A stretch of DNA of 32,000 bases from Trichodesmium erythraeum IMS101. Lineage in GTDB: Bacteria; Cyanobacteriota; Cyanobacteriia; Cyanobacteriales; Microcoleaceae. Shown in pieces: positions 1 to 32,000 of this stretch. Below the pieces are notes generated by a model. The model saw only the letters and a list, made by a program, of their open reading frames with translations, was not told the origin of the DNA and made no database searches. The stretch is from positions 870,001 through 902,000 of the forward strand of contig NC_008312.1 of NCBI RefSeq assembly GCF_000014265.1. Direction: 5' to 3'. Made by a program: the position numbers and the translations under genes. How positions within the stretch are numbered: the stretch's first letter is position 1; every line of letters starts with the position of its first letter.

Positions 1-1497
1 TTTAACTATGCTCTATTTTTATTAATAGTATTAGGAATCTACTGGTCAATGCCACGACAGTCTTGGCGAGTATTTATCCTCTTAATTGCCAGTTTAATTT
101 TCTACGCTACAATTCAACCCCAATATATTCCGCTGCTATTCATAATTACCCTATTAAATTTTTACCTCGCTCAAGCTATTGGGGAACCCAAAGACTGGCG
201 CATTGCCAATACAAAATGGAACCGAGGTCGCTTACTATTATTGTGGTTAGGTATAGTTTCTAATATCTTACTTTTATTAAGCTTTAAATATATACCTTTT
301 ATACTTAATAGCATTGGCATTTTTTACAATCAACCTTTGATGTTAGAAACTGCATTTTCCGTTAAAAATAATTTGATAGCTCCTTTAGGACTAAGTTTTT
401 TTTGTTTTGAATGTCTAGCTTATTTAATTGATATTTATCGAGGTGCCCCTGCCGCTACTTCTTTACTAGAATTTACATCTTATAAATTATTTTTTCCCAA
501 ACTAATTTCTGGTCCAATTACTCGCTATCATTATCTACAAAATCAGCTAGGAATGACTAGCAAAAAAGATAGTCAAGTTTCAGTTAAAATACCAGCCTTA
601 AAATTCCCAAGTTTAGAACAAATAACCGAAGGAATTTGGTTAATTGCAACTGGGGCAGTAAAAAAAGCTTTAATAGCTGATAATTTAGGAATTTTTGTAG
701 AGCTCAGTTTTAGTAATTTGCAAAGAGCAGGAAGTGGTGATTTGTGGTTAGCAACTGTTGCCTATGGATTACAACTTTATCTAGACTTTACTGCTTATGT
801 TGATATAGCTCGTGGCACTGCTTTCTTAATGGGTTTAAGTTTGCCACAAAATTTTGATTTTCCTTATTTTAGTACAAGTATTTCCGAATTTTGGCGCCGG
901 TGGCATACGACTTTAGGAAATTGGTTGAGAAATTATTTGTATTTTCCCTTAGGAGGTTCCAGGGTAGGGTTATTTCGTACTTGTTTAAATTTGTTAATTT
1001 TGATGTTAATTGCTGGTATTTGGCATGGTGCTAGTTGGGGTTTTATTGTTTGGGGTATTTTACATGGTTTAGCATTAGTAATTCATCGTTTAGTAGAGGC
1101 AATTTCTAAAAAAATTAATGCCGAGAAAATCTGGGAAAGTTGGTTAGGAATTTTGGTGAGTTGGTTGTTAACTCAGAGTATGGTTTTTGGGGGTTGGATA
1201 TTTTTTAGATTACCAAATCTGAGAGATTCTATGTGGGTAATTTATCATTGGTGGGGTTATGATGCAGATGTTCAATTTGTGGATAAAGTTTATCTGGAAG
1301 CAATGGGTTTAGAAAGGTTACAGTTGGTGTGGTTAATTGGTGGGGTTGTGATGGTTATGGCGATTAATTATTGGTTTCATTGGGGTTTAAAATTACAGTT
1401 AAATTGGCAGTTAAAAGTTTTATTAGTACCTGTATTTTTCTTTTTTGTTTGGTTATTGGCGCCAGAAGGTTTGCCTTATATTTATTTTGATTTTTGA
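1..1497 (+). CDS. MBOAT-family membrane O-acyltransferase (AlgI/DltB-like); 5' end lies outside the window
   Basis: Carries the MBOAT signature block 'FWRRWHTTLGNWLRNYLYFPLGGSR' and 'GIWHGASW', with many hydrophobic segments. Frame 1 is open from nt 1 (FNYALFLLIVLGIYWS precedes the tracked Met at 49), and this stretch resembles the usual AlgI N-terminus, so the true start is upstream of the window. Confidence 0.85.
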   Translation, partial: FNYALFLLIVLGIYWSMPRQSWRVFILLIASLIFYATIQPQYIPLLFIITLLNFYLAQAIGEPKDWRIANTKWNRGRLLLLWLGIVSNILLLLSFKYIPFILNSIGIFYNQPLMLETAFSVKNNLIAPLGLSFFCFECLAYLIDIYRGAPAATSLLEFTSYKLFFPKLISGPITRYHYLQNQLGMTSKKDSQVSVKIPALKFPSLEQITEGIWLIATGAVKKALIADNLGIFVELSFSNLQRAGSGDLWLATVAYGLQLYLDFTAYVDIARGTAFLMGLSLPQNFDFPYFSTSISEFWRRWHTTLGNWLRNYLYFPLGGSRVGLFRTCLNLLILMLIAGIWHGASWGFIVWGILHGLALVIHRLVEAISKKINAEKIWESWLGILVSWLLTQSMVFGGWIFFRLPNLRDSMWVIYHWWGYDADVQFVDKVYLEAMGLERLQLVWLIGGVVMVMAINYWFHWGLKLQLNWQLKVLLVPVFFFFVWLLAPEGLPYIYFDF

Positions 1498-1951
1498 CTA
1501 TTTTGATATGATTAATTTTGTGAAATAGCTAATCAAAATAAATCAAAAAAAAAGGGAAAAAGAACAACAAAGAAGAAAGGCAAATACTAATTTTTTCTTG
1601 TTGATTAAATATAAAAGTTATCACTCATATTGGTCTGAGGCTTTTTTTCATGACTTAAGTACTTAGTTTTCAGTCATTCAAGCTGAAAAAGTTAGTATTT
1701 TGGGAACTCCCATAAAGAAAAATAAAAGGAAAAAGACATCCGAGTTCTCCTCCTGGTAGGGCTTACCGGAGAGTATATTTCTTGTTCTTCTGTAGGGAGG
1801 TTATATGCAACGTTCCTAGCTATTCTATTCTTGGAATGAAGTAGGGAATGTGAGATGTAATATTAGATAGAAATTCCCACACTGGTGAAATAAAAATTTT
1901 TTTTTGTTTTAGTATACACTCTGGATGATAAATTACTTTAGATAACCAATT

Positions 1952-3634
1952 TTAAAGCTCAGAACTAGTTAATTTAATATCTGCTTCAGACCAAGCTTTT
2001 TCAAACTCTTGTTTAACTTCTGCAGCTTCTTTTTGTTTACCTTGTGCTGATAAACTTTCTACTAACCCATATAAAGACCAACCATTATTTGGATGCTGTT
2101 GTAAATCTTTACGATAAACTGCTTCTGCTTCTTGTTCCCTATTTAACTTTAACAAAGCTGCAGCTAAAGATTGACGCACAGGATAATACCAATAAGGAGG
2201 TTCCATATAAGGTAAATTATCTTGAAGTTTTACAGCAGTTTGGTATTCAGAAATCATCTCTTTATTTTTCTGTTTTAGTTCTGCCATTTTTCCTACTAAT
2301 AAATGATTAGCAATTGAAATTATATTTGTAGCAGGAACATTTGCTGTTTCTAAACTACTAAATTCTGAATTTTGTAATAAGTCTTTAATTTTTTGATTCT
2401 CAAATTCAGCATTTTCTAAATTTCCCTTACCAACCCATGCCATACCTCTTGCATAATGCCACATTGCCATGGTAAAGGGAAACTCATTTGATGGTTGAGA
2501 TTCAGTAAGAATTTCATCCCACTTACCAAATTGCACCAAGGAAAAATAGGGAGTAGGTAGAAAAATTTCAGAAAAAGGAATTTGCTTAACTTCCAGAAGA
2601 GAAACTTTATCTACTAATTTTCTAGCCGCTTTAATTGCATCTTCGCTACGTCCTTCCATACTAGCTGCTGACCAGAAAAAATGAATATTATGAGGATAAT
2701 AAAGTGCTGAATATAATCCCTTTTGTTGAGAAGTTGCTAGAAATTTTTCATCTGCTTTAATTGCTTTTTGGTTCACTCTCGCTGCATCATGATAACGACC
2801 AATTCTGAGATAAAGATGAGACGGCATATGTACTAAATGACCAGAAGCCGGAACTAAATTACTGAGACGATCGGCTGCTTTTTCTGCCTTTTCTGGATAT
2901 GGAGAAGCTTCGAGGGTATGAATATAATAATGTATTGCTCCGGGATGATTTGGATTTTTTTCTAATACAAATTCTAATGTTTTAACCAGTTCATTTGTTA
3001 AAGGTTGAGGTTCACCATTTTCTTGCCAGTAATTCCAGGGCATTAAGTCCATTAAAGATTCAGCAAATAGGGTTGCTGCATCTAAATCACTAGGATATTG
3101 TTGAGAAAGTTCTCTCATGGCATTAGCATAAGCCATATCTAAAGGTTGACGATTTTCTAAATTTTGATCAGAATATCTTTGAGATAAAGCTTTAATATAA
3201 ACTTGTTCTATAGGAGTAGTTTTAGTAGAAAGTTTTTGAGCTTTTTGGATAGCTTTATAAGTAGTAGGAATAGATTCTTGATTCATTGGAGCATTAATAT
3301 TAGGACCTTCTGATAAAGCCATGCCCCAATAACACATAGCACAATCAGAATCTATTTGAGTAGCTTGTTGAAAAGAACGTTTAGCTTCAGCATGGTTGAA
3401 GCCAAAAATAAAGGTTAAACCTTGATCGAAATAACGTTGAGCTTGAGGAGAAGTTGTTGTAATTTTATGGTGGATATTTCCTAAGTTGTTCCATAAAGGA
3501 ACTACACTATTTAATTGATTTTGATTTTTCTCAGTAGCTGACCAAGAAGGATTGAAAGTTAGTGTAATATAAATGCAAGTAGTGACACACACAGAGAGAA
3601 TAAAAATCAATTTTTTTTTGTTTTTTATATTCAT
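1952..3634 (-). CDS. Secreted or membrane-anchored tetratricopeptide-repeat protein of unknown function
   Basis: 560-aa ORF. The N-terminus is basic then hydrophobic (MNIKNKKKLIFILSVCVTTCIYITL), consistent with a signal or anchor. TPR-like helical repeats occur throughout (e.g. 'AQRYFDQGLTFIFGFNHAEAKRSFQQATQIDSDCAMCYWGMA', 'EAEAVYRKDLQQHPNNGWSLYGLVESL'). Confidence 0.7.
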   Translation of the reverse strand: MNIKNKKKLIFILSVCVTTCIYITLTFNPSWSATEKNQNQLNSVVPLWNNLGNIHHKITTTSPQAQRYFDQGLTFIFGFNHAEAKRSFQQATQIDSDCAMCYWGMALSEGPNINAPMNQESIPTTYKAIQKAQKLSTKTTPIEQVYIKALSQRYSDQNLENRQPLDMAYANAMRELSQQYPSDLDAATLFAESLMDLMPWNYWQENGEPQPLTNELVKTLEFVLEKNPNHPGAIHYYIHTLEASPYPEKAEKAADRLSNLVPASGHLVHMPSHLYLRIGRYHDAARVNQKAIKADEKFLATSQQKGLYSALYYPHNIHFFWSAASMEGRSEDAIKAARKLVDKVSLLEVKQIPFSEIFLPTPYFSLVQFGKWDEILTESQPSNEFPFTMAMWHYARGMAWVGKGNLENAEFENQKIKDLLQNSEFSSLETANVPATNIISIANHLLVGKMAELKQKNKEMISEYQTAVKLQDNLPYMEPPYWYYPVRQSLAAALLKLNREQEAEAVYRKDLQQHPNNGWSLYGLVESLSAQGKQKEAAEVKQEFEKAWSEADIKLTSSEL

Positions 3635-4238
3635 AAGTATGGTTTTTAATGATTGAATAAATTGGTTTTGAATCTGAGATTATGCTTAACTTTATATTAG
3701 CATTTTCAAGATTTTTTTTTCCTTATTCCGATATTATGAGTAGACTTCAAATGTTTAACAATGTACAGTAATATTAACCTGAACAGTGGGTAGTTCCCAA
3801 GTAGAAAAAATTATAACACTATACATAATTAAAATTATAAGGGTTTCGTGTAAGTCCTGATCAAGGGGAAAATATTCATTACCAACTAACAACTTTCTAA
3901 CAACTTTTTTACCGCCAACACTATTCAGGATTTATCCAATAAAACTTATATTTTCACAAGTTATCGCTTCTGAAATATCTAAAAAAAAACTTTGCTATAT
4001 TCAGTAATTTTATGGCTCAATAAAAGTTCAAATATGTAATCTATAAAAATTAATATATAGAGACATAAAAGTTAACTATAAATTTATATAAAAGACTACA
4101 TTTTAAACTATAAATATTTATTATATTAAGTCTTCACTACATAGTTAATTTCTAGATTTTTATATTTGATTTTCTAATAGTAAAATACTCAACCATAGAT
4201 AATATTATTATTTTTTTAATTACTATTTATTACTTTAC

Positions 4239-5069
4239 TTAATTATCTAGCAAATAAGAACACCAATCACTCCAACTACCTGCATAAAGTTTTCCTGTAT
4301 TAATACCAGCTATTTTTAAGGACCATAAGTTTACACAGGCAGTCACACCAGAACCACAATAAACAACAATATCCTCAGCATTTTTTACCTCTTTCCAACG
4401 AGAAACTTGTTCCGAAACTTTAGCCTTGCTATTGTCACCAGTAACTTGTTTCCAAGGATAATTAATAGCCCCTGGAATATGACCAGCAATAGGGTCAATA
4501 GGTTCATGTTTTCCTAAGTAGCGATCGCTATCTCGCGAATCAACTAAAACAACTCCCGACAAATCTTTTTTGGCTTTAACTGTTTCTATATCTACCACCA
4601 TTTTTTGTTGAATTTGAGGTTGAAAAAAACCATGATTTTGAGTAGGAATTTTATTTGTAACTGAATATTCTTTTTGCCACCCAGAAAAACCGCCATCCAA
4701 AAGACCTACTTTTTCGTGGCCCATATATGTTAATAACCACCATAAACGGGAAGCAAAGGCAAAGCGAGAATCATCATAAGCTACTATGAGAGTTTCTTGA
4801 TATTTAACACCTATTGTTGCTAATTTTTGTGCCAGTTGATTAGGATCAGGTAGTGGGTGACGCCCACCATGTTTTTGTACAGGGCTGGAAAGGTCTTGGT
4901 TGAGGTCTAAATAGAATGCACCAGGGATATGACTTTCTTGATATTGTTTGTTGCCTAATTCTGGATCTGCTAAGGAAAAACGGCAGTCAATAATAATTAG
5001 ATTTGGGTCACTCAGATGATTGGCCAGCCACTCAGGATCAATCAAGAGATTTGTACTAGTTATGTTCAT
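4239..5069 (-). CDS. sseA: Tandem-rhodanese sulfurtransferase (3-mercaptopyruvate/thiosulfate sulfurtransferase type)
   Basis: 276 aa with two rhodanese-like halves. The active-site loop 'YCGSGVTAC' (CGSGVTA is the 3-MST-type loop) lies in the C-terminal half. The start region 'LIDPEWLANHLSDPNLIIIDCR' is typical of the family. Confidence 0.8.
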   Translation of the reverse strand: MNITSTNLLIDPEWLANHLSDPNLIIIDCRFSLADPELGNKQYQESHIPGAFYLDLNQDLSSPVQKHGGRHPLPDPNQLAQKLATIGVKYQETLIVAYDDSRFAFASRLWWLLTYMGHEKVGLLDGGFSGWQKEYSVTNKIPTQNHGFFQPQIQQKMVVDIETVKAKKDLSGVVLVDSRDSDRYLGKHEPIDPIAGHIPGAINYPWKQVTGDNSKAKVSEQVSRWKEVKNAEDIVVYCGSGVTACVNLWSLKIAGINTGKLYAGSWSDWCSYLLDN

Positions 5070-5082
5070 GTTAAATTAGGTT

Positions 5083-5631
5083 TTATTCTGTTGGTAATAC
5101 TTCTGGATAAGTTGTACCCCTGTTAGGAGTTTGTGATGATTGCTTTACTAAATTTTTCCCAATAAAAACAACTAAAGATATAAATAATATTATCATAACT
5201 ATCCCTAAAGTTAGGATACTTATTCTGAGATTATTTAAACGTTGATTTTTGATGGGATTAATTTTATTTTTTTGAGAAAATACACTTTGTTTATTATCAG
5301 AAGAACTAGCTAATTTTAAACTAGATAAAGAGTTTAACTTTAAATCTAATGTTTGACCCCAGGTAGGATACTTATCAATGTATCTTTTGAACGATAATTT
5401 GACTATTTTAATTGCATCCAGTTTTACTTCTAGTAGTTGATTTCTGACTATATATATAATTATACTTCTCTCTGGCAGTTCATCAGATTCTAGGAGTATG
5501 TATAAGCAATTATTAACTACACTAACTTTTGCATTAATACCTTTAGAATGTAATTTATTATTTAATAGGGTAGCGATCGCTTTAGAATTTCCTTGTCTGG
5601 CAAGCTGAATAAATCTATACTGAACCATCAT
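5083..5631 (-). CDS. Hypothetical protein with a cyanobacteria-type N-terminal domain and one C-terminal TM helix
   Basis: 182-aa ORF ending 13 nt upstream of the sulfurtransferase start, so likely co-transcribed. The N-terminus 'LARQGNSKAIATLLNNKLHSKGINAKVSVVNNCLYILLES' resembles a domain I recall as recurrent in cyanobacterial proteins. The TM segment is 'ISILTLGIVMIILFISLVVFI'. Confidence 0.5.
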   Translation of the reverse strand: MMVQYRFIQLARQGNSKAIATLLNNKLHSKGINAKVSVVNNCLYILLESDELPERSIIIYIVRNQLLEVKLDAIKIVKLSFKRYIDKYPTWGQTLDLKLNSLSSLKLASSSDNKQSVFSQKNKINPIKNQRLNNLRISILTLGIVMIILFISLVVFIGKNLVKQSSQTPNRGTTYPEVLPTE

Positions 5632-5935
5632 TAATTACCTTTGTTTTAGGGAATAGTGAGCAGGTCGGCACTTTGTGTGCAAAATTATTACAGAGAAAAA
5701 AAGGTAGTAGAAAATAAGAAAAATCATTGTAATTTAGTAACTGAATAAATGCTATATCGTAAGCATTCAGCTATGAGTTTCATTCCCAATAGTTAATAAC
5801 TAAAGCTCATCGTTATTGTGACATAAGACTCTCTATCTTGATCAGATTCTATTTACGACTTTTCTGCATAAGCTGTAACTCTAGTAATATTTGATAAATT
5901 AGTATTATTTCTCTTTTTCTTCCTTTGTTTTACCT

Positions 5936-7195
5936 TTACCTATTAGTTTTCCCCACTCTAATAGCATAATTAGTGTAACTTTGATATTCGTTAATTTTTT
6001 TTCTAGCTTTCTTATATTTAGGATGAGATGGAGGGACAATTTTCATTAATTCTGTTGCGTCTTGCCACTGACTTGCTACTGCTTCCCATTCTATTTTAGA
6101 TTGGGCAGACTGTGCCATTTCTGCTGCATTCATAGCTCGGTTAACTGCTAATATAAATGGGTCAGGTGGTGGTAAAACAATAGTTTTTGTCGTCACGGAT
6201 GCAGATTGTTTTCCTGGAGAAGATAGAGATATAGATTTAGTTTTTACCTCTCTAACTTCTGGGTTTTCAGAATTAACTTTTTTTGGTATTGACGAAGGAA
6301 TTTCATTTTCTACAACTACAGCAGTTTTAGAAACTAATTTCCATGTAGAAAACCAATATATACCTAATCCAAGTATGGGAAGAATTAGTAATATTAAAAA
6401 ATTACGTTTAATAGTTTTCTGTATTTTTTTTATATAAGAATTTTGAGATTTATTTGGTTTTTTACTGTAGACAATATTACGGGGACGTTGTGATTTTTTG
6501 ATTTTGTTTACTCCATAATAAGTGCTATATTTTGCTGGTTGATTATCTAGATTATTAACATTAATTTGGGGTTTATTTTTATTTTTGGGATAAACTTTGG
6601 AAGTTTTAGCTGGAGCATAATGATTTTTTTTACTTAACATATTTTTTTTGTTTGATATAAATTCAAATTGATATAATTTAGTAGCGACTATTAGCCAAAC
6701 ACTAACAAATACAAATAAAAGCAACTTATCAATAACTGAATTAGGATATAAAAAACGATTGTTTTCTAAGATAAAAACTGTGTAATTTAGGTTAAACCAA
6801 GGTAGGATCAATGTAGATACTAAAATAGCTGCTAAGGTACTAATAATAGTAACTAACCAGCTATATAAAGCTTTCCACCAACTTATAGTCACTGGAAAAA
6901 AAAATAAATTATAACGATATCTTTTAGAAAAAGTTTGCCGAATAGTATGAAAGAATAAAATAAAAAAATGATGTGCAAATGCAAAAACAGGAATCCAAAA
7001 AAATAAAATAATAATACTCAAACAAACCAATATTTCTAAACTGCCCCCGAGTTGTTCCTCAAAATATACTCCTAGTTCAAAATCTCTAATTATGGTGATA
7101 ATAAAAGTCAAAAAATAAAGCATAATTAAAGCTTTTAAGCAAGAACTAGGATGACGAAAACATATTGGTAAGTAGTATTTTTTCGGTTTGTTCAT
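5936..7195 (-). CDS. Hypothetical multi-pass membrane protein with a Lys/Asn-rich linker and a conserved C-terminal helical module
   Basis: 419-aa ORF with several hydrophobic helices in the first ~190 aa, then a basic low-complexity linker and one more TM. The C-terminus 'WEAVASQWQDATELMKIVPPSHPKYKKARKKINEYQSY' is a motif common in cyanobacterial proteins. An alternative start at Met25 (nt 7123) is possible. Confidence 0.55.
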   Translation of the reverse strand: MNKPKKYYLPICFRHPSSCLKALIMLYFLTFIITIIRDFELGVYFEEQLGGSLEILVCLSIIILFFWIPVFAFAHHFFILFFHTIRQTFSKRYRYNLFFFPVTISWWKALYSWLVTIISTLAAILVSTLILPWFNLNYTVFILENNRFLYPNSVIDKLLLFVFVSVWLIVATKLYQFEFISNKKNMLSKKNHYAPAKTSKVYPKNKNKPQINVNNLDNQPAKYSTYYGVNKIKKSQRPRNIVYSKKPNKSQNSYIKKIQKTIKRNFLILLILPILGLGIYWFSTWKLVSKTAVVVENEIPSSIPKKVNSENPEVREVKTKSISLSSPGKQSASVTTKTIVLPPPDPFILAVNRAMNAAEMAQSAQSKIEWEAVASQWQDATELMKIVPPSHPKYKKARKKINEYQSYTNYAIRVGKTNR

Positions 7196-8096
7196 GATAA
7201 TTAATGTTCAGGAGGAAGAATTGAAAGATTACAGATTTATACCACAACTAACAGCAGATGGCTCATGGACCTTTTTTTCTCCCGAATTTGGTGAAACCTT
7301 TCACTCTTATTTTGGCGCTCAACAAGAAGCAGAATATAAATTTGTTGATCCAGTTCAACTATTATCTAGAGTAGATAGATCTGTAGTTTATTTACTTGAC
7401 GTTTGTTATGGACTAGGATATAATACAGCTTCAGCTTTGGCAGCTATTTGGAGAATTAACCCTAGCTGCAAAATCATACAGGTAGGACTAGAGTTAGACC
7501 CAGAAGTACCAAAAGCAGCGATCGCCAAAGGTCTTTTAGATAATTGGCCTGATCCTGTGCCAGAATTATTATCTACATATGGCCAAACCCATGAATTACA
7601 AACAGAGAAAATAGAGGCCAAGCTCCTAATAGGAGATGCAAGGACAACTATTCAACAATTAAGTAATTTTAGCTTCCATACAGATGCTATATTTCTAGAC
7701 CCCTTTTCACCACCCAGTTGTCCTCAACTCTGGACAGTAGAATTTTTATCTTTAGTGAGTAGTTGTCTAAAGCCTGATGGTATTCTGGCAACATATTCCT
7801 GTTCTGCAGCAGTCAGAACAGCATTACTTGAAGCTGGTTTAAAAATTGGTTCTACAATACCAGTAGGTAGGCGATCGCCAGGAACAGTGGCCAGTTTTGT
7901 GGCTCAAAATTTACCCCCACTTTCAGACAAGGAAAAAGAACACTTACTTACTCGGGCTAGTATTCCTTACCGTGACCCACAACTATCAGACTCTAGTGAA
8001 ATTATTGCGCATCGCCGTGAGTTAGAACAACAAAAATCATCCTTAGAACCGACATCTCATTGGAAAAAACGCTGGTCTAGAAAAGTTAAAAGTTAA
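7194..8096 (+). CDS. mnmD: Stand-alone MnmC-type SAM-dependent methyltransferase domain protein (tRNA mnm5s2U34 pathway, MnmD-like)
   Basis: 'TADGSWTFFSPEFGETFHSYFGAQQEAEYKF' and 'DAIFLDPFSPPSCPQLWTVEFLSLVSSCLKPDGILATYSCSAAVRTALLEAGL' match the DUF752/MnmC C-terminal methyltransferase pattern. The tracked ORF opens at TTG 7188, but ATG 7194 is the more likely start. Confidence 0.7.
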   Translation: MIINVQEEELKDYRFIPQLTADGSWTFFSPEFGETFHSYFGAQQEAEYKFVDPVQLLSRVDRSVVYLLDVCYGLGYNTASALAAIWRINPSCKIIQVGLELDPEVPKAAIAKGLLDNWPDPVPELLSTYGQTHELQTEKIEAKLLIGDARTTIQQLSNFSFHTDAIFLDPFSPPSCPQLWTVEFLSLVSSCLKPDGILATYSCSAAVRTALLEAGLKIGSTIPVGRRSPGTVASFVAQNLPPLSDKEKEHLLTRASIPYRDPQLSDSSEIIAHRRELEQQKSSLEPTSHWKKRWSRKVKS

Positions 8097-8410
8097 AAGT
8101 AATAATGCAGCCATAAAAATTTTTGAGTTACCACAAAAAGTTTCTCATAGAAAAGAGATAATAGGATAAACCAAAGACGACACTAGGGGAAAGTAGACAA
8201 GGCAGTAGAAACAAGGAAAACTGATACCTCATAAAAATTTAGGGATGTATCAAAAAGTCTTTAATGCTGCAAAGTAAAAAACCTACTCTGATAAGATGTT
8301 TCTTACTTTCTACTCCCATAGCTCTAATTGTCAGTCAAATATGAGAATATAAATACTGTAGATTCGTGATTAAACGTTTCTCAATTCAGAAAGCAAATAA
8401 TTCAAAAATT

Positions 8411-9826
8411 ATGGTAGCGGTAGCAATTTTAGCGGCTGGACGTGGCACTAGAATGAAGTCAGACTTACCTAAGGTATTACACCAATTAGGTTCTTGTACT
8501 TTAGTCAAACGAGTTATCAAAAGTTGTGTTTCTATTCAACCATCAAAAATAATGGTAATAGTTGGTTATCGTGGGGGCCTTGTACAAAAGTCTCTCCTAG
8601 ATAATAACAATAATATTGATAATGATAATACTCCTACACTAGAATTTGTAGAACAGACGGAACAATTGGGAACTGGTCATGCTATTCAACAATTATTACC
8701 TTATCTGAAAGATTTTTCTGAGGAGCTGCTGGTCTTAAATGGAGATGTACCATTATTACGACCCGAAACTATTAAGCAGTTAATTGATACCCATCAGCAA
8801 AATAAAAATTCAGCGACTATCTTGACTGCTAATCTTCCTAATCCTAAAGGTTACGGTAGAATATTCTGTAATACAAATAATTTTGTGACTCAAATAGTAG
8901 AAGAGCGAGACTGTACTGCTGCCCAAACAAAAAACCATCGCGTTAATGCCGGAGTTTACTGTTTTAACTGGCCTGCTTTAGCAAATATATTGCCTAAACT
9001 AAAAGCAGACAATGACCAACAAGAGTATTATTTAACAGATGTGGTTCCTCTTCTTGACCCTGTCATGGCAGTTGATGTGAATGACTATCAAGAAATTTTT
9101 GGTATTAATAACCGTAAACATTTAGCTAAAGCTCATGAAATTTTGCAGGTGCGGGTCAAAGATGATTGGATGGAGGCCGGAGTCACGTTGATAGACCCTG
9201 ATAGTATTACAATTGATGATACAGTTTTACTACAGCAGGATGTGATTGTTGAACCACAAACTCATATTCGGGGTTCGAGTATAATTGGTTCTGGTAGTCG
9301 CATTGGGCCGGGAAGTTTGATTGAAAATAGTCATATAGGTAAAAATACTTCGGTTTTGTACTCTGTGATTTCTGATAGTATGGTGGCCGACAATACTCGT
9401 ATTGGTCCTTATGCACATTTACGGGGTGACTCTCAGGTGGGTTCTCACTGTCGAATTGGCAATTTTGTGGAATTGAAAAAAGCAACGGTTGGCGATCGCT
9501 CTAATGCAGCTCATTTGTCCTATTTGGGGGACGCGACTTTGGGAGAAAAAGTAAATATTGGCGCTGGCACTATTACAGCTAATTATGATGGGGTGAAAAA
9601 GCATAAGACTAAAATAGGCGATCGCTCGAAAACTGGGTCAAATAGTGTACTGGTTGCTCCTGTAACTTTAGGAGAAGATGTGACAGTAGCTGCAGGTTCG
9701 GTAGTGACAAAGAATGTGGAAGATGATAGTTTAGTTATTGGTCGCGCTCGACAAGCTGTAAAAAAAGGTTGGAGGTTGAAGCAGTCCGATGAAAGTAAGA
9801 AAGAAGAAAATAAGTCATCGCCCTGA
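8411..9826 (+). CDS. glmU: Bifunctional UDP-N-acetylglucosamine pyrophosphorylase / glucosamine-1-phosphate N-acetyltransferase
   Basis: N-terminal nucleotidyltransferase motif '[21 protein letters not shown]', then 'EQLGTGHA', and a C-terminal left-handed beta-helix of hexapeptide repeats with '[16 protein letters not shown]'. The ORF opens at GTG 8366, but ATG 8411 gives the canonical N-terminus. Confidence 0.93.
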
Positions 9827-10081
9827 ATAATTTTCAAGTTTATGATCAACCGCGAAACTTCAATAACTTATGAGATCATACATAGCCATCAGTAACGCCT
9901 AATTTTTTTTTAGATGTTGGTAGAAAAAACAATAGGGTTTCCCCTGATCAAACCTGAAAGATATTAATTAATTTAATATCATATTCCCTTCTACCCTCTG
10001 CCTTCCTTCTATAAGTAAATAAATACTTAACCAGATTAATAATTAAGTATTTTGTCATACGCAAACTTTGGAGATAATTTT

Positions 10082-11080
10082 ATGAAAGCTTTTGAAGTTA
10101 GAGAATTTGGCAACTTAGTTTGTACTGAAAGACCACAACCAGAACCAAAATTTGGAGAAGTTTTAGTGAAAGTTAAAGCTGTCTCCCTTAACTATCGAGA
10201 TATTTTAATGGTTAAAGGTGCTTACAACCCCCATCTACCTCTACCTGTTATTCCATGCTCTGATGGAGTTGGAGAGGTTGTGTCAGTGGGGGAAGGTGTC
10301 ACTAAAGTGAAACCTGGAGATAGAGTTGCTAGCATTTTTATGCAGAAATGGTTATCTGGTAACTTGACTAGAGAAGCAGCCAGGTCAGCTTTGGGTGGTG
10401 AAATTGACGGAATGTTAGCAGAATATGTAATTTTGTCGGAAGATGGAGTGGTAAATATTCCATCTTACTTATCTGATATAGAAGCAGCTACTTTACCTTG
10501 TGCGGCAGTAACAGCTTGGCACGCTTTAATAGAAGCTGGTTTAAAACCAGGGGAAACAGTATTAGTAATGGGAACAGGTGGAGTTTCCTTATTTGCCTTA
10601 CAGTTTGCAGTGATGGCAGGAGCACGAGTCATCGCAACTTCCAGTAGTGATGAAAAATTAGCGCGGGTGAAACAGTTGGGTGCATCTGATATGATTAATT
10701 ATAAATCTGTACCTAAATGGGAAAAACAAGTGTTAGCCTTGACTGAGGGCACTGGAGTTGACTATGTTGTGGAAGTTGGTGGAGCCAAGACTTTGAGTCA
10801 GTCTTTAAAAGCAGTAAAGATAGGAGGTCAAATAAGTTTAATAGGTATATTGGCAGGAGCGCAAGCAGAATTTAATATTTTACCTGCACTCATGAAAGAA
10901 GTTCGGATACATGGTATTTTTGTGGGTTCCCGTCAAATGTTTGAAGCGATGAATAGGGCGATAGATCTTTCTCAGTTGCATCCGGTCTGTGATCGCATTT
11001 TTCCATTTGAGTCAGCTCCAGAAGCACTAAGTTATATGGAAATAGGTTCCCATTTTGGTAAAATTACAATTCAATTTTAG
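10082..11080 (+). CDS. Medium-chain dehydrogenase/reductase, NADPH:quinone-oxidoreductase-like
   Basis: GroES-like N-domain ('GEVLVKVKAVSLNYRD', 'PGDRV') followed by a Rossmann motif 'GTGGVSLFALQFA'. The GHE zinc ligand pattern is absent ('CSDGVGEV'). ATG 10082 is preceded by GGAGA and is preferred over the tracked TTG-frame start at 10052. Confidence 0.85.
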   Translation: MKAFEVREFGNLVCTERPQPEPKFGEVLVKVKAVSLNYRDILMVKGAYNPHLPLPVIPCSDGVGEVVSVGEGVTKVKPGDRVASIFMQKWLSGNLTREAARSALGGEIDGMLAEYVILSEDGVVNIPSYLSDIEAATLPCAAVTAWHALIEAGLKPGETVLVMGTGGVSLFALQFAVMAGARVIATSSSDEKLARVKQLGASDMINYKSVPKWEKQVLALTEGTGVDYVVEVGGAKTLSQSLKAVKIGGQISLIGILAGAQAEFNILPALMKEVRIHGIFVGSRQMFEAMNRAIDLSQLHPVCDRIFPFESAPEALSYMEIGSHFGKITIQF

Positions 11081-11100
11081 TTTTTGATCAGGAGGTAAAG

Positions 11101-12081
11101 ATGAAAGCATTAGTTTTAGAAAAACCGGGAATTCCTGATAGTTTATATATTACAGAAATACCTTTACCACAACCGGCAGCAGGGGAAATACGGGTACAAG
11201 TTCATGCTGTCGGACTAAACCCTGTTGACTACAAACTTGCTGCTGGGGGTTTTTCAACATGGAGTTATCCATTTATTTTGGGGTTAGATGTGGCAGGGGT
11301 TGTGGATGCTGTCGGTACTGATGTGACTGAATGGCAGGTTGGAGAGCAGGTTTATTATCATGGAAATTTATCTAAACCAGGAGCTTATGCAGAATATACT
11401 AATGCTAACGCTTTAGCAGTTGCTCCACTTCCAGAGGGTATTTCTTTTACAAAAGCTGCTGCTATTCCTTGTGCTGGTTTCACTGCTTACCATGCTTTGC
11501 ATCACCGTTTGCATATTCAATCAAAACAAACTATTTTAATTCATGGTGGTGCTGGTGGAGTTGGTAGTTTTGCCCTCCAGTTAGCATCTTTGGCAGGTTT
11601 GGAGGTGATTACAACTTGTTCTCAGAGTAATTTTGATTATGTGCAAAAGTTGGGAGCAAAGCATTTAATTGATTATAAAAATCAGGATGTAGTTATAAGA
11701 GTCAAGGAAATTACTAACGACCGTGGTGTTGATGCTATTTTAGATACGGTTGGTTCGGAAACTGCAACAACAGGTTTGAAAATGTTGGCATTTAATGGTG
11801 GAATTGCTTGTATTGCTGCTTTGCCTGATTTTAGTAATTTCAAATCTTTTAGTCTTGCTGCTTCTATCCATCAAATTGCTTTAGGAGGTGCTTATTTATC
11901 TGGGGATAAAAAAGCGATTCAAGATTTAGGAAAAATGGGGAGAGAAATGGGAGAATTAGTAAGAGAAAAGAAAGTTAGTCCGATGTTAACTGAAGTAATT
12001 AGTTTGGAGGAAATACCGAAAGCATTAAATCGTTTGAAAGGTCGTCATGTAAGAGGAAAAATAGTTGCTGAAATTCGATAA
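11101..12081 (+). CDS. Second medium-chain dehydrogenase/reductase, quinone-oxidoreductase-like paralogue
   Basis: 'GEIRVQVHAVGLNPVDYK', a Rossmann motif 'GGAGGVGSFALQLA', and the C-terminal 'GRHVRGKIV' typical of zeta-crystallin-like MDRs. A perfect AGGAGG sits at 11090-11095, 5 nt before the ATG, and the gene starts 20 nt after the previous stop, so an operon is likely. Confidence 0.85.
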   Translation: MKALVLEKPGIPDSLYITEIPLPQPAAGEIRVQVHAVGLNPVDYKLAAGGFSTWSYPFILGLDVAGVVDAVGTDVTEWQVGEQVYYHGNLSKPGAYAEYTNANALAVAPLPEGISFTKAAAIPCAGFTAYHALHHRLHIQSKQTILIHGGAGGVGSFALQLASLAGLEVITTCSQSNFDYVQKLGAKHLIDYKNQDVVIRVKEITNDRGVDAILDTVGSETATTGLKMLAFNGGIACIAALPDFSNFKSFSLAASIHQIALGGAYLSGDKKAIQDLGKMGREMGELVREKKVSPMLTEVISLEEIPKALNRLKGRHVRGKIVAEIR

Positions 12082-12333
12082 TGTCAGGTTTTATTAAGTG
12101 TTGATCAGAAAAAAATTGCACTTCTAGGCTTAGTTGTTCGCATTAGTATTGGGAAGTATCGAACGTTTGCCCAGCCTCTCTGTTTCCCTACCCGACATAT
12201 TTGTGAAGTATTTCGTTAGAAAAAGACTAAGCCTAGCAGCAGCAAACAAGAGAAAGCCCGAATCTGCTAAAATTAAATCGAAACCTTAATTACCAGGACA
12301 AAAACAATAGTAACAGTTCCCAAACTAGATAAA

Positions 12334-12740
12334 ATGATTCCCCAAGAATACCTTGACTGGGAGGAGAAACAACCGATTAAATATGGATATATGAACAGTC
12401 AGGTTTTGGCTATGACTGGGGGAACTATTCCTTATAATGAGATTAGTCTTAATTTGGCGACGGCCTTAAAAGCTCAGATGCGGGGTAAAGGGTGTAAAGT
12501 ATTAATGGCGGATGCCAAACTGGGAGTATCAGGAAAAAGGCCTTTTTATTATCCTGATGTCATGGTAACTTGCGATCAAAGAGACCGACGTGCTACTAAA
12601 ATTATTTATCATCCTTGCTTAGTAGTAGAGGATTTTGTCTTGGAGGAAGTAGGGGAATACTAGAGTATGGGAAATTTAGGGGTTTTCTATACAATGTCTG
12701 TACTGAGTTCATTAATCTGAAAACTGCTGCATAATAACTA
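12334..12740 (+). pseudogene. Uma2-family (DUF820) endonuclease relic, frameshifted and truncated
   Basis: The first ~98 codons follow the Uma2 pattern ('EYLDWEEKQPIKYGYMNSQVLAMTGG...NLATALKAQMRGKGCKVLMADAKL...YYPDVMVTCDQRD...HPCLVVE'). The frame then ends at 109 aa, against ~190 aa as I recall for intact members of this family. Family-like residues ('EYGKFRGF...TEFINL') continue in the +1 frame to about 12735. Confidence 0.6.
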
Positions 12741-12851
12741 TAAAAATTGAGAAAATTTTGCCCTGGCTCCAATCTAAAACATTATGGAAAATTATAGTGA
12801 CATATGTCTTCCAAACACCCAGTTTCTTAATAATGAGCCAAAGCAATTAGA

Positions 12852-13628
12852 TTACTTGCGCTGCAGTCGGGAACCTACAAATAATGCGCCTACAGATAGT
12901 AACCCTAGAGTCATTCCTGGTTCTGGAACTGCTGTTCCATCTGCCTCAGAGGTAGCTCCCCAGATTTCTTGAGAATTCAAGCCAGGAATTTTCCTGACGA
13001 AAGTTCCAACACCAGTTCCTAGATCAAGTTCAAGTTGGTCTTGATTTGCAGTATAGCCAAATAGGGATCCATCATCACCAAAAGCAAGACCATAAACTCC
13101 TCCGTATCCAATATCACCAATTTTTGTGCCTACACCATCTCGTGTAATACTCCATAGTGAATCGCCAACAGAGGTTGCCCAAAAAATATCGCGAGCCGCA
13201 TCAAAAACAATATCCCCACTACTGGAAAAACCTGAGTTGGAAGATATACGCGATGCTCTTCCCGAGCTAGTGTCAATAGAGTAGAAACTGGAACCCCCTG
13301 TGCCATAAAGCTTGCCATCATTGCTAAAACCTAGAGCATTAAGGCTTTTTCCTTTTCCTAAACGACCAACGTAGTTATTTGTTCCTGAATCTAAATCTAC
13401 TGAATATAGTTTATTGAAAGTAATACCGAAGAGTTGCTCCGAAGGCGAGAGAGCAATATCAGTAAAAGTTGGAGTTGATGCTAGCTGAGTGTAAGATCCA
13501 GTTAAGTCATCGAATGCGCCAATCTGATTATCGTTAGTTGACACATAGAAAGTCCCAGCTTGAGCAGAGGTTGTCAGTGCAGATGTAGCTGCGACACTTA
13601 ATAGTAGACAAGACAGTAGTTTTTTCAT
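12852..13628 (-). CDS. PEP-CTERM sorting-domain secreted protein with a beta-propeller-like repeat body
   Basis: N-terminal signal peptide 'MKKLLSCLLLSVAATSALTTSAQA'. The C-terminus 'VPEPGMTLGLLSVGALFVGSRLQRK' shows PEP motif, TM helix and basic tail. Internal repeats have the form 'LFG/LYG..(x)..LYS(I/V)D..(S/T)G'. Confidence 0.8.
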   Translation of the reverse strand: MKKLLSCLLLSVAATSALTTSAQAGTFYVSTNDNQIGAFDDLTGSYTQLASTPTFTDIALSPSEQLFGITFNKLYSVDLDSGTNNYVGRLGKGKSLNALGFSNDGKLYGTGGSSFYSIDTSSGRASRISSNSGFSSSGDIVFDAARDIFWATSVGDSLWSITRDGVGTKIGDIGYGGVYGLAFGDDGSLFGYTANQDQLELDLGTGVGTFVRKIPGLNSQEIWGATSEADGTAVPEPGMTLGLLSVGALFVGSRLQRK

Positions 13629-14920
13629 ATCTTTATTAATTATGTTAATACTTCAAACGTTTGCATTTGAGTTATTGCTCCGCCACAGACCGATAGTTCA
13701 GCCCAACTTCAAAACATGAGTTCCTAAATTGGGTCTGTTGGACTCTGCTTGAGAATTATTCAAAATACCACTCAGGAAAATTGTTATATGTATGCAAGCA
13801 TTGCACAAAGTTTTTGTAAATCCTTCTGTTTGACGTTTTTATTGTCTATCCAATAGCGCAAACAGCTATTTAACCATGAATTGACCTGTAAGAATCATTT
13901 CATCTAAAACTTTGTATTGATTTTGGGTGCCTTTTAATTTAGCCTCAATTACTAGCAAAGCTTTTCTTGATTTTTTTATTTTTATTATAACTAAATTTAA
14001 CCAAAATGTCTACTGGATAAACTATTAAGATTTGTATATAATTATTGATGTGATAATTATATACTTACCATTCATCTCTGCACGCACATCACGCGCTAAC
14101 CTTCTGGTGATTTCAAAGCAAAAAGTAAAAATTTACAAACCCTATTGAAATCGCAAATATCTTATGACATAAGCATTTCTGAGCAAAGCAGTTATAGTAG
14201 ATCAACTTATAAATAACCAGGAATTTCAGGAATTACACGTAGCAGTGCCTAAAAAGTTGAACTTTTCAATTTAAGTTAAATTATTTACTTATAAACCATA
14301 CCTTAACAGTTTGATTGAATGTAGACGTAATTAAAAGATTAAAAAAATCCACTTTCTCAGGTGTTTTGCTTGAGAGATAGAGAAAAACATTTTGTTCCAC
14401 TAACTTTTGACCAAGTAACTGCTAAGAAATGTCTAATATTTATCAACTGTATTTTTCCTGAGAGTAAATGTAGTAAAGATTTTAGTTCTGGGATTTGTAT
14501 TTAAAATAAAAACATTGGTGTTATCTTTACCTCTTGGTACAGGGTAAACTCATCTAATTGACTTATTCTTATATAATACAGCAATTAACATATTACATAA
14601 AGGATTAAAGGAGGTGGGCATTATCTTGTCTGCTTGTGGAGGCGTAAGACATTAGCCAGTCTATGAAAAAATAAACTTCAGCAAACGACGTAGAAATTGT
14701 CTCTGTTTTAGAAGCTCCCGTTATCATCTCTGATTTAACCGGAGAGAGCTTCACTAGTTCAAGATTTAAATCAAGTATTAATTTGATAAATGTGGTTGGG
14801 CAAGACCTATCAATACCTGTAGATGACTAGCCATAGACCGTATAAGGTTCAACAGGAAGTCAACATCAGATTGTCAAGAGCTATACGACCCTTTGTCTCA
14901 GTTTTAGAGAGCAGTAGTTT

Positions 14921-16705
14921 ATGCATTTAATTGATTATATTATCGTCGGGTTATACCTGTTCGCAATTGTTCTGTTTGGCATATTTCTCCAGCGAAAAGC
15001 CTCCGCTGGTATAGACTCTTATTTTCTGGGTGATCGGAATATGCCTTGGTGGGTATTGGGAGCTTCCGGAATGGCTTCCAATACAGACATTGCCGGAACA
15101 ATGTTGATAACGGCTTTAGTCTACGCCTTGGGAACAAAGGGATTTTTTTTGGAACTCCGGGGTGGCATTGCCTTAATTCTAGCAATGTTCATGATTTTTA
15201 TGGGCAAATGGAATCGTCGAGCCCAAGTTATGACCTTAGCAGAGTGGATGCATTTACGTTTTGGAGTCGGACGAGAAGGAAATATCGCCCGCATAGTTAG
15301 TGCCATTGCTGCTATTATCTTGACCATTGGTAGAATTAGTTATTTTGCCATAGGTGGGGGCAAATTCTTAGGAGAATTTATCGCGGTCGATGCGCGCCTC
15401 GCCTCAATTATCATTATCTTCCTGGCATTGATCTACACTGTTATCAGTGGTTTTTATGGGGTAGTCTTAACAGACCTATTTCAGGGAGTATTGATTTTTT
15501 TTGCCATCATCTATATCTGCGCGATCGCCATCCAACTGCCCCCTCTCCCCGAAACATTTGCTATCTCTATTCCAGGCACTAATCAATTGCAGGAGTGGAA
15601 TTTTAGGGAGTGGAGTAGTATATTCCCCTCCATGAAAGTAGACTTGCCAGGAGACTATGGCCGTTTCAACTTATTCGGCGCTATCCTTTGCTTCTATCTA
15701 CTGAAGGTATTAATGGAAGGGTTTGGGGGTATCGGTGGTTATATGATGCAGCGATACTTTGCTGCCAAAAGCGATCGGGAAGTGGGGTTAATGTCCCTGT
15801 GGTGGATCTTTTTGCTTTCCTTTCGCTGGCCTTTAGTAACAGCTTTTGCAATCCTGGGCATTAATTACGGCATTACTAACCAAGTAATTTCTGACCCAGA
15901 ACTGGTCTTACCAACAGTCATTGCTACTTACCTACCAGTAGGAATTAAAGGATTGATATTAGCTTGTTTTATTGCCGCCGGAATGTCTACTTTTGACTCC
16001 CTAATTAATGGTGGTGCTGCTTACTGGGTGAAAGATATTTATCAAGCTTACCTTGATCCCCTAGCTGATAACCGCAAACTGATGTTTCAAAGTCGTTGGG
16101 CATCGGTAATCATAGCTATGGTAGGATTACTATTTAGCTTCAGTATCTCCAATATCAATGAAATTTGGGGATGGTTGACTTTGGGACTGGGCACAGGTCT
16201 GGCGGTTCCTCTGCTGTTAAGATGGTATTGGTGGCGGTTTAATGGCTATGGATTCGCTACGGGTATTGCCGCTGGCATGATAGCCGCAATTATTACTAAG
16301 GCCATCGTCTTACCTTCTTTACTGGATCTGCAAATTGCCGAATTTATCCAATTTCTAATTCCTAGTAGTTGTTCTTTAGCAGGATGCATTGTTGGAACTC
16401 TGTTAACTCCAGCAACAGAAAGGTTAGTCCTGGAGAATTTCTATACTATCACTCGCCCCTTTGGTTTCTGGAAGCAGATCGCCACTAATGTGCCCCATTA
16501 TCTCAGGGAAAAAATCACACTAGAGAACCAACAGGATTTGCTGGCAACTGCGATCGCAATTCCTTGGCAAATAGTTTTGTGCCTTACCGGAATTATGTTT
16601 GTGATGAAACGTTGGGATAATTTCAAAATTCTATGTTTTTTATTGATTATACTTTCTATCTGTTTATACTTTGCCTGGTACAGATATCTAAAAGTTAAAA
16701 ATTGA
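14921..16705 (+). CDS. Sodium:solute symporter family (SSF) transporter, substrate unknown
   Basis: 594 aa with about 13-14 hydrophobic helices. The N-terminus is SSF-typical ('DYIIVGLYLFAIVLFGIFLQRKASAGIDSYFLGDRNMPWW'), and 'QRYFAAKSDRE' matches the conserved SSF 'QR(y/f)..ak' block. Confidence 0.85.
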   Translation: MHLIDYIIVGLYLFAIVLFGIFLQRKASAGIDSYFLGDRNMPWWVLGASGMASNTDIAGTMLITALVYALGTKGFFLELRGGIALILAMFMIFMGKWNRRAQVMTLAEWMHLRFGVGREGNIARIVSAIAAIILTIGRISYFAIGGGKFLGEFIAVDARLASIIIIFLALIYTVISGFYGVVLTDLFQGVLIFFAIIYICAIAIQLPPLPETFAISIPGTNQLQEWNFREWSSIFPSMKVDLPGDYGRFNLFGAILCFYLLKVLMEGFGGIGGYMMQRYFAAKSDREVGLMSLWWIFLLSFRWPLVTAFAILGINYGITNQVISDPELVLPTVIATYLPVGIKGLILACFIAAGMSTFDSLINGGAAYWVKDIYQAYLDPLADNRKLMFQSRWASVIIAMVGLLFSFSISNINEIWGWLTLGLGTGLAVPLLLRWYWWRFNGYGFATGIAAGMIAAIITKAIVLPSLLDLQIAEFIQFLIPSSCSLAGCIVGTLLTPATERLVLENFYTITRPFGFWKQIATNVPHYLREKITLENQQDLLATAIAIPWQIVLCLTGIMFVMKRWDNFKILCFLLIILSICLYFAWYRYLKVKN

Positions 16706-16747
16706 GAATTGTCCCATTTTGAATTTGCCAGGCGATCGCTTTCACTA

Positions 16748-16836
16748 GATCAGGACTTACCTACACAGATCAAAATATACACTATCTATAGTGGGTTGAC
16801 AGCGGCTACTAGATAATTGGTTCTGTGTAAGTCCTG
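16748..16836. repeat. Inverted pair of a short dispersed repeat (CAGGACTTAC..ACACAG / CTGTGTAAGTCCTG)
   Basis: 16751-16768 'caggacttacctacacag' is the reverse complement of 16823-16836 'ctgtgtaagtcctg' except for a 4-nt insertion. A third copy, 'gtgtaagtcctgatca', lies at 3848-3863. Confidence 0.6.
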
Positions 16837-17568
16837 TATGAATATTATTTAAATGCTTATGATCAAAAATTGGCACTTCCAAGTTGGGCTTCGTTTTCAT
16901 GTACAACCTACAATATTATAATGTGGTTGTTCCTGGGAACTTTTCCCCCATGACTTCCCACAGGCCTTGACTGTGTATGGTGGTTTACCAAAAATGGCAG
17001 GAGTCTTTGACTCTAGCAAGGAATTTACCATAGCCGATGGGCTAATGTCTGCCAACAAGAGGGACGAAACCCAGAACCCACAGGGGGGATAGTTGATAGC
17101 CAATCAGTAAAAACAACGGAGAAAGGAGGGGCAGAGGGGAGCTTTCATGGAAGCCAAAGGTCAAAACGCGGAAATGCTACATCCTAGTGTAAACCTTGAG
17201 ACTGGTATTAGTGGTGCTGGTTCATGTTGCCAATATATCAGATGTCACAGCTGGGAGGATATTGCTAGCAGAATTTAGTCTGTCAGTTCCAACTCTAAAA
17301 AAGGTTTGAGCTGAACGAGGTTATAGAGGCCAGGGGTTGTAGCAAGCCGCGGATGGATGGGAGCTTCATCAGGGGGTGGTTGAAGGTTATCAAAAAAGTT
17401 TTGGGTTTGAACTTTGAGGTTGGGTGGTGGAGAGAACTTTAGGTATGCTCGGACGCCAAAGACGACTTAGTAAAGATTAGGAGGGTTTAACGGAAGTAAG
17501 TGAATCTGTTGTTTATATAGCCATGATTTTACTGATGTTAAATTGTCTTGTCCCTTAAGGTTTTATTT
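16800..17568 (+). mobile_element. Decayed IS5-family (DDE_Tnp_1) transposase relic with multiple stops and frameshifts
   Basis: Frame-hopping translation gives 'GLRFHVQPTIL*CGCSWELFPHDFPQALTVYGGLPKMAGVFD...NPQGG', then 'GIVDSQSVKTTEKGG', then 'GKPKVKTRKCYILV*TLRLVLVVLVHVANISD', and finally 'ERTLGMLGRQRRLSKD*EGLTEVSESVVYIAMILLMLNCL'. These match the IS5-family pattern as I recall it (GCxWRxLPxDFPPWxTVYxYF / IIDSQSVKT / ERTFAWL..RRLSKDYE). No intact ORF remains and the element ends are not defined. Confidence 0.75.
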
Positions 17569-17760
17569 ACAGATATCCTCTTACAATAATTCTTTAACGA
17601 ATGAATAAGTTGGTGTTGAAGCTAGGAAAAAAAAAGGAGATTTTGAAACCCAACCCTTAAAGTTTATTGAGGATATGTGCTATAAAACTAATTGAAGTTA
17701 ATTTTATGGTTGACTTTAAAGGAGATCTATTAAATAGATGCTAAATTTGTCGTTTCAAGA

Positions 17761-19149
17761 ATGGCAAGTGAGGCAGTTTTTTTTGATTACGGGATATCAA
17801 GACTTAGTGAAATGATAGAATTAGAAAAAAGAGAATTAGAAAAAAGAGAATTAGAAAAAATAGTTCTTGTTTATAAAGAATTATTAGAAAAATTAACAGC
17901 CCCCAATGCTTCCCTATCAGAGCAAGAAGCTTTGAAAATTTTATTGGCTAGAGATGCTATTAGTAATGCTTTATATAATAACCTTGAAAATTGTAATTTG
18001 GCAGTAATAGAAATTAAAAAATTAGACAAAAAACTCAAAGATAATTCTGATAAATTAATTGATTTTATTATATTAGATGAATATCGAAATAATTTCCCGA
18101 GTTTACCGAAAAATTGGTGGTGGTATTTGGATATTGATGTTGAGAAAAAAAGAATCGAATCTCACCCTTGGAATCGTTTTGATGGGTTGATTAGAATTAT
18201 AAGAGTTATGGTTTGGACGGTAAATTTAACTCTTTTGGGAACTTTGGGTAGTCTTTTTTTAGTCAGTGGTTCTGGGTTACAGGGTGTGTTAGCTATTACT
18301 TTTCCTGGTATATTATCATTACTGCAAGCTCAAAGTGAGTTAACGGAAAACGGAAAAAAAGGGTTTGATAAGCTTTTAGAAAAAATTAAACTCCCTCAAC
18401 ATTATCAGGAGGAAGCAAAGCTTGGTTCTACTCTATTAATTACAGGATTATTGTTAACTATTTGGTTAAATTTACCATCTATTTCTAATAGCTACAAACT
18501 GAGGGGTAAAAAATCAGAAGAACAGGAAAATTTAGCGTTAGCAGAAGAGTCTTATCTACAAGCAATTAACTTATATCCTGATAATGTAGATGCTCGTTAT
18601 AAGTTAGCCAAGATTTATGAACAATTACAAGATTTTGATAGTGCTAAGAAACAACATATACTTGCAGCTCAAGCTGGGTTTATAGATGCCTATAATGATC
18701 TTGCTTATTTGTATATTCAGGAAGGTAAGAATGGGGAAGCGATAGATTTGCTTCGAAAAGCTTTGGGGCTTTTAGAGAAAAAAGAAAATCAATTTGAGGA
18801 GTTAATGGATAGCGAAAAGCTGAATTTGAAGACTCAAACATATAATATTTATAAAAATTTAGGATGGGCAAGATTTGAACAAAATCAATATGATGATTCT
18901 GTTTCCTATCTTTTACCGGCAATGGCAATTGCTCAGAACACCAAATATAAGCAATATATTCGGAGCCCAGGAGCAGCTTTTTGTATATACGCTAAAATAT
19001 TGTCATCAACAGATGAGAAATCCTCTGGGACTCAAAAAACTTGGCAACAATGCCGTGAATTGCTTGAATCTCGTTTAGCTGCCGGTGAAAGTATTAATCC
19101 TGAAGAGGATACATGGTTATATGAAGCTAAACAACAATTAAATAATTAA
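17761..19149 (+). CDS. Membrane protein with an N-terminal coiled-coil/ELEKR repeat, about 3 TM helices and C-terminal TPR repeats
   Basis: 462-aa ORF. Hydrophobic segments are 'VMVWTVNLTLLGTLGSLFLV', 'GVLAITFPGILSLL' and 'LGSTLLITGLLLTIWL'. TPR-like units follow ('AEESYLQAINLYPDNVDARYKLAKIYEQLQDFDSAKKQ', 'AYNDLAYLYIQEGKNGEAIDLLRKAL'). Confidence 0.6.
   Translation: MASEAVFFDYGISRLSEMIELEKRELEKRELEKIVLVYKELLEKLTAPNASLSEQEALKILLARDAISNALYNNLENCNLAVIEIKKLDKKLKDNSDKLIDFIILDEYRNNFPSLPKNWWWYLDIDVEKKRIESHPWNRFDGLIRIIRVMVWTVNLTLLGTLGSLFLVSGSGLQGVLAITFPGILSLLQAQSELTENGKKGFDKLLEKIKLPQHYQEEAKLGSTLLITGLLLTIWLNLPSISNSYKLRGKKSEEQENLALAEESYLQAINLYPDNVDARYKLAKIYEQLQDFDSAKKQHILAAQAGFIDAYNDLAYLYIQEGKNGEAIDLLRKALGLLEKKENQFEELMDSEKLNLKTQTYNIYKNLGWARFEQNQYDDSVSYLLPAMAIAQNTKYKQYIRSPGAAFCIYAKILSSTDEKSSGTQKTWQQCRELLESRLAAGESINPEEDTWLYEAKQQLNN
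17818..17862 (+). repeat. 15-nt in-frame tandem repeat x3 (gaattagaaaaaaga; ELEKR)
   Basis: Units at 17818-17832, 17833-17847 and 17848-17862. The first two are identical and the third differs by 1 nt (17861, g->t). Confidence 0.9.
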
Positions 19150-19555
19150 ATAAATTAAGTAATGGAAATAAATAATGATAAATTATATGTTAAATTGAAA
19201 AGAAAAATATAGGCTGCATTGACTGTAATAATTGTGGGATAAGGAATGCTTCTTTTAAGTCATCCTTCCCATATTTACCCTTTATGTTGGGCGAAATCCT
19301 CAATTTATTAAAGGCGCAATGGAAGAACTTTCGCCCAGCTGGATCTGCTATCACTCTGAGTAGCGAGAACAACACTAAACTAAATAGTAATACTTAGGTA
19401 AGAGTTTTAGAGAGCGATTTTCCGATCAGGAAGGAAAAAGCCTTCTCTTCTTTATAAAAAAAAAACTTATGAGACTAACATTAATAAATATTAAATATAC
19501 TATAATCTTATAAGATACAAGTAGTAAATAAAAATTACACAACAGAAAAGCAACA

Positions 19556-20587
19556 ATGGTAAATTTTTCCCTGAGTTTGAAAAGAAAAATCCAAACTGCA
19601 TTGACCTTAACAGTAATGGGATGGGCTATGCCTGCCTTCAGTGCTCCCACTCATATCTTAATTAATGTTGAGGGCAATGTCCAAGTCAAAAAGTCAAAAT
19701 GGAAAGACTTTAATAAAATTGAGGCTGGTATCACTCTCAACAGTCAGGACAAAATTAAAGTAATAGATAATGCTTCGGCTACAATTTATTGTAGTGATAA
19801 AACTAAATGGATAATAGATAAACCAGGAATACATTCGATTTCTGACGGATGTTCAGAAGGAAGCAAAATTTCTTTATTAGATCAAGGTAATAATCATTCC
19901 ACCCGCGGCCCTAAAGCTCCTGCATTTGAAGAAAGTCTAGAAAAACTGCCTTATTTGGTTAGTCCTCGTAAGACTTATGTTTTGAATGCTCCATTGACTA
20001 TTCGTTGGAATGAAGTTCCCGGGGCTACTAACTATAAAGTTAAGGTGGAAGACTGGGAAAGAGAAACGAAGGAATGCCAAATTAGTTATGATGGGGAATT
20101 GGAGCCTGGTGGATATTATCGTATAACTATAGTAGCGAATAATGGGGCTACTTCTCAAGATGAATATGGCAGCGAGGAGAAAAATAATAATTGGTTTATG
20201 GTATTAGAGGATGAGGAAGCAGAGGCTTTACAGGAGGAATTACGGCAGAAGCTAGAGGCGCTCAAGGAGGCTGATAAAACTCAAGAGGAAAAAGATTGGA
20301 GTTTAGCCATGTTTTACCTAGACAAAGAATTAAATTTTGACGTTATTCAGATATTGGAAGGCTTAGTTAAATCTGGAAGTCAAAAATTAGAGGTTTATTA
20401 TTTGTTGGGAGACATATACCAAAAGCTAGGGTTGAATTTAATGGCAAAAGACATTTTTCAGCAAGGGCTGGCTCTGAGTGTGCAGCAGGGGAATAGTGAA
20501 TATAAGGGGAGCATCCAACAGAGATTAGAGTGGCTGGAACCTTCTTTGGGTATTATTAACAAAGCAGGAGAGTTATTGAGGAGGTAA
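19556..20587 (+). CDS. Secreted protein with a FecR-like N-terminal beta domain, a small beta-sandwich, an acidic coiled coil and C-terminal TPR
   Basis: Signal peptide 'KIQTALTLTVMGWAMPAFSA'. 'VEGNVQVKKSKWKDFNKIEAGITLNSQDKIKVIDNASATIYCSD' follows the FecR-type G.V...R....W..A..G..L...D.I pattern. Further elements are 'PLTIRWNEVPGATNYKVKVED', 'EEAEALQEELRQKLEALKEADKTQEEKD' and TPR-like 'YYLLGDIYQKLGLNLMAKDIFQQGLAL'. Domain calls are by eye only. Confidence 0.55.
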   Translation: MVNFSLSLKRKIQTALTLTVMGWAMPAFSAPTHILINVEGNVQVKKSKWKDFNKIEAGITLNSQDKIKVIDNASATIYCSDKTKWIIDKPGIHSISDGCSEGSKISLLDQGNNHSTRGPKAPAFEESLEKLPYLVSPRKTYVLNAPLTIRWNEVPGATNYKVKVEDWERETKECQISYDGELEPGGYYRITIVANNGATSQDEYGSEEKNNNWFMVLEDEEAEALQEELRQKLEALKEADKTQEEKDWSLAMFYLDKELNFDVIQILEGLVKSGSQKLEVYYLLGDIYQKLGLNLMAKDIFQQGLALSVQQGNSEYKGSIQQRLEWLEPSLGIINKAGELLRR

Positions 20588-21246
20588 ATAGAAGTTATTT
20601 AGTCCCCCATAAACTGATTACTCAATTAATAGGAGGAAACTAAATGATAGTAGTTAATGAGCTAGCAGTCAAAAATATGGCCTGCAAATCAAGAAACACT
20701 TCTATTACTTCCCAAGAAATAATTCTCATGGATGGGTAGTGATGCTAACTGGAGAGGGTTAGTTAGACATTTCAACTATGGAGCAGAATAGTACGGACAG
20801 GAATTAATCAAAACTAATAGGTACTTTTCTATTTCTAAGGGTTGCTTTCAATACGTTTACGTAGCAAGAAAATGGTGTTTAACTGTAACAGAGTAGTTTT
20901 TAGAGTAGGGTAGTTAGTATGATCATGATATAAAAGTCGGTAGAAATATTTTGGTTGCTGGGTTAGCAAAGTCAGTTTATGGAGGGACTGTAAGACTACA
21001 AGGAAGTAAATATATGAAGGTGGAAGCATTGAAGGAGAAAGACTCTACAGCTCAATGTTACGGACTCTCGGCATACCTCATGAACCTACCTCGGGAGAAT
21101 GTCAGGAAGCAACTTAATCAAATTGTCTATATCTTAATTTATTTGCTGTTGTTAGGGGCATCTAACTACCTTAAGTAGGCCAAGCTAATGTATACACTAA
21201 TATAAGCGCTTATGATTAAAATGACAAATAAATTTTAAATAATTTC

Positions 21247-21275
21247 TTGATTTTTGTATGGTAAGGATTTATAAT
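21247..21275 (+). promoter_or_regulatory. Candidate sigma70-type promoter for the giant gene (TTGATT-17 nt-TATAAT)
   Basis: -35 TTGATT at 21247-21252, an exact 17-nt spacer, and consensus -10 TATAAT at 21270-21275, about 65 nt upstream of the start codon. The region is AT-rich, so a chance match is possible. Confidence 0.3.
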
Positions 21276-21342
21276 AATACCTATAAATTAAATAAAAAGT
21301 CAATATAATTTTCAACATCTACCACAATAACAAAAGCCTGTG

Positions 21343-24300
21343 ATGAAACCTAATAGCTCAAAACTCTGCACCATAAAAGCTCTGAGTTTAATACTAGGCA
21401 CATTAGCCACCACTCCCGCCAACTCCCAGCCCATAACCCCGGCTAAGGATGGCACCAATACTACTGTTACTCCACAGGGCCAACAATTTAATATTAAAGG
21501 TGGGACTCGCAGTGGTGCTAATGTATTTCACAGCTTTGATAAGTTTAATGTGCACTCTGGTCAAACTGCCAACTTTGTCACGACCCCGGATACTCGCAAT
21601 GTTCTCGGACGAGTTAAGGGAGGCGCTTCTTATATTAATGGTCTTATTCAGGTTCTAGGTAGCAGCTCTAACCTCTTCTTAATGAACCCCGCAGGCATAA
21701 TGTTTGGCCCAAACGCCAGCCTCAATGTACCTGCGTCATTCAGTGTTACTACTGCTACTGGTATTGGTTTTGACCAGAATAATTTCTGGTTCAAGGCTAT
21801 GGGGACTAATGACTATTCAAATTTGCTCGGAAGCCCTAGTGGTTATAGGTTTGATGTTTCTAAACCTGGTTCTATTGTTAATGAAGGAAGTTTAACTTTA
21901 AATTCTGGAGAAAATTTAACTTTATTAGGGGGAACTGTTGTTAATACAGGGGAACTCTCTAGCCCTGGGGGTAATATTACTGTCACTGCTGTCGAAGGTG
22001 GTAGTACCCTGAAAATATCTCAACCAGGACATTTGTTAAGTTTAGAGGTACCCCTAGAGGATGGAGAAAATATTTCTAATATTGATCCTCTATCTTTACC
22101 AGAGTTATTAGCTGGTGGAGGAGATGTCGTTGAGGCTACATCTGTTATTGTTAAAGAGAATGGTGATGTGGTTTTGACCGGTTCAAATACTATGGTGGCT
22201 GAGACTCCGGGAACGGCAACTATTTCGGGAAAGATAGATGTATCAACTACTGCTAGTTCTCTCCAAAATGAGGGGGGTGCTAGTTTTGGAAGCCAAGTTA
22301 ATGTGTGGGGCGATCGTGTGGCTCTTATAGATACAAATATCAAGGCTGATGGCAAAAATGGGGGTGGAACTGTATTAATAGGAGGAGATTTTCAAGGGTT
22401 GGGTATAGTTCCTAATTCTCAGCATACTTTTGTTAATAATAATTCATTTATTTCTGCGGATGCTATCACAAATGGTGATGGAGGTCAAGTTAGAATTTGG
22501 TCGGATGGTATTACTAATTTTGCGGGAAATATTAGTGCTAAAGGCGGCACATCTTCGGGAAATGGAGGGTTGGTTAAAATTGGGGGAAAAGAACAATTAA
22601 TCTTTGATGGAAAGGTGGATGTTACTGCGGCTTTAGGGACTGAAGGTACGATTTTATTGGACCCAGAAAGTGTGACGGTGGGAGAGGATAATTCGGAAGG
22701 TGAAAAGGAAATTGTCGAGGATAATTCGGAGGTTTCTGAGACAGAAAATACTGATAATTATGATGGGGAAATTATTGAGGATAATTCCGAGGTTTCTGAG
22801 ACAGAAAATACTGATAATTCCACAACAAAAAATACTGATAATTTAGAAGATAAAGAAACAGAAAATCCTCTTGATCCTTTTGCTGCTGATGAGAATTCTG
22901 ATGTGACTATTTCGGCGGATAATTTAGGGGAATTATCGGGGAATGTGATTATTGATGCTGATAATGATATTACCATAAATGAAAGGATAGAAACTGATTC
23001 TTCTGTGGAGTTAAAGGCGGGTCGAAGTATTAATATAAATGCGGATATTGATACTAAGAGTGGAAATGGAAATATTGATTTATTGGGTAATAATGATGAG
23101 ATGAATTTGGCTAACCGTTCTGATGGGAAAGCTTCGATAAATCAATTGGATGGAACAATTTTAAATGCTGGAAGTGGTGGAATTAATATTAAGTTGGGAA
23201 GTTTAGGAGAGGTAGGTGATATAAATCTGGGAAATTTAAGGACGACAGGGAAGGTTTTGGTTGATGCAAATGGGGGAAATATTGTTAGAGTTTCTGAGAA
23301 TTCTTTGATAAATGCGGGGAGTGTTTTGTTTAGAACTTCTGGGAATGGAGGTATAGGTTTTGTTGGTGAACCTTTGCGGTTGGATGTGCAGAATTTGGAG
23401 GCGGTTTCTGGTAGTGGTGGGGTGTTTTTTGATGTGGGAAATGTGAATATTGGTGGTGTGAGTGAGGATGTAGATGGTATTGCTACTTTTGGAGGAGATG
23501 TTGATATTAAGAGCGCGGGAAATGTGACTTTAAATGAAACTATTTCTAGCAATGAGGTTGTAGAGAATAATTCTGAGGCGACATCTACAGAAAATACGGA
23601 GGTTGTTGATGGAGGTGGTGGGATAAATATTGAAGCGGCGGGAGATATTGTGGCTACGGGTAGTGGTATTAAAGGTGGTGGGGAAGCTGTTTCTTTGTCT
23701 GGGACTAATATTAGGATAAATGATGAATTTGATGAGACTTCTGGGGATGCGGATGTTAAGTTGTCGGCGACAAATGATATTGTTGTTGAGGATATAGAGG
23801 ATGATGCATTGGAGTTTATGCCTGGGAGGGGGAAGATAGAATTTCGTGCGGATCTGGATGGGGATGGGTTTGGTCTTGTGGAGATGTTGGATAATAAGCC
23901 GGATGTTGGGAGTAACCCTGATGTTTTTGATAATGGGGCGGATACTATTAAGACTAATGGGCGAGGTTTGACTATTGCTGGTGCTGGTCTGGTTTTGGGG
24001 AATGTTGATACTTCTTGGTTGCCTGTTTATTCTGGTGGGGAGTTGTTGAAGGCGATCGATGTGGATGAGGGGGGGCCGATACCTCCGGGAGTGGAGGATA
24101 AAAGTGGATTAATTTCAGAGGAAGATTTTGATTGGTCTTCTTCGGGGGTAGATGATGAAGGTCGTTATTATGGTGGCAAGATAACCATTGACGGCCAATC
24201 TTATAATGTTTATTATGATGGTTATGATGATGAGAAGAAAGTATCGAAATATACTATTAACGGCCAATCTTATTATCAAGCTGGAGTTGAAGGTAAACTT

Positions 24301-27300
24301 TATTATGTGCCTGCTACGAAGACTTGGGAAGATACTGCAACATTTACTTTTACTGTAGATGGTGACTTGGGAACTGTAAAAAATATAGATGTTCGCTTTT
24401 CTGCGGCACATACTTACAATAAGCAGTTAGAGGTTAGTCTGGAATCACCCCAAAAAACGAAAGTACAATTGTTTACAGGTGTTGGTAGTTATGGAGGAGA
24501 GAACTTTCAGGATACTGTGTTGGATGATAATGCTTCTAGAAGTATTGATAATGGCCTTGCTCCGTTTGATGGTACATATCGTCCCCAAGGAAGTTTAGCA
24601 GATTTTAATGGAGAAAATCCTAATGGAACTTGGACTTTGACGGTAAAAGATACGAATATCGAATATGGTAACGGCACTTTATACAGAGCTGGTGAGACTG
24701 CTCACTGGGGAACTACTGCCATAGGTACACAACTGTTGCTGCGTAATCCTCTTGTTCAGATTGCTGCTGGAGGAAATGGTGGAGCGATCAACCTAGAAGC
24801 AACTCATGGTGATATTAGTGTGGGAAATATTCGTAGTTTGAGCGAAACTGCTAATGGGGGAAGAATTGACCTGAATGCTAATAAGGATATTATTTCTGGC
24901 CTGATTAATTCTAGTTCAGAGCGAGGCAATGGAGGTGATGTCAACCTTAATGCGATCTCTGGTGAGATTAGTACTTTTTCATTGGATACTTCATCATTTG
25001 ATGGAGATGGAGGTAGTGTGGAGATGAAGGCGTTAGGGGATATTACTACTAAAGCAGAGATGATGACTGATTCTGGTGAGTTTTTTGTTGATGATTATGG
25101 ATATGTAGAAAATACCAGCGGTGGTGGTGGCAATGCTGGTAATATCAAGATAGAAAGTACAGAAGGTTCAATTGATACTAAAGCAGGTTCAATTTCTGCT
25201 GGTTCAGTTTCAGGAAATGGAGGAGCCATTGATTTGGATGCTGGTGGCGATATCAAGACAGAAAACCTCTATCCCGGGTCCTATTCCAGGTCAGGCAACT
25301 CAGGAAATGGAGGAGCCATTGATTTGGATGCTGGTGGCGATATCAAGACAGAAAACCTCTATCCCGGGTCCTATTCCAGGTCAGGCAACTCAGGAAATGG
25401 AGGAGCCATTGATTTGGATGCTGGTGGCGATATCAAGACAGAAAACCTCTATCCCGGGTCCTATTCCAGGTCAGGCAACTCAGGAAATGGAGGAGCCATT
25501 GATTTGGATGCTGGTGGCGATATCACTACACAATACCTCTATTCCAGCTCCTATTCCGAATCAGGCAACTCAGGAAATGGAGGAGCCATTGATTTGGATG
25601 CTGGTGGCGATATCAAGACAGAAAACCTCTATCCCGGGTCCGATTCCAGCTCAGGCAACTCAGGAAATGGAGGAGCCATTGATTTGGATGCTGGTGGCGA
25701 TATCACTACACAATACCTCTATTCCGGGTCCGATTCCTGGGAAGACAACTCATATTCCGGGTCCTATTCCGGGTCTGGCAAGTCAGGAAATGGAGGAGCC
25801 ATTGATTTGGATGCTGGTGGCGATATCACTACACAAGACCTCGATTCCAGGTCCTTTTCCTATGGAGGCGACTCAGGAAATGGAGGAGACATAACACTGA
25901 ATGCAAAACAAATTAACCCTCCAGAAGACGGAAATGCAGAAAAACTAACAATCTATACATTTTCTGTAGGTAGCACTGACTCTAAAAAAGCTGGAGACGT
26001 TAACATTACCACCAACAATCTCAGTAACACAGATATATTAACACTATCCTCCCACTCTGAATCAGGAAAAGTAACAATAAAAAGTAAGACACAAGAACCA
26101 CTTCAAATCAAAGACTCATCCATTATCACTAGTGAACAAGTAACAGTAGAAATCTTCGGGGAACAAATACAAATAGAAACAGGAAATACCCAATCAGGCG
26201 ACGTCTTCATCAACAGTGACGGCGACCTCAACCTAAACAACGTCACCATAGAAAGCGACACCAAAAGTAACCAAGCCGCCGGAGACGTCAACATCTACAG
26301 CCGCGGCAACATCACACTCGAAAACACCGACATCATCAGCACCACCAACTCCCAAGGCAACGCCGGCCAAATCACCTTAGAAACCAACGAAAACATAGAA
26401 CTCACCAACAACAGCAAAATCCTAGCCAACACAGAAGGAACCGGAAACGCAGGTCAAATAAACATAGAAGCCAACAACCTCATCCTAGACCAAAACACCA
26501 AACTCATCACAGAAACCGCAAGGGCCGGCAACCCCGGAGACATAAAAATCCAAGCCAACACCATAGACATAGGAGAAGGCGCTAAAGCCAGCACCACAGT
26601 CTTAACAGGTTCAACCAGCACCGGAGAAGGAGGCAACATCACCATCAACACAAACAAACTCAACGTCACAGGAAAACTCGGAATATTTGCCGAAACCGAA
26701 GCCAGCAAAAACGCCGGTATCCTTCGCATCTCACCCTACAAAAACAACCCCGACCTAGACATCACCTTCAAAAACGACGGCTTCATCTCCGCCTCCACCT
26801 CATCCACAGGCAACGGAGGCAACATATTCATCAAAGCCCCAGAAAACATCAACATAACAGGCCAAGGGTTCATTGCCACCAAAACATCAGGCACAGGTAA
26901 CGCCGGAATTATCGACATCAAAACCAACAACCTGAGAATATCCAATGGAGTCAAAATCAATGCTTCCACAGAAGACCAAGGCAACGCCGGCGCAATCAAA
27001 ATCAACACCACAGACTTCACCCTAAAAAAAGGAACAAGTCTGACAACAGAAACCAACAGCGCCGGACTAGCCGGAAACATAGAAATAAACACCAAAAAAC
27101 TCACAATAGGACAAAACGCCCAAATAAGTGCCACAGCACTAGAAGGAGCCAGCAACAAAGAAGCAGGCGGCAACATCACCATCAACGCCAATAACCTAGA
27201 CATATCAGGAAAACTAGGAATATTCGCGGAAACCGCAGGAGAAAGCCCCGCAGGCACCCTCACCCTGAACCCATATAAAAACAACCCCAACCTAAATATA

Positions 27301-30300
27301 GAATTCAAACAACAAGGCTTCATTTCTGCTCGCACCACCTCCAGTGGCAACGGAGGCAACATAAATATTCAAGCACCAGAAAAAATCAACATTACAGGAG
27401 ACGGAAAAATATCAGCGGAAACCACAGGGAGTGGAAATGCAGGCACCATCAATATCCAAACAGAAAACCTCAACCTATCAGAGCAAGTAGCCATAAGTGC
27501 CGAAACCAACAGTCAAGGTCAAGCCGGAAACATTGAAATTAACTCCCAAACAGTTACCATAGGAAAAGGCACAGAAATAAGTGCAACAGCCGGAAAAAAA
27601 GCAACAAGCACCGGAGATGGAGGCAACATCACCATCAACACCAACGACCTAGAAATCTCAGGAAAACTAGGAATATTCGCGGAAACCAAAGGAGCATCAA
27701 ACGCCGGAACCTTAACCATCACCCCTTATAAAACCAACCCAGACCTCAATAGCAAAACCGACCCAAACATCAATATTACCTTCACCGACCAAGGCTTCAT
27801 TTCTGCTAGCACCAAATCTCTAGGAAAGGGAGGCGACATCAATATATTAGCACCAGAAAACATAAATATTACAGGAGATGGTCGGATAACAGTTGAAGCC
27901 AAAGGTAGTGGAGACGCAGGCATTATTAACATTGAAACAAAAAACCTGACAATAGCCGAAAACACAAAAATATCAGCATCCACATCCGACAGCGGAAACG
28001 GAGGCGAAATCAAAATTAATTCTAGTGAAACATTCCAACAACAAGGCCGAATATTAACAGAAACCACAGGAACAGGAGATGGAGGCATTATCAACATTGA
28101 AGCAGGAGAAATAACTGCGCCTAACAGCAAGATATCAGCTAAAAGTACCGGGGCGGGCAACGCAGGTACAATAGATATTACTGCCCAAGGAGATATTACC
28201 ACAGGAGTTGTTACCTCCGCCGCCAAAAATAAAAGAGAAACTGCTGACGGAGGTAGCATCAGTATTACCAGTCAACAAGGAAAAATTAACGCCACCCGAG
28301 CAATTCAATCATTTTCAGAAGGAGGCAACGCCGGAAATGTTACCCTCAAAGCCCAAACAGACATAACTGCCAATACCATAAGTTCTCACGGAAAGCAAGA
28401 GGGTGGTCAAATAACCATCAGATCAGAAACCGGAAATATTGACACCAGTAGTGGTAAATTCTTAGCCAACTATTCAGGAGGCGGTGACGCGGGAGACATT
28501 ACAATGGAAGCACCCCAAGGAAATATTACCACAAATAATATCTATTCCTACGCCGACGGAGACGGAGGTCAAATAAACATTAAAGCCGGAAACAATATTA
28601 ATATAGAAGCAAACAGTAATATTATTTCTGCATCAGAGCCACCAAGTGAGGGAAACAGTGACAAACAAGGAAAAGGAGGAGATATTACTCTAGAAGCAGG
28701 CAACAATATTAATACTACAGCAGCTAATATATATTCTGGTGCCAACGAGGGCGACACAGGACAAATTGATATTACTGCAGATAACGCAATAGAAACAGGT
28801 AAAATAGACTTAGCATCAGGTTTTGTCAGACAAGAAACAAAAGTAAACCAAAACCTGGTCCTCATCCCTAAACCAGGAGAACCAGCCACCAAAGGAAAAG
28901 CTGGAGACATCAGACTCCGCAGCAGAAACAGTACAATAGACACCACCGGTGGCACAATAAATTCTCGTTCCCCAGACGGCACCGGAGATATTATTATCAA
29001 TGCCAAAGGAAATATTAGCACAGGGAAATTAGAAGCCAGCGCCCTTAACCCAGACAACCCTACCACAGGTGGAGACGTTAATATTACCAGCGAGCAAGGA
29101 GAAATTAATGCAACTCAAAACATAGAAACCTTCTCAGAAAAAGGTACAGCAGGAGATGTAAATATTACTGCAGCGGGTCATATCAATACAAACACCATTC
29201 GTTCAGATGGAATGGAACAGGGAGGAGATATTAATATTAGGAGCGATAGTGAAAGTAGCATAGATGCAGCAGGAGCATTACAAACATATTCAGATGCAGG
29301 AACAGCAGGAAACGTCAACCTCACATCCCCAGGGAATGTTAATATTAGCGGCATTCGTTCAGAAGGAATGGAGCAGGGAGGTGATATTACACTGAAGAGT
29401 CAAGGAGGAGAAATTAACTCTACAGGCGATATAGACTCCTATTCAAAACAAGGAAAAGGAGGATACGTCAAAGTAGATGCCCCAGAAAGAGTAAATTTAG
29501 CAAATGTATCATCCTACGGCATGACAGAAAGTGGTGACTTAATTACTCAGAGCCAACAAGCAGAAGTTAATACAGGAAATGTCACAACACAAGCTTCAGA
29601 GGGAAAGAGTGGACGTATAGTCATCAACGGAACAGAAGTAGGTACGGGAAATTTAAGTTCTATCGCAGGAACAAGCGCCGGGGAAATTAATGTAGAAGCA
29701 ACAGATGGTTCTATTGCCACCTATGATATAGAAATGACATCAGGTGGTACACTAGGAGCTTTAACACTGAGAGCACCAGAAAATATTAACACAGGAGACA
29801 TTCGTCAAAAAGCAGGAGAGGGAGATGCGAATGCAAATATATTTTCAGGAGGAAACCAAACCACAGGAAATATTAGTCAAGAAGCAGGCAATAATACTAA
29901 CCTAAATCAAAATGCAGGAGAGAATATAAATGCAGGGAATATCGAACAAAATGCTGGTAATAATACTAACCTAAATCAAACTGCAGGAGAGAATATAAAT
30001 GCAGGGAATATCGAACAAAATGCTGGTAATAATACTAACCTAAATCAAACTGCAGGAGAGAATATAAATGTAGGGAATATCGAACAAAATGCGGGTAATA
30101 ATACTAACCTAAATCAAACTGCAGGAGAGAATATAAATACAGGGGATATCGAACAAAATGCGGGTAATAATACTAACCTAAATCAAACTGCAGGAGAGAA
30201 TATAAATACAGGGGATATCGAACAAAATGCGGGTAATAATACTAACCTAAATCAAACTGCAGGAGAGAATATAAATACAGGGGATATCGAACAAAATGCT

Positions 30301-31950
30301 AGTAATAATACTAGTATTTATCAAATTGCAGAAGGAGAGATTAATACACCAGTCATTAATCAAACTTTCGGTAATGAGACTACGCTCAATCAAATATCAG
30401 TAAGAGATGTTAATACACCAGTAATTTCTAATAACAATATACCTAATAATCAAGGACTTAATCAAGAAAATTTCTCTAATAATAACAATAACAATATTGA
30501 GAATAATTCCACTACAAATTCCTCAAACAATAAAAACATTTCATCAACCCTTACCCAGTCTCAAAGGTCTGAATTAATTTCAACTTCTACCCCCAGCAAC
30601 AATAACCAAACAACTAATACAAATACAGCCCAAGAACAAACAGAATCATCTATTAATAGTACAACGGATACCCAAAAAATCTTAAACATAATTGATACCG
30701 TCAATACCAATTCCTTGACAGTTGCGACTGGTTCAGACCAAGTAATAACAATGTTAGAACAAAACCTTACTAACGAATATTCTAATTACTTTGGAACAGA
30801 TTTTAAGGAACAATTTATTAACCAAAAAACACCCCGAGAAATCTTAACCGATATGGCTGCTAAAACAGGAAAAGAATCTGCAGTTGTTTATATTAATGCT
30901 TATCCAGAGGAATTACAAATAATTTTATATACCAAAGATGGTCAACCTATTCTTAAAACTATCCCGGAAGCTAACCGTAAAAAATTAGAGAAAGTAGTTA
31001 TAAATTTCCTCAAATTAACGACAAGTCCTGCCTATCGTGATTTTAATAGTTATCTATCACCAGCAAAACAATTATATGATTGGTTCATTGCACCTATATC
31101 AGCAGAATTAGAAGCAGCAAATATCGATACCTTATTGTTCAGTATGGGTGAAGGTTTACGTATTTTACCAGTGGCAGCATTACATGATGGAAAGCAATTT
31201 TTAATTGAGAAATATAGCCTAAGTTTAATTCCGAGTATCAGCTTAATGGATACAAATTATCGCCCACTTCAAGGTACTCAAGTATTAGCTATGGGAGCTA
31301 GTAAATTTATCAATGAAAAACCTTTACCAGCAGTACCTGTGGAGATAGAAACAATTTCTGAACAGTTATGGGAAGGTAGTAAATTTTTAAACGAAGAATT
31401 TACCAAGAATAATTTGTTAACTCAAAGAAAAAATTATCCCTATCCTATTATTCACTTAGCTACCCATGCAACATTTAATAGAGGAAAACCTAGTAATTCT
31501 TACATTCAGCTATGGGGTAATGAACAAATAAAGTTAGACCAAGTGCGGGAGTTGGGTTGGAGTACCCCATCGGTTGACTTGTTGGTATTGTCTGCTTGTC
31601 GCACTGCTGTAGGAAATAGAGAAGCGGAATTAGGGTTTGCAGGGTTAGCAGTAGCAGCGGGAGTGAAGTCAGCCTTAACGAGCCTTTGGACTGTAAGTGA
31701 TGAAGGGACATTGGCATTAATGACAGAGTTTTATACTCATTTGAATGATGCTAAGATCAAGTCAGAGGCATTAAGACAGGCGCAGTTAGCAATGCTGCAA
31801 GGGCAGGTGCTTATTACAGGTGGGGAGTTGAGGGGAAGCAGCACTCGTGGTGGGGTGGAGCTACCTTCGGCGTTCGCAAATGTAAACAATCAAAATTTAT
31901 CTCATCCTTATTACTGGGCAGGGTTTACTATAGTTGGTAGTCCTTGGTAA
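21343..31950 (+). CDS. Giant TpsA-like exoprotein: signal peptide, TPS/haemagglutination domain, beta-helix shaft, P-domain, repeat arrays and a C-terminal CHAT caspase-like protease domain
   Basis: One uninterrupted 10.6-kb frame (GTG 21340 / ATG 21343). Signal peptide ends at 'TTPANS|Q'. TPS motifs are 'NVFHSFDKFNV' and 'LFLMNPAGIMFGPNASLNV'. G/N/I/T/D-rich beta-helix coils run for about 2,800 aa. The P-domain block is 'DVRFSAAHTYNKQLEVSLESP...NGTWTLTVKD'. The CHAT block is 'IIHLATHATF...LLVLSACRTAVG...HPYYWAGFTIVGSPW'. Confidence 0.9.
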   Translation: MKPNSSKLCTIKALSLILGTLATTPANSQPITPAKDGTNTTVTPQGQQFNIKGGTRSGANVFHSFDKFNVHSGQTANFVTTPDTRNVLGRVKGGASYINGLIQVLGSSSNLFLMNPAGIMFGPNASLNVPASFSVTTATGIGFDQNNFWFKAMGTNDYSNLLGSPSGYRFDVSKPGSIVNEGSLTLNSGENLTLLGGTVVNTGELSSPGGNITVTAVEGGSTLKISQPGHLLSLEVPLEDGENISNIDPLSLPELLAGGGDVVEATSVIVKENGDVVLTGSNTMVAETPGTATISGKIDVSTTASSLQNEGGASFGSQVNVWGDRVALIDTNIKADGKNGGGTVLIGGDFQGLGIVPNSQHTFVNNNSFISADAITNGDGGQVRIWSDGITNFAGNISAKGGTSSGNGGLVKIGGKEQLIFDGKVDVTAALGTEGTILLDPESVTVGEDNSEGEKEIVEDNSEVSETENTDNYDGEIIEDNSEVSETENTDNSTTKNTDNLEDKETENPLDPFAADENSDVTISADNLGELSGNVIIDADNDITINERIETDSSVELKAGRSININADIDTKSGNGNIDLLGNNDEMNLANRSDGKASINQLDGTILNAGSGGINIKLGSLGEVGDINLGNLRTTGKVLVDANGGNIVRVSENSLINAGSVLFRTSGNGGIGFVGEPLRLDVQNLEAVSGSGGVFFDVGNVNIGGVSEDVDGIATFGGDVDIKSAGNVTLNETISSNEVVENNSEATSTENTEVVDGGGGINIEAAGDIVATGSGIKGGGEAVSLSGTNIRINDEFDETSGDADVKLSATNDIVVEDIEDDALEFMPGRGKIEFRADLDGDGFGLVEMLDNKPDVGSNPDVFDNGADTIKTNGRGLTIAGAGLVLGNVDTSWLPVYSGGELLKAIDVDEGGPIPPGVEDKSGLISEEDFDWSSSGVDDEGRYYGGKITIDGQSYNVYYDGYDDEKKVSKYTINGQSYYQAGVEGKLYYVPATKTWEDTATFTFTVDGDLGTVKNIDVRFSAAHTYNKQLEVSLESPQKTKVQLFTGVGSYGGENFQDTVLDDNASRSIDNGLAPFDGTYRPQGSLADFNGENPNGTWTLTVKDTNIEYGNGTLYRAGETAHWGTTAIGTQLLLRNPLVQIAAGGNGGAINLEATHGDISVGNIRSLSETANGGRIDLNANKDIISGLINSSSERGNGGDVNLNAISGEISTFSLDTSSFDGDGGSVEMKALGDITTKAEMMTDSGEFFVDDYGYVENTSGGGGNAGNIKIESTEGSIDTKAGSISAGSVSGNGGAIDLDAGGDIKTENLYPGSYSRSGNSGNGGAIDLDAGGDIKTENLYPGSYSRSGNSGNGGAIDLDAGGDIKTENLYPGSYSRSGNSGNGGAIDLDAGGDITTQYLYSSSYSESGNSGNGGAIDLDAGGDIKTENLYPGSDSSSGNSGNGGAIDLDAGGDITTQYLYSGSDSWEDNSYSGSYSGSGKSGNGGAIDLDAGGDITTQDLDSRSFSYGGDSGNGGDITLNAKQINPPEDGNAEKLTIYTFSVGSTDSKKAGDVNITTNNLSNTDILTLSSHSESGKVTIKSKTQEPLQIKDSSIITSEQVTVEIFGEQIQIETGNTQSGDVFINSDGDLNLNNVTIESDTKSNQAAGDVNIYSRGNITLENTDIISTTNSQGNAGQITLETNENIELTNNSKILANTEGTGNAGQINIEANNLILDQNTKLITETARAGNPGDIKIQANTIDIGEGAKASTTVLTGSTSTGEGGNITINTNKLNVTGKLGIFAETEASKNAGILRISPYKNNPDLDITFKNDGFISASTSSTGNGGNIFIKAPENINITGQGFIATKTSGTGNAGIIDIKTNNLRISNGVKINASTEDQGNAGAIKINTTDFTLKKGTSLTTETNSAGLAGNIEINTKKLTIGQNAQISATALEGASNKEAGGNITINANNLDISGKLGIFAETAGESPAGTLTLNPYKNNPNLNIEFKQQGFISARTTSSGNGGNINIQAPEKINITGDGKISAETTGSGNAGTINIQTENLNLSEQVAISAETNSQGQAGNIEINSQTVTIGKGTEISATAGKKATSTGDGGNITINTNDLEISGKLGIFAETKGASNAGTLTITPYKTNPDLNSKTDPNINITFTDQGFISASTKSLGKGGDINILAPENINITGDGRITVEAKGSGDAGIINIETKNLTIAENTKISASTSDSGNGGEIKINSSETFQQQGRILTETTGTGDGGIINIEAGEITAPNSKISAKSTGAGNAGTIDITAQGDITTGVVTSAAKNKRETADGGSISITSQQGKINATRAIQSFSEGGNAGNVTLKAQTDITANTISSHGKQEGGQITIRSETGNIDTSSGKFLANYSGGGDAGDITMEAPQGNITTNNIYSYADGDGGQINIKAGNNINIEANSNIISASEPPSEGNSDKQGKGGDITLEAGNNINTTAANIYSGANEGDTGQIDITADNAIETGKIDLASGFVRQETKVNQNLVLIPKPGEPATKGKAGDIRLRSRNSTIDTTGGTINSRSPDGTGDIIINAKGNISTGKLEASALNPDNPTTGGDVNITSEQGEINATQNIETFSEKGTAGDVNITAAGHINTNTIRSDGMEQGGDINIRSDSESSIDAAGALQTYSDAGTAGNVNLTSPGNVNISGIRSEGMEQGGDITLKSQGGEINSTGDIDSYSKQGKGGYVKVDAPERVNLANVSSYGMTESGDLITQSQQAEVNTGNVTTQASEGKSGRIVINGTEVGTGNLSSIAGTSAGEINVEATDGSIATYDIEMTSGGTLGALTLRAPENINTGDIRQKAGEGDANANIFSGGNQTTGNISQEAGNNTNLNQNAGENINAGNIEQNAGNNTNLNQTAGENINAGNIEQNAGNNTNLNQTAGENINVGNIEQNAGNNTNLNQTAGENINTGDIEQNAGNNTNLNQTAGENINTGDIEQNAGNNTNLNQTAGENINTGDIEQNASNNTSIYQIAEGEINTPVINQTFGNETTLNQISVRDVNTPVISNNNIPNNQGLNQENFSNNNNNNIENNSTTNSSNNKNISSTLTQSQRSELISTSTPSNNNQTTNTNTAQEQTESSINSTTDTQKILNIIDTVNTNSLTVATGSDQVITMLEQNLTNEYSNYFGTDFKEQFINQKTPREILTDMAAKTGKESAVVYINAYPEELQIILYTKDGQPILKTIPEANRKKLEKVVINFLKLTTSPAYRDFNSYLSPAKQLYDWFIAPISAELEAANIDTLLFSMGEGLRILPVAALHDGKQFLIEKYSLSLIPSISLMDTNYRPLQGTQVLAMGASKFINEKPLPAVPVEIETISEQLWEGSKFLNEEFTKNNLLTQRKNYPYPIIHLATHATFNRGKPSNSYIQLWGNEQIKLDQVRELGWSTPSVDLLVLSACRTAVGNREAELGFAGLAVAAGVKSALTSLWTVSDEGTLALMTEFYTHLNDAKIKSEALRQAQLAMLQGQVLITGGELRGSSTRGGVELPSAFANVNNQNLSHPYYWAGFTIVGSPW
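21427..22210 (+). other. TPS (two-partner secretion / filamentous haemagglutinin N-terminal) domain
   Basis: The conserved FHSF..FNV block (aa 61-71) and an NPNGI-type motif, here NPAGI (aa 116-120, nt 21685-21699), in the spacing usual for TpsA proteins. The C-terminal boundary is approximate. Confidence 0.8.
22684..22850 (+). repeat. 60-nt acidic tandem repeat, about 2.5 copies (E-I-[VI]-EDNSEVSETENTDN)
   Basis: 43-nt cores at 22717-22759 and 22777-22819 differ by 1 nt, flanked by partial copies. A related acidic motif 'ENNSEATSTENTE' recurs at about 23560-23600. Confidence 0.85.
24334..24745 (+). other. Proprotein-convertase-type P-domain with no adjacent subtilisin domain
   Basis: 'TFTFTVDGDLGTVKNIDVRFSAAHTYNKQLEVSLESPQKTKVQLF...FQDTVLDDNASRSIDNGLAPFDGTYRPQGSLADFNGENPNGTWTLTVKDTNIEYGNG' follows the P_proprotein pattern (hallmarks 'D..A...i....aPf.G.yrP...L..F.G....G.W.L.v.D'). 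No D/H/S subtilase motifs occur upstream. Confidence 0.7.
25211..25903 (+). repeat. 90-nt (30-aa) in-frame tandem array, about 8 units (NSGNGGAIDLDAGGDIKTENLYPGSYSRSG)
   Basis: Units start at 25211, 25301, 25391, 25481, 25571, 25661, 25784 and 25874. The first three (25211-25480, 270 nt) are identical at every base. The sixth unit carries a 33-nt insertion and the last is partial. Confidence 0.95.
26443..28200 (+). repeat. Three full copies and one partial copy of a 450-540-nt super-repeat, each of about 6-7 beta-helix coils
   Basis: Unit starts at 26443 (GNAGQINIEANN), 26896 (GNAGIIDIKTNN), 27433 (GNAGTINIQTEN) and 27910 (GDAGIINIETKN). The shared internal landmark 'GGNITIN.N.L..(S/T)GKLGIFAET...PYK.NP.L.I.F...GFISA.T.S.G.GG.I.I.APE.INITG.G' appears in all three full units. 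Confidence 0.8.
29884..30366 (+). repeat. 69-nt (23-aa) in-frame tandem array, 6 good units plus 1 degenerate unit (AGNNTNLNQTAGENIN.G.IEQN)
   Basis: Unit starts at 29884, 29953, 30022, 30091, 30160, 30229 and 30298 (degenerate). Units 4-6 (30091-30297, 207 nt) are identical, and units 2 and 3 differ by 1 nt. Confidence 0.95.
30750..31947 (+). other. CHAT domain (clan CD caspase-like cysteine protease fold)
   Basis: Predicted His in 'PIIHLATHATF' (H3376, nt 31465-31467) and Cys in 'DLLVLSACRTAVG' (C3420, nt 31597-31599). The CHAT-typical tail 'LSHPYYWAGFTIVGSPW' lies at the exact C-terminus. The N-terminal boundary is approximate. Confidence 0.85.
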
Positions 31951-32000
31951 TAAAAATGACCAACTAACATTCAACATCTTCAAATGTAGTCAACTTATTC

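Follow-up and report, generated by a model that had tools for sequence, protein, structure and literature searches.

Can a caspase-like protease be exported as the cargo of a two-partner secretion (TPS) fibre, and what would it do there? The question is raised by one gene of Trichodesmium erythraeum IMS101, located in the 32,000-nucleotide stretch of DNA analyzed here (the window). Its reading frame is unbroken, with 3,536 codons counted from GTG 21340 (21340..31950, + strand). Translation probably starts at the next codon, ATG 21343, which gives a 3,535-residue protein. Residue numbers in this text are counted from that methionine and are one lower than those of an earlier, sequence-only reading, which counted from the GTG.

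Architecture of the protein

The sequence-only reading had described a Sec signal peptide, a TPS domain with NVFHSF..FNV and NPAGI motifs, a beta-solenoid shaft of about 2,800 residues, a P-domain, an N/S/T/Q-rich linker and a complete CHAT domain with an intact His/Cys dyad and a caspase-like fold. All of these parts were recovered (Table 1), the shaft and the fold as predicted from structure models. At E <= 0.01, Pfam matched TPS (PF05860), P_proprotein (PF01483) and CHAT (PF12770) and no other family; no TPRs were found in the protein. Association with TPRs, the origin of the CHAT name, is typical of the family but not obligatory.

Table 1. Features of the TPS-CHAT gene and its upstream flank; nucleotide positions are those of the window.
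Feature	Nucleotides	Strand	Residues	Evidence or remark
Candidate sigma-70-like promoter, TTGATT-17-TATAAT	21247..21275	+		Consensus scan; ~65 nt 5' of start codon
Sec-type signal peptide (MKPNSSKLCTIKALSLILGTLATTPANS, then QP)	21343..21426	+	1-28	Read by eye from sequence
TPS domain	21448..22083	+	36-247	Pfam PF05860, E 3.6e-36
Proximal shaft, acidic	22243..23830	+	~301-830	~15-22 relatives share it, ~50% identity
60-nt tandem duplication in proximal shaft	22707-22819	+		E/D/N-rich low-complexity product
Lineage-specific shaft insert with P-domain	23831..24852	+	~830-1170	
Proprotein-convertase-type P-domain	24379-24681	+	1013-1113	PF01483 E 9.3e-8, 32.5 bits, cut-off 21
Distal beta-solenoid shaft (predicted), G/N/T/I/S-rich	24853..29889	+	~1171-2849	
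Near-identical tandem array, 90-nt units (30 aa, ...GNGGAIDLDAGGDI...)	25210..25861	+		~6-7 copies
Near-identical tandem array, 69-nt units (23 aa, NAGNNTNLNQTAGENINxGxIEQ)	29890..30407	+		~6-7 copies
N/T/S/Q-rich low-complexity linker	30406..30741	+	3022-3133	N29, T19, S17 in 112 residues
Two-lobed CHAT module: N-terminal pseudo-protease lobe and C-terminal active lobe	30742..31947	+	3134-3535	
Catalytic His codon CAT	31465-31467	+	H3375 (earlier reading: H3376)	After beta-strand 236-245 of model
Catalytic Cys codon TGT	31597-31599	+	C3419 (earlier reading: C3420)	End of beta-strand 280-288 of model

The promoter is suggestive, because the site count was not above shuffled expectation. By inspection, the n-region of the signal peptide is basic, its core is hydrophobic and its cleavage motif is of the A-x-S type (A-N-S); C9 within the peptide is the only noncatalytic cysteine of the whole protein. 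On the isolated N-terminus, NCBIfam TIGR01901 (adhes_NPXG) scored 76 bits against a cut-off of 29, and the motifs NVFHSFDKFNV (residues 60-70) and NPAGI (residues 115-119, NPxGI type) were located. phmmer searches with the TPS domain retrieved the secretion domains of EtpA (8cpk, 1.9e-12) and HMW1 (2odl, 6.6e-8). The domain is kept in 45/45 family members, and homology with relatives reaches about residue 300.

The shaft, which is acidic and expanded by repeats, is a mosaic of shared and lineage-specific segments. The P-domain cassette is common to only about 8 Okeania, Dapis and Trichodesmium relatives, residues 916-995 are unique to the Trichodesmium protein among the compared relatives, and a PDB sequence search with the P-domain region found no relative. 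The distal shaft is collinear with Okeania proteins at 65% identity. Tandem Repeats Finder reported 6.0 copies with 93% matches for the 90-nt array, in which the motif GGAIDLDAGGDI occurs seven times, and 6.1 copies with 97% matches for the 69-nt array. A single-sequence AlphaFold2 model of residues 1740-2140, about 11% of the shaft, was all-beta with periodic short strands (pLDDT 89). The best Foldseek matches of this segment were right-handed beta-helices (HMW1, TM 0.52; EtpA; pertactin; tailspikes), all weak and none with E<1e-3.

The protein resembles FhaB/FhaC, HMW1 and EtpA in its Sec signal peptide, its NPxGI-type TPS domain and its very long passenger, and the modeled shaft segment finds its weak best fold matches in HMW1 and EtpA. 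Unlike FhaB, HMW1 and EtpA, it has no Pfam FHA repeat families and no adjacent TpsB, and its host is a cyanobacterium.

The linker, which is presumably disordered, is closed by an NSLTVA motif (residues 3123-3128). S/N/T/P-rich linkers precede the CHAT module family-wide, and an N-P/S-L-T-V-A motif lies about 10 residues before the module in 25-30% of cases, versus 1-6% in control windows. The N-P-L-T-V-A motif is weak and subclade restricted, and therefore no self-cleavage site was called.

At the C-terminus, PF12770 matched residues 3240-3533 (nt 31060-31941; E 1.9e-69) over profile positions 3-289 of 289. The AlphaFold2 model of the last 402 residues had a pLDDT of 92.7 and a pTM of 0.93. 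Foldseek matched it to Csx29/TPR-CHAT (E 5e-14, TM 0.61), separase (1.7e-8), SAVED-CHAT (9e-8) and DdvA (2.6e-7); caspase-1 and gingipain were weaker. Csx29, separase and SAVED-CHAT, the best structural matches, have the same pseudo-protease and active lobes with a His-Cys dyad, at 10-16% sequence identity to the module. The CHAT alignment used as a profile against PDB sequences gave no meaningful match, so that the fold comparison is the sole tie of the module to solved CHAT proteases.

The histidine is invariant in 44/44 and 89/89 modules, and the cysteine is present in 44/44 and 88/89. The dN/dS of the CHAT module, computed against a 96%-identical copy, was about 0.36. The conservation of the dyad and the dN/dS value support a CHAT module that is catalytically competent and under selection. 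C3419 is the only cysteine in 3,507 mature residues, where about 35 are expected (P ~4e-14), and a single cysteine at -116 from the C-terminus was found in most of 46 relatives and in 69/96 representative clusters. In the only cytoplasmic-type fusion of the CHAT module, a TIR-WD40 protein, the cysteine is lost. The single-cysteine pattern and the loss in this fusion support an extracytoplasmic life of the protein.

Relatives, genomic context and the transporter

Among 78 cyanobacterial loci, 46 complete ORFs of 776-3,412 aa combined TPS and CHAT, as did 96 of the best 150 representative clusters, and many paralogues occur per genome. The sequence-only reading had stated that proteins with an FHA-type N-terminus and a CHAT domain are annotated in cyanobacteria yet uncharacterized. 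These counts agree: the architecture is known from database annotation, without experimental study, and forms a large family in filamentous cyanobacteria; our literature search found no study on it. The proposal of a filamentous cyanobacterium as the source was also borne out, with window positions 9556-21335 identical to the Trichodesmium erythraeum-like MAG GBRTRLIN201.

CHAT is conserved in 43/45 relatives at about 50% identity, and at 50-77% identity across genera; their shafts vary or are missing. Such a pattern, with both ends constant and the middle variable, would equally be expected if CHAT served secretion or processing and were not the business end. At the short end of the family are minimal TPS-linker-CHAT proteins of 776-900 aa. 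A conserved clade of ~470-aa proteins consists of the CHAT module behind a plain signal peptide and nothing else. In the CHAT-module tree, short, signal-peptide-only and giant forms are interleaved.

No ShlB or POTRA gene was found in the window, including 21 kb upstream of the gene, and TpsB was absent within 10 kb in most related loci. The best 120 homologues of the Oscillatoria TpsB included none from Trichodesmium and all belonged to other genera. In three Oscillatoria loci, a ShlB+POTRA_2 transporter adjoins TPS-CHAT genes. The finished Nostoc genome CP026681.1 has TpsB and a 2,905-aa TPS+CHAT gene in one cluster, with two dedicated secreted trypsin-like proteases beside the latter gene. 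TPSS barrels have been reported from T. erythraeum (PMC2878562, PMC3297439), and of cyanobacterial TPS in general it was stated that "no functional data exist" (PMC2878562).

Small ORFs downstream of 81 related genes formed no family beyond orthologous pairs, and no conserved partner gene adjoins the TPS-CHAT genes of Trichodesmium, Okeania and Dapis. Secreted DUF928 and trypsin-like proteins are loosely associated with family genes. Two envelope TPR proteins are encoded upstream in the window; they were considered as partners and rejected, as they are not conserved beside family members. A known defense system was likewise rejected, since the PADLOC models gave just a weak partial BovA (CHAT) match.

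Function of the CHAT module

The two-partner route is known to export adhesins, cytolysins and CdiA toxins, nearly all of them from proteobacterial pathogens. CHAT proteases (separase, Craspase and SAVED-CHAT) are known to act inside the cell and to be tightly switched, and DdvA is the only characterized extracytoplasmic case. Here, TPS and CHAT are joined in the dominant architecture of a CHAT clade with thousands of representative clusters. The invariant dyad and the single cysteine in 3,500 residues are strong signatures of an active, exported enzyme in this clade.

The explanation that we favor, with about even confidence, is that the gene product is a true exoprotein of the TpsA type (type Vb) carrying a conserved, active, extracytoplasmic CHAT endopeptidase as cargo. 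Sec would carry the protein across the inner membrane, a TpsB barrel of the ShlB/FhaC type, with its gene at another place in the genome, would recognize the TPS domain, and the shaft would be threaded out and then fold at the cell surface. The TpsB genes beside TPS-CHAT in Oscillatoria and Nostoc and the reported TPSS barrels of T. erythraeum speak for dependence on TpsB; the lack of a TpsB in the window and within 10 kb in most related loci, and of a Trichodesmium one among the best 120 homologues, speaks against it. CHAT is read as the functional cargo because it is the constant, selected part and the shaft appears to be an evolutionarily plastic spacer of ~0 to ~3,000 aa. The module would be a specific limited-proteolysis enzyme with an extracytoplasmic place of action, in the envelope or at the cell surface, and its substrate would not be its own shaft. 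The signal-peptide-only clade and the minimal TPS-linker-CHAT proteins favor such an autonomous cargo, and an extracytoplasmic CHAT has a precedent in the periplasmic TPR-CHAT of DdvA (PMC11506125). Against display outside the cell, oxygenated seawater would readily oxidize a thiol protease, a point in favor of a periplasmic site. The C-terminal part of FhaB and CdiA is retained in the periplasm, and CHAT may therefore never reach the outside.

TpsA proteins with an enzymatic or cytolytic, nonadhesive function are represented by LepA/LepB of Pseudomonas aeruginosa, where LepA is a secreted protease, and by ShlA/HpmA. LepA-type TpsAs differ from TPS-CHAT in that they belong to another catalytic class, lack CHAT, are far shorter and have tpsB adjacent.

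Colony-forming Trichodesmium, a nitrogen fixer of global importance, has an expanded set of family members (preprint 10.1101/2022.04.20.488952). A broader and quite tentative reading is that filamentous cyanobacteria possess a large unrecognized class of type Vb substrates whose constant payload is an active extracytoplasmic CHAT protease of the separase/Craspase type. On fibres of tunable length, the protease may cut specific surface proteins of epibionts or neighboring filaments; another possibility is a switch that stays in the periplasm and is activated by contact. If this is true, filament contact or colony formation in Trichodesmium could connect to the caspase-like proteolysis of bloom collapse, which has long been observed but is unassigned. 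The substrate of CHAT, once found, would define a role that is new to the TPS pathway as well as to the CHAT fold, and it could bear on filament adhesion, colony formation, epibionts and programmed cell death in cyanobacterial blooms.

That CHAT is instead a maturation or release protease is a serious possibility, although we would not call it probable. A periplasmic CHAT would plug or anchor the fibre at TpsB and then cut the linker, either its own or, in trans, the one in sister paralogues, and the variable shaft would be the real functional part, as an adhesin or as a component of the filament or sheath. It would amount to FhaB prodomain processing, and to the linker autoproteolysis proposed for DdvA, in self-contained form. 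CHAT always occupies the extreme C-terminus with an S/N/T/P-rich linker ahead of it, the ends are conserved and the shaft is hypervariable as with secretion modules, and the motif ahead of the module is enriched. The periplasm, where the C-termini of FhaB and CdiA are retained, also suits a thiol enzyme. As in FhaB, the C-terminal region is set apart from the shaft; where FhaB has a prodomain degraded by other proteases, TPS-CHAT has a folded CHAT protease. DdvA of Myxococcus (PDB 8rot), a structural match of the module, has a flexible linker beside the protease as found here; regulated cleavage of this linker, by the periplasmic CHAT in trans, has been proposed (PMC11506125). Caspase-like domains are also known releasing peptidases in large secreted toxins (PMC3482391). 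However, the signal-peptide-only CHAT clade has no passenger to release and the minimal TPS-linker-CHAT proteins have almost none, the upstream motif occurs in only about one-quarter of members, and the two secreted trypsin-like proteases of Nostoc could do the processing instead.

Self-processing within a giant secreted protein is known from the cysteine protease domain of MARTX and TcdA/B (clan CD, C80), which processes its own polypeptide. This domain differs from CHAT in that it is internal, is activated by InsP6 in eukaryotic cells, uses another secretion route and does not belong to the CHAT family.

Outside-in signaling is an unlikely alternative to the cargo explanation. The fibre would sense contact or damage, and a tethered periplasmic CHAT would be allosterically activated to cut a signaling protein of the periplasm or membrane, as in DdvA. 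CHAT proteases (Craspase, separase and DdvA) typically have a single substrate and are under allosteric control, the disordered linkers would be long enough to cross the barrel and the periplasm, and the secreted DUF928 and trypsin-like proteins loosely associated with the family are in line with such a role. Nevertheless, the model is purely inferential, the Trichodesmium, Okeania and Dapis genes have no conserved partner as a neighbor, and the pair of envelope TPR proteins encoded upstream is not kept beside family members. DdvA differs from TPS-CHAT in its inner-membrane TM anchor, its TPRs in cis and its signaling to an ECF sigma factor, and it lacks a TPS domain and a fibre. Csx29, separase and SAVED-CHAT differ from TPS-CHAT in being cytoplasmic, TPR or SAVED linked, and allosterically controlled by RNA, securin or cyclic nucleotides.

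A contact-dependent toxin of the CdiA type, in which the fibre delivers CHAT into a neighbor to cleave an essential target while kin are protected by an immunity protein, is very improbable. TPS-CHAT shares with CdiA the TpsA fibre, the enzymatic domain at the extreme C-terminus and the multiple paralogues per genome, and C-terminal caspase-like domains have been proposed as toxins of polymorphic systems (PMC3482391). The sequence-only reading had likened the protein to CdiA on account of a variable effector at the C-terminus, and this part did not hold: the CHAT end is the conserved part (50-77% identity) and the shaft is the variable one. Unlike CdiA/CdiB/CdiI, TPS-CHAT has no PT-VENN, DUF637 or FHA-repeat domains in Pfam, its TpsB is usually unlinked, and no immunity-like gene family follows the 81 related genes. 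To judge from these comparisons, the CdiA-like reading appears largely refuted.

The Tox-Caspase and releasing peptidases surveyed by Zhang et al. (2012, PMC3482391), with self-release or toxicity as proposed roles, resemble TPS-CHAT in that a large secreted filamentous protein contains a caspase-fold His/Cys peptidase, either internally or at its C-terminus. Their routes in that survey are T2SS, T6SS, T7SS and PVC, with no Tox-Caspase entry for T5SS, and its T5SS phyletic list is without cyanobacteria (PMC3482391). Unlike Tox-Caspase, TPS-CHAT shows neither polymorphism nor an immunity gene.

Integrity of the reading frame

The weakest alternative, which we consider extremely improbable, is an artefact: the ORF would be an assembly chimera, or its CHAT end a decaying remnant without function. 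Short-read assemblies do stop exactly at the gene. Window positions 9556-21335 are 100.000% identical to a contig of GBRTRLIN201, which ends 5 nt short of the start codon, and the gene itself contains the 93-97%-identical tandem arrays. Because these genes are shattered in such assemblies, the family is systematically underseen. A homology search with the TPS domain for full-length Trichodesmium copies gave only fragments of <600 aa, the best identity in the reference-genome scan was 77%, and protein look-ups with either start codon gave no exact copy on record; an exact 51-nt scan of metagenome contigs gave no match. The window extends 50 nt past the stop codon; a 97%-identical MAG protein was tried as a proxy for the downstream region and rejected, as its homology ends right after the stop codon. 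For that reason, it is regarded as a paralogue or rearranged copy.

Against an artefact, an Okeania protein from an independent assembly matches residues 1005-3535 in one continuous alignment (65% identity), and thus the ORF is not a chimera of unrelated genes. A second Okeania protein aligns over residues 1-757 plus 1615-3535. The earlier description of a single ORF rather than two fused genes is therefore upheld by these collinear proteins and by the 46 complete TPS+CHAT ORFs in other assemblies, one of which is the finished Nostoc chromosome. The invariant dyad and the dN/dS below 1 speak against a decaying remnant. A paralogue swap in the assembly is possible, but the architecture would survive such a swap unchanged.

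Architecture of the protein and integrity of the reading frame

A single open reading frame spans window positions 21340-31950 (+ strand), with 3,536 codons if GTG is the start. Residues are numbered here from the ATG at 21343 directly after it (3,535 aa), one lower than in the earlier sequence-only reading. That reading had proposed a TpsA-type exoprotein with TPS, P_proprotein and CHAT domains, and exactly these three were returned by Pfam. Its motifs, signal peptide, N/S/T/Q-rich linker and His/Cys dyad were all present, and its observation was confirmed in all checkable respects. Residues 1-28, as read from the sequence, resemble a standard Sec signal peptide ending in A-N-S, and the predicted catalytic dyad is H3375/C3419 (H3376/C3420 in the earlier numbering). 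A search of NCBIfam with the whole protein gave no match; the isolated N-terminus matched TIGR01901 (adhes_NPXG) with 76 bits (cut-off 29). The TpsA-type architecture runs from the signal peptide and TPS domain through a proximal acidic shaft, a P-domain insert and a long distal shaft to the linker and CHAT module, and the mature protein has a net charge of -222.

Features of the TPS-CHAT gene and of neighbouring or related loci (window positions unless a locus is named)
Feature	Position (nt)	Strand	Residues	Remarks
TPS domain (PF05860)			36-247	Pfam, E 3.6e-36
Motif NVFHSFDKFNV			60-70	
Motif NPAGI			115-119	
Tandem array in ORF	22707-22819	+		60-nt units
Tyr/Gly-rich stretch	24088-24327		916-995	~80 aa, directly ahead of P-domain
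P_proprotein (PF01483)			1013-1113	Pfam, E 9.3e-8, 32.5 bits vs cut-off 21
Tandem array, distal shaft	25210-25861	+		90-nt units, x 6 at 25210-25752
Tandem array, distal shaft	29890-30407	+		69-nt units, x 6 at 29890-30313
Linker			3022-3133	N+T+S 58%, low-complexity
Motif NSLTVA	30709-30726	+	3123-3128	
CHAT (PF12770)			3240-3533	Pfam, E 1.9e-69, entire profile covered
Envelope protein, 462 aa	17761-19149	+		Internal TM segments, then TPRs
Envelope protein, 343 aa	19556-20587	+		Clear signal peptide, weak C-terminal TPR
DUF928 (PF06051), secreted	L082/L083 8827-9693; L049 16780-17592; L056 11469-12287; L058 11366-12187			Loci retrieved for comparison

The P-domain insert is lineage-specific and common to only ~8 Okeania, Dapis and Trichodesmium relatives. 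The Tyr/Gly-rich stretch ahead of it (GRYYGGKITIDGQSYNVYYDGYDDEKKVSKYTINGQSYYQAGVEGKLYY) was found in the window protein alone and is missing from all relatives with the P-domain cassette. A 401-aa shaft segment modelled from the single sequence showed periodic short strands (pLDDT 89), and its best fold matches were right-handed beta-helices, namely HMW1 (TM 0.52), EtpA, pertactin, Ag43 and tailspikes. None of these reached E<1e-3, so that a beta-helix over the whole length of the shaft is likely rather than proven. The units of the 90-, 69- and 60-nt arrays in the coding sequence are 93-97% identical, pointing to a very recent expansion; the 90- and 69-nt arrays are very young. Shaft length probably varies rapidly via such arrays.

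An assembly chimera of two genes, the concern raised by the sequence-only reading, was ruled out. Residues 1005-3535, comprising the P-domain cassette, distal shaft, linker and CHAT, can be aligned in one piece to a 3,396-aa Okeania protein from an independent assembly (65% identity), and a second Okeania protein aligns with aa 1-757 plus aa 1615-3535. TPS and CHAT occur together in 46 complete ORFs (776-3,412 aa) among 78 reference-genome loci, and a finished Nostoc chromosome carries a 2,905-aa TPS-CHAT gene. An assembly swap between near-identical paralogues is possible and would leave the architecture unaffected.

Window positions 9556-21335 match a contig of the T. erythraeum GBRTRLIN201 MAG at 100.000% identity. 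The contig stops 5 nt before the ORF start codon, indicating that short-read assemblies break exactly at the TPS-CHAT gene. The many "partial" database entries agree with this, as do the 93-97%-identical tandem arrays, which account for the shattering of the gene in such assemblies. Two independent short-read contigs (L086 and L087), 100% identical to the window, fall short of the ORF by 5 and 27 nt, suggesting that several paralogues in the genome probably share a near-identical 5' end with this gene. The MAG locus L001, coding for a protein 97% identical to that of the window, was rejected as a stand-in for the downstream region, since nothing past the stop codon is similar (L001 from 1751 on, compared with window 31951-32000) and other genes follow in L001. 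The two are thus separate genomic copies, despite the 100%-identical upstream contig.

In some relatives, TPS-CHAT is split by one interruption into adjacent same-strand ORFs (L026, 1956-3812 and 3830-11206; L044, 3-3824 and 3884-11206); such cases reflect pseudogenes, frameshifts or errors of sequencing. Several other seemingly TPS-only or CHAT-only ORFs in relatives are artefacts of N-runs within the shaft.

The CHAT module and its family

Among 1.84 billion representative proteins scanned, 4,984 clusters contained the module at E<=1e-30. In the best 150 of these, with protein lengths of 439-3,633 aa, the module was always at the extreme C-terminus (150/150), and a TPS domain opened 96, the remainder being mostly N-terminally truncated shaft fragments. 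The family is real, large and unexplored, and is neither rare nor unannotated. The nearest CHAT homologues are from Trichodesmium (97%), followed by Okeania, Dapis and Hydrocoleum, and tandem paralogues are frequent, with four copies on one Okeania contig. Both protein ends are conserved among relatives, and the shaft is variable or missing. The same clade includes minimal TPS-linker-CHAT proteins (776-900 aa) and ~470-aa signal-peptide-only CHAT proteins, which group as a coherent subclade with members in Nostoc, Lyngbya, Microcoleus and Waterburya. In the module tree, these signal-peptide-only proteins, the short forms and the giant forms are interleaved. The CHAT module is autonomous from the shaft.

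The last 402 residues, modelled with a 44-sequence alignment (pLDDT 92.7, pTM 0.93), form two alpha/beta lobes with the His and Cys at beta-strand ends, as in caspases. The caspase-like fold expected from the sequence was recovered as a CHAT fold: in Foldseek, the model matched the pseudo-protease plus active-protease modules of Csx29/Craspase (E 5e-14, TM 0.61), separase (1.7e-8), SAVED-CHAT and the periplasmic TPR-CHAT of the anti-sigma factor DdvA (E 2.6e-7). Caspase-1 and gingipain scored far below Csx29, separase and DdvA. A sequence profile search with the module found none of Csx29, separase, SAVED-CHAT and DdvA.

The dyad is under selection. The equivalents of H3375 and C3419 do not vary among diverse homologues (44/44), and across 89 CHAT modules the His is present in all 89 and the Cys in 88; comparison with a 96%-identical copy gives a dN/dS of 0.36. 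The predicted nucleophile is the lone Cys of the 3,507-residue mature protein, where ~35 would be expected from the 0.98% Cys in neighbouring genes (P ~4e-14). A single Cys at -116 from the C-terminus is found in most of the 46 relatives and in 69/96 representative clusters. The protein carries the hallmarks of an extracytoplasmic protein, and together these features argue for an enzyme that is both active and exported.

The only one of the 89 modules that lacks the catalytic Cys, here replaced by Thr, is that of L045, a locus of Dapis sp. BLCC M126 (NZ_JBNHER010000229.1, 4916-11182, + strand) encoding a 2,088-aa TIR x3 - WD40 x15 - CHAT protein, a scaffold of the cytoplasmic, conflict-system type. 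The L045 module shares 62% identity with that of the window and nests within the TPS-linked clade of the module tree. An intracellular scaffold appears to have taken up an exported-protease module, now catalytically dead and possibly serving as a decoy or sensor.

Possible roles of the CHAT domain

The protein would be exported by Sec, recognized by an unlinked TpsB and extruded, after which the shaft would fold. We see about an even chance that CHAT is conserved functional cargo, a predicted enzyme of specific limited proteolysis that would work on the surface or within the envelope, because there is no passenger to be released in the signal-peptide-only and minimal forms, and the shaft behaves as a length-variable spacer. 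These same forms argue against the main alternative, a built-in release or anchor protease cutting its own linker, which we regard as less likely. In its favor, CHAT is invariably C-terminal behind a disordered linker, and the C-termini of FhaB and CdiA remain periplasmic. Linker cleavage has also been proposed for DdvA (PMC11506125), and caspase-like releasing peptidases are known (PMC3482391). At the linker/domain border, ~10 aa ahead of the module, 25-30% of 174 distinct family members have an N-P-L-T-V-A-type motif ([N/S]-[P/S]-L-[T/A/S]-V), restricted to a subclade, versus 1-6% for control windows. The motif may extend the fold at its N-terminus, or it may serve for recognition or cleavage. 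A CdiA-like toxin, as the layout analogy of the sequence-only reading implied, is largely excluded by the lack of PT-VENN and DUF637 domains in the window protein (Pfam), the constant C-terminus among relatives and the lack of a conserved downstream gene among 81 relatives.

In a survey of polymorphic toxins, caspase-like domains are described either as releasing peptidases or as C-terminal toxins, with export by T2SS, T6SS, T7SS or PVC; T5SS is not listed for them, and its phyletic list is without cyanobacteria (PMC3482391). A full-text literature search found no paper on any TPS-CHAT protein. Nearest is a Trichodesmium preprint, in which clade-enriched genes encode "large repeat-rich proteins" that bear CHAT, haemagglutination and TPR domain annotations and best match conserved hypotheticals; a 2007 paper suggested a role of cyanobacterial haemagglutinin-like exoproteins in filament or sheath formation. 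TPS-CHAT adds a new, uncharacterized variant to the cargoes of TpsA proteins and to the ways in which CHAT is deployed; it is not categorically new, since the architecture is visible to automatic annotation.

TpsB genes and gene neighborhood

No POTRA or ShlB gene was found anywhere in the 32-kb window. Upstream of the ORF are a sodium:solute symporter and two envelope TPR proteins. CHAT is classically TPR-associated; the two were rejected as CHAT partners, as neither is a conserved neighbor of family members elsewhere. TPSS barrels have been stated for T. erythraeum, such as Tery_3487, fused to a haemagglutinin-like domain, and, according to the same papers, the TPS systems of cyanobacteria lack functional data (PMC2878562, PMC3297439).

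At three Oscillatoria loci, a ShlB+POTRA_2 transporter adjoins short TPS-CHAT genes, and a Nostoc cluster contains such a transporter, COP23, two secreted trypsin-like proteases and the 2,905-aa gene. TpsB family identity is 56-66% across genera with TPS-CHAT genes. In Microcoleus and Oscillatoria, TpsB is adjoined by DUF928 and a transglutaminase-core protein, and Nostoc signal-peptide CHAT genes are also flanked by DUF928, a hint that TpsB, DUF928 and CHAT belong to a wider functional module. Two secreted trypsin-like serine proteases flank the giant Nostoc TPS-CHAT genes (L084/L085, 7048-9673; L079, 161-2144; L080, 109-1206), as do COP23 and TpsB at L084. These proteases may be processing enzymes or CHAT substrates.

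Elsewhere in the window, a 258-aa ORF (12852-13628, - strand) matches DUF4394 and PEP-CTERM weakly, below threshold, and may encode an exosortase substrate. A 109-aa Uma2-family ORF (12334-12663, + strand) covers only the first ~100 of 172 profile positions and is therefore probably truncated.

Follow-up and report, generated by a model that had tools for sequence, protein, structure and literature searches.

Two opposite codon styles within one giant TPS-CHAT gene of a Trichodesmium-group cyanobacterium switch at a conserved module junction

Within the window (the whole stretch of 32,000 nucleotides analyzed here), one long reading frame changes its base composition sharply, and the question raised by this locus is what kind of pressure can give a single gene two opposite codon styles. 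The contrast had been noticed in a first-pass annotation of the sequence, whose hand counts (6 C in one 120-nt piece; 42 C and 12 T in another) proved exact: direct counting gave A24 C6 G48 T42 for nt 23,401-23,520 and A47 C42 G19 T12 for nt 26,281-26,400. Both pieces lie inside the same uninterrupted open reading frame (ORF), which, judged by its domain architecture, encodes a giant exoprotein of TPS...P-domain...CHAT type in a cyanobacterium of the Trichodesmium group. The frame and its domains are as follows:

21,340-31,950, + strand: giant ORF of 3,536 aa without interruption, likely ATG start at 21,343
21,448-22,083, + strand: TPS secretion domain (aa 37-248; PF05860, E 3.6e-36)
24,379-24,681, + strand: proprotein-convertase P-domain (aa 1014-1114; PF01483, E 9e-8), embedded in block B1 (see below)
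31,060-31,941, + strand: C-terminal CHAT (caspase-like) domain (aa 3241-3534; PF12770, E 1.9e-69)

The TPS region matched the solved structures of EtpA (8cpk, E 1.7e-21) and HMW1 (2odl, E 2e-9), and the N-terminal third of the protein (aa 13-780) could be aligned with solved TpsA beta-helices (8vba), the repeat pattern fitting a beta-helix; a sequence search of the PDB returned no match for block B2. No TpsB (POTRA/ShlB) domain was found among the window ORFs of at least 150 aa, the window stopping 50 nt past the giant gene. Cyanobacterial homologues of the gene number in the thousands, and a literature search found no account of block-wise codon bias for TpsA or TPS-CHAT genes.

Codon-style blocks within one reading frame

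Codon usage was compared with that of the remaining 13 ORFs in the window (n = 5,019 codons; third-position A+C 0.449), which in 100-codon windows gave a third-position A+C of 0.45 +/- 0.08 (range 0.27-0.60). The following parts of the giant gene were distinguished (A3, C3, G3 and T3 denote third-position frequencies):

22,540-25,200, + strand: block B1 of the 'K' style, G/T-ending and C-starved (third position A.21, C.05, G.23, T.51)
25,120-25,962, + strand: tandem array of seven 90-nt (30-aa) copies, intermediate in style (C3.33, T3.31), its RNA strongly foldable
25,858-26,200, + strand: K-to-M change point, with G3 about 0 from 25,930 and T3 about 0 by 26,200
26,100-27,400, + strand: block B2, core of the 'M' style, A/C-ending (third position A.39, C.53, G.02, T.07)
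about 26,512-26,933, 27,049-27,470 and 27,502-27,947, + strand: three super-repeats, 66-75% identical at the DNA level
27,400-30,300, + strand: decaying tail of the M state, third-position A+C 0.73 in block B2b and 0.56 in block B3, G3 at most 0.10
29,766-30,414, + strand: tandem array of 69-nt (23-aa) repeats, which closes the beta-helix body

Sliding windows bore out the annotated sharp mosaic within one frame. Third-position A+C was 0.26 in B1 (z = -11.4, chi2 p = 8e-26 versus the 13-ORF background) and 0.17 in its core at 23,140-24,040, where C3 was 0.01 and G/(G+C) at four-fold sites 1.00, against 0.91 in B2 (z = +19.4, p = 3e-142 versus the same background), with four-fold G/(G+C) of 0.05 and A/(A+T) of 0.87 (background 0.47 and 0.41). 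The 100-codon windows between 22,540 and 25,240 had C3 of 0.00-0.12, T3 of 0.41-0.58 and G3 of at most 0.37; those between 26,140 and 27,340 had C3 of 0.44-0.62, A3 of 0.34-0.46, G3 of 0.01-0.03 and T3 of 0.03-0.07. A 30-codon window at 26,290 held 25 C-ending and 5 A-ending codons, with none ending in G or T, and GC skew per 500 nt took values of +0.68 and -0.35. C3 was about 0.3 over the ~150 codons at the start of the gene, and G3 about 0.3 over the ~150 codons at its end, in the window as well as in homologues.

The codon-choice tables agreed with the claim that the mosaic is mainly synonymous. AAC made up 90% of Asn and GAC 100% of Asp codons in B2, AAA (Lys), GAA (Glu) and CAA (Gln) were used exclusively (100% each), and of the Thr codons ACG accounted for 0% and ACT for 1%; in B1, the choice fell on GAT (95%), AAT (91%) and TTT (100%), and both AAG (52% versus 16% in the background) and GCG (36% versus 7%) were raised. 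Both blocks had been described as encoding the same kind of coil, but their amino acid composition differs (B1 versus B2: Val 7.1% versus 1.8%, Asp 9.7% versus 3.9%, Ile 7.2% versus 12.9%, Thr 7.7% versus 12.5%), and these differences follow the nucleotide bias. Similarly, glmU and its neighbors do use T-ending codons, as had been noted, but the A+C-rich block is not alone in being atypical, since B1 deviates as well by its excess of G/T-ending codons. The proposed extent of the A+C-rich block (~25,900-28,400) was right as to its start, near 25,860-26,200, but no end was seen at 28,400, the bias decaying gradually to ~30,000. As annotated, the switch lies where the 90-nt array ends on its 3' side, and all three super-repeats lie inside the A+C-rich block.

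Three long antisense ORFs are present opposite the A/C-ending part of the gene:

26,736-27,362, - strand: 208 aa, non-genic by-product of the depletion of T3 and Tyr
27,726-28,259, - strand: 177 aa, by-product, in the same antisense frame as the 208-aa ORF
28,569-29,066, - strand: 165 aa, by-product, also in that frame

All three occupy the one frame in which stops need NNT-TAN, NNC-TAN or NNT-CAN on the sense strand. It is because the sense strand is T-poor that they are so long, T3 depletion freeing this frame of stops, in agreement with the earlier explanation. An overlapping antisense gene was rejected, as the ORFs had no match in a Pfam search, no similarity to the sense modules was found, and all of them sit in the frame opened by T3 depletion.

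Recurrence of the switch in the gene family

The flip from G/T-ending to A/C-ending codons recurs in some 40 homologous giant genes from Okeania, Dapis, Trichodesmium and other Microcoleaceae, each scored against the background of its own genome. In the module of homologues L001-L044, C3 was 0.25-0.44 (own background 0.10-0.18) and G3 0.02-0.11 (0.13-0.18). The entire K-to-M profile recurred in L001, L002, L004, L005, L010, L013 and others, and it was present too in the Trichodesmium paralogues L079 and L080; in the closest relatives (L001, L002 and L004), the change points map to nt 25,888-25,936 of the window. The difference between A+C and G+T at third positions was -0.05 +/- 0.17 in ordinary ORFs (maximum 0.47) and +0.8/+0.9 and -0.5/-0.8 in the blocks. 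The codon-bias blocks are strand-composition domains tied to protein modules, and they switch at a conserved module junction.

The bias was not seen in the homologous modules of Aphanothece (L050) and Calothrix (L052, L069, L072), so the protein module as such does not demand it. The best matches of the A+C-rich block came from Trichodesmium, Hydrocoleum, Okeania and Dapis, the relatives of the flanking modules being found in the same genomes, and in L002, L003, L004 and L005 breakpoints of module exchange coincide with the junction or lie close to it. Evidently, recombination has made the family a patchwork, in which members exchange modules and each module type has its own codon style. At identical residues the same codon was used at a rate of 0.50 in L008 (0.47 expected from usage) and 0.59 in L004 and L005 (0.51 expected). 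Since synonymous sites are near saturation and the bias nevertheless persists, it must be actively maintained in each lineage and not imported.

Nucleotide-level pressure and its possible sources

The pressure works on nucleotides and not on codon-tRNA matching, because (i) first positions of Leu codons shift as well, CTN accounting for 85% of Leu codons in M blocks and 31% in K blocks (background 38%), (ii) the ratios are uniform across codon families, C/(C+T) being 0.65-0.82 and A/(A+G) 0.92-0.97 in every two-fold and four-fold family of M blocks, and (iii) amino acid usage moves likewise along G<->A and T<->C transitions (M versus K blocks: Val 2.2% versus 6.7%, Ile 12.3% versus 9.3%, Thr 13.8% versus 8.2%; Asn/(Asn+Asp) 0.71 versus 0.54). 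Third positions were A.22, C.07, G.19, T.50 in K blocks and A.15, C.02, G.44, T.38 in the complement of M blocks, so that the rarest base is C, followed by A, in both. The pattern agrees with what single-strand deamination would leave behind: on one strand C is the most and A the next most depleted base, the effect peaks at four-fold sites, and all codon families are affected alike. In single-stranded DNA, deamination changes C to T and A to G, so that T and G accumulate (PMC4182315).

Our preferred, though unproven, mechanism, to which we assign a probability of roughly 40%, is single-strand deamination on opposite strands, sense upstream and antisense downstream. A transition pressure typical of single-stranded DNA, with C->T far above A->G, would hit the sense strand upstream of the switch and its complement downstream, leaving each block with one C-starved, A-poor strand; both the weak folding of the A/C-rich mRNA and the presence of long antisense ORFs would follow from this. 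The strands might become exposed as 3' tails during recurrent recombination starting at the junction or the tandem array, or in R-loops formed by convergent sense and antisense transcription and reinforced by the growing GC skew, and both candidates fit the polarity of the blocks. Bidirectional 5'->3' resection at a break leaves a C-depleted 5' side and a G-depleted 3' side (PMC6786661), which the polarity of the two blocks matches. Several observations speak against deamination: in homologues the bias is stronger on one side than on the other (about +0.7 versus -0.2 to -0.5), where a single break site predicts symmetry; variants among the tandem copies gave no sign of a preferred direction of change; L013 is flat over 5.4 kb with no decay over distance and looks module-bound; and the K peak of the window lies ~2 kb off the junction instead of adjoining it. 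Moreover, a bias of mitochondrial strength on a chromosome would need very frequent strand exposure, and the drop in mRNA structure is equally expected from selection on the mRNA.

Such selection is the main rival, and we regard it as possible but on balance doubtful. It holds that the downstream module is kept poor in G and U at every free site, so that the message cannot pair with itself and has few U-rich nuclease sites or internal starts, which would aid processive translation or stability of an mRNA of more than 10 kb, the upstream G/T excess being ordinary transcription-associated drift. The first-pass suggestion of an unstructured A/C-rich mRNA found support when real mRNA was compared with versions that encode the identical protein in background codons: B2 gave -19.4 versus -23.7 +/- 1.8 kcal/mol per 150 nt (z 2.4), and B2b (z 3.7) and B3 (z 3.5) also fold less than their recoded versions, despite a higher GC content. 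That the sense strand carries the bias in all ~45 loci, that L013 shows a module-bound plateau and that TTA depletion fits U avoidance all favor this explanation as well. For B1 no folding difference was detected (z -0.1), and the 3' part of the gene, which is low in GC, is equally unstructured without the A/C-ending style. To raise C/(C+T) from 0.23 to 0.91, hundreds of synonymous sites would each need a scaled selection coefficient of ~3 or more, and such strong per-site selection would have to act in a multi-copy, non-housekeeping family and in genomes that contain much non-coding DNA (PMC4143802). Selection on the mRNA also leaves unexplained the mirror-image upstream block, the depletion of G beyond that of T, the homologous modules of other cyanobacteria without the bias and the lack of avoidance of the Shine-Dalgarno-like GGAGG (Gly-Gly is written GGA GGC).

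Translational selection at the tRNA level, with A/C-ending codons read by fast or accurate Watson-Crick pairing and G/T-ending ones by wobble to give programmed slow-then-fast elongation, appears improbable to us. The cognates of GNN and UNN anticodons are exactly the A/C-ending codons, a psbA fragment of Okeania (78 codons only) likewise prefers NAC, ATC and TTC, and in pooled data an Akashi-type test showed conserved residues to be encoded slightly more often by codons ending in A or C (odds ratio 1.2-1.4). This pooled association is much the same in K as in M blocks, though, and the same test was null in the window (odds ratio 1.00); TTA, an A-ending codon and the commonest Leu codon of the genome, falls from 47% to 7% in the M block in favor of CTC/CTA, which decoding by tRNA would not predict; GGT, GCT, CGT and ACT, kept in the psbA fragment together with TTA, are nearly absent from the M block; the ratios are identical in all codon families; and one cistron cannot have two expression levels. 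The faster decoding proposed earlier thus finds no support. A founder effect, by which module types were amplified from a short seed of odd composition and are kept by concerted evolution under no current pressure, we also think quite unlikely. Blocks match repeat and module types, modules travel between genes as units and the tandem arrays prove that amplification happens, but the super-repeats are only 66-75% identical, codon identity with distant relatives is near random at conserved residues while the composition is undiminished, the bias is equally strong at variable and conserved residues (0.95 versus 0.86), and synonymous saturation between lineages that keep the bias has largely been shown already. 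Least probable is a horizontal graft of a foreign module with the codon usage of its donor, as the first-pass annotation had proposed; the atypical composition, the sharp boundary and the mosaic nature of the family would agree with it. The block has its closest relatives within the same clade, and the style is general, being shared by the ~40 homologues and the two Trichodesmium paralogues, with many paralogues per genome in several genera, an outcome that the first-pass annotation itself had named as refuting its proposal; G3 of ~0.01 with C3 of ~0.55 departs from strand parity to an extreme degree, is no genome-wide style and fits no plausible donor, and the block has no flanking mobility genes. 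What survives of this proposal is recombination, as exchange between family members and not with a foreign source.

Returning to deamination, a further-reaching version, which we consider rather unlikely, is that DNA repeatedly becomes single-stranded at a conserved site where two module types meet, and that the mirror C- and G-starved blocks are the accumulated footprint of deamination there. The exposure would then be due either to programmed initiation of recombination, driving cassette exchange between paralogues in a polyploid cyanobacterium, or to self-reinforcing R-loop domains of convergent transcription. If true, this would be a deamination record readable from the sequence, of a kind undescribed for a bacterial chromosomal gene.

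Comparison with known compositional systems

The TPS domain and beta-helix repeats are common to the window gene, TpsA exoproteins (FhaB, EtpA, HMW1) and cyanobacterial TPS-CHAT giants, but this likeness concerns the gene family and says nothing about the compositional pattern. As to the latter, the strand bias of animal mitochondrial DNA is similar in having T+G-rich and A+C-rich strands and the strongest effect at four-fold sites. Third positions of vertebrate light-strand genes contain A and C at ~0.4 each, T at ~0.15 and G at ~0.05, which the pooled M blocks (A.38, C.44, G.02, T.15) closely resemble. Unlike in mitochondrial DNA, the bias here covers a few kb within one chromosomal gene, flips its sign in frame and follows protein modules, and we know of no asymmetric replication mechanism for this locus. 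In the animal mitochondrial genome, C->T and A->G changes act on the exposed single strand (PMC4182315).

Single-switch mutation clusters at double-strand breaks also show C-type changes 5', G-type changes 3' and kilobase tracts (PMC6786661), and the module-exchange breakpoints near the switch are a further likeness. In yeast and cancer genomes each such cluster is a one-off event, whereas an evolutionary steady state built from countless events would be needed here, and the sides of the present switch are unequal and plateau-like. Replication- or transcription-linked GC/AT skew in bacteria likewise breaks strand parity and makes the leading or non-transcribed strand G+T-rich, so that the sign of the K block is canonical, but the skew described here exceeds it roughly tenfold, is local, changes sign inside a cistron and is met again in paralogues at many different places in the genome. 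Finally, genomic islands with atypical codon usage share the sharp compositional discontinuity; here, by contrast, it is intragenic and common to all family members, with a composition that is strand-asymmetric and not donor-like, and with relatives in the same clade.

Opposite third-position styles within one reading frame

The C-starved and A+C-rich stretches, described in the first-pass annotation as sharing a reading frame, indeed lie in a single unbroken ORF of 3,536 amino acids, which encodes a giant exoprotein with the following parts (window coordinates).

21,340-31,950 (+): the giant exoprotein ORF
aa 37-248: TPS secretion domain (Pfam, E 4e-36)
aa 1014-1114: proprotein-convertase P-domain (Pfam)
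aa 3241-3534: C-terminal CHAT domain (Pfam, E 2e-69)
22,540-25,200: K block, G/T-ending codons (core 23,140-24,040)
22,707-22,843: acidic 60-nt (20-aa) tandem duplication (EIVEDNSEVSETENTDNYDG) at the K-block start
25,120-25,962: array of 90-nt repeats
25,172-25,894 (+): 240-aa ORF in an alternative sense frame over the 90-nt array, with a sub-threshold DUF5368 match (24.1 bits, cut-off 25); most likely spurious, a product of the repeat periodicity
26,100-27,400: core M block, A/C-ending codons
26,512-27,947: three super-repeats
29,766-30,414: array of 69-nt repeats
30,300-31,000: Asn/Ser/Thr/Gln-rich low-complexity linker (NNNNNIENNSTTNSSNNKN...) separating the 69-nt array from the CHAT domain; G makes up 8-13% of bases and the RNA fold is very weak (-6 to -9 kcal/mol per 150 nt)

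The N-terminal third of the protein matched the solved TpsA beta-helix adhesins EtpA and HMW1, part of the K block and part of the M region have a detectable coil type in common (E 3e-9), and the best homologues of the core M block were partial "filamentous hemagglutinins" of Trichodesmium, Hydrocoleum and Dapis. The contig index that was searched had no entry for the exact protein. The neighbouring genes are ordinary (glmU, quinone oxidoreductases, a Na+/solute symporter, TPR proteins, an MBOAT protein and a rhodanese); at 10,052-11,080 and 11,101-12,081 two Zn-dependent dehydrogenase/quinone-oxidoreductase paralogues adjoin on the same strand. A gap of about 1 kb (16,706-17,760) has a locally high GC content (0.47) and a GC skew of +0.32, and a search of it for ORFs of at least 70 aa, Rfam families and tRNAs found none. 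Expressed non-coding DNA is abundant in Trichodesmium (PMC4143802).

Recounting reproduced exactly the base counts made earlier by hand, i.e. 6 C in the 120 nt of 23,401-23,520, and 42 C with 12 T at 26,281-26,400. In 500-nt windows, GC skew peaked at +0.68 at 23.0-23.5 kb and fell to -0.36 at 26.0-26.5 kb, where AT skew rose to about +0.5. At third positions, the 22.5-25.2 kb region had C3 of 0.00-0.12, T3 of 0.41-0.58 and a maximal G3 of 0.37, while at 26.1-27.3 kb C3 was 0.44-0.62, A3 0.34-0.46, G3 0.01-0.03 and T3 0.03-0.07. The background, taken from the 13 other ORFs of the window, had an A+C fraction at position 3 of 0.449 (0.45 ± 0.08 in 100-codon windows, range 0.27-0.60). Against it, the A+C-rich block had been regarded as the atypical one, and so it is (0.91 in the core M block, z=+19, chi-square p=3e-142), but it is not the only one: the K block deviates as well (0.26, z=-11; 0.17 in its core), with C3 of about 0 and with AAG at 52% vs 16%, GCG at 36% vs 7% and TTG at 46% vs 17% in the background. 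Since the K block is itself atypical, the two blocks deviate as mirror images, G/T-ending vs A/C-ending. At four-fold sites, G/(G+C) was 0.47 in the background, 1.00 in the K-block core and 0.05 in the core M block.

The change point between the styles was placed at 25,858-26,200; in one 30-codon window there, 25 codons ended in C, 5 in A and none in G or T. The A+C-rich block starts, as annotated, at the 3' edge of the 90-nt array and includes the three super-repeats; the G-N-G-G motif is written GGA AAT GGA GGT upstream and GGC AAC GGA GGC downstream. Further on, the M state fades gradually, reaching about 30 kb instead of stopping at the annotated 28,400. Third-position style is conserved in other domains as well, each having its own: C3 is about 0.3 in the first ~150 codons (21,340-21,790; signal peptide and TPS start) and G3 about 0.3 in the last ~150 (31,500-31,950; CHAT end), both features being present in nearly all Okeania and Dapis homologues (L001-L035 among the related loci).

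The long antisense ORFs had been attributed to the T-poor sense strand, and this explanation held: all three share one antisense frame, in which a stop needs NNT|TAN, NNC|TAN or NNT|CAN on the sense strand. A Pfam search with the three gave zero matches, and overlapping antisense genes were rejected, the frame being open as a side effect of base composition. An origin of the M block as an inverted K-like module was also rejected, as the gene contains no inverted repeats and the antisense translations are unlike the sense modules (best E about 0.5).

Recurrence of the mosaic in homologues and paralogues

We compared 78 related loci, each module being measured against its own locus's background. 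For L001-L044, which come from Okeania, Dapis and other Microcoleaceae, the module had C3 of 0.25-0.44 vs 0.10-0.18 in the own background, G3 of 0.02-0.11 vs 0.13-0.18, and lowered T3. Third-position profiles of whole homologous ORFs revealed that the entire mosaic recurs: C3 of about 0.3 over the first 150 codons gives way to a K-rich body, after which A+C minus G+T at position 3 switches abruptly to values of +0.6 to +0.8 (G3 0.00-0.03); a decay or plateau (5.4 kb long in L013) follows, and the profile closes with the G3-rich CHAT end. The same mosaic is present in two Trichodesmium paralogues, and in the closest relatives the change points correspond to window nt 25,888-25,936. Ordinary ORFs in these loci scored -0.05 ± 0.17 on the same measure, with a maximum of 0.47, and the top-scoring long ORF among them was a further copy of the giant-gene family. 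Homologous modules of Aphanothece, Calothrix and others lack the bias, therefore the protein module itself does not need it.

The first-pass annotation had suggested that the A+C-rich block is a foreign module grafted into the gene. Because the mosaic recurs across homologues and paralogues, the A/C-ending preference is general in these long repeat proteins, and the proposal was abandoned; moreover, G3 of about 0.01 together with C3 of about 0.55 violates strand parity and is no genome's style. We thus regard a foreign graft as very unlikely. The recombination that it implied did find support, although with family members and not a foreign source as partners. Amino-acid identity in 100-codon bins shifted abruptly along the gene: L002 was 20-32% identical until 24.9 kb and 61-81% from 25.2 kb; L003 went from 62-85% to 27-43% (25.2-26.1 kb) and back to 74-81%; L010 and L013 were 70-84% identical until 23.7 kb, about 30% next, and 59-71% at 27.0-27.6 kb. 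Module exchange is real, then, and takes place among family members, each module type retaining its own codon style. Single genomes hold several paralogous giant genes, all with M blocks and some in tandem on one contig (L016, 1553-8695 and 11606-17386; L001, L004, L018 and L021 belong to one Okeania genome), which provides ample substrate for such exchange.

Could the bias simply be inherited from a founder? At residues identical between the window and its more distant relatives, codon sharing was near the usage-only prediction, the same codon being used in a fraction of 0.50 in L008 (0.47 predicted) and 0.59 in both L004 and L005 (0.51 predicted), and yet the composition was undiminished. 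Had the composition been frozen since a founder, it would no longer be this extreme; some force must therefore keep the bias in each lineage, and frozen history is very unlikely. Recent amplification of one odd repeat unit is not sufficient either, the super-repeats being just 66-75% identical in DNA.

Two homologues carry a single in-frame stop each, in a Trichodesmium MAG (L079, TAA, 9974-9976) and in Dapis (L020, TAG, 10421-10423). The stop precedes the K-to-M flip of its gene by 100-300 nt and separates a TPS part from an M-block part, both in the same frame. These stops could stem from assembly error or from a pseudogenisation of recent date, or they could be something that recurs at the junction.

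Level of action and candidate causes

Homologue blocks were pooled after being picked by third position, a choice that is circular for third-position values and not for leucine, family-ratio or amino-acid measures. M blocks spelled 85% of Leu as CTN, against 38% for the background and 31% for K blocks, and TTA, the A-ending and commonest Leu codon of the genome, was down to 7-11% in M blocks. There, all two-fold and four-fold families had C/(C+T) of 0.65-0.82 and A/(A+G) of 0.92-0.97. The amino acids shift by these transitions too: Val gives way to Ile, Asp to Asn and Ala to Thr, and Phe or TTR-Leu to CTN-Leu. The bias therefore works on nucleotides and not on codon-tRNA matching.

Faster decoding, offered earlier as a possible cause, found no support in an Akashi-type test (odds ratio 1.00 in the window; A/C-ending share 0.95 at variable and 0.86 at conserved residues), the pooled association being weak and alike in both block types (1.2-1.4), and TTA is dropped despite its A ending. 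Selection at the tRNA level would also demand two expression levels of a single cistron, which is impossible. When 12 conserved proteins were searched by tblastn against 1.3 Mb of retrieved loci, the only hit was a fragment, 78 codons of the 3' part of Okeania psbA; it favours NAC, TTC and ATC, as such selection would have it, but retains CGT, GGT, GCT, GTA and TTA. On balance we consider tRNA-level selection highly unlikely. The fragment itself (L024, 16817-17050; D1, 92% identical to the query) lies about 1 kb downstream of a giant gene in Okeania sp. SIO2C9 and, as the upstream part of psbA is missing there, looks like a gene remnant; a database search with it returned just unlabelled short D1 fragments.

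The other suggestion, an unstructured A/C-rich mRNA, fared better. M-block mRNA folds less strongly than that of background genes (-19 vs -27 kcal/mol per 150 nt) and than mRNA for the same protein recoded with background usage (z=2.4-3.7); for the K block, the same recoding gave no folding effect (z=-0.1). Long-range pairing between K- and M-block RNA was rejected for want of complementarity. Selection for a G/U-poor, non-self-pairing mRNA, which agrees with these folding data and with the L013 plateau, is the main rival explanation; it would require strong selection at hundreds of synonymous sites and leaves the mirror K block unexplained, and we hold it to be possible yet rather doubtful.

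We tentatively favor, with a probability of about 0.4, explanations based on deamination of single-stranded DNA, acting on opposite strands in the two blocks. Third positions are A.22, C.07, G.19, T.50 in K blocks and A.15, C.02, G.44, T.38 in the complement of M blocks, i.e. in each block one strand is C-starved, with A the next rarest base on that strand. Hydrolytic deamination turns an exposed single strand T+G-rich (PMC4182315), a spectrum that the K block and the M-block complement share. Along the gene, the 5' to 3' order is C-depleted, then G-depleted, the order left by bidirectional 5'->3' resection at a break (PMC6786661). Such resection might expose the strands with the polarity found; alternatively, convergent transcription with R-loops would give the same polarity and could be reinforced by the growing GC skew. 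Deamination is preferred because one process would cover both blocks, explain why sites and codon families behave uniformly, and reach extreme values with no strong per-site selection. Our confidence is limited because the K and M sides deviate unequally, the L013 plateau extends over kilobases, and the K peak is some 2 kb away from the junction.

Scans for internal or antisense promoters and terminators gave chance levels (36 vs 30 ± 6 and 12 vs 9 ± 3). Near-identical tandem copies differed by 20 G/T-to-A/C changes and 24 in reverse, mostly non-synonymous, and the search for pseudogenised copies as neutral controls found only those with a single stop or frameshift. A replication origin or terminus was rejected as the cause, the effect being local and repeated in many paralogues at different genomic sites.

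Scale and place of the asymmetry

We found no earlier description of block-wise G/T-ending vs A/C-ending bias in such genes, and the Trichodesmium primary-transcriptome paper does not mention the genes of this family. Blocks of the K and M type mislead compositional detectors of horizontal transfer, yield long spurious antisense ORFs, and skew dS estimates and phylogenies of these genes. If the cause is mutational, the sequence would record the site and strand of habitually single-stranded DNA, recombination or R-loop hot spots could be read from sequence in uncultivable, polyploid and ecologically important cyanobacteria, and a handle on module shuffling in giant adhesin-like genes would be gained; if selective, this would be an unusually clean natural case of selection on mRNA base composition independent of tRNA choice. 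Compositional asymmetry between strands is a known phenomenon, and what is new here is its unusual scale and place. Strand-asymmetric composition normally belongs to a replicon or an organelle, and codon bias to a gene or to how strongly it is expressed. The asymmetry described here has mitochondrial-DNA strength, flips its sign within one reading frame, tracks the boundaries of protein modules, and is conserved across genera.

Follow-up and report, generated by a model that had tools for sequence, protein, structure and literature searches.

A giant TpsA-like exoprotein of Trichodesmium erythraeum whose predicted mature form keeps a single cysteine, at the putative nucleophile of a CHAT protease module

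How does a secreted-looking protein of more than three thousand residues come to hold a single cysteine beyond its signal peptide, and does the position of that cysteine indicate what the protein does and where? The question is raised by a tpsA-like gene in the window, by which we mean the whole 32,000-nucleotide stretch of Trichodesmium erythraeum IMS101 DNA analysed here. Its ORF (21340..31950) begins with GTG at 21340, with an alternative ATG at 21343, and ends with a TAA stop at 31948-31950. The features on which the argument draws are as follows.

21340..31950, + strand: tpsA-like gene for a TPS-shaft-linker-CHAT exoprotein of 3,536 aa (ORF list, translation, and Pfam TPS, P_proprotein and CHAT matches)
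21340..21426, + strand: signal-peptide-like N-terminus, aa 1-29 (hydropathy scan; homologues keep the junction)
21367..21369, + strand: Cys10 codon TGC, within the signal-peptide-like hydrophobic core
21448..22083, + strand: TPS secretion domain, aa 37-248 (Pfam PF05860, E 3.6e-36)
24379..24681, + strand: shaft insert resembling a proprotein-convertase P-domain, aa 1014-1114 (Pfam PF01483, E 9.3e-8; bit score 32.5, cut-off 21)
25210..25861, + strand: about six near-identical 90-nt (30-aa) tandem repeats in the shaft, 93% matches (TRF; visible in the translation)
29890..30407, + strand: about six 69-nt (23-aa) tandem repeats at the distal end of the shaft, 97% matches (TRF)
30340..30729, + strand: Asn/Ser/Thr-rich low-complexity linker from shaft to CHAT, aa 3001-3130 (translation, composition)
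30730..31947, + strand: CHAT protease module, aa 3131-3536, about 400 residues long (Pfam, AF2 model, Foldseek)
31453-31455, + strand: codon of H3372, a histidine likewise invariant in homologues
31465..31467, + strand: CAT codon of His3376, the histidine of IIHLATHA predicted to be catalytic (invariance; strand position in the model)
31597..31599, + strand: in-frame TGT codon of Cys3420, which lies in LLVLSACRTAVG and is both the predicted catalytic nucleophile and the sole Cys of the mature protein

An in-frame count of TGT and TGC codons across 21340-31950 returned the two cysteines named by the sequence-only reading, at residues 10 and 3420. This is a depletion that far exceeds chance, at P 1e-12 to 6e-20, since some 34-52 residues would be expected. 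Cysteine makes up 0.95% of the window's other 13 ORFs, a rate that predicts 34 residues (P(<=2) = 1.2e-12), and from the gene's own base frequencies by codon position one would expect 51.5 TGY codons (Poisson P = 6e-20). Each of the five alternative reading frames of the gene contains 30-208 TGY triplets. Histidine (15), tryptophan (16) and methionine (23) are also rare in the 3,536 residues, yet less purged than cysteine. A predicted beta-helical repeat shaft of about 2,700 residues lies between the TPS domain and the linker, and the linker, which is disordered, is devoid of C, H, M, W and Y. The equivalent linkers of homologues, seen at the N-termini of homologue fragments, are rich in Pro, Thr and Gln.

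The fold and conservation of the C-terminal module bear on why C3420 was kept. Pfam PF12770 (CHAT) matches aa 3241-3534 (31060-31941) with E 1.9e-69 over profile positions 3-289 of 289, and the module was modelled by AF2 with a pLDDT of 91.8 and a pTM of 0.93. The best PDB match to this model in Foldseek is Csx29/TPR-CHAT (E 1e-15, query-normalised TM-score 0.60); others are separase (4e-9), SAVED-CHAT, DdvA (1e-7) and the gingipain RgpB (1e-4), with caspase-1 and caspase-11 at E about 3e-3. The module is thereby predicted, with high confidence, to adopt a caspase/separase/Csx29-like fold. In the model, H3376, within HLATHA, lies in a strand (model residues 240-249), and C3420, within LVLSACRTA, ends another (284-292). 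The 44 residues between them compare with 42 in TPR-CHAT (H585/C627; PMC9729208) and 45 in DdvA (H862/C907; PMC11506125). All homologue sequences compared (148/148) carry H3372, H3376 and C3420, together with the flanking motifs HLATH[AG] and LSAC[RQK]TA. Since C3420 is the sole cysteine of the mature protein, it is also the only possible thiol nucleophile, and we propose H3376/C3420 as the catalytic dyad, an assignment drawn from the motifs and their invariance, from where the two residues lie in the secondary structure and how far apart they are, and from elimination.

The same residues could in principle belong to a domain that has lost catalysis, serves for binding or as a scaffold, and keeps C3420 for structure. 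CHAT proteases are often held inactive at rest (PMC9729208, PMC11506125), and a close relative without the cysteine, a TIR-WD40-CHAT chimera (L040), still retains 62% identity; this chimera is the single loss of the SAC motif, which persists in 86 of 87 genomic CHAT ORFs. Set against this are the dyad and flanking motifs, which have not varied in a family that otherwise eliminates cysteine, and the position of the residue: an unpaired lone cysteine at the canonical nucleophile site is unlikely to be structural. We regard a dead domain as highly improbable. The earlier suggestion of an active protease, as opposed to a decayed relic, is well supported as a prediction by dyad, motif and fold.

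The single-cysteine pattern is a trait of the TPS-CHAT family as a whole, as judged from its sequences. Exactly one mature cysteine is found in 37/46 genomic TPS-CHAT ORFs, in which non-catalytic cysteine has a frequency of 0.02% over 95,915 residues, and in 69/99 TPS-positive cluster representatives. Where those 99 representatives do carry extra cysteines, 48 of the 64 form pairs no more than 11 residues apart, which matches the published rule for type V secretion, namely that cysteine content is low and that any cysteines lie a few residues apart (PMC8151025, PMC9769942). Within the CHAT module itself, a second cysteine occurs in 10/148 TPS-fused homologues, and the constraint is therefore not absolute; among Sec-only CHAT paralogues (about 470 aa), it occurs in 19/21. 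A comparison with a TPR-CHAT clade of cytoplasmic type also bore out the depletion: its members average 3.07 cysteines in a 140-aa segment in which 144/144 TPS-type representatives have exactly one. The principle of cysteine depletion is already known, and the TPS-CHAT family, although annotated, is uncharacterised; the pattern fits the known rule for proteins secreted across the outer membrane.

A more general cause must be weighed at this point. In an oxidising environment, low-complexity or extracellular repeat proteins may be poor in cysteine as a rule, irrespective of passage through a TpsB, and one cysteine would survive simply as a catalytic residue. About 85% of the protein is G/N/T/S/I-rich repeat (predicted beta-helix), which is low in His, Met and Trp too. 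A lone catalytic cysteine is typical of thiol enzymes outside the cytoplasm, sortases and L,D-transpeptidases among them, and an exported PEP-CTERM ORF of the window (12852-13628) has its lone cysteine at residue 6, in a signal-peptide-like N-terminus. We nevertheless think this explanation unlikely, for base composition alone would predict far more TGY codons than are present, the globular TPS, P-domain and CHAT modules (about 800 aa) are purged as well, the close pairing of extra cysteines is a signature of type V passengers, and Sec-only paralogues tolerate a distant second cysteine.

Whether the CHAT module itself reaches the outside is a separate matter. The N-terminus has a hydrophobic core at aa 8-20 (LCTIKALSLILGT), with C10 at its start, in keeping with the earlier placement of C10 in a signal peptide, although the evidence for this peptide is hydropathy and its cleavage site is deduced. 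A 'PANSQPITPA-DGT' junction is conserved among homologues, whose N-terminal cysteines, where present, all precede the equivalent of residue 29, and cleavage probably falls near PANS|QP. The TPS domain that follows is the TpsB-recognition module of two-partner secretion substrates. An N-terminal TPS domain preceded by a signal peptide, the latter recognised here by hydropathy only, and a repeat passenger (predicted beta-helix) with one mature cysteine, in a family whose extra cysteines are mostly closely spaced, are both present. A neighbouring gene for the cognate TpsB, an Omp85 transporter of the ShlB/FhaC type with POTRA domains that usually accompanies such genes, is not. No ShlB/POTRA_2 ORF (tpsB) was found in the roughly 21 kb upstream of the gene within the window, tblastn included, in the 10 kb downstream on a near-identical T. 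erythraeum contig (L079, 98% identical), or within 10 kb of most homologous TPS-CHAT loci, and the best 120 TpsB homologues include none named as from Trichodesmium. A tpsB with ShlB and POTRA_2 domains does adjoin TPS-CHAT genes in Oscillatoria, and one lies 3.4 kb from a TPS-CHAT gene in Nostoc. The sequence-only reading had the whole protein, CHAT included, cross the envelope by this route. That claim stands as plausible: the family-wide purge, the paired extra cysteines, the contrast with Sec-only paralogues and the Oscillatoria and Nostoc loci speak for it, and the lack of a tpsB near the gene, in the window and on L079, speaks against it. The lone catalytic cysteine does not by itself prove outer-membrane passage, since it would be expected of any extracytoplasmic thiol enzyme.

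FhaB and CdiA hold C-terminal regions in the periplasm. The C-termini of several characterised TpsA proteins, among them HMW1 and HxuA, stay there as well (PMC5422565, PMC8151025), and the CHAT module could likewise fold and remain periplasmic without being translocated. It would then mature or release the protein by cutting the linker, or serve as a plug by which the surface shaft is held to the cell. The long disordered linker before the module would suit such an arrangement, in which a lone unpaired thiol would be stable, and DdvA, one of the Foldseek matches, is a periplasmic TPR-CHAT protein with an intact dyad (PMC11506125). The anchors of HMW1 and HxuA, however, need a disulfide loop (PMC5422565), and no such loop can form here; moreover, the second cysteine of Sec-only paralogues, presumed periplasmic, is so much more frequent than in TPS-fused modules as to suggest an extra constraint on the latter; neither point is decisive. 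We consider periplasmic retention rather unlikely.

We therefore judge it likely that the product is a giant exoprotein of the two-partner-secretion (type Vb) class, purged of cysteine save for its nucleophile, with an active CHAT protease outside the cytoplasm. A Sec signal peptide, TPS domain, shaft and disordered linker would precede the C-terminal CHAT module, and the substrate would be threaded unfolded across the periplasm and then through a TpsB barrel. Such threading would select against cysteines able to form long-range disulfides, and the purge would be complete but for the one irreplaceable thiol, that of C3420 in the H3376/C3420 dyad; its retention despite the purge makes CHAT most likely an active cysteine protease outside the cytoplasm. 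The module, probably the last part of the passenger to be exported, would act at the cell surface or in the milieu. Its target may be the exoprotein, cut within the linker, or else proteins of the surface or of neighbouring cells.

Known systems share parts of this design. As in the TpsA exoproteins FHA/FhaB, HMW1, ShlA and CdiA, a TPS domain after a Sec signal peptide leads into thousands of residues of beta-helical repeats (peptide and helix are both predicted here) and a functional C-terminal module, cysteine is very low, the rare extra cysteines of homologues are closely paired, and tpsB adjoins some homologous loci. Where they end in an adhesin tip, a pore-former or a nuclease toxin, this protein has a CHAT protease; neither a tpsB nor an immunity-like gene adjoins the gene in the window, the C-terminal disulfide anchor of HMW1 and HxuA is missing, the host is a free-living marine cyanobacterium, and the protein family has expanded to many paralogues per genome. 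A CdiA-type contact-dependent inhibition toxin, with a variable toxic C-terminus, an immunity gene after it and cdiB alongside, is disfavoured, as the C-terminal module is 50-98% identical across genera, not polymorphic, the genes downstream on L079 are housekeeping genes, and no cdiB/tpsB is adjacent.

With Csx29/TPR-CHAT (Craspase), separase, SAVED-CHAT and DdvA, the module shares the fold (Foldseek E 1e-15 to 1e-7) and a His-Cys dyad, here predicted, of similar spacing, at an identity of only 10-16%; unlike them, it lacks a TPR arm, stands outside any CRISPR, CBASS or sigma-factor context, and is fused to a secretion substrate. DdvA, an anti-sigma factor, illustrates that a CHAT domain can sit outside the cytoplasm. 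That a thiol protease can be TPS cargo has a precedent in Histophilus somni IbpA, a TpsA whose C-terminal domain is a YopT-like cysteine protease (PMC3173180). This domain has a papain fold (clan CA) and acts on the Rho GTPases of host animal cells, whereas the caspase-fold CHAT module (clan CD-like) comes without Fic domains and has no known target. PfhB2 and LspA share the IbpA layout. The CPD of MARTX and large clostridial toxins (clan CD, family C80) is an autoprocessing cysteine protease within a very large secreted repeat protein; it is internal rather than C-terminal, travels by a T1SS or without a secretion route, and is activated by inositol-hexakisphosphate inside eukaryotic cells. 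By analogy, its cleavage of its own carrier may serve as a model for a CHAT module that releases parts of the exoprotein.

A TPS secretion domain lies near the start of the 3,536-aa protein and a full-length CHAT domain at its end, with a presumably beta-helical repeat shaft and a low-complexity linker between them. The features of the giant gene are as follows:

21340..31950, + strand: giant ORF (from the ORF list), 3,536 aa, with a GTG start at 21340 and an ATG at 21343
21367-21369, + strand: codon of Cys10, TGC
aa 37-248, + strand: TPS secretion domain (Pfam, E 3.6e-36)
24379-24681, + strand: proprotein-convertase P-domain-like insert in the beta-helical shaft, aa 1014-1114 (PF01483, E 9e-8)
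25210-25861, + strand: tandem repeats inside the giant gene, 90 nt x 6, 93% matches
29890-30407, + strand: tandem repeats inside the giant gene, 69 nt x 6, 97% matches
aa 3001-3130, + strand: Asn/Ser/Thr-rich low-complexity linker directly before the CHAT module
aa 3241-3534, + strand: full-length CHAT domain (Pfam, E 1.9e-69)
31597-31599, + strand: codon of Cys3420, TGT, in frame

The remainder of the protein is G/N/T/S/I-rich repeat sequence that includes the two arrays, whose near-identical units would imply recent expansion or contraction. Since the gene carries tandem repeats of this kind, most database homologues are assembly fragments broken within repeats. The P-domain-like insert is flanked by a Tyr/Asp/Gly-rich segment (aa 900-1000), and an NCBIfam search with the full protein returned no match. 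Its nearest relatives come from Trichodesmium, Okeania, Dapis and Hydrocoleum and are likewise CHAT proteins, with a fragment from a T. erythraeum MAG at 98% identity. On this evidence the window, whose G+C content is 37%, resembles Trichodesmium.

Translation of the ORF places Cys at residues 10 and 3420 and nowhere else, and the in-frame codon count agrees with the two residues that the sequence-only reading had claimed. Three measures show how extreme the depletion of Cys is. In the 13 other ORFs of the window (5,032 aa), 0.95% of the residues are Cys, from which 34 would be expected in this protein instead of two (P(<=2) = 1.2e-12); on the codon-position-specific base frequencies of the giant gene, 51.5 TGY codons would be expected (Poisson P = 6e-20); and each of its five alternative frames holds 30-208 TGY triplets. 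Nucleotide composition was therefore rejected as the cause. The same reading had assigned C10 to a cleaved signal peptide. Its position stands, as C10 falls at the start of the hydrophobic core of the signal-peptide-like N-terminus (MKPNSSKLCTIKALSLILGTLATTPANS|QP); the cleavage that would remove this residue is what we infer. A '...PANSQPITPA-DGT' junction is kept in homologues, and their N-terminal Cys, where present, all lie upstream of it. A lipobox at C10 was rejected, given that SKLC does not fit [LVI][ASTVI][GAS]C and that the Cys precedes the hydrophobic core.

The retention of a single Cys, which the sequence-only reading had described for this protein and tied to the catalytic position, proved to be conserved across the family. 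Species genomes yielded 46 TPS-CHAT ORFs (743-3,718 mature residues). Of these, 37 contain exactly one mature Cys, which invariably precedes the C-terminus by about 115-118 residues, and non-catalytic Cys account for 0.02% of the 95,915 mature residues in the 46 ORFs. A second, independent sample consisted of the best 150 of 66,688 CHAT cluster representatives (E <= 1e-3), 147 of which were analysed. CHAT was always at the extreme C-terminus, 99 of the 147 had a TPS domain, and 69 of these 99 had exactly one mature Cys. Among the 64 extra Cys of the TPS-positive representatives, 48 occur in pairs separated by at most 11 residues, and seven stand alone at a single recurring column some 268 residues before the C-terminus. 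When the final 300 residues of all 148 sequences are compared, Cys occupies two columns only, that of the predicted nucleophile (148/148) and that of window position 3268 (10/148). The close pairs are consistent with small disulfide loops that may tolerate translocation. Two Nostoc TPS-CHAT homologues (L074:2249-11149 and L078:2405-11152) have shafts with two CxxxxC or CxxxxxC pairs (2382/2377 and 922/916 residues from the C-terminus, for instance), and such close pairing recurs in many cluster representatives.

CHAT proteins of other architectures provide a comparison, with the Sec-only and cytoplasmic-type classes assigned from N-termini and domain architecture. Of 21 close Sec-only paralogues (~470 aa, with a signal-peptide-like N-terminus and without a TPS domain), 19 have two mature Cys, the second being at either of two positions, 266 or 235 from the C-terminus. 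In a 140-residue segment around the nucleophile, exactly one Cys is present in 144/144 TPS-type representatives and 118/118 closer homologues, whereas 85 members of the clade to which a Microcoleus TPR-CHAT protein (L061) of cytoplasmic-type architecture belongs average 3.07 (range 1-5). The L061 protein itself adjoins a TPS-family locus and has seven Cys in its 319-aa CHAT domain. All these comparisons cover few clades, carry no phylogenetic correction and draw on many fragmentary database entries. The same domain, with one Cys when fused to TPS, two when Sec-only and at least three when of cytoplasmic type, thus lends natural-experiment support to the type V rule that distant Cys pairs are disfavoured. 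The short Sec-only family spans about 445-527 aa (a subset of protein entries P0074-P0120, and loci L052:9701-11149 and L056:1401-2819), almost always with exactly two mature Cys. Position 266 of this family corresponds to S3268 of the window protein, which belongs to the model's strand 132-139 (...LLFSM). In the caspase fold the end of this strand may lie near the active site, so the second Cys could serve as a disulfide latch on the nucleophile.

The best-supported reading of these patterns is an export route of five steps. Sec would export the protein, with removal of the signal peptide together with C10; the TPS domain would engage an unlinked TpsB; the repeat shaft would be threaded outward and fold extracellularly; linker and CHAT module would come out after it; and every Cys but the nucleophile would have been lost to selection against long-range disulfides while the intermediate is unfolded in the periplasm. 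The main rival is retention of the CHAT module in the periplasm, where FhaB and CdiA hold their C-terminal regions. The C-termini of HMW1 and HxuA likewise remain periplasmic (PMC5422565, PMC8151025), and the example of DdvA indicates that a CHAT domain is able to function in this compartment (PMC11506125). However, the presence of one Cys in TPS-fused modules and two in Sec-only modules leans against retention, without being decisive.

No TpsB is encoded in the window, and tblastn with a bona fide cyanobacterial TpsB found none there. Among the products of the genes upstream of the giant one are two TPR proteins, a sodium:solute symporter, dehydrogenases and a GlmU-like enzyme. The two TPR-repeat ORFs lie directly upstream on the same strand (17761-19149, + and 19556-20587, +), the latter with a signal-peptide-like N-terminus (MVNFSLSLKRKIQTALTLTVMGWAMPAFSAP). 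Either might conceivably serve the exoprotein as chaperone or partner, but no counterparts of either recur beside homologous loci. Downstream, 10 kb of a T. erythraeum MAG contig whose CHAT end is 98% identical contain no tpsB and consist of housekeeping genes (lipoate ligase, glutamine synthetase, a phycobilisome protein). At most homologous loci tpsB is absent within 10 kb, and candidates of suitable size were rejected as histidine kinases, pentapeptide-repeat proteins, adenylate cyclases, an OprB porin and others. In Oscillatoria (L043-L045), tandem TPS-CHAT genes do have a ShlB + POTRA_2 transporter as neighbour, and another lies 3.4 kb from a 2,905-aa TPS-CHAT gene in Nostoc. TpsB homologues are plentiful in filamentous cyanobacteria (2,190 matches; see also PMC4104836), with no Trichodesmium-named protein among the best 120 of these matches. 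The Nostoc gene belongs to a divergent cluster (L083/L084:1-11767, from Nostoc sp. 'Peltigera membranacea cyanobiont' 213 and a second Nostoc-type assembly, GCA_002245975.1), in which tpsB occupies one strand and a COP23-domain protein, two trypsin-like serine proteases and the TPS-CHAT protein occupy the other; this gene content may mark a multi-protease secretion locus. In Microcoleus vaginatus and Kamptonema formosum (L080-L082:6700-12400), tpsB occurs without TpsA genes and is conserved beside DUF928 and transglutaminase-core proteins, which suggests another putative TpsB-associated module.

An AlphaFold2 model of the CHAT module (aa 3131-3536, with 32 homologues) reached high confidence (pLDDT 91.8, pTM 0.93). 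Its top Foldseek match in the PDB was Csx29/TPR-CHAT of the type III-E CRISPR 'Craspase' (E 1e-15), followed by separase (4e-9), SAVED-CHAT, the periplasmic TPR-CHAT of anti-sigma factor DdvA (1e-7) and gingipain RgpB, with weak matches to caspase-1 and caspase-11. Searches of PDB sequences by phmmer/hmmsearch with the CHAT region, the profile of CHAT homologues and a 102-aa core found no CHAT match, a weak complex-I match at E 0.3 being dismissed as noise, and hhalign of this profile against an approximate caspase-3 sequence produced nothing meaningful (probability 0.1%). C3420 belongs to LLVLSACRTAVG and ends a predicted beta-strand (model residues 284-292), and H3376 lies 44 residues upstream in IIHLATHATF, on the preceding core strand (model residues 240-249). 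The dyads of TPR-CHAT (H585/C627; PMC9729208) and DdvA (H862/C907; PMC11506125) have spacings of 42 and 45 residues and similar strand-end or loop positions. The window protein and the 147 representatives of 50%-identity clusters share H3372, H3376, S3418 and C3420 without exception, and of 87 CHAT ORFs at 78 genomic loci, 86 have the SAC motif. As the sole thiol in the mature protein, C3420 must be the nucleophile if the domain is a cysteine protease, and we infer that this assignment is very likely correct. The only loss of the Cys nucleophile among the 87 ORFs is in a 2,097-aa TIR-TIR-WD40-CHAT fusion of cytoplasmic, defence-like architecture (L040:4889-11179, Dapis sp. BLCC M126), whose CHAT module is 62% identical to that of the window; the nucleophile is replaced (LVLAGTRTA), the His motif is retained, and ten Cys occur elsewhere. 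The PADLOC 'BovA' model matches the CHAT core (30730-31947) weakly (E 3.8e-8, model positions 510-670 of 711), which probably reflects no more than the CHAT homology between this core and a candidate defence protein.

The retained dyad implies that the CHAT module would be an active protease operating outside the cytoplasm. Its candidate substrates are the disordered linker, by self-cleavage, or surface or neighbour-cell proteins. The autoprocessing clan-CD domains of MARTX toxins serve as a model for self-cleavage, to which cleavage of the linker by the CHAT module would be akin. A cysteine protease as the C-terminal cargo of a TpsA, as in TPS-CHAT, has a precedent in Histophilus somni IbpA (PMC3173180).

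The TPS-CHAT architecture is already annotated in databases, and a Trichodesmium preprint mentions in passing large repeat-rich 'CHAT' and 'haemagglutination activity domain' proteins (10.1101/2022.04.20.488952). Our literature search found no paper in which CHAT domains are discussed alongside two-partner secretion or filamentous haemagglutinin, and the family appears to be without a characterised member. That type V passengers are Cys-poor is a textbook principle. The single-Cys TpsA with caspase-like CHAT cargo is therefore real, statistically strong and family-wide, and predictable from known biology; with the principle known beforehand, the conceptual advance is modest. It does yield a clear and testable statement, namely that the giant exoproteins of one very large cyanobacterial family keep exactly one Cys, at the nucleophile position of a caspase-like protease, and it predicts an extracytoplasmic thiol-dependent protease in the ecologically important nitrogen fixers Trichodesmium, Okeania and Dapis. 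The lone Cys also lends itself well to activity-based probes and to site-specific labelling. A bolder proposal, which we consider improbable, is that TPS-CHAT proteins form a massively expanded class of surface-delivered, redox-gated caspase-like proteases for cell-cell processes in filamentous cyanobacteria. If this were true, the lone thiol would be inactive while oxidised or latched outside and active upon meeting a reducing compartment or partner, with the recurrent second Cys near the active site of the Sec-only paralogues acting as the latch. Roles would then lie in kin or colony interactions, defence against grazers or epibionts, and programmed cell death, the last of which would cover the unexplained 'caspase-like activity' of Trichodesmium blooms. 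TPS-CHAT-type proteins are abundant but unstudied in Trichodesmium, Okeania and Dapis, and the family is strongly expanded by paralogy in Microcoleaceae. The genes are often tandemly duplicated, with many copies per genome (loci L001, L003, L028, L029, L044 and L045); at least four lie on one 825-kb Okeania contig (L008/L011/L035/L041), and many occur in Dapis.
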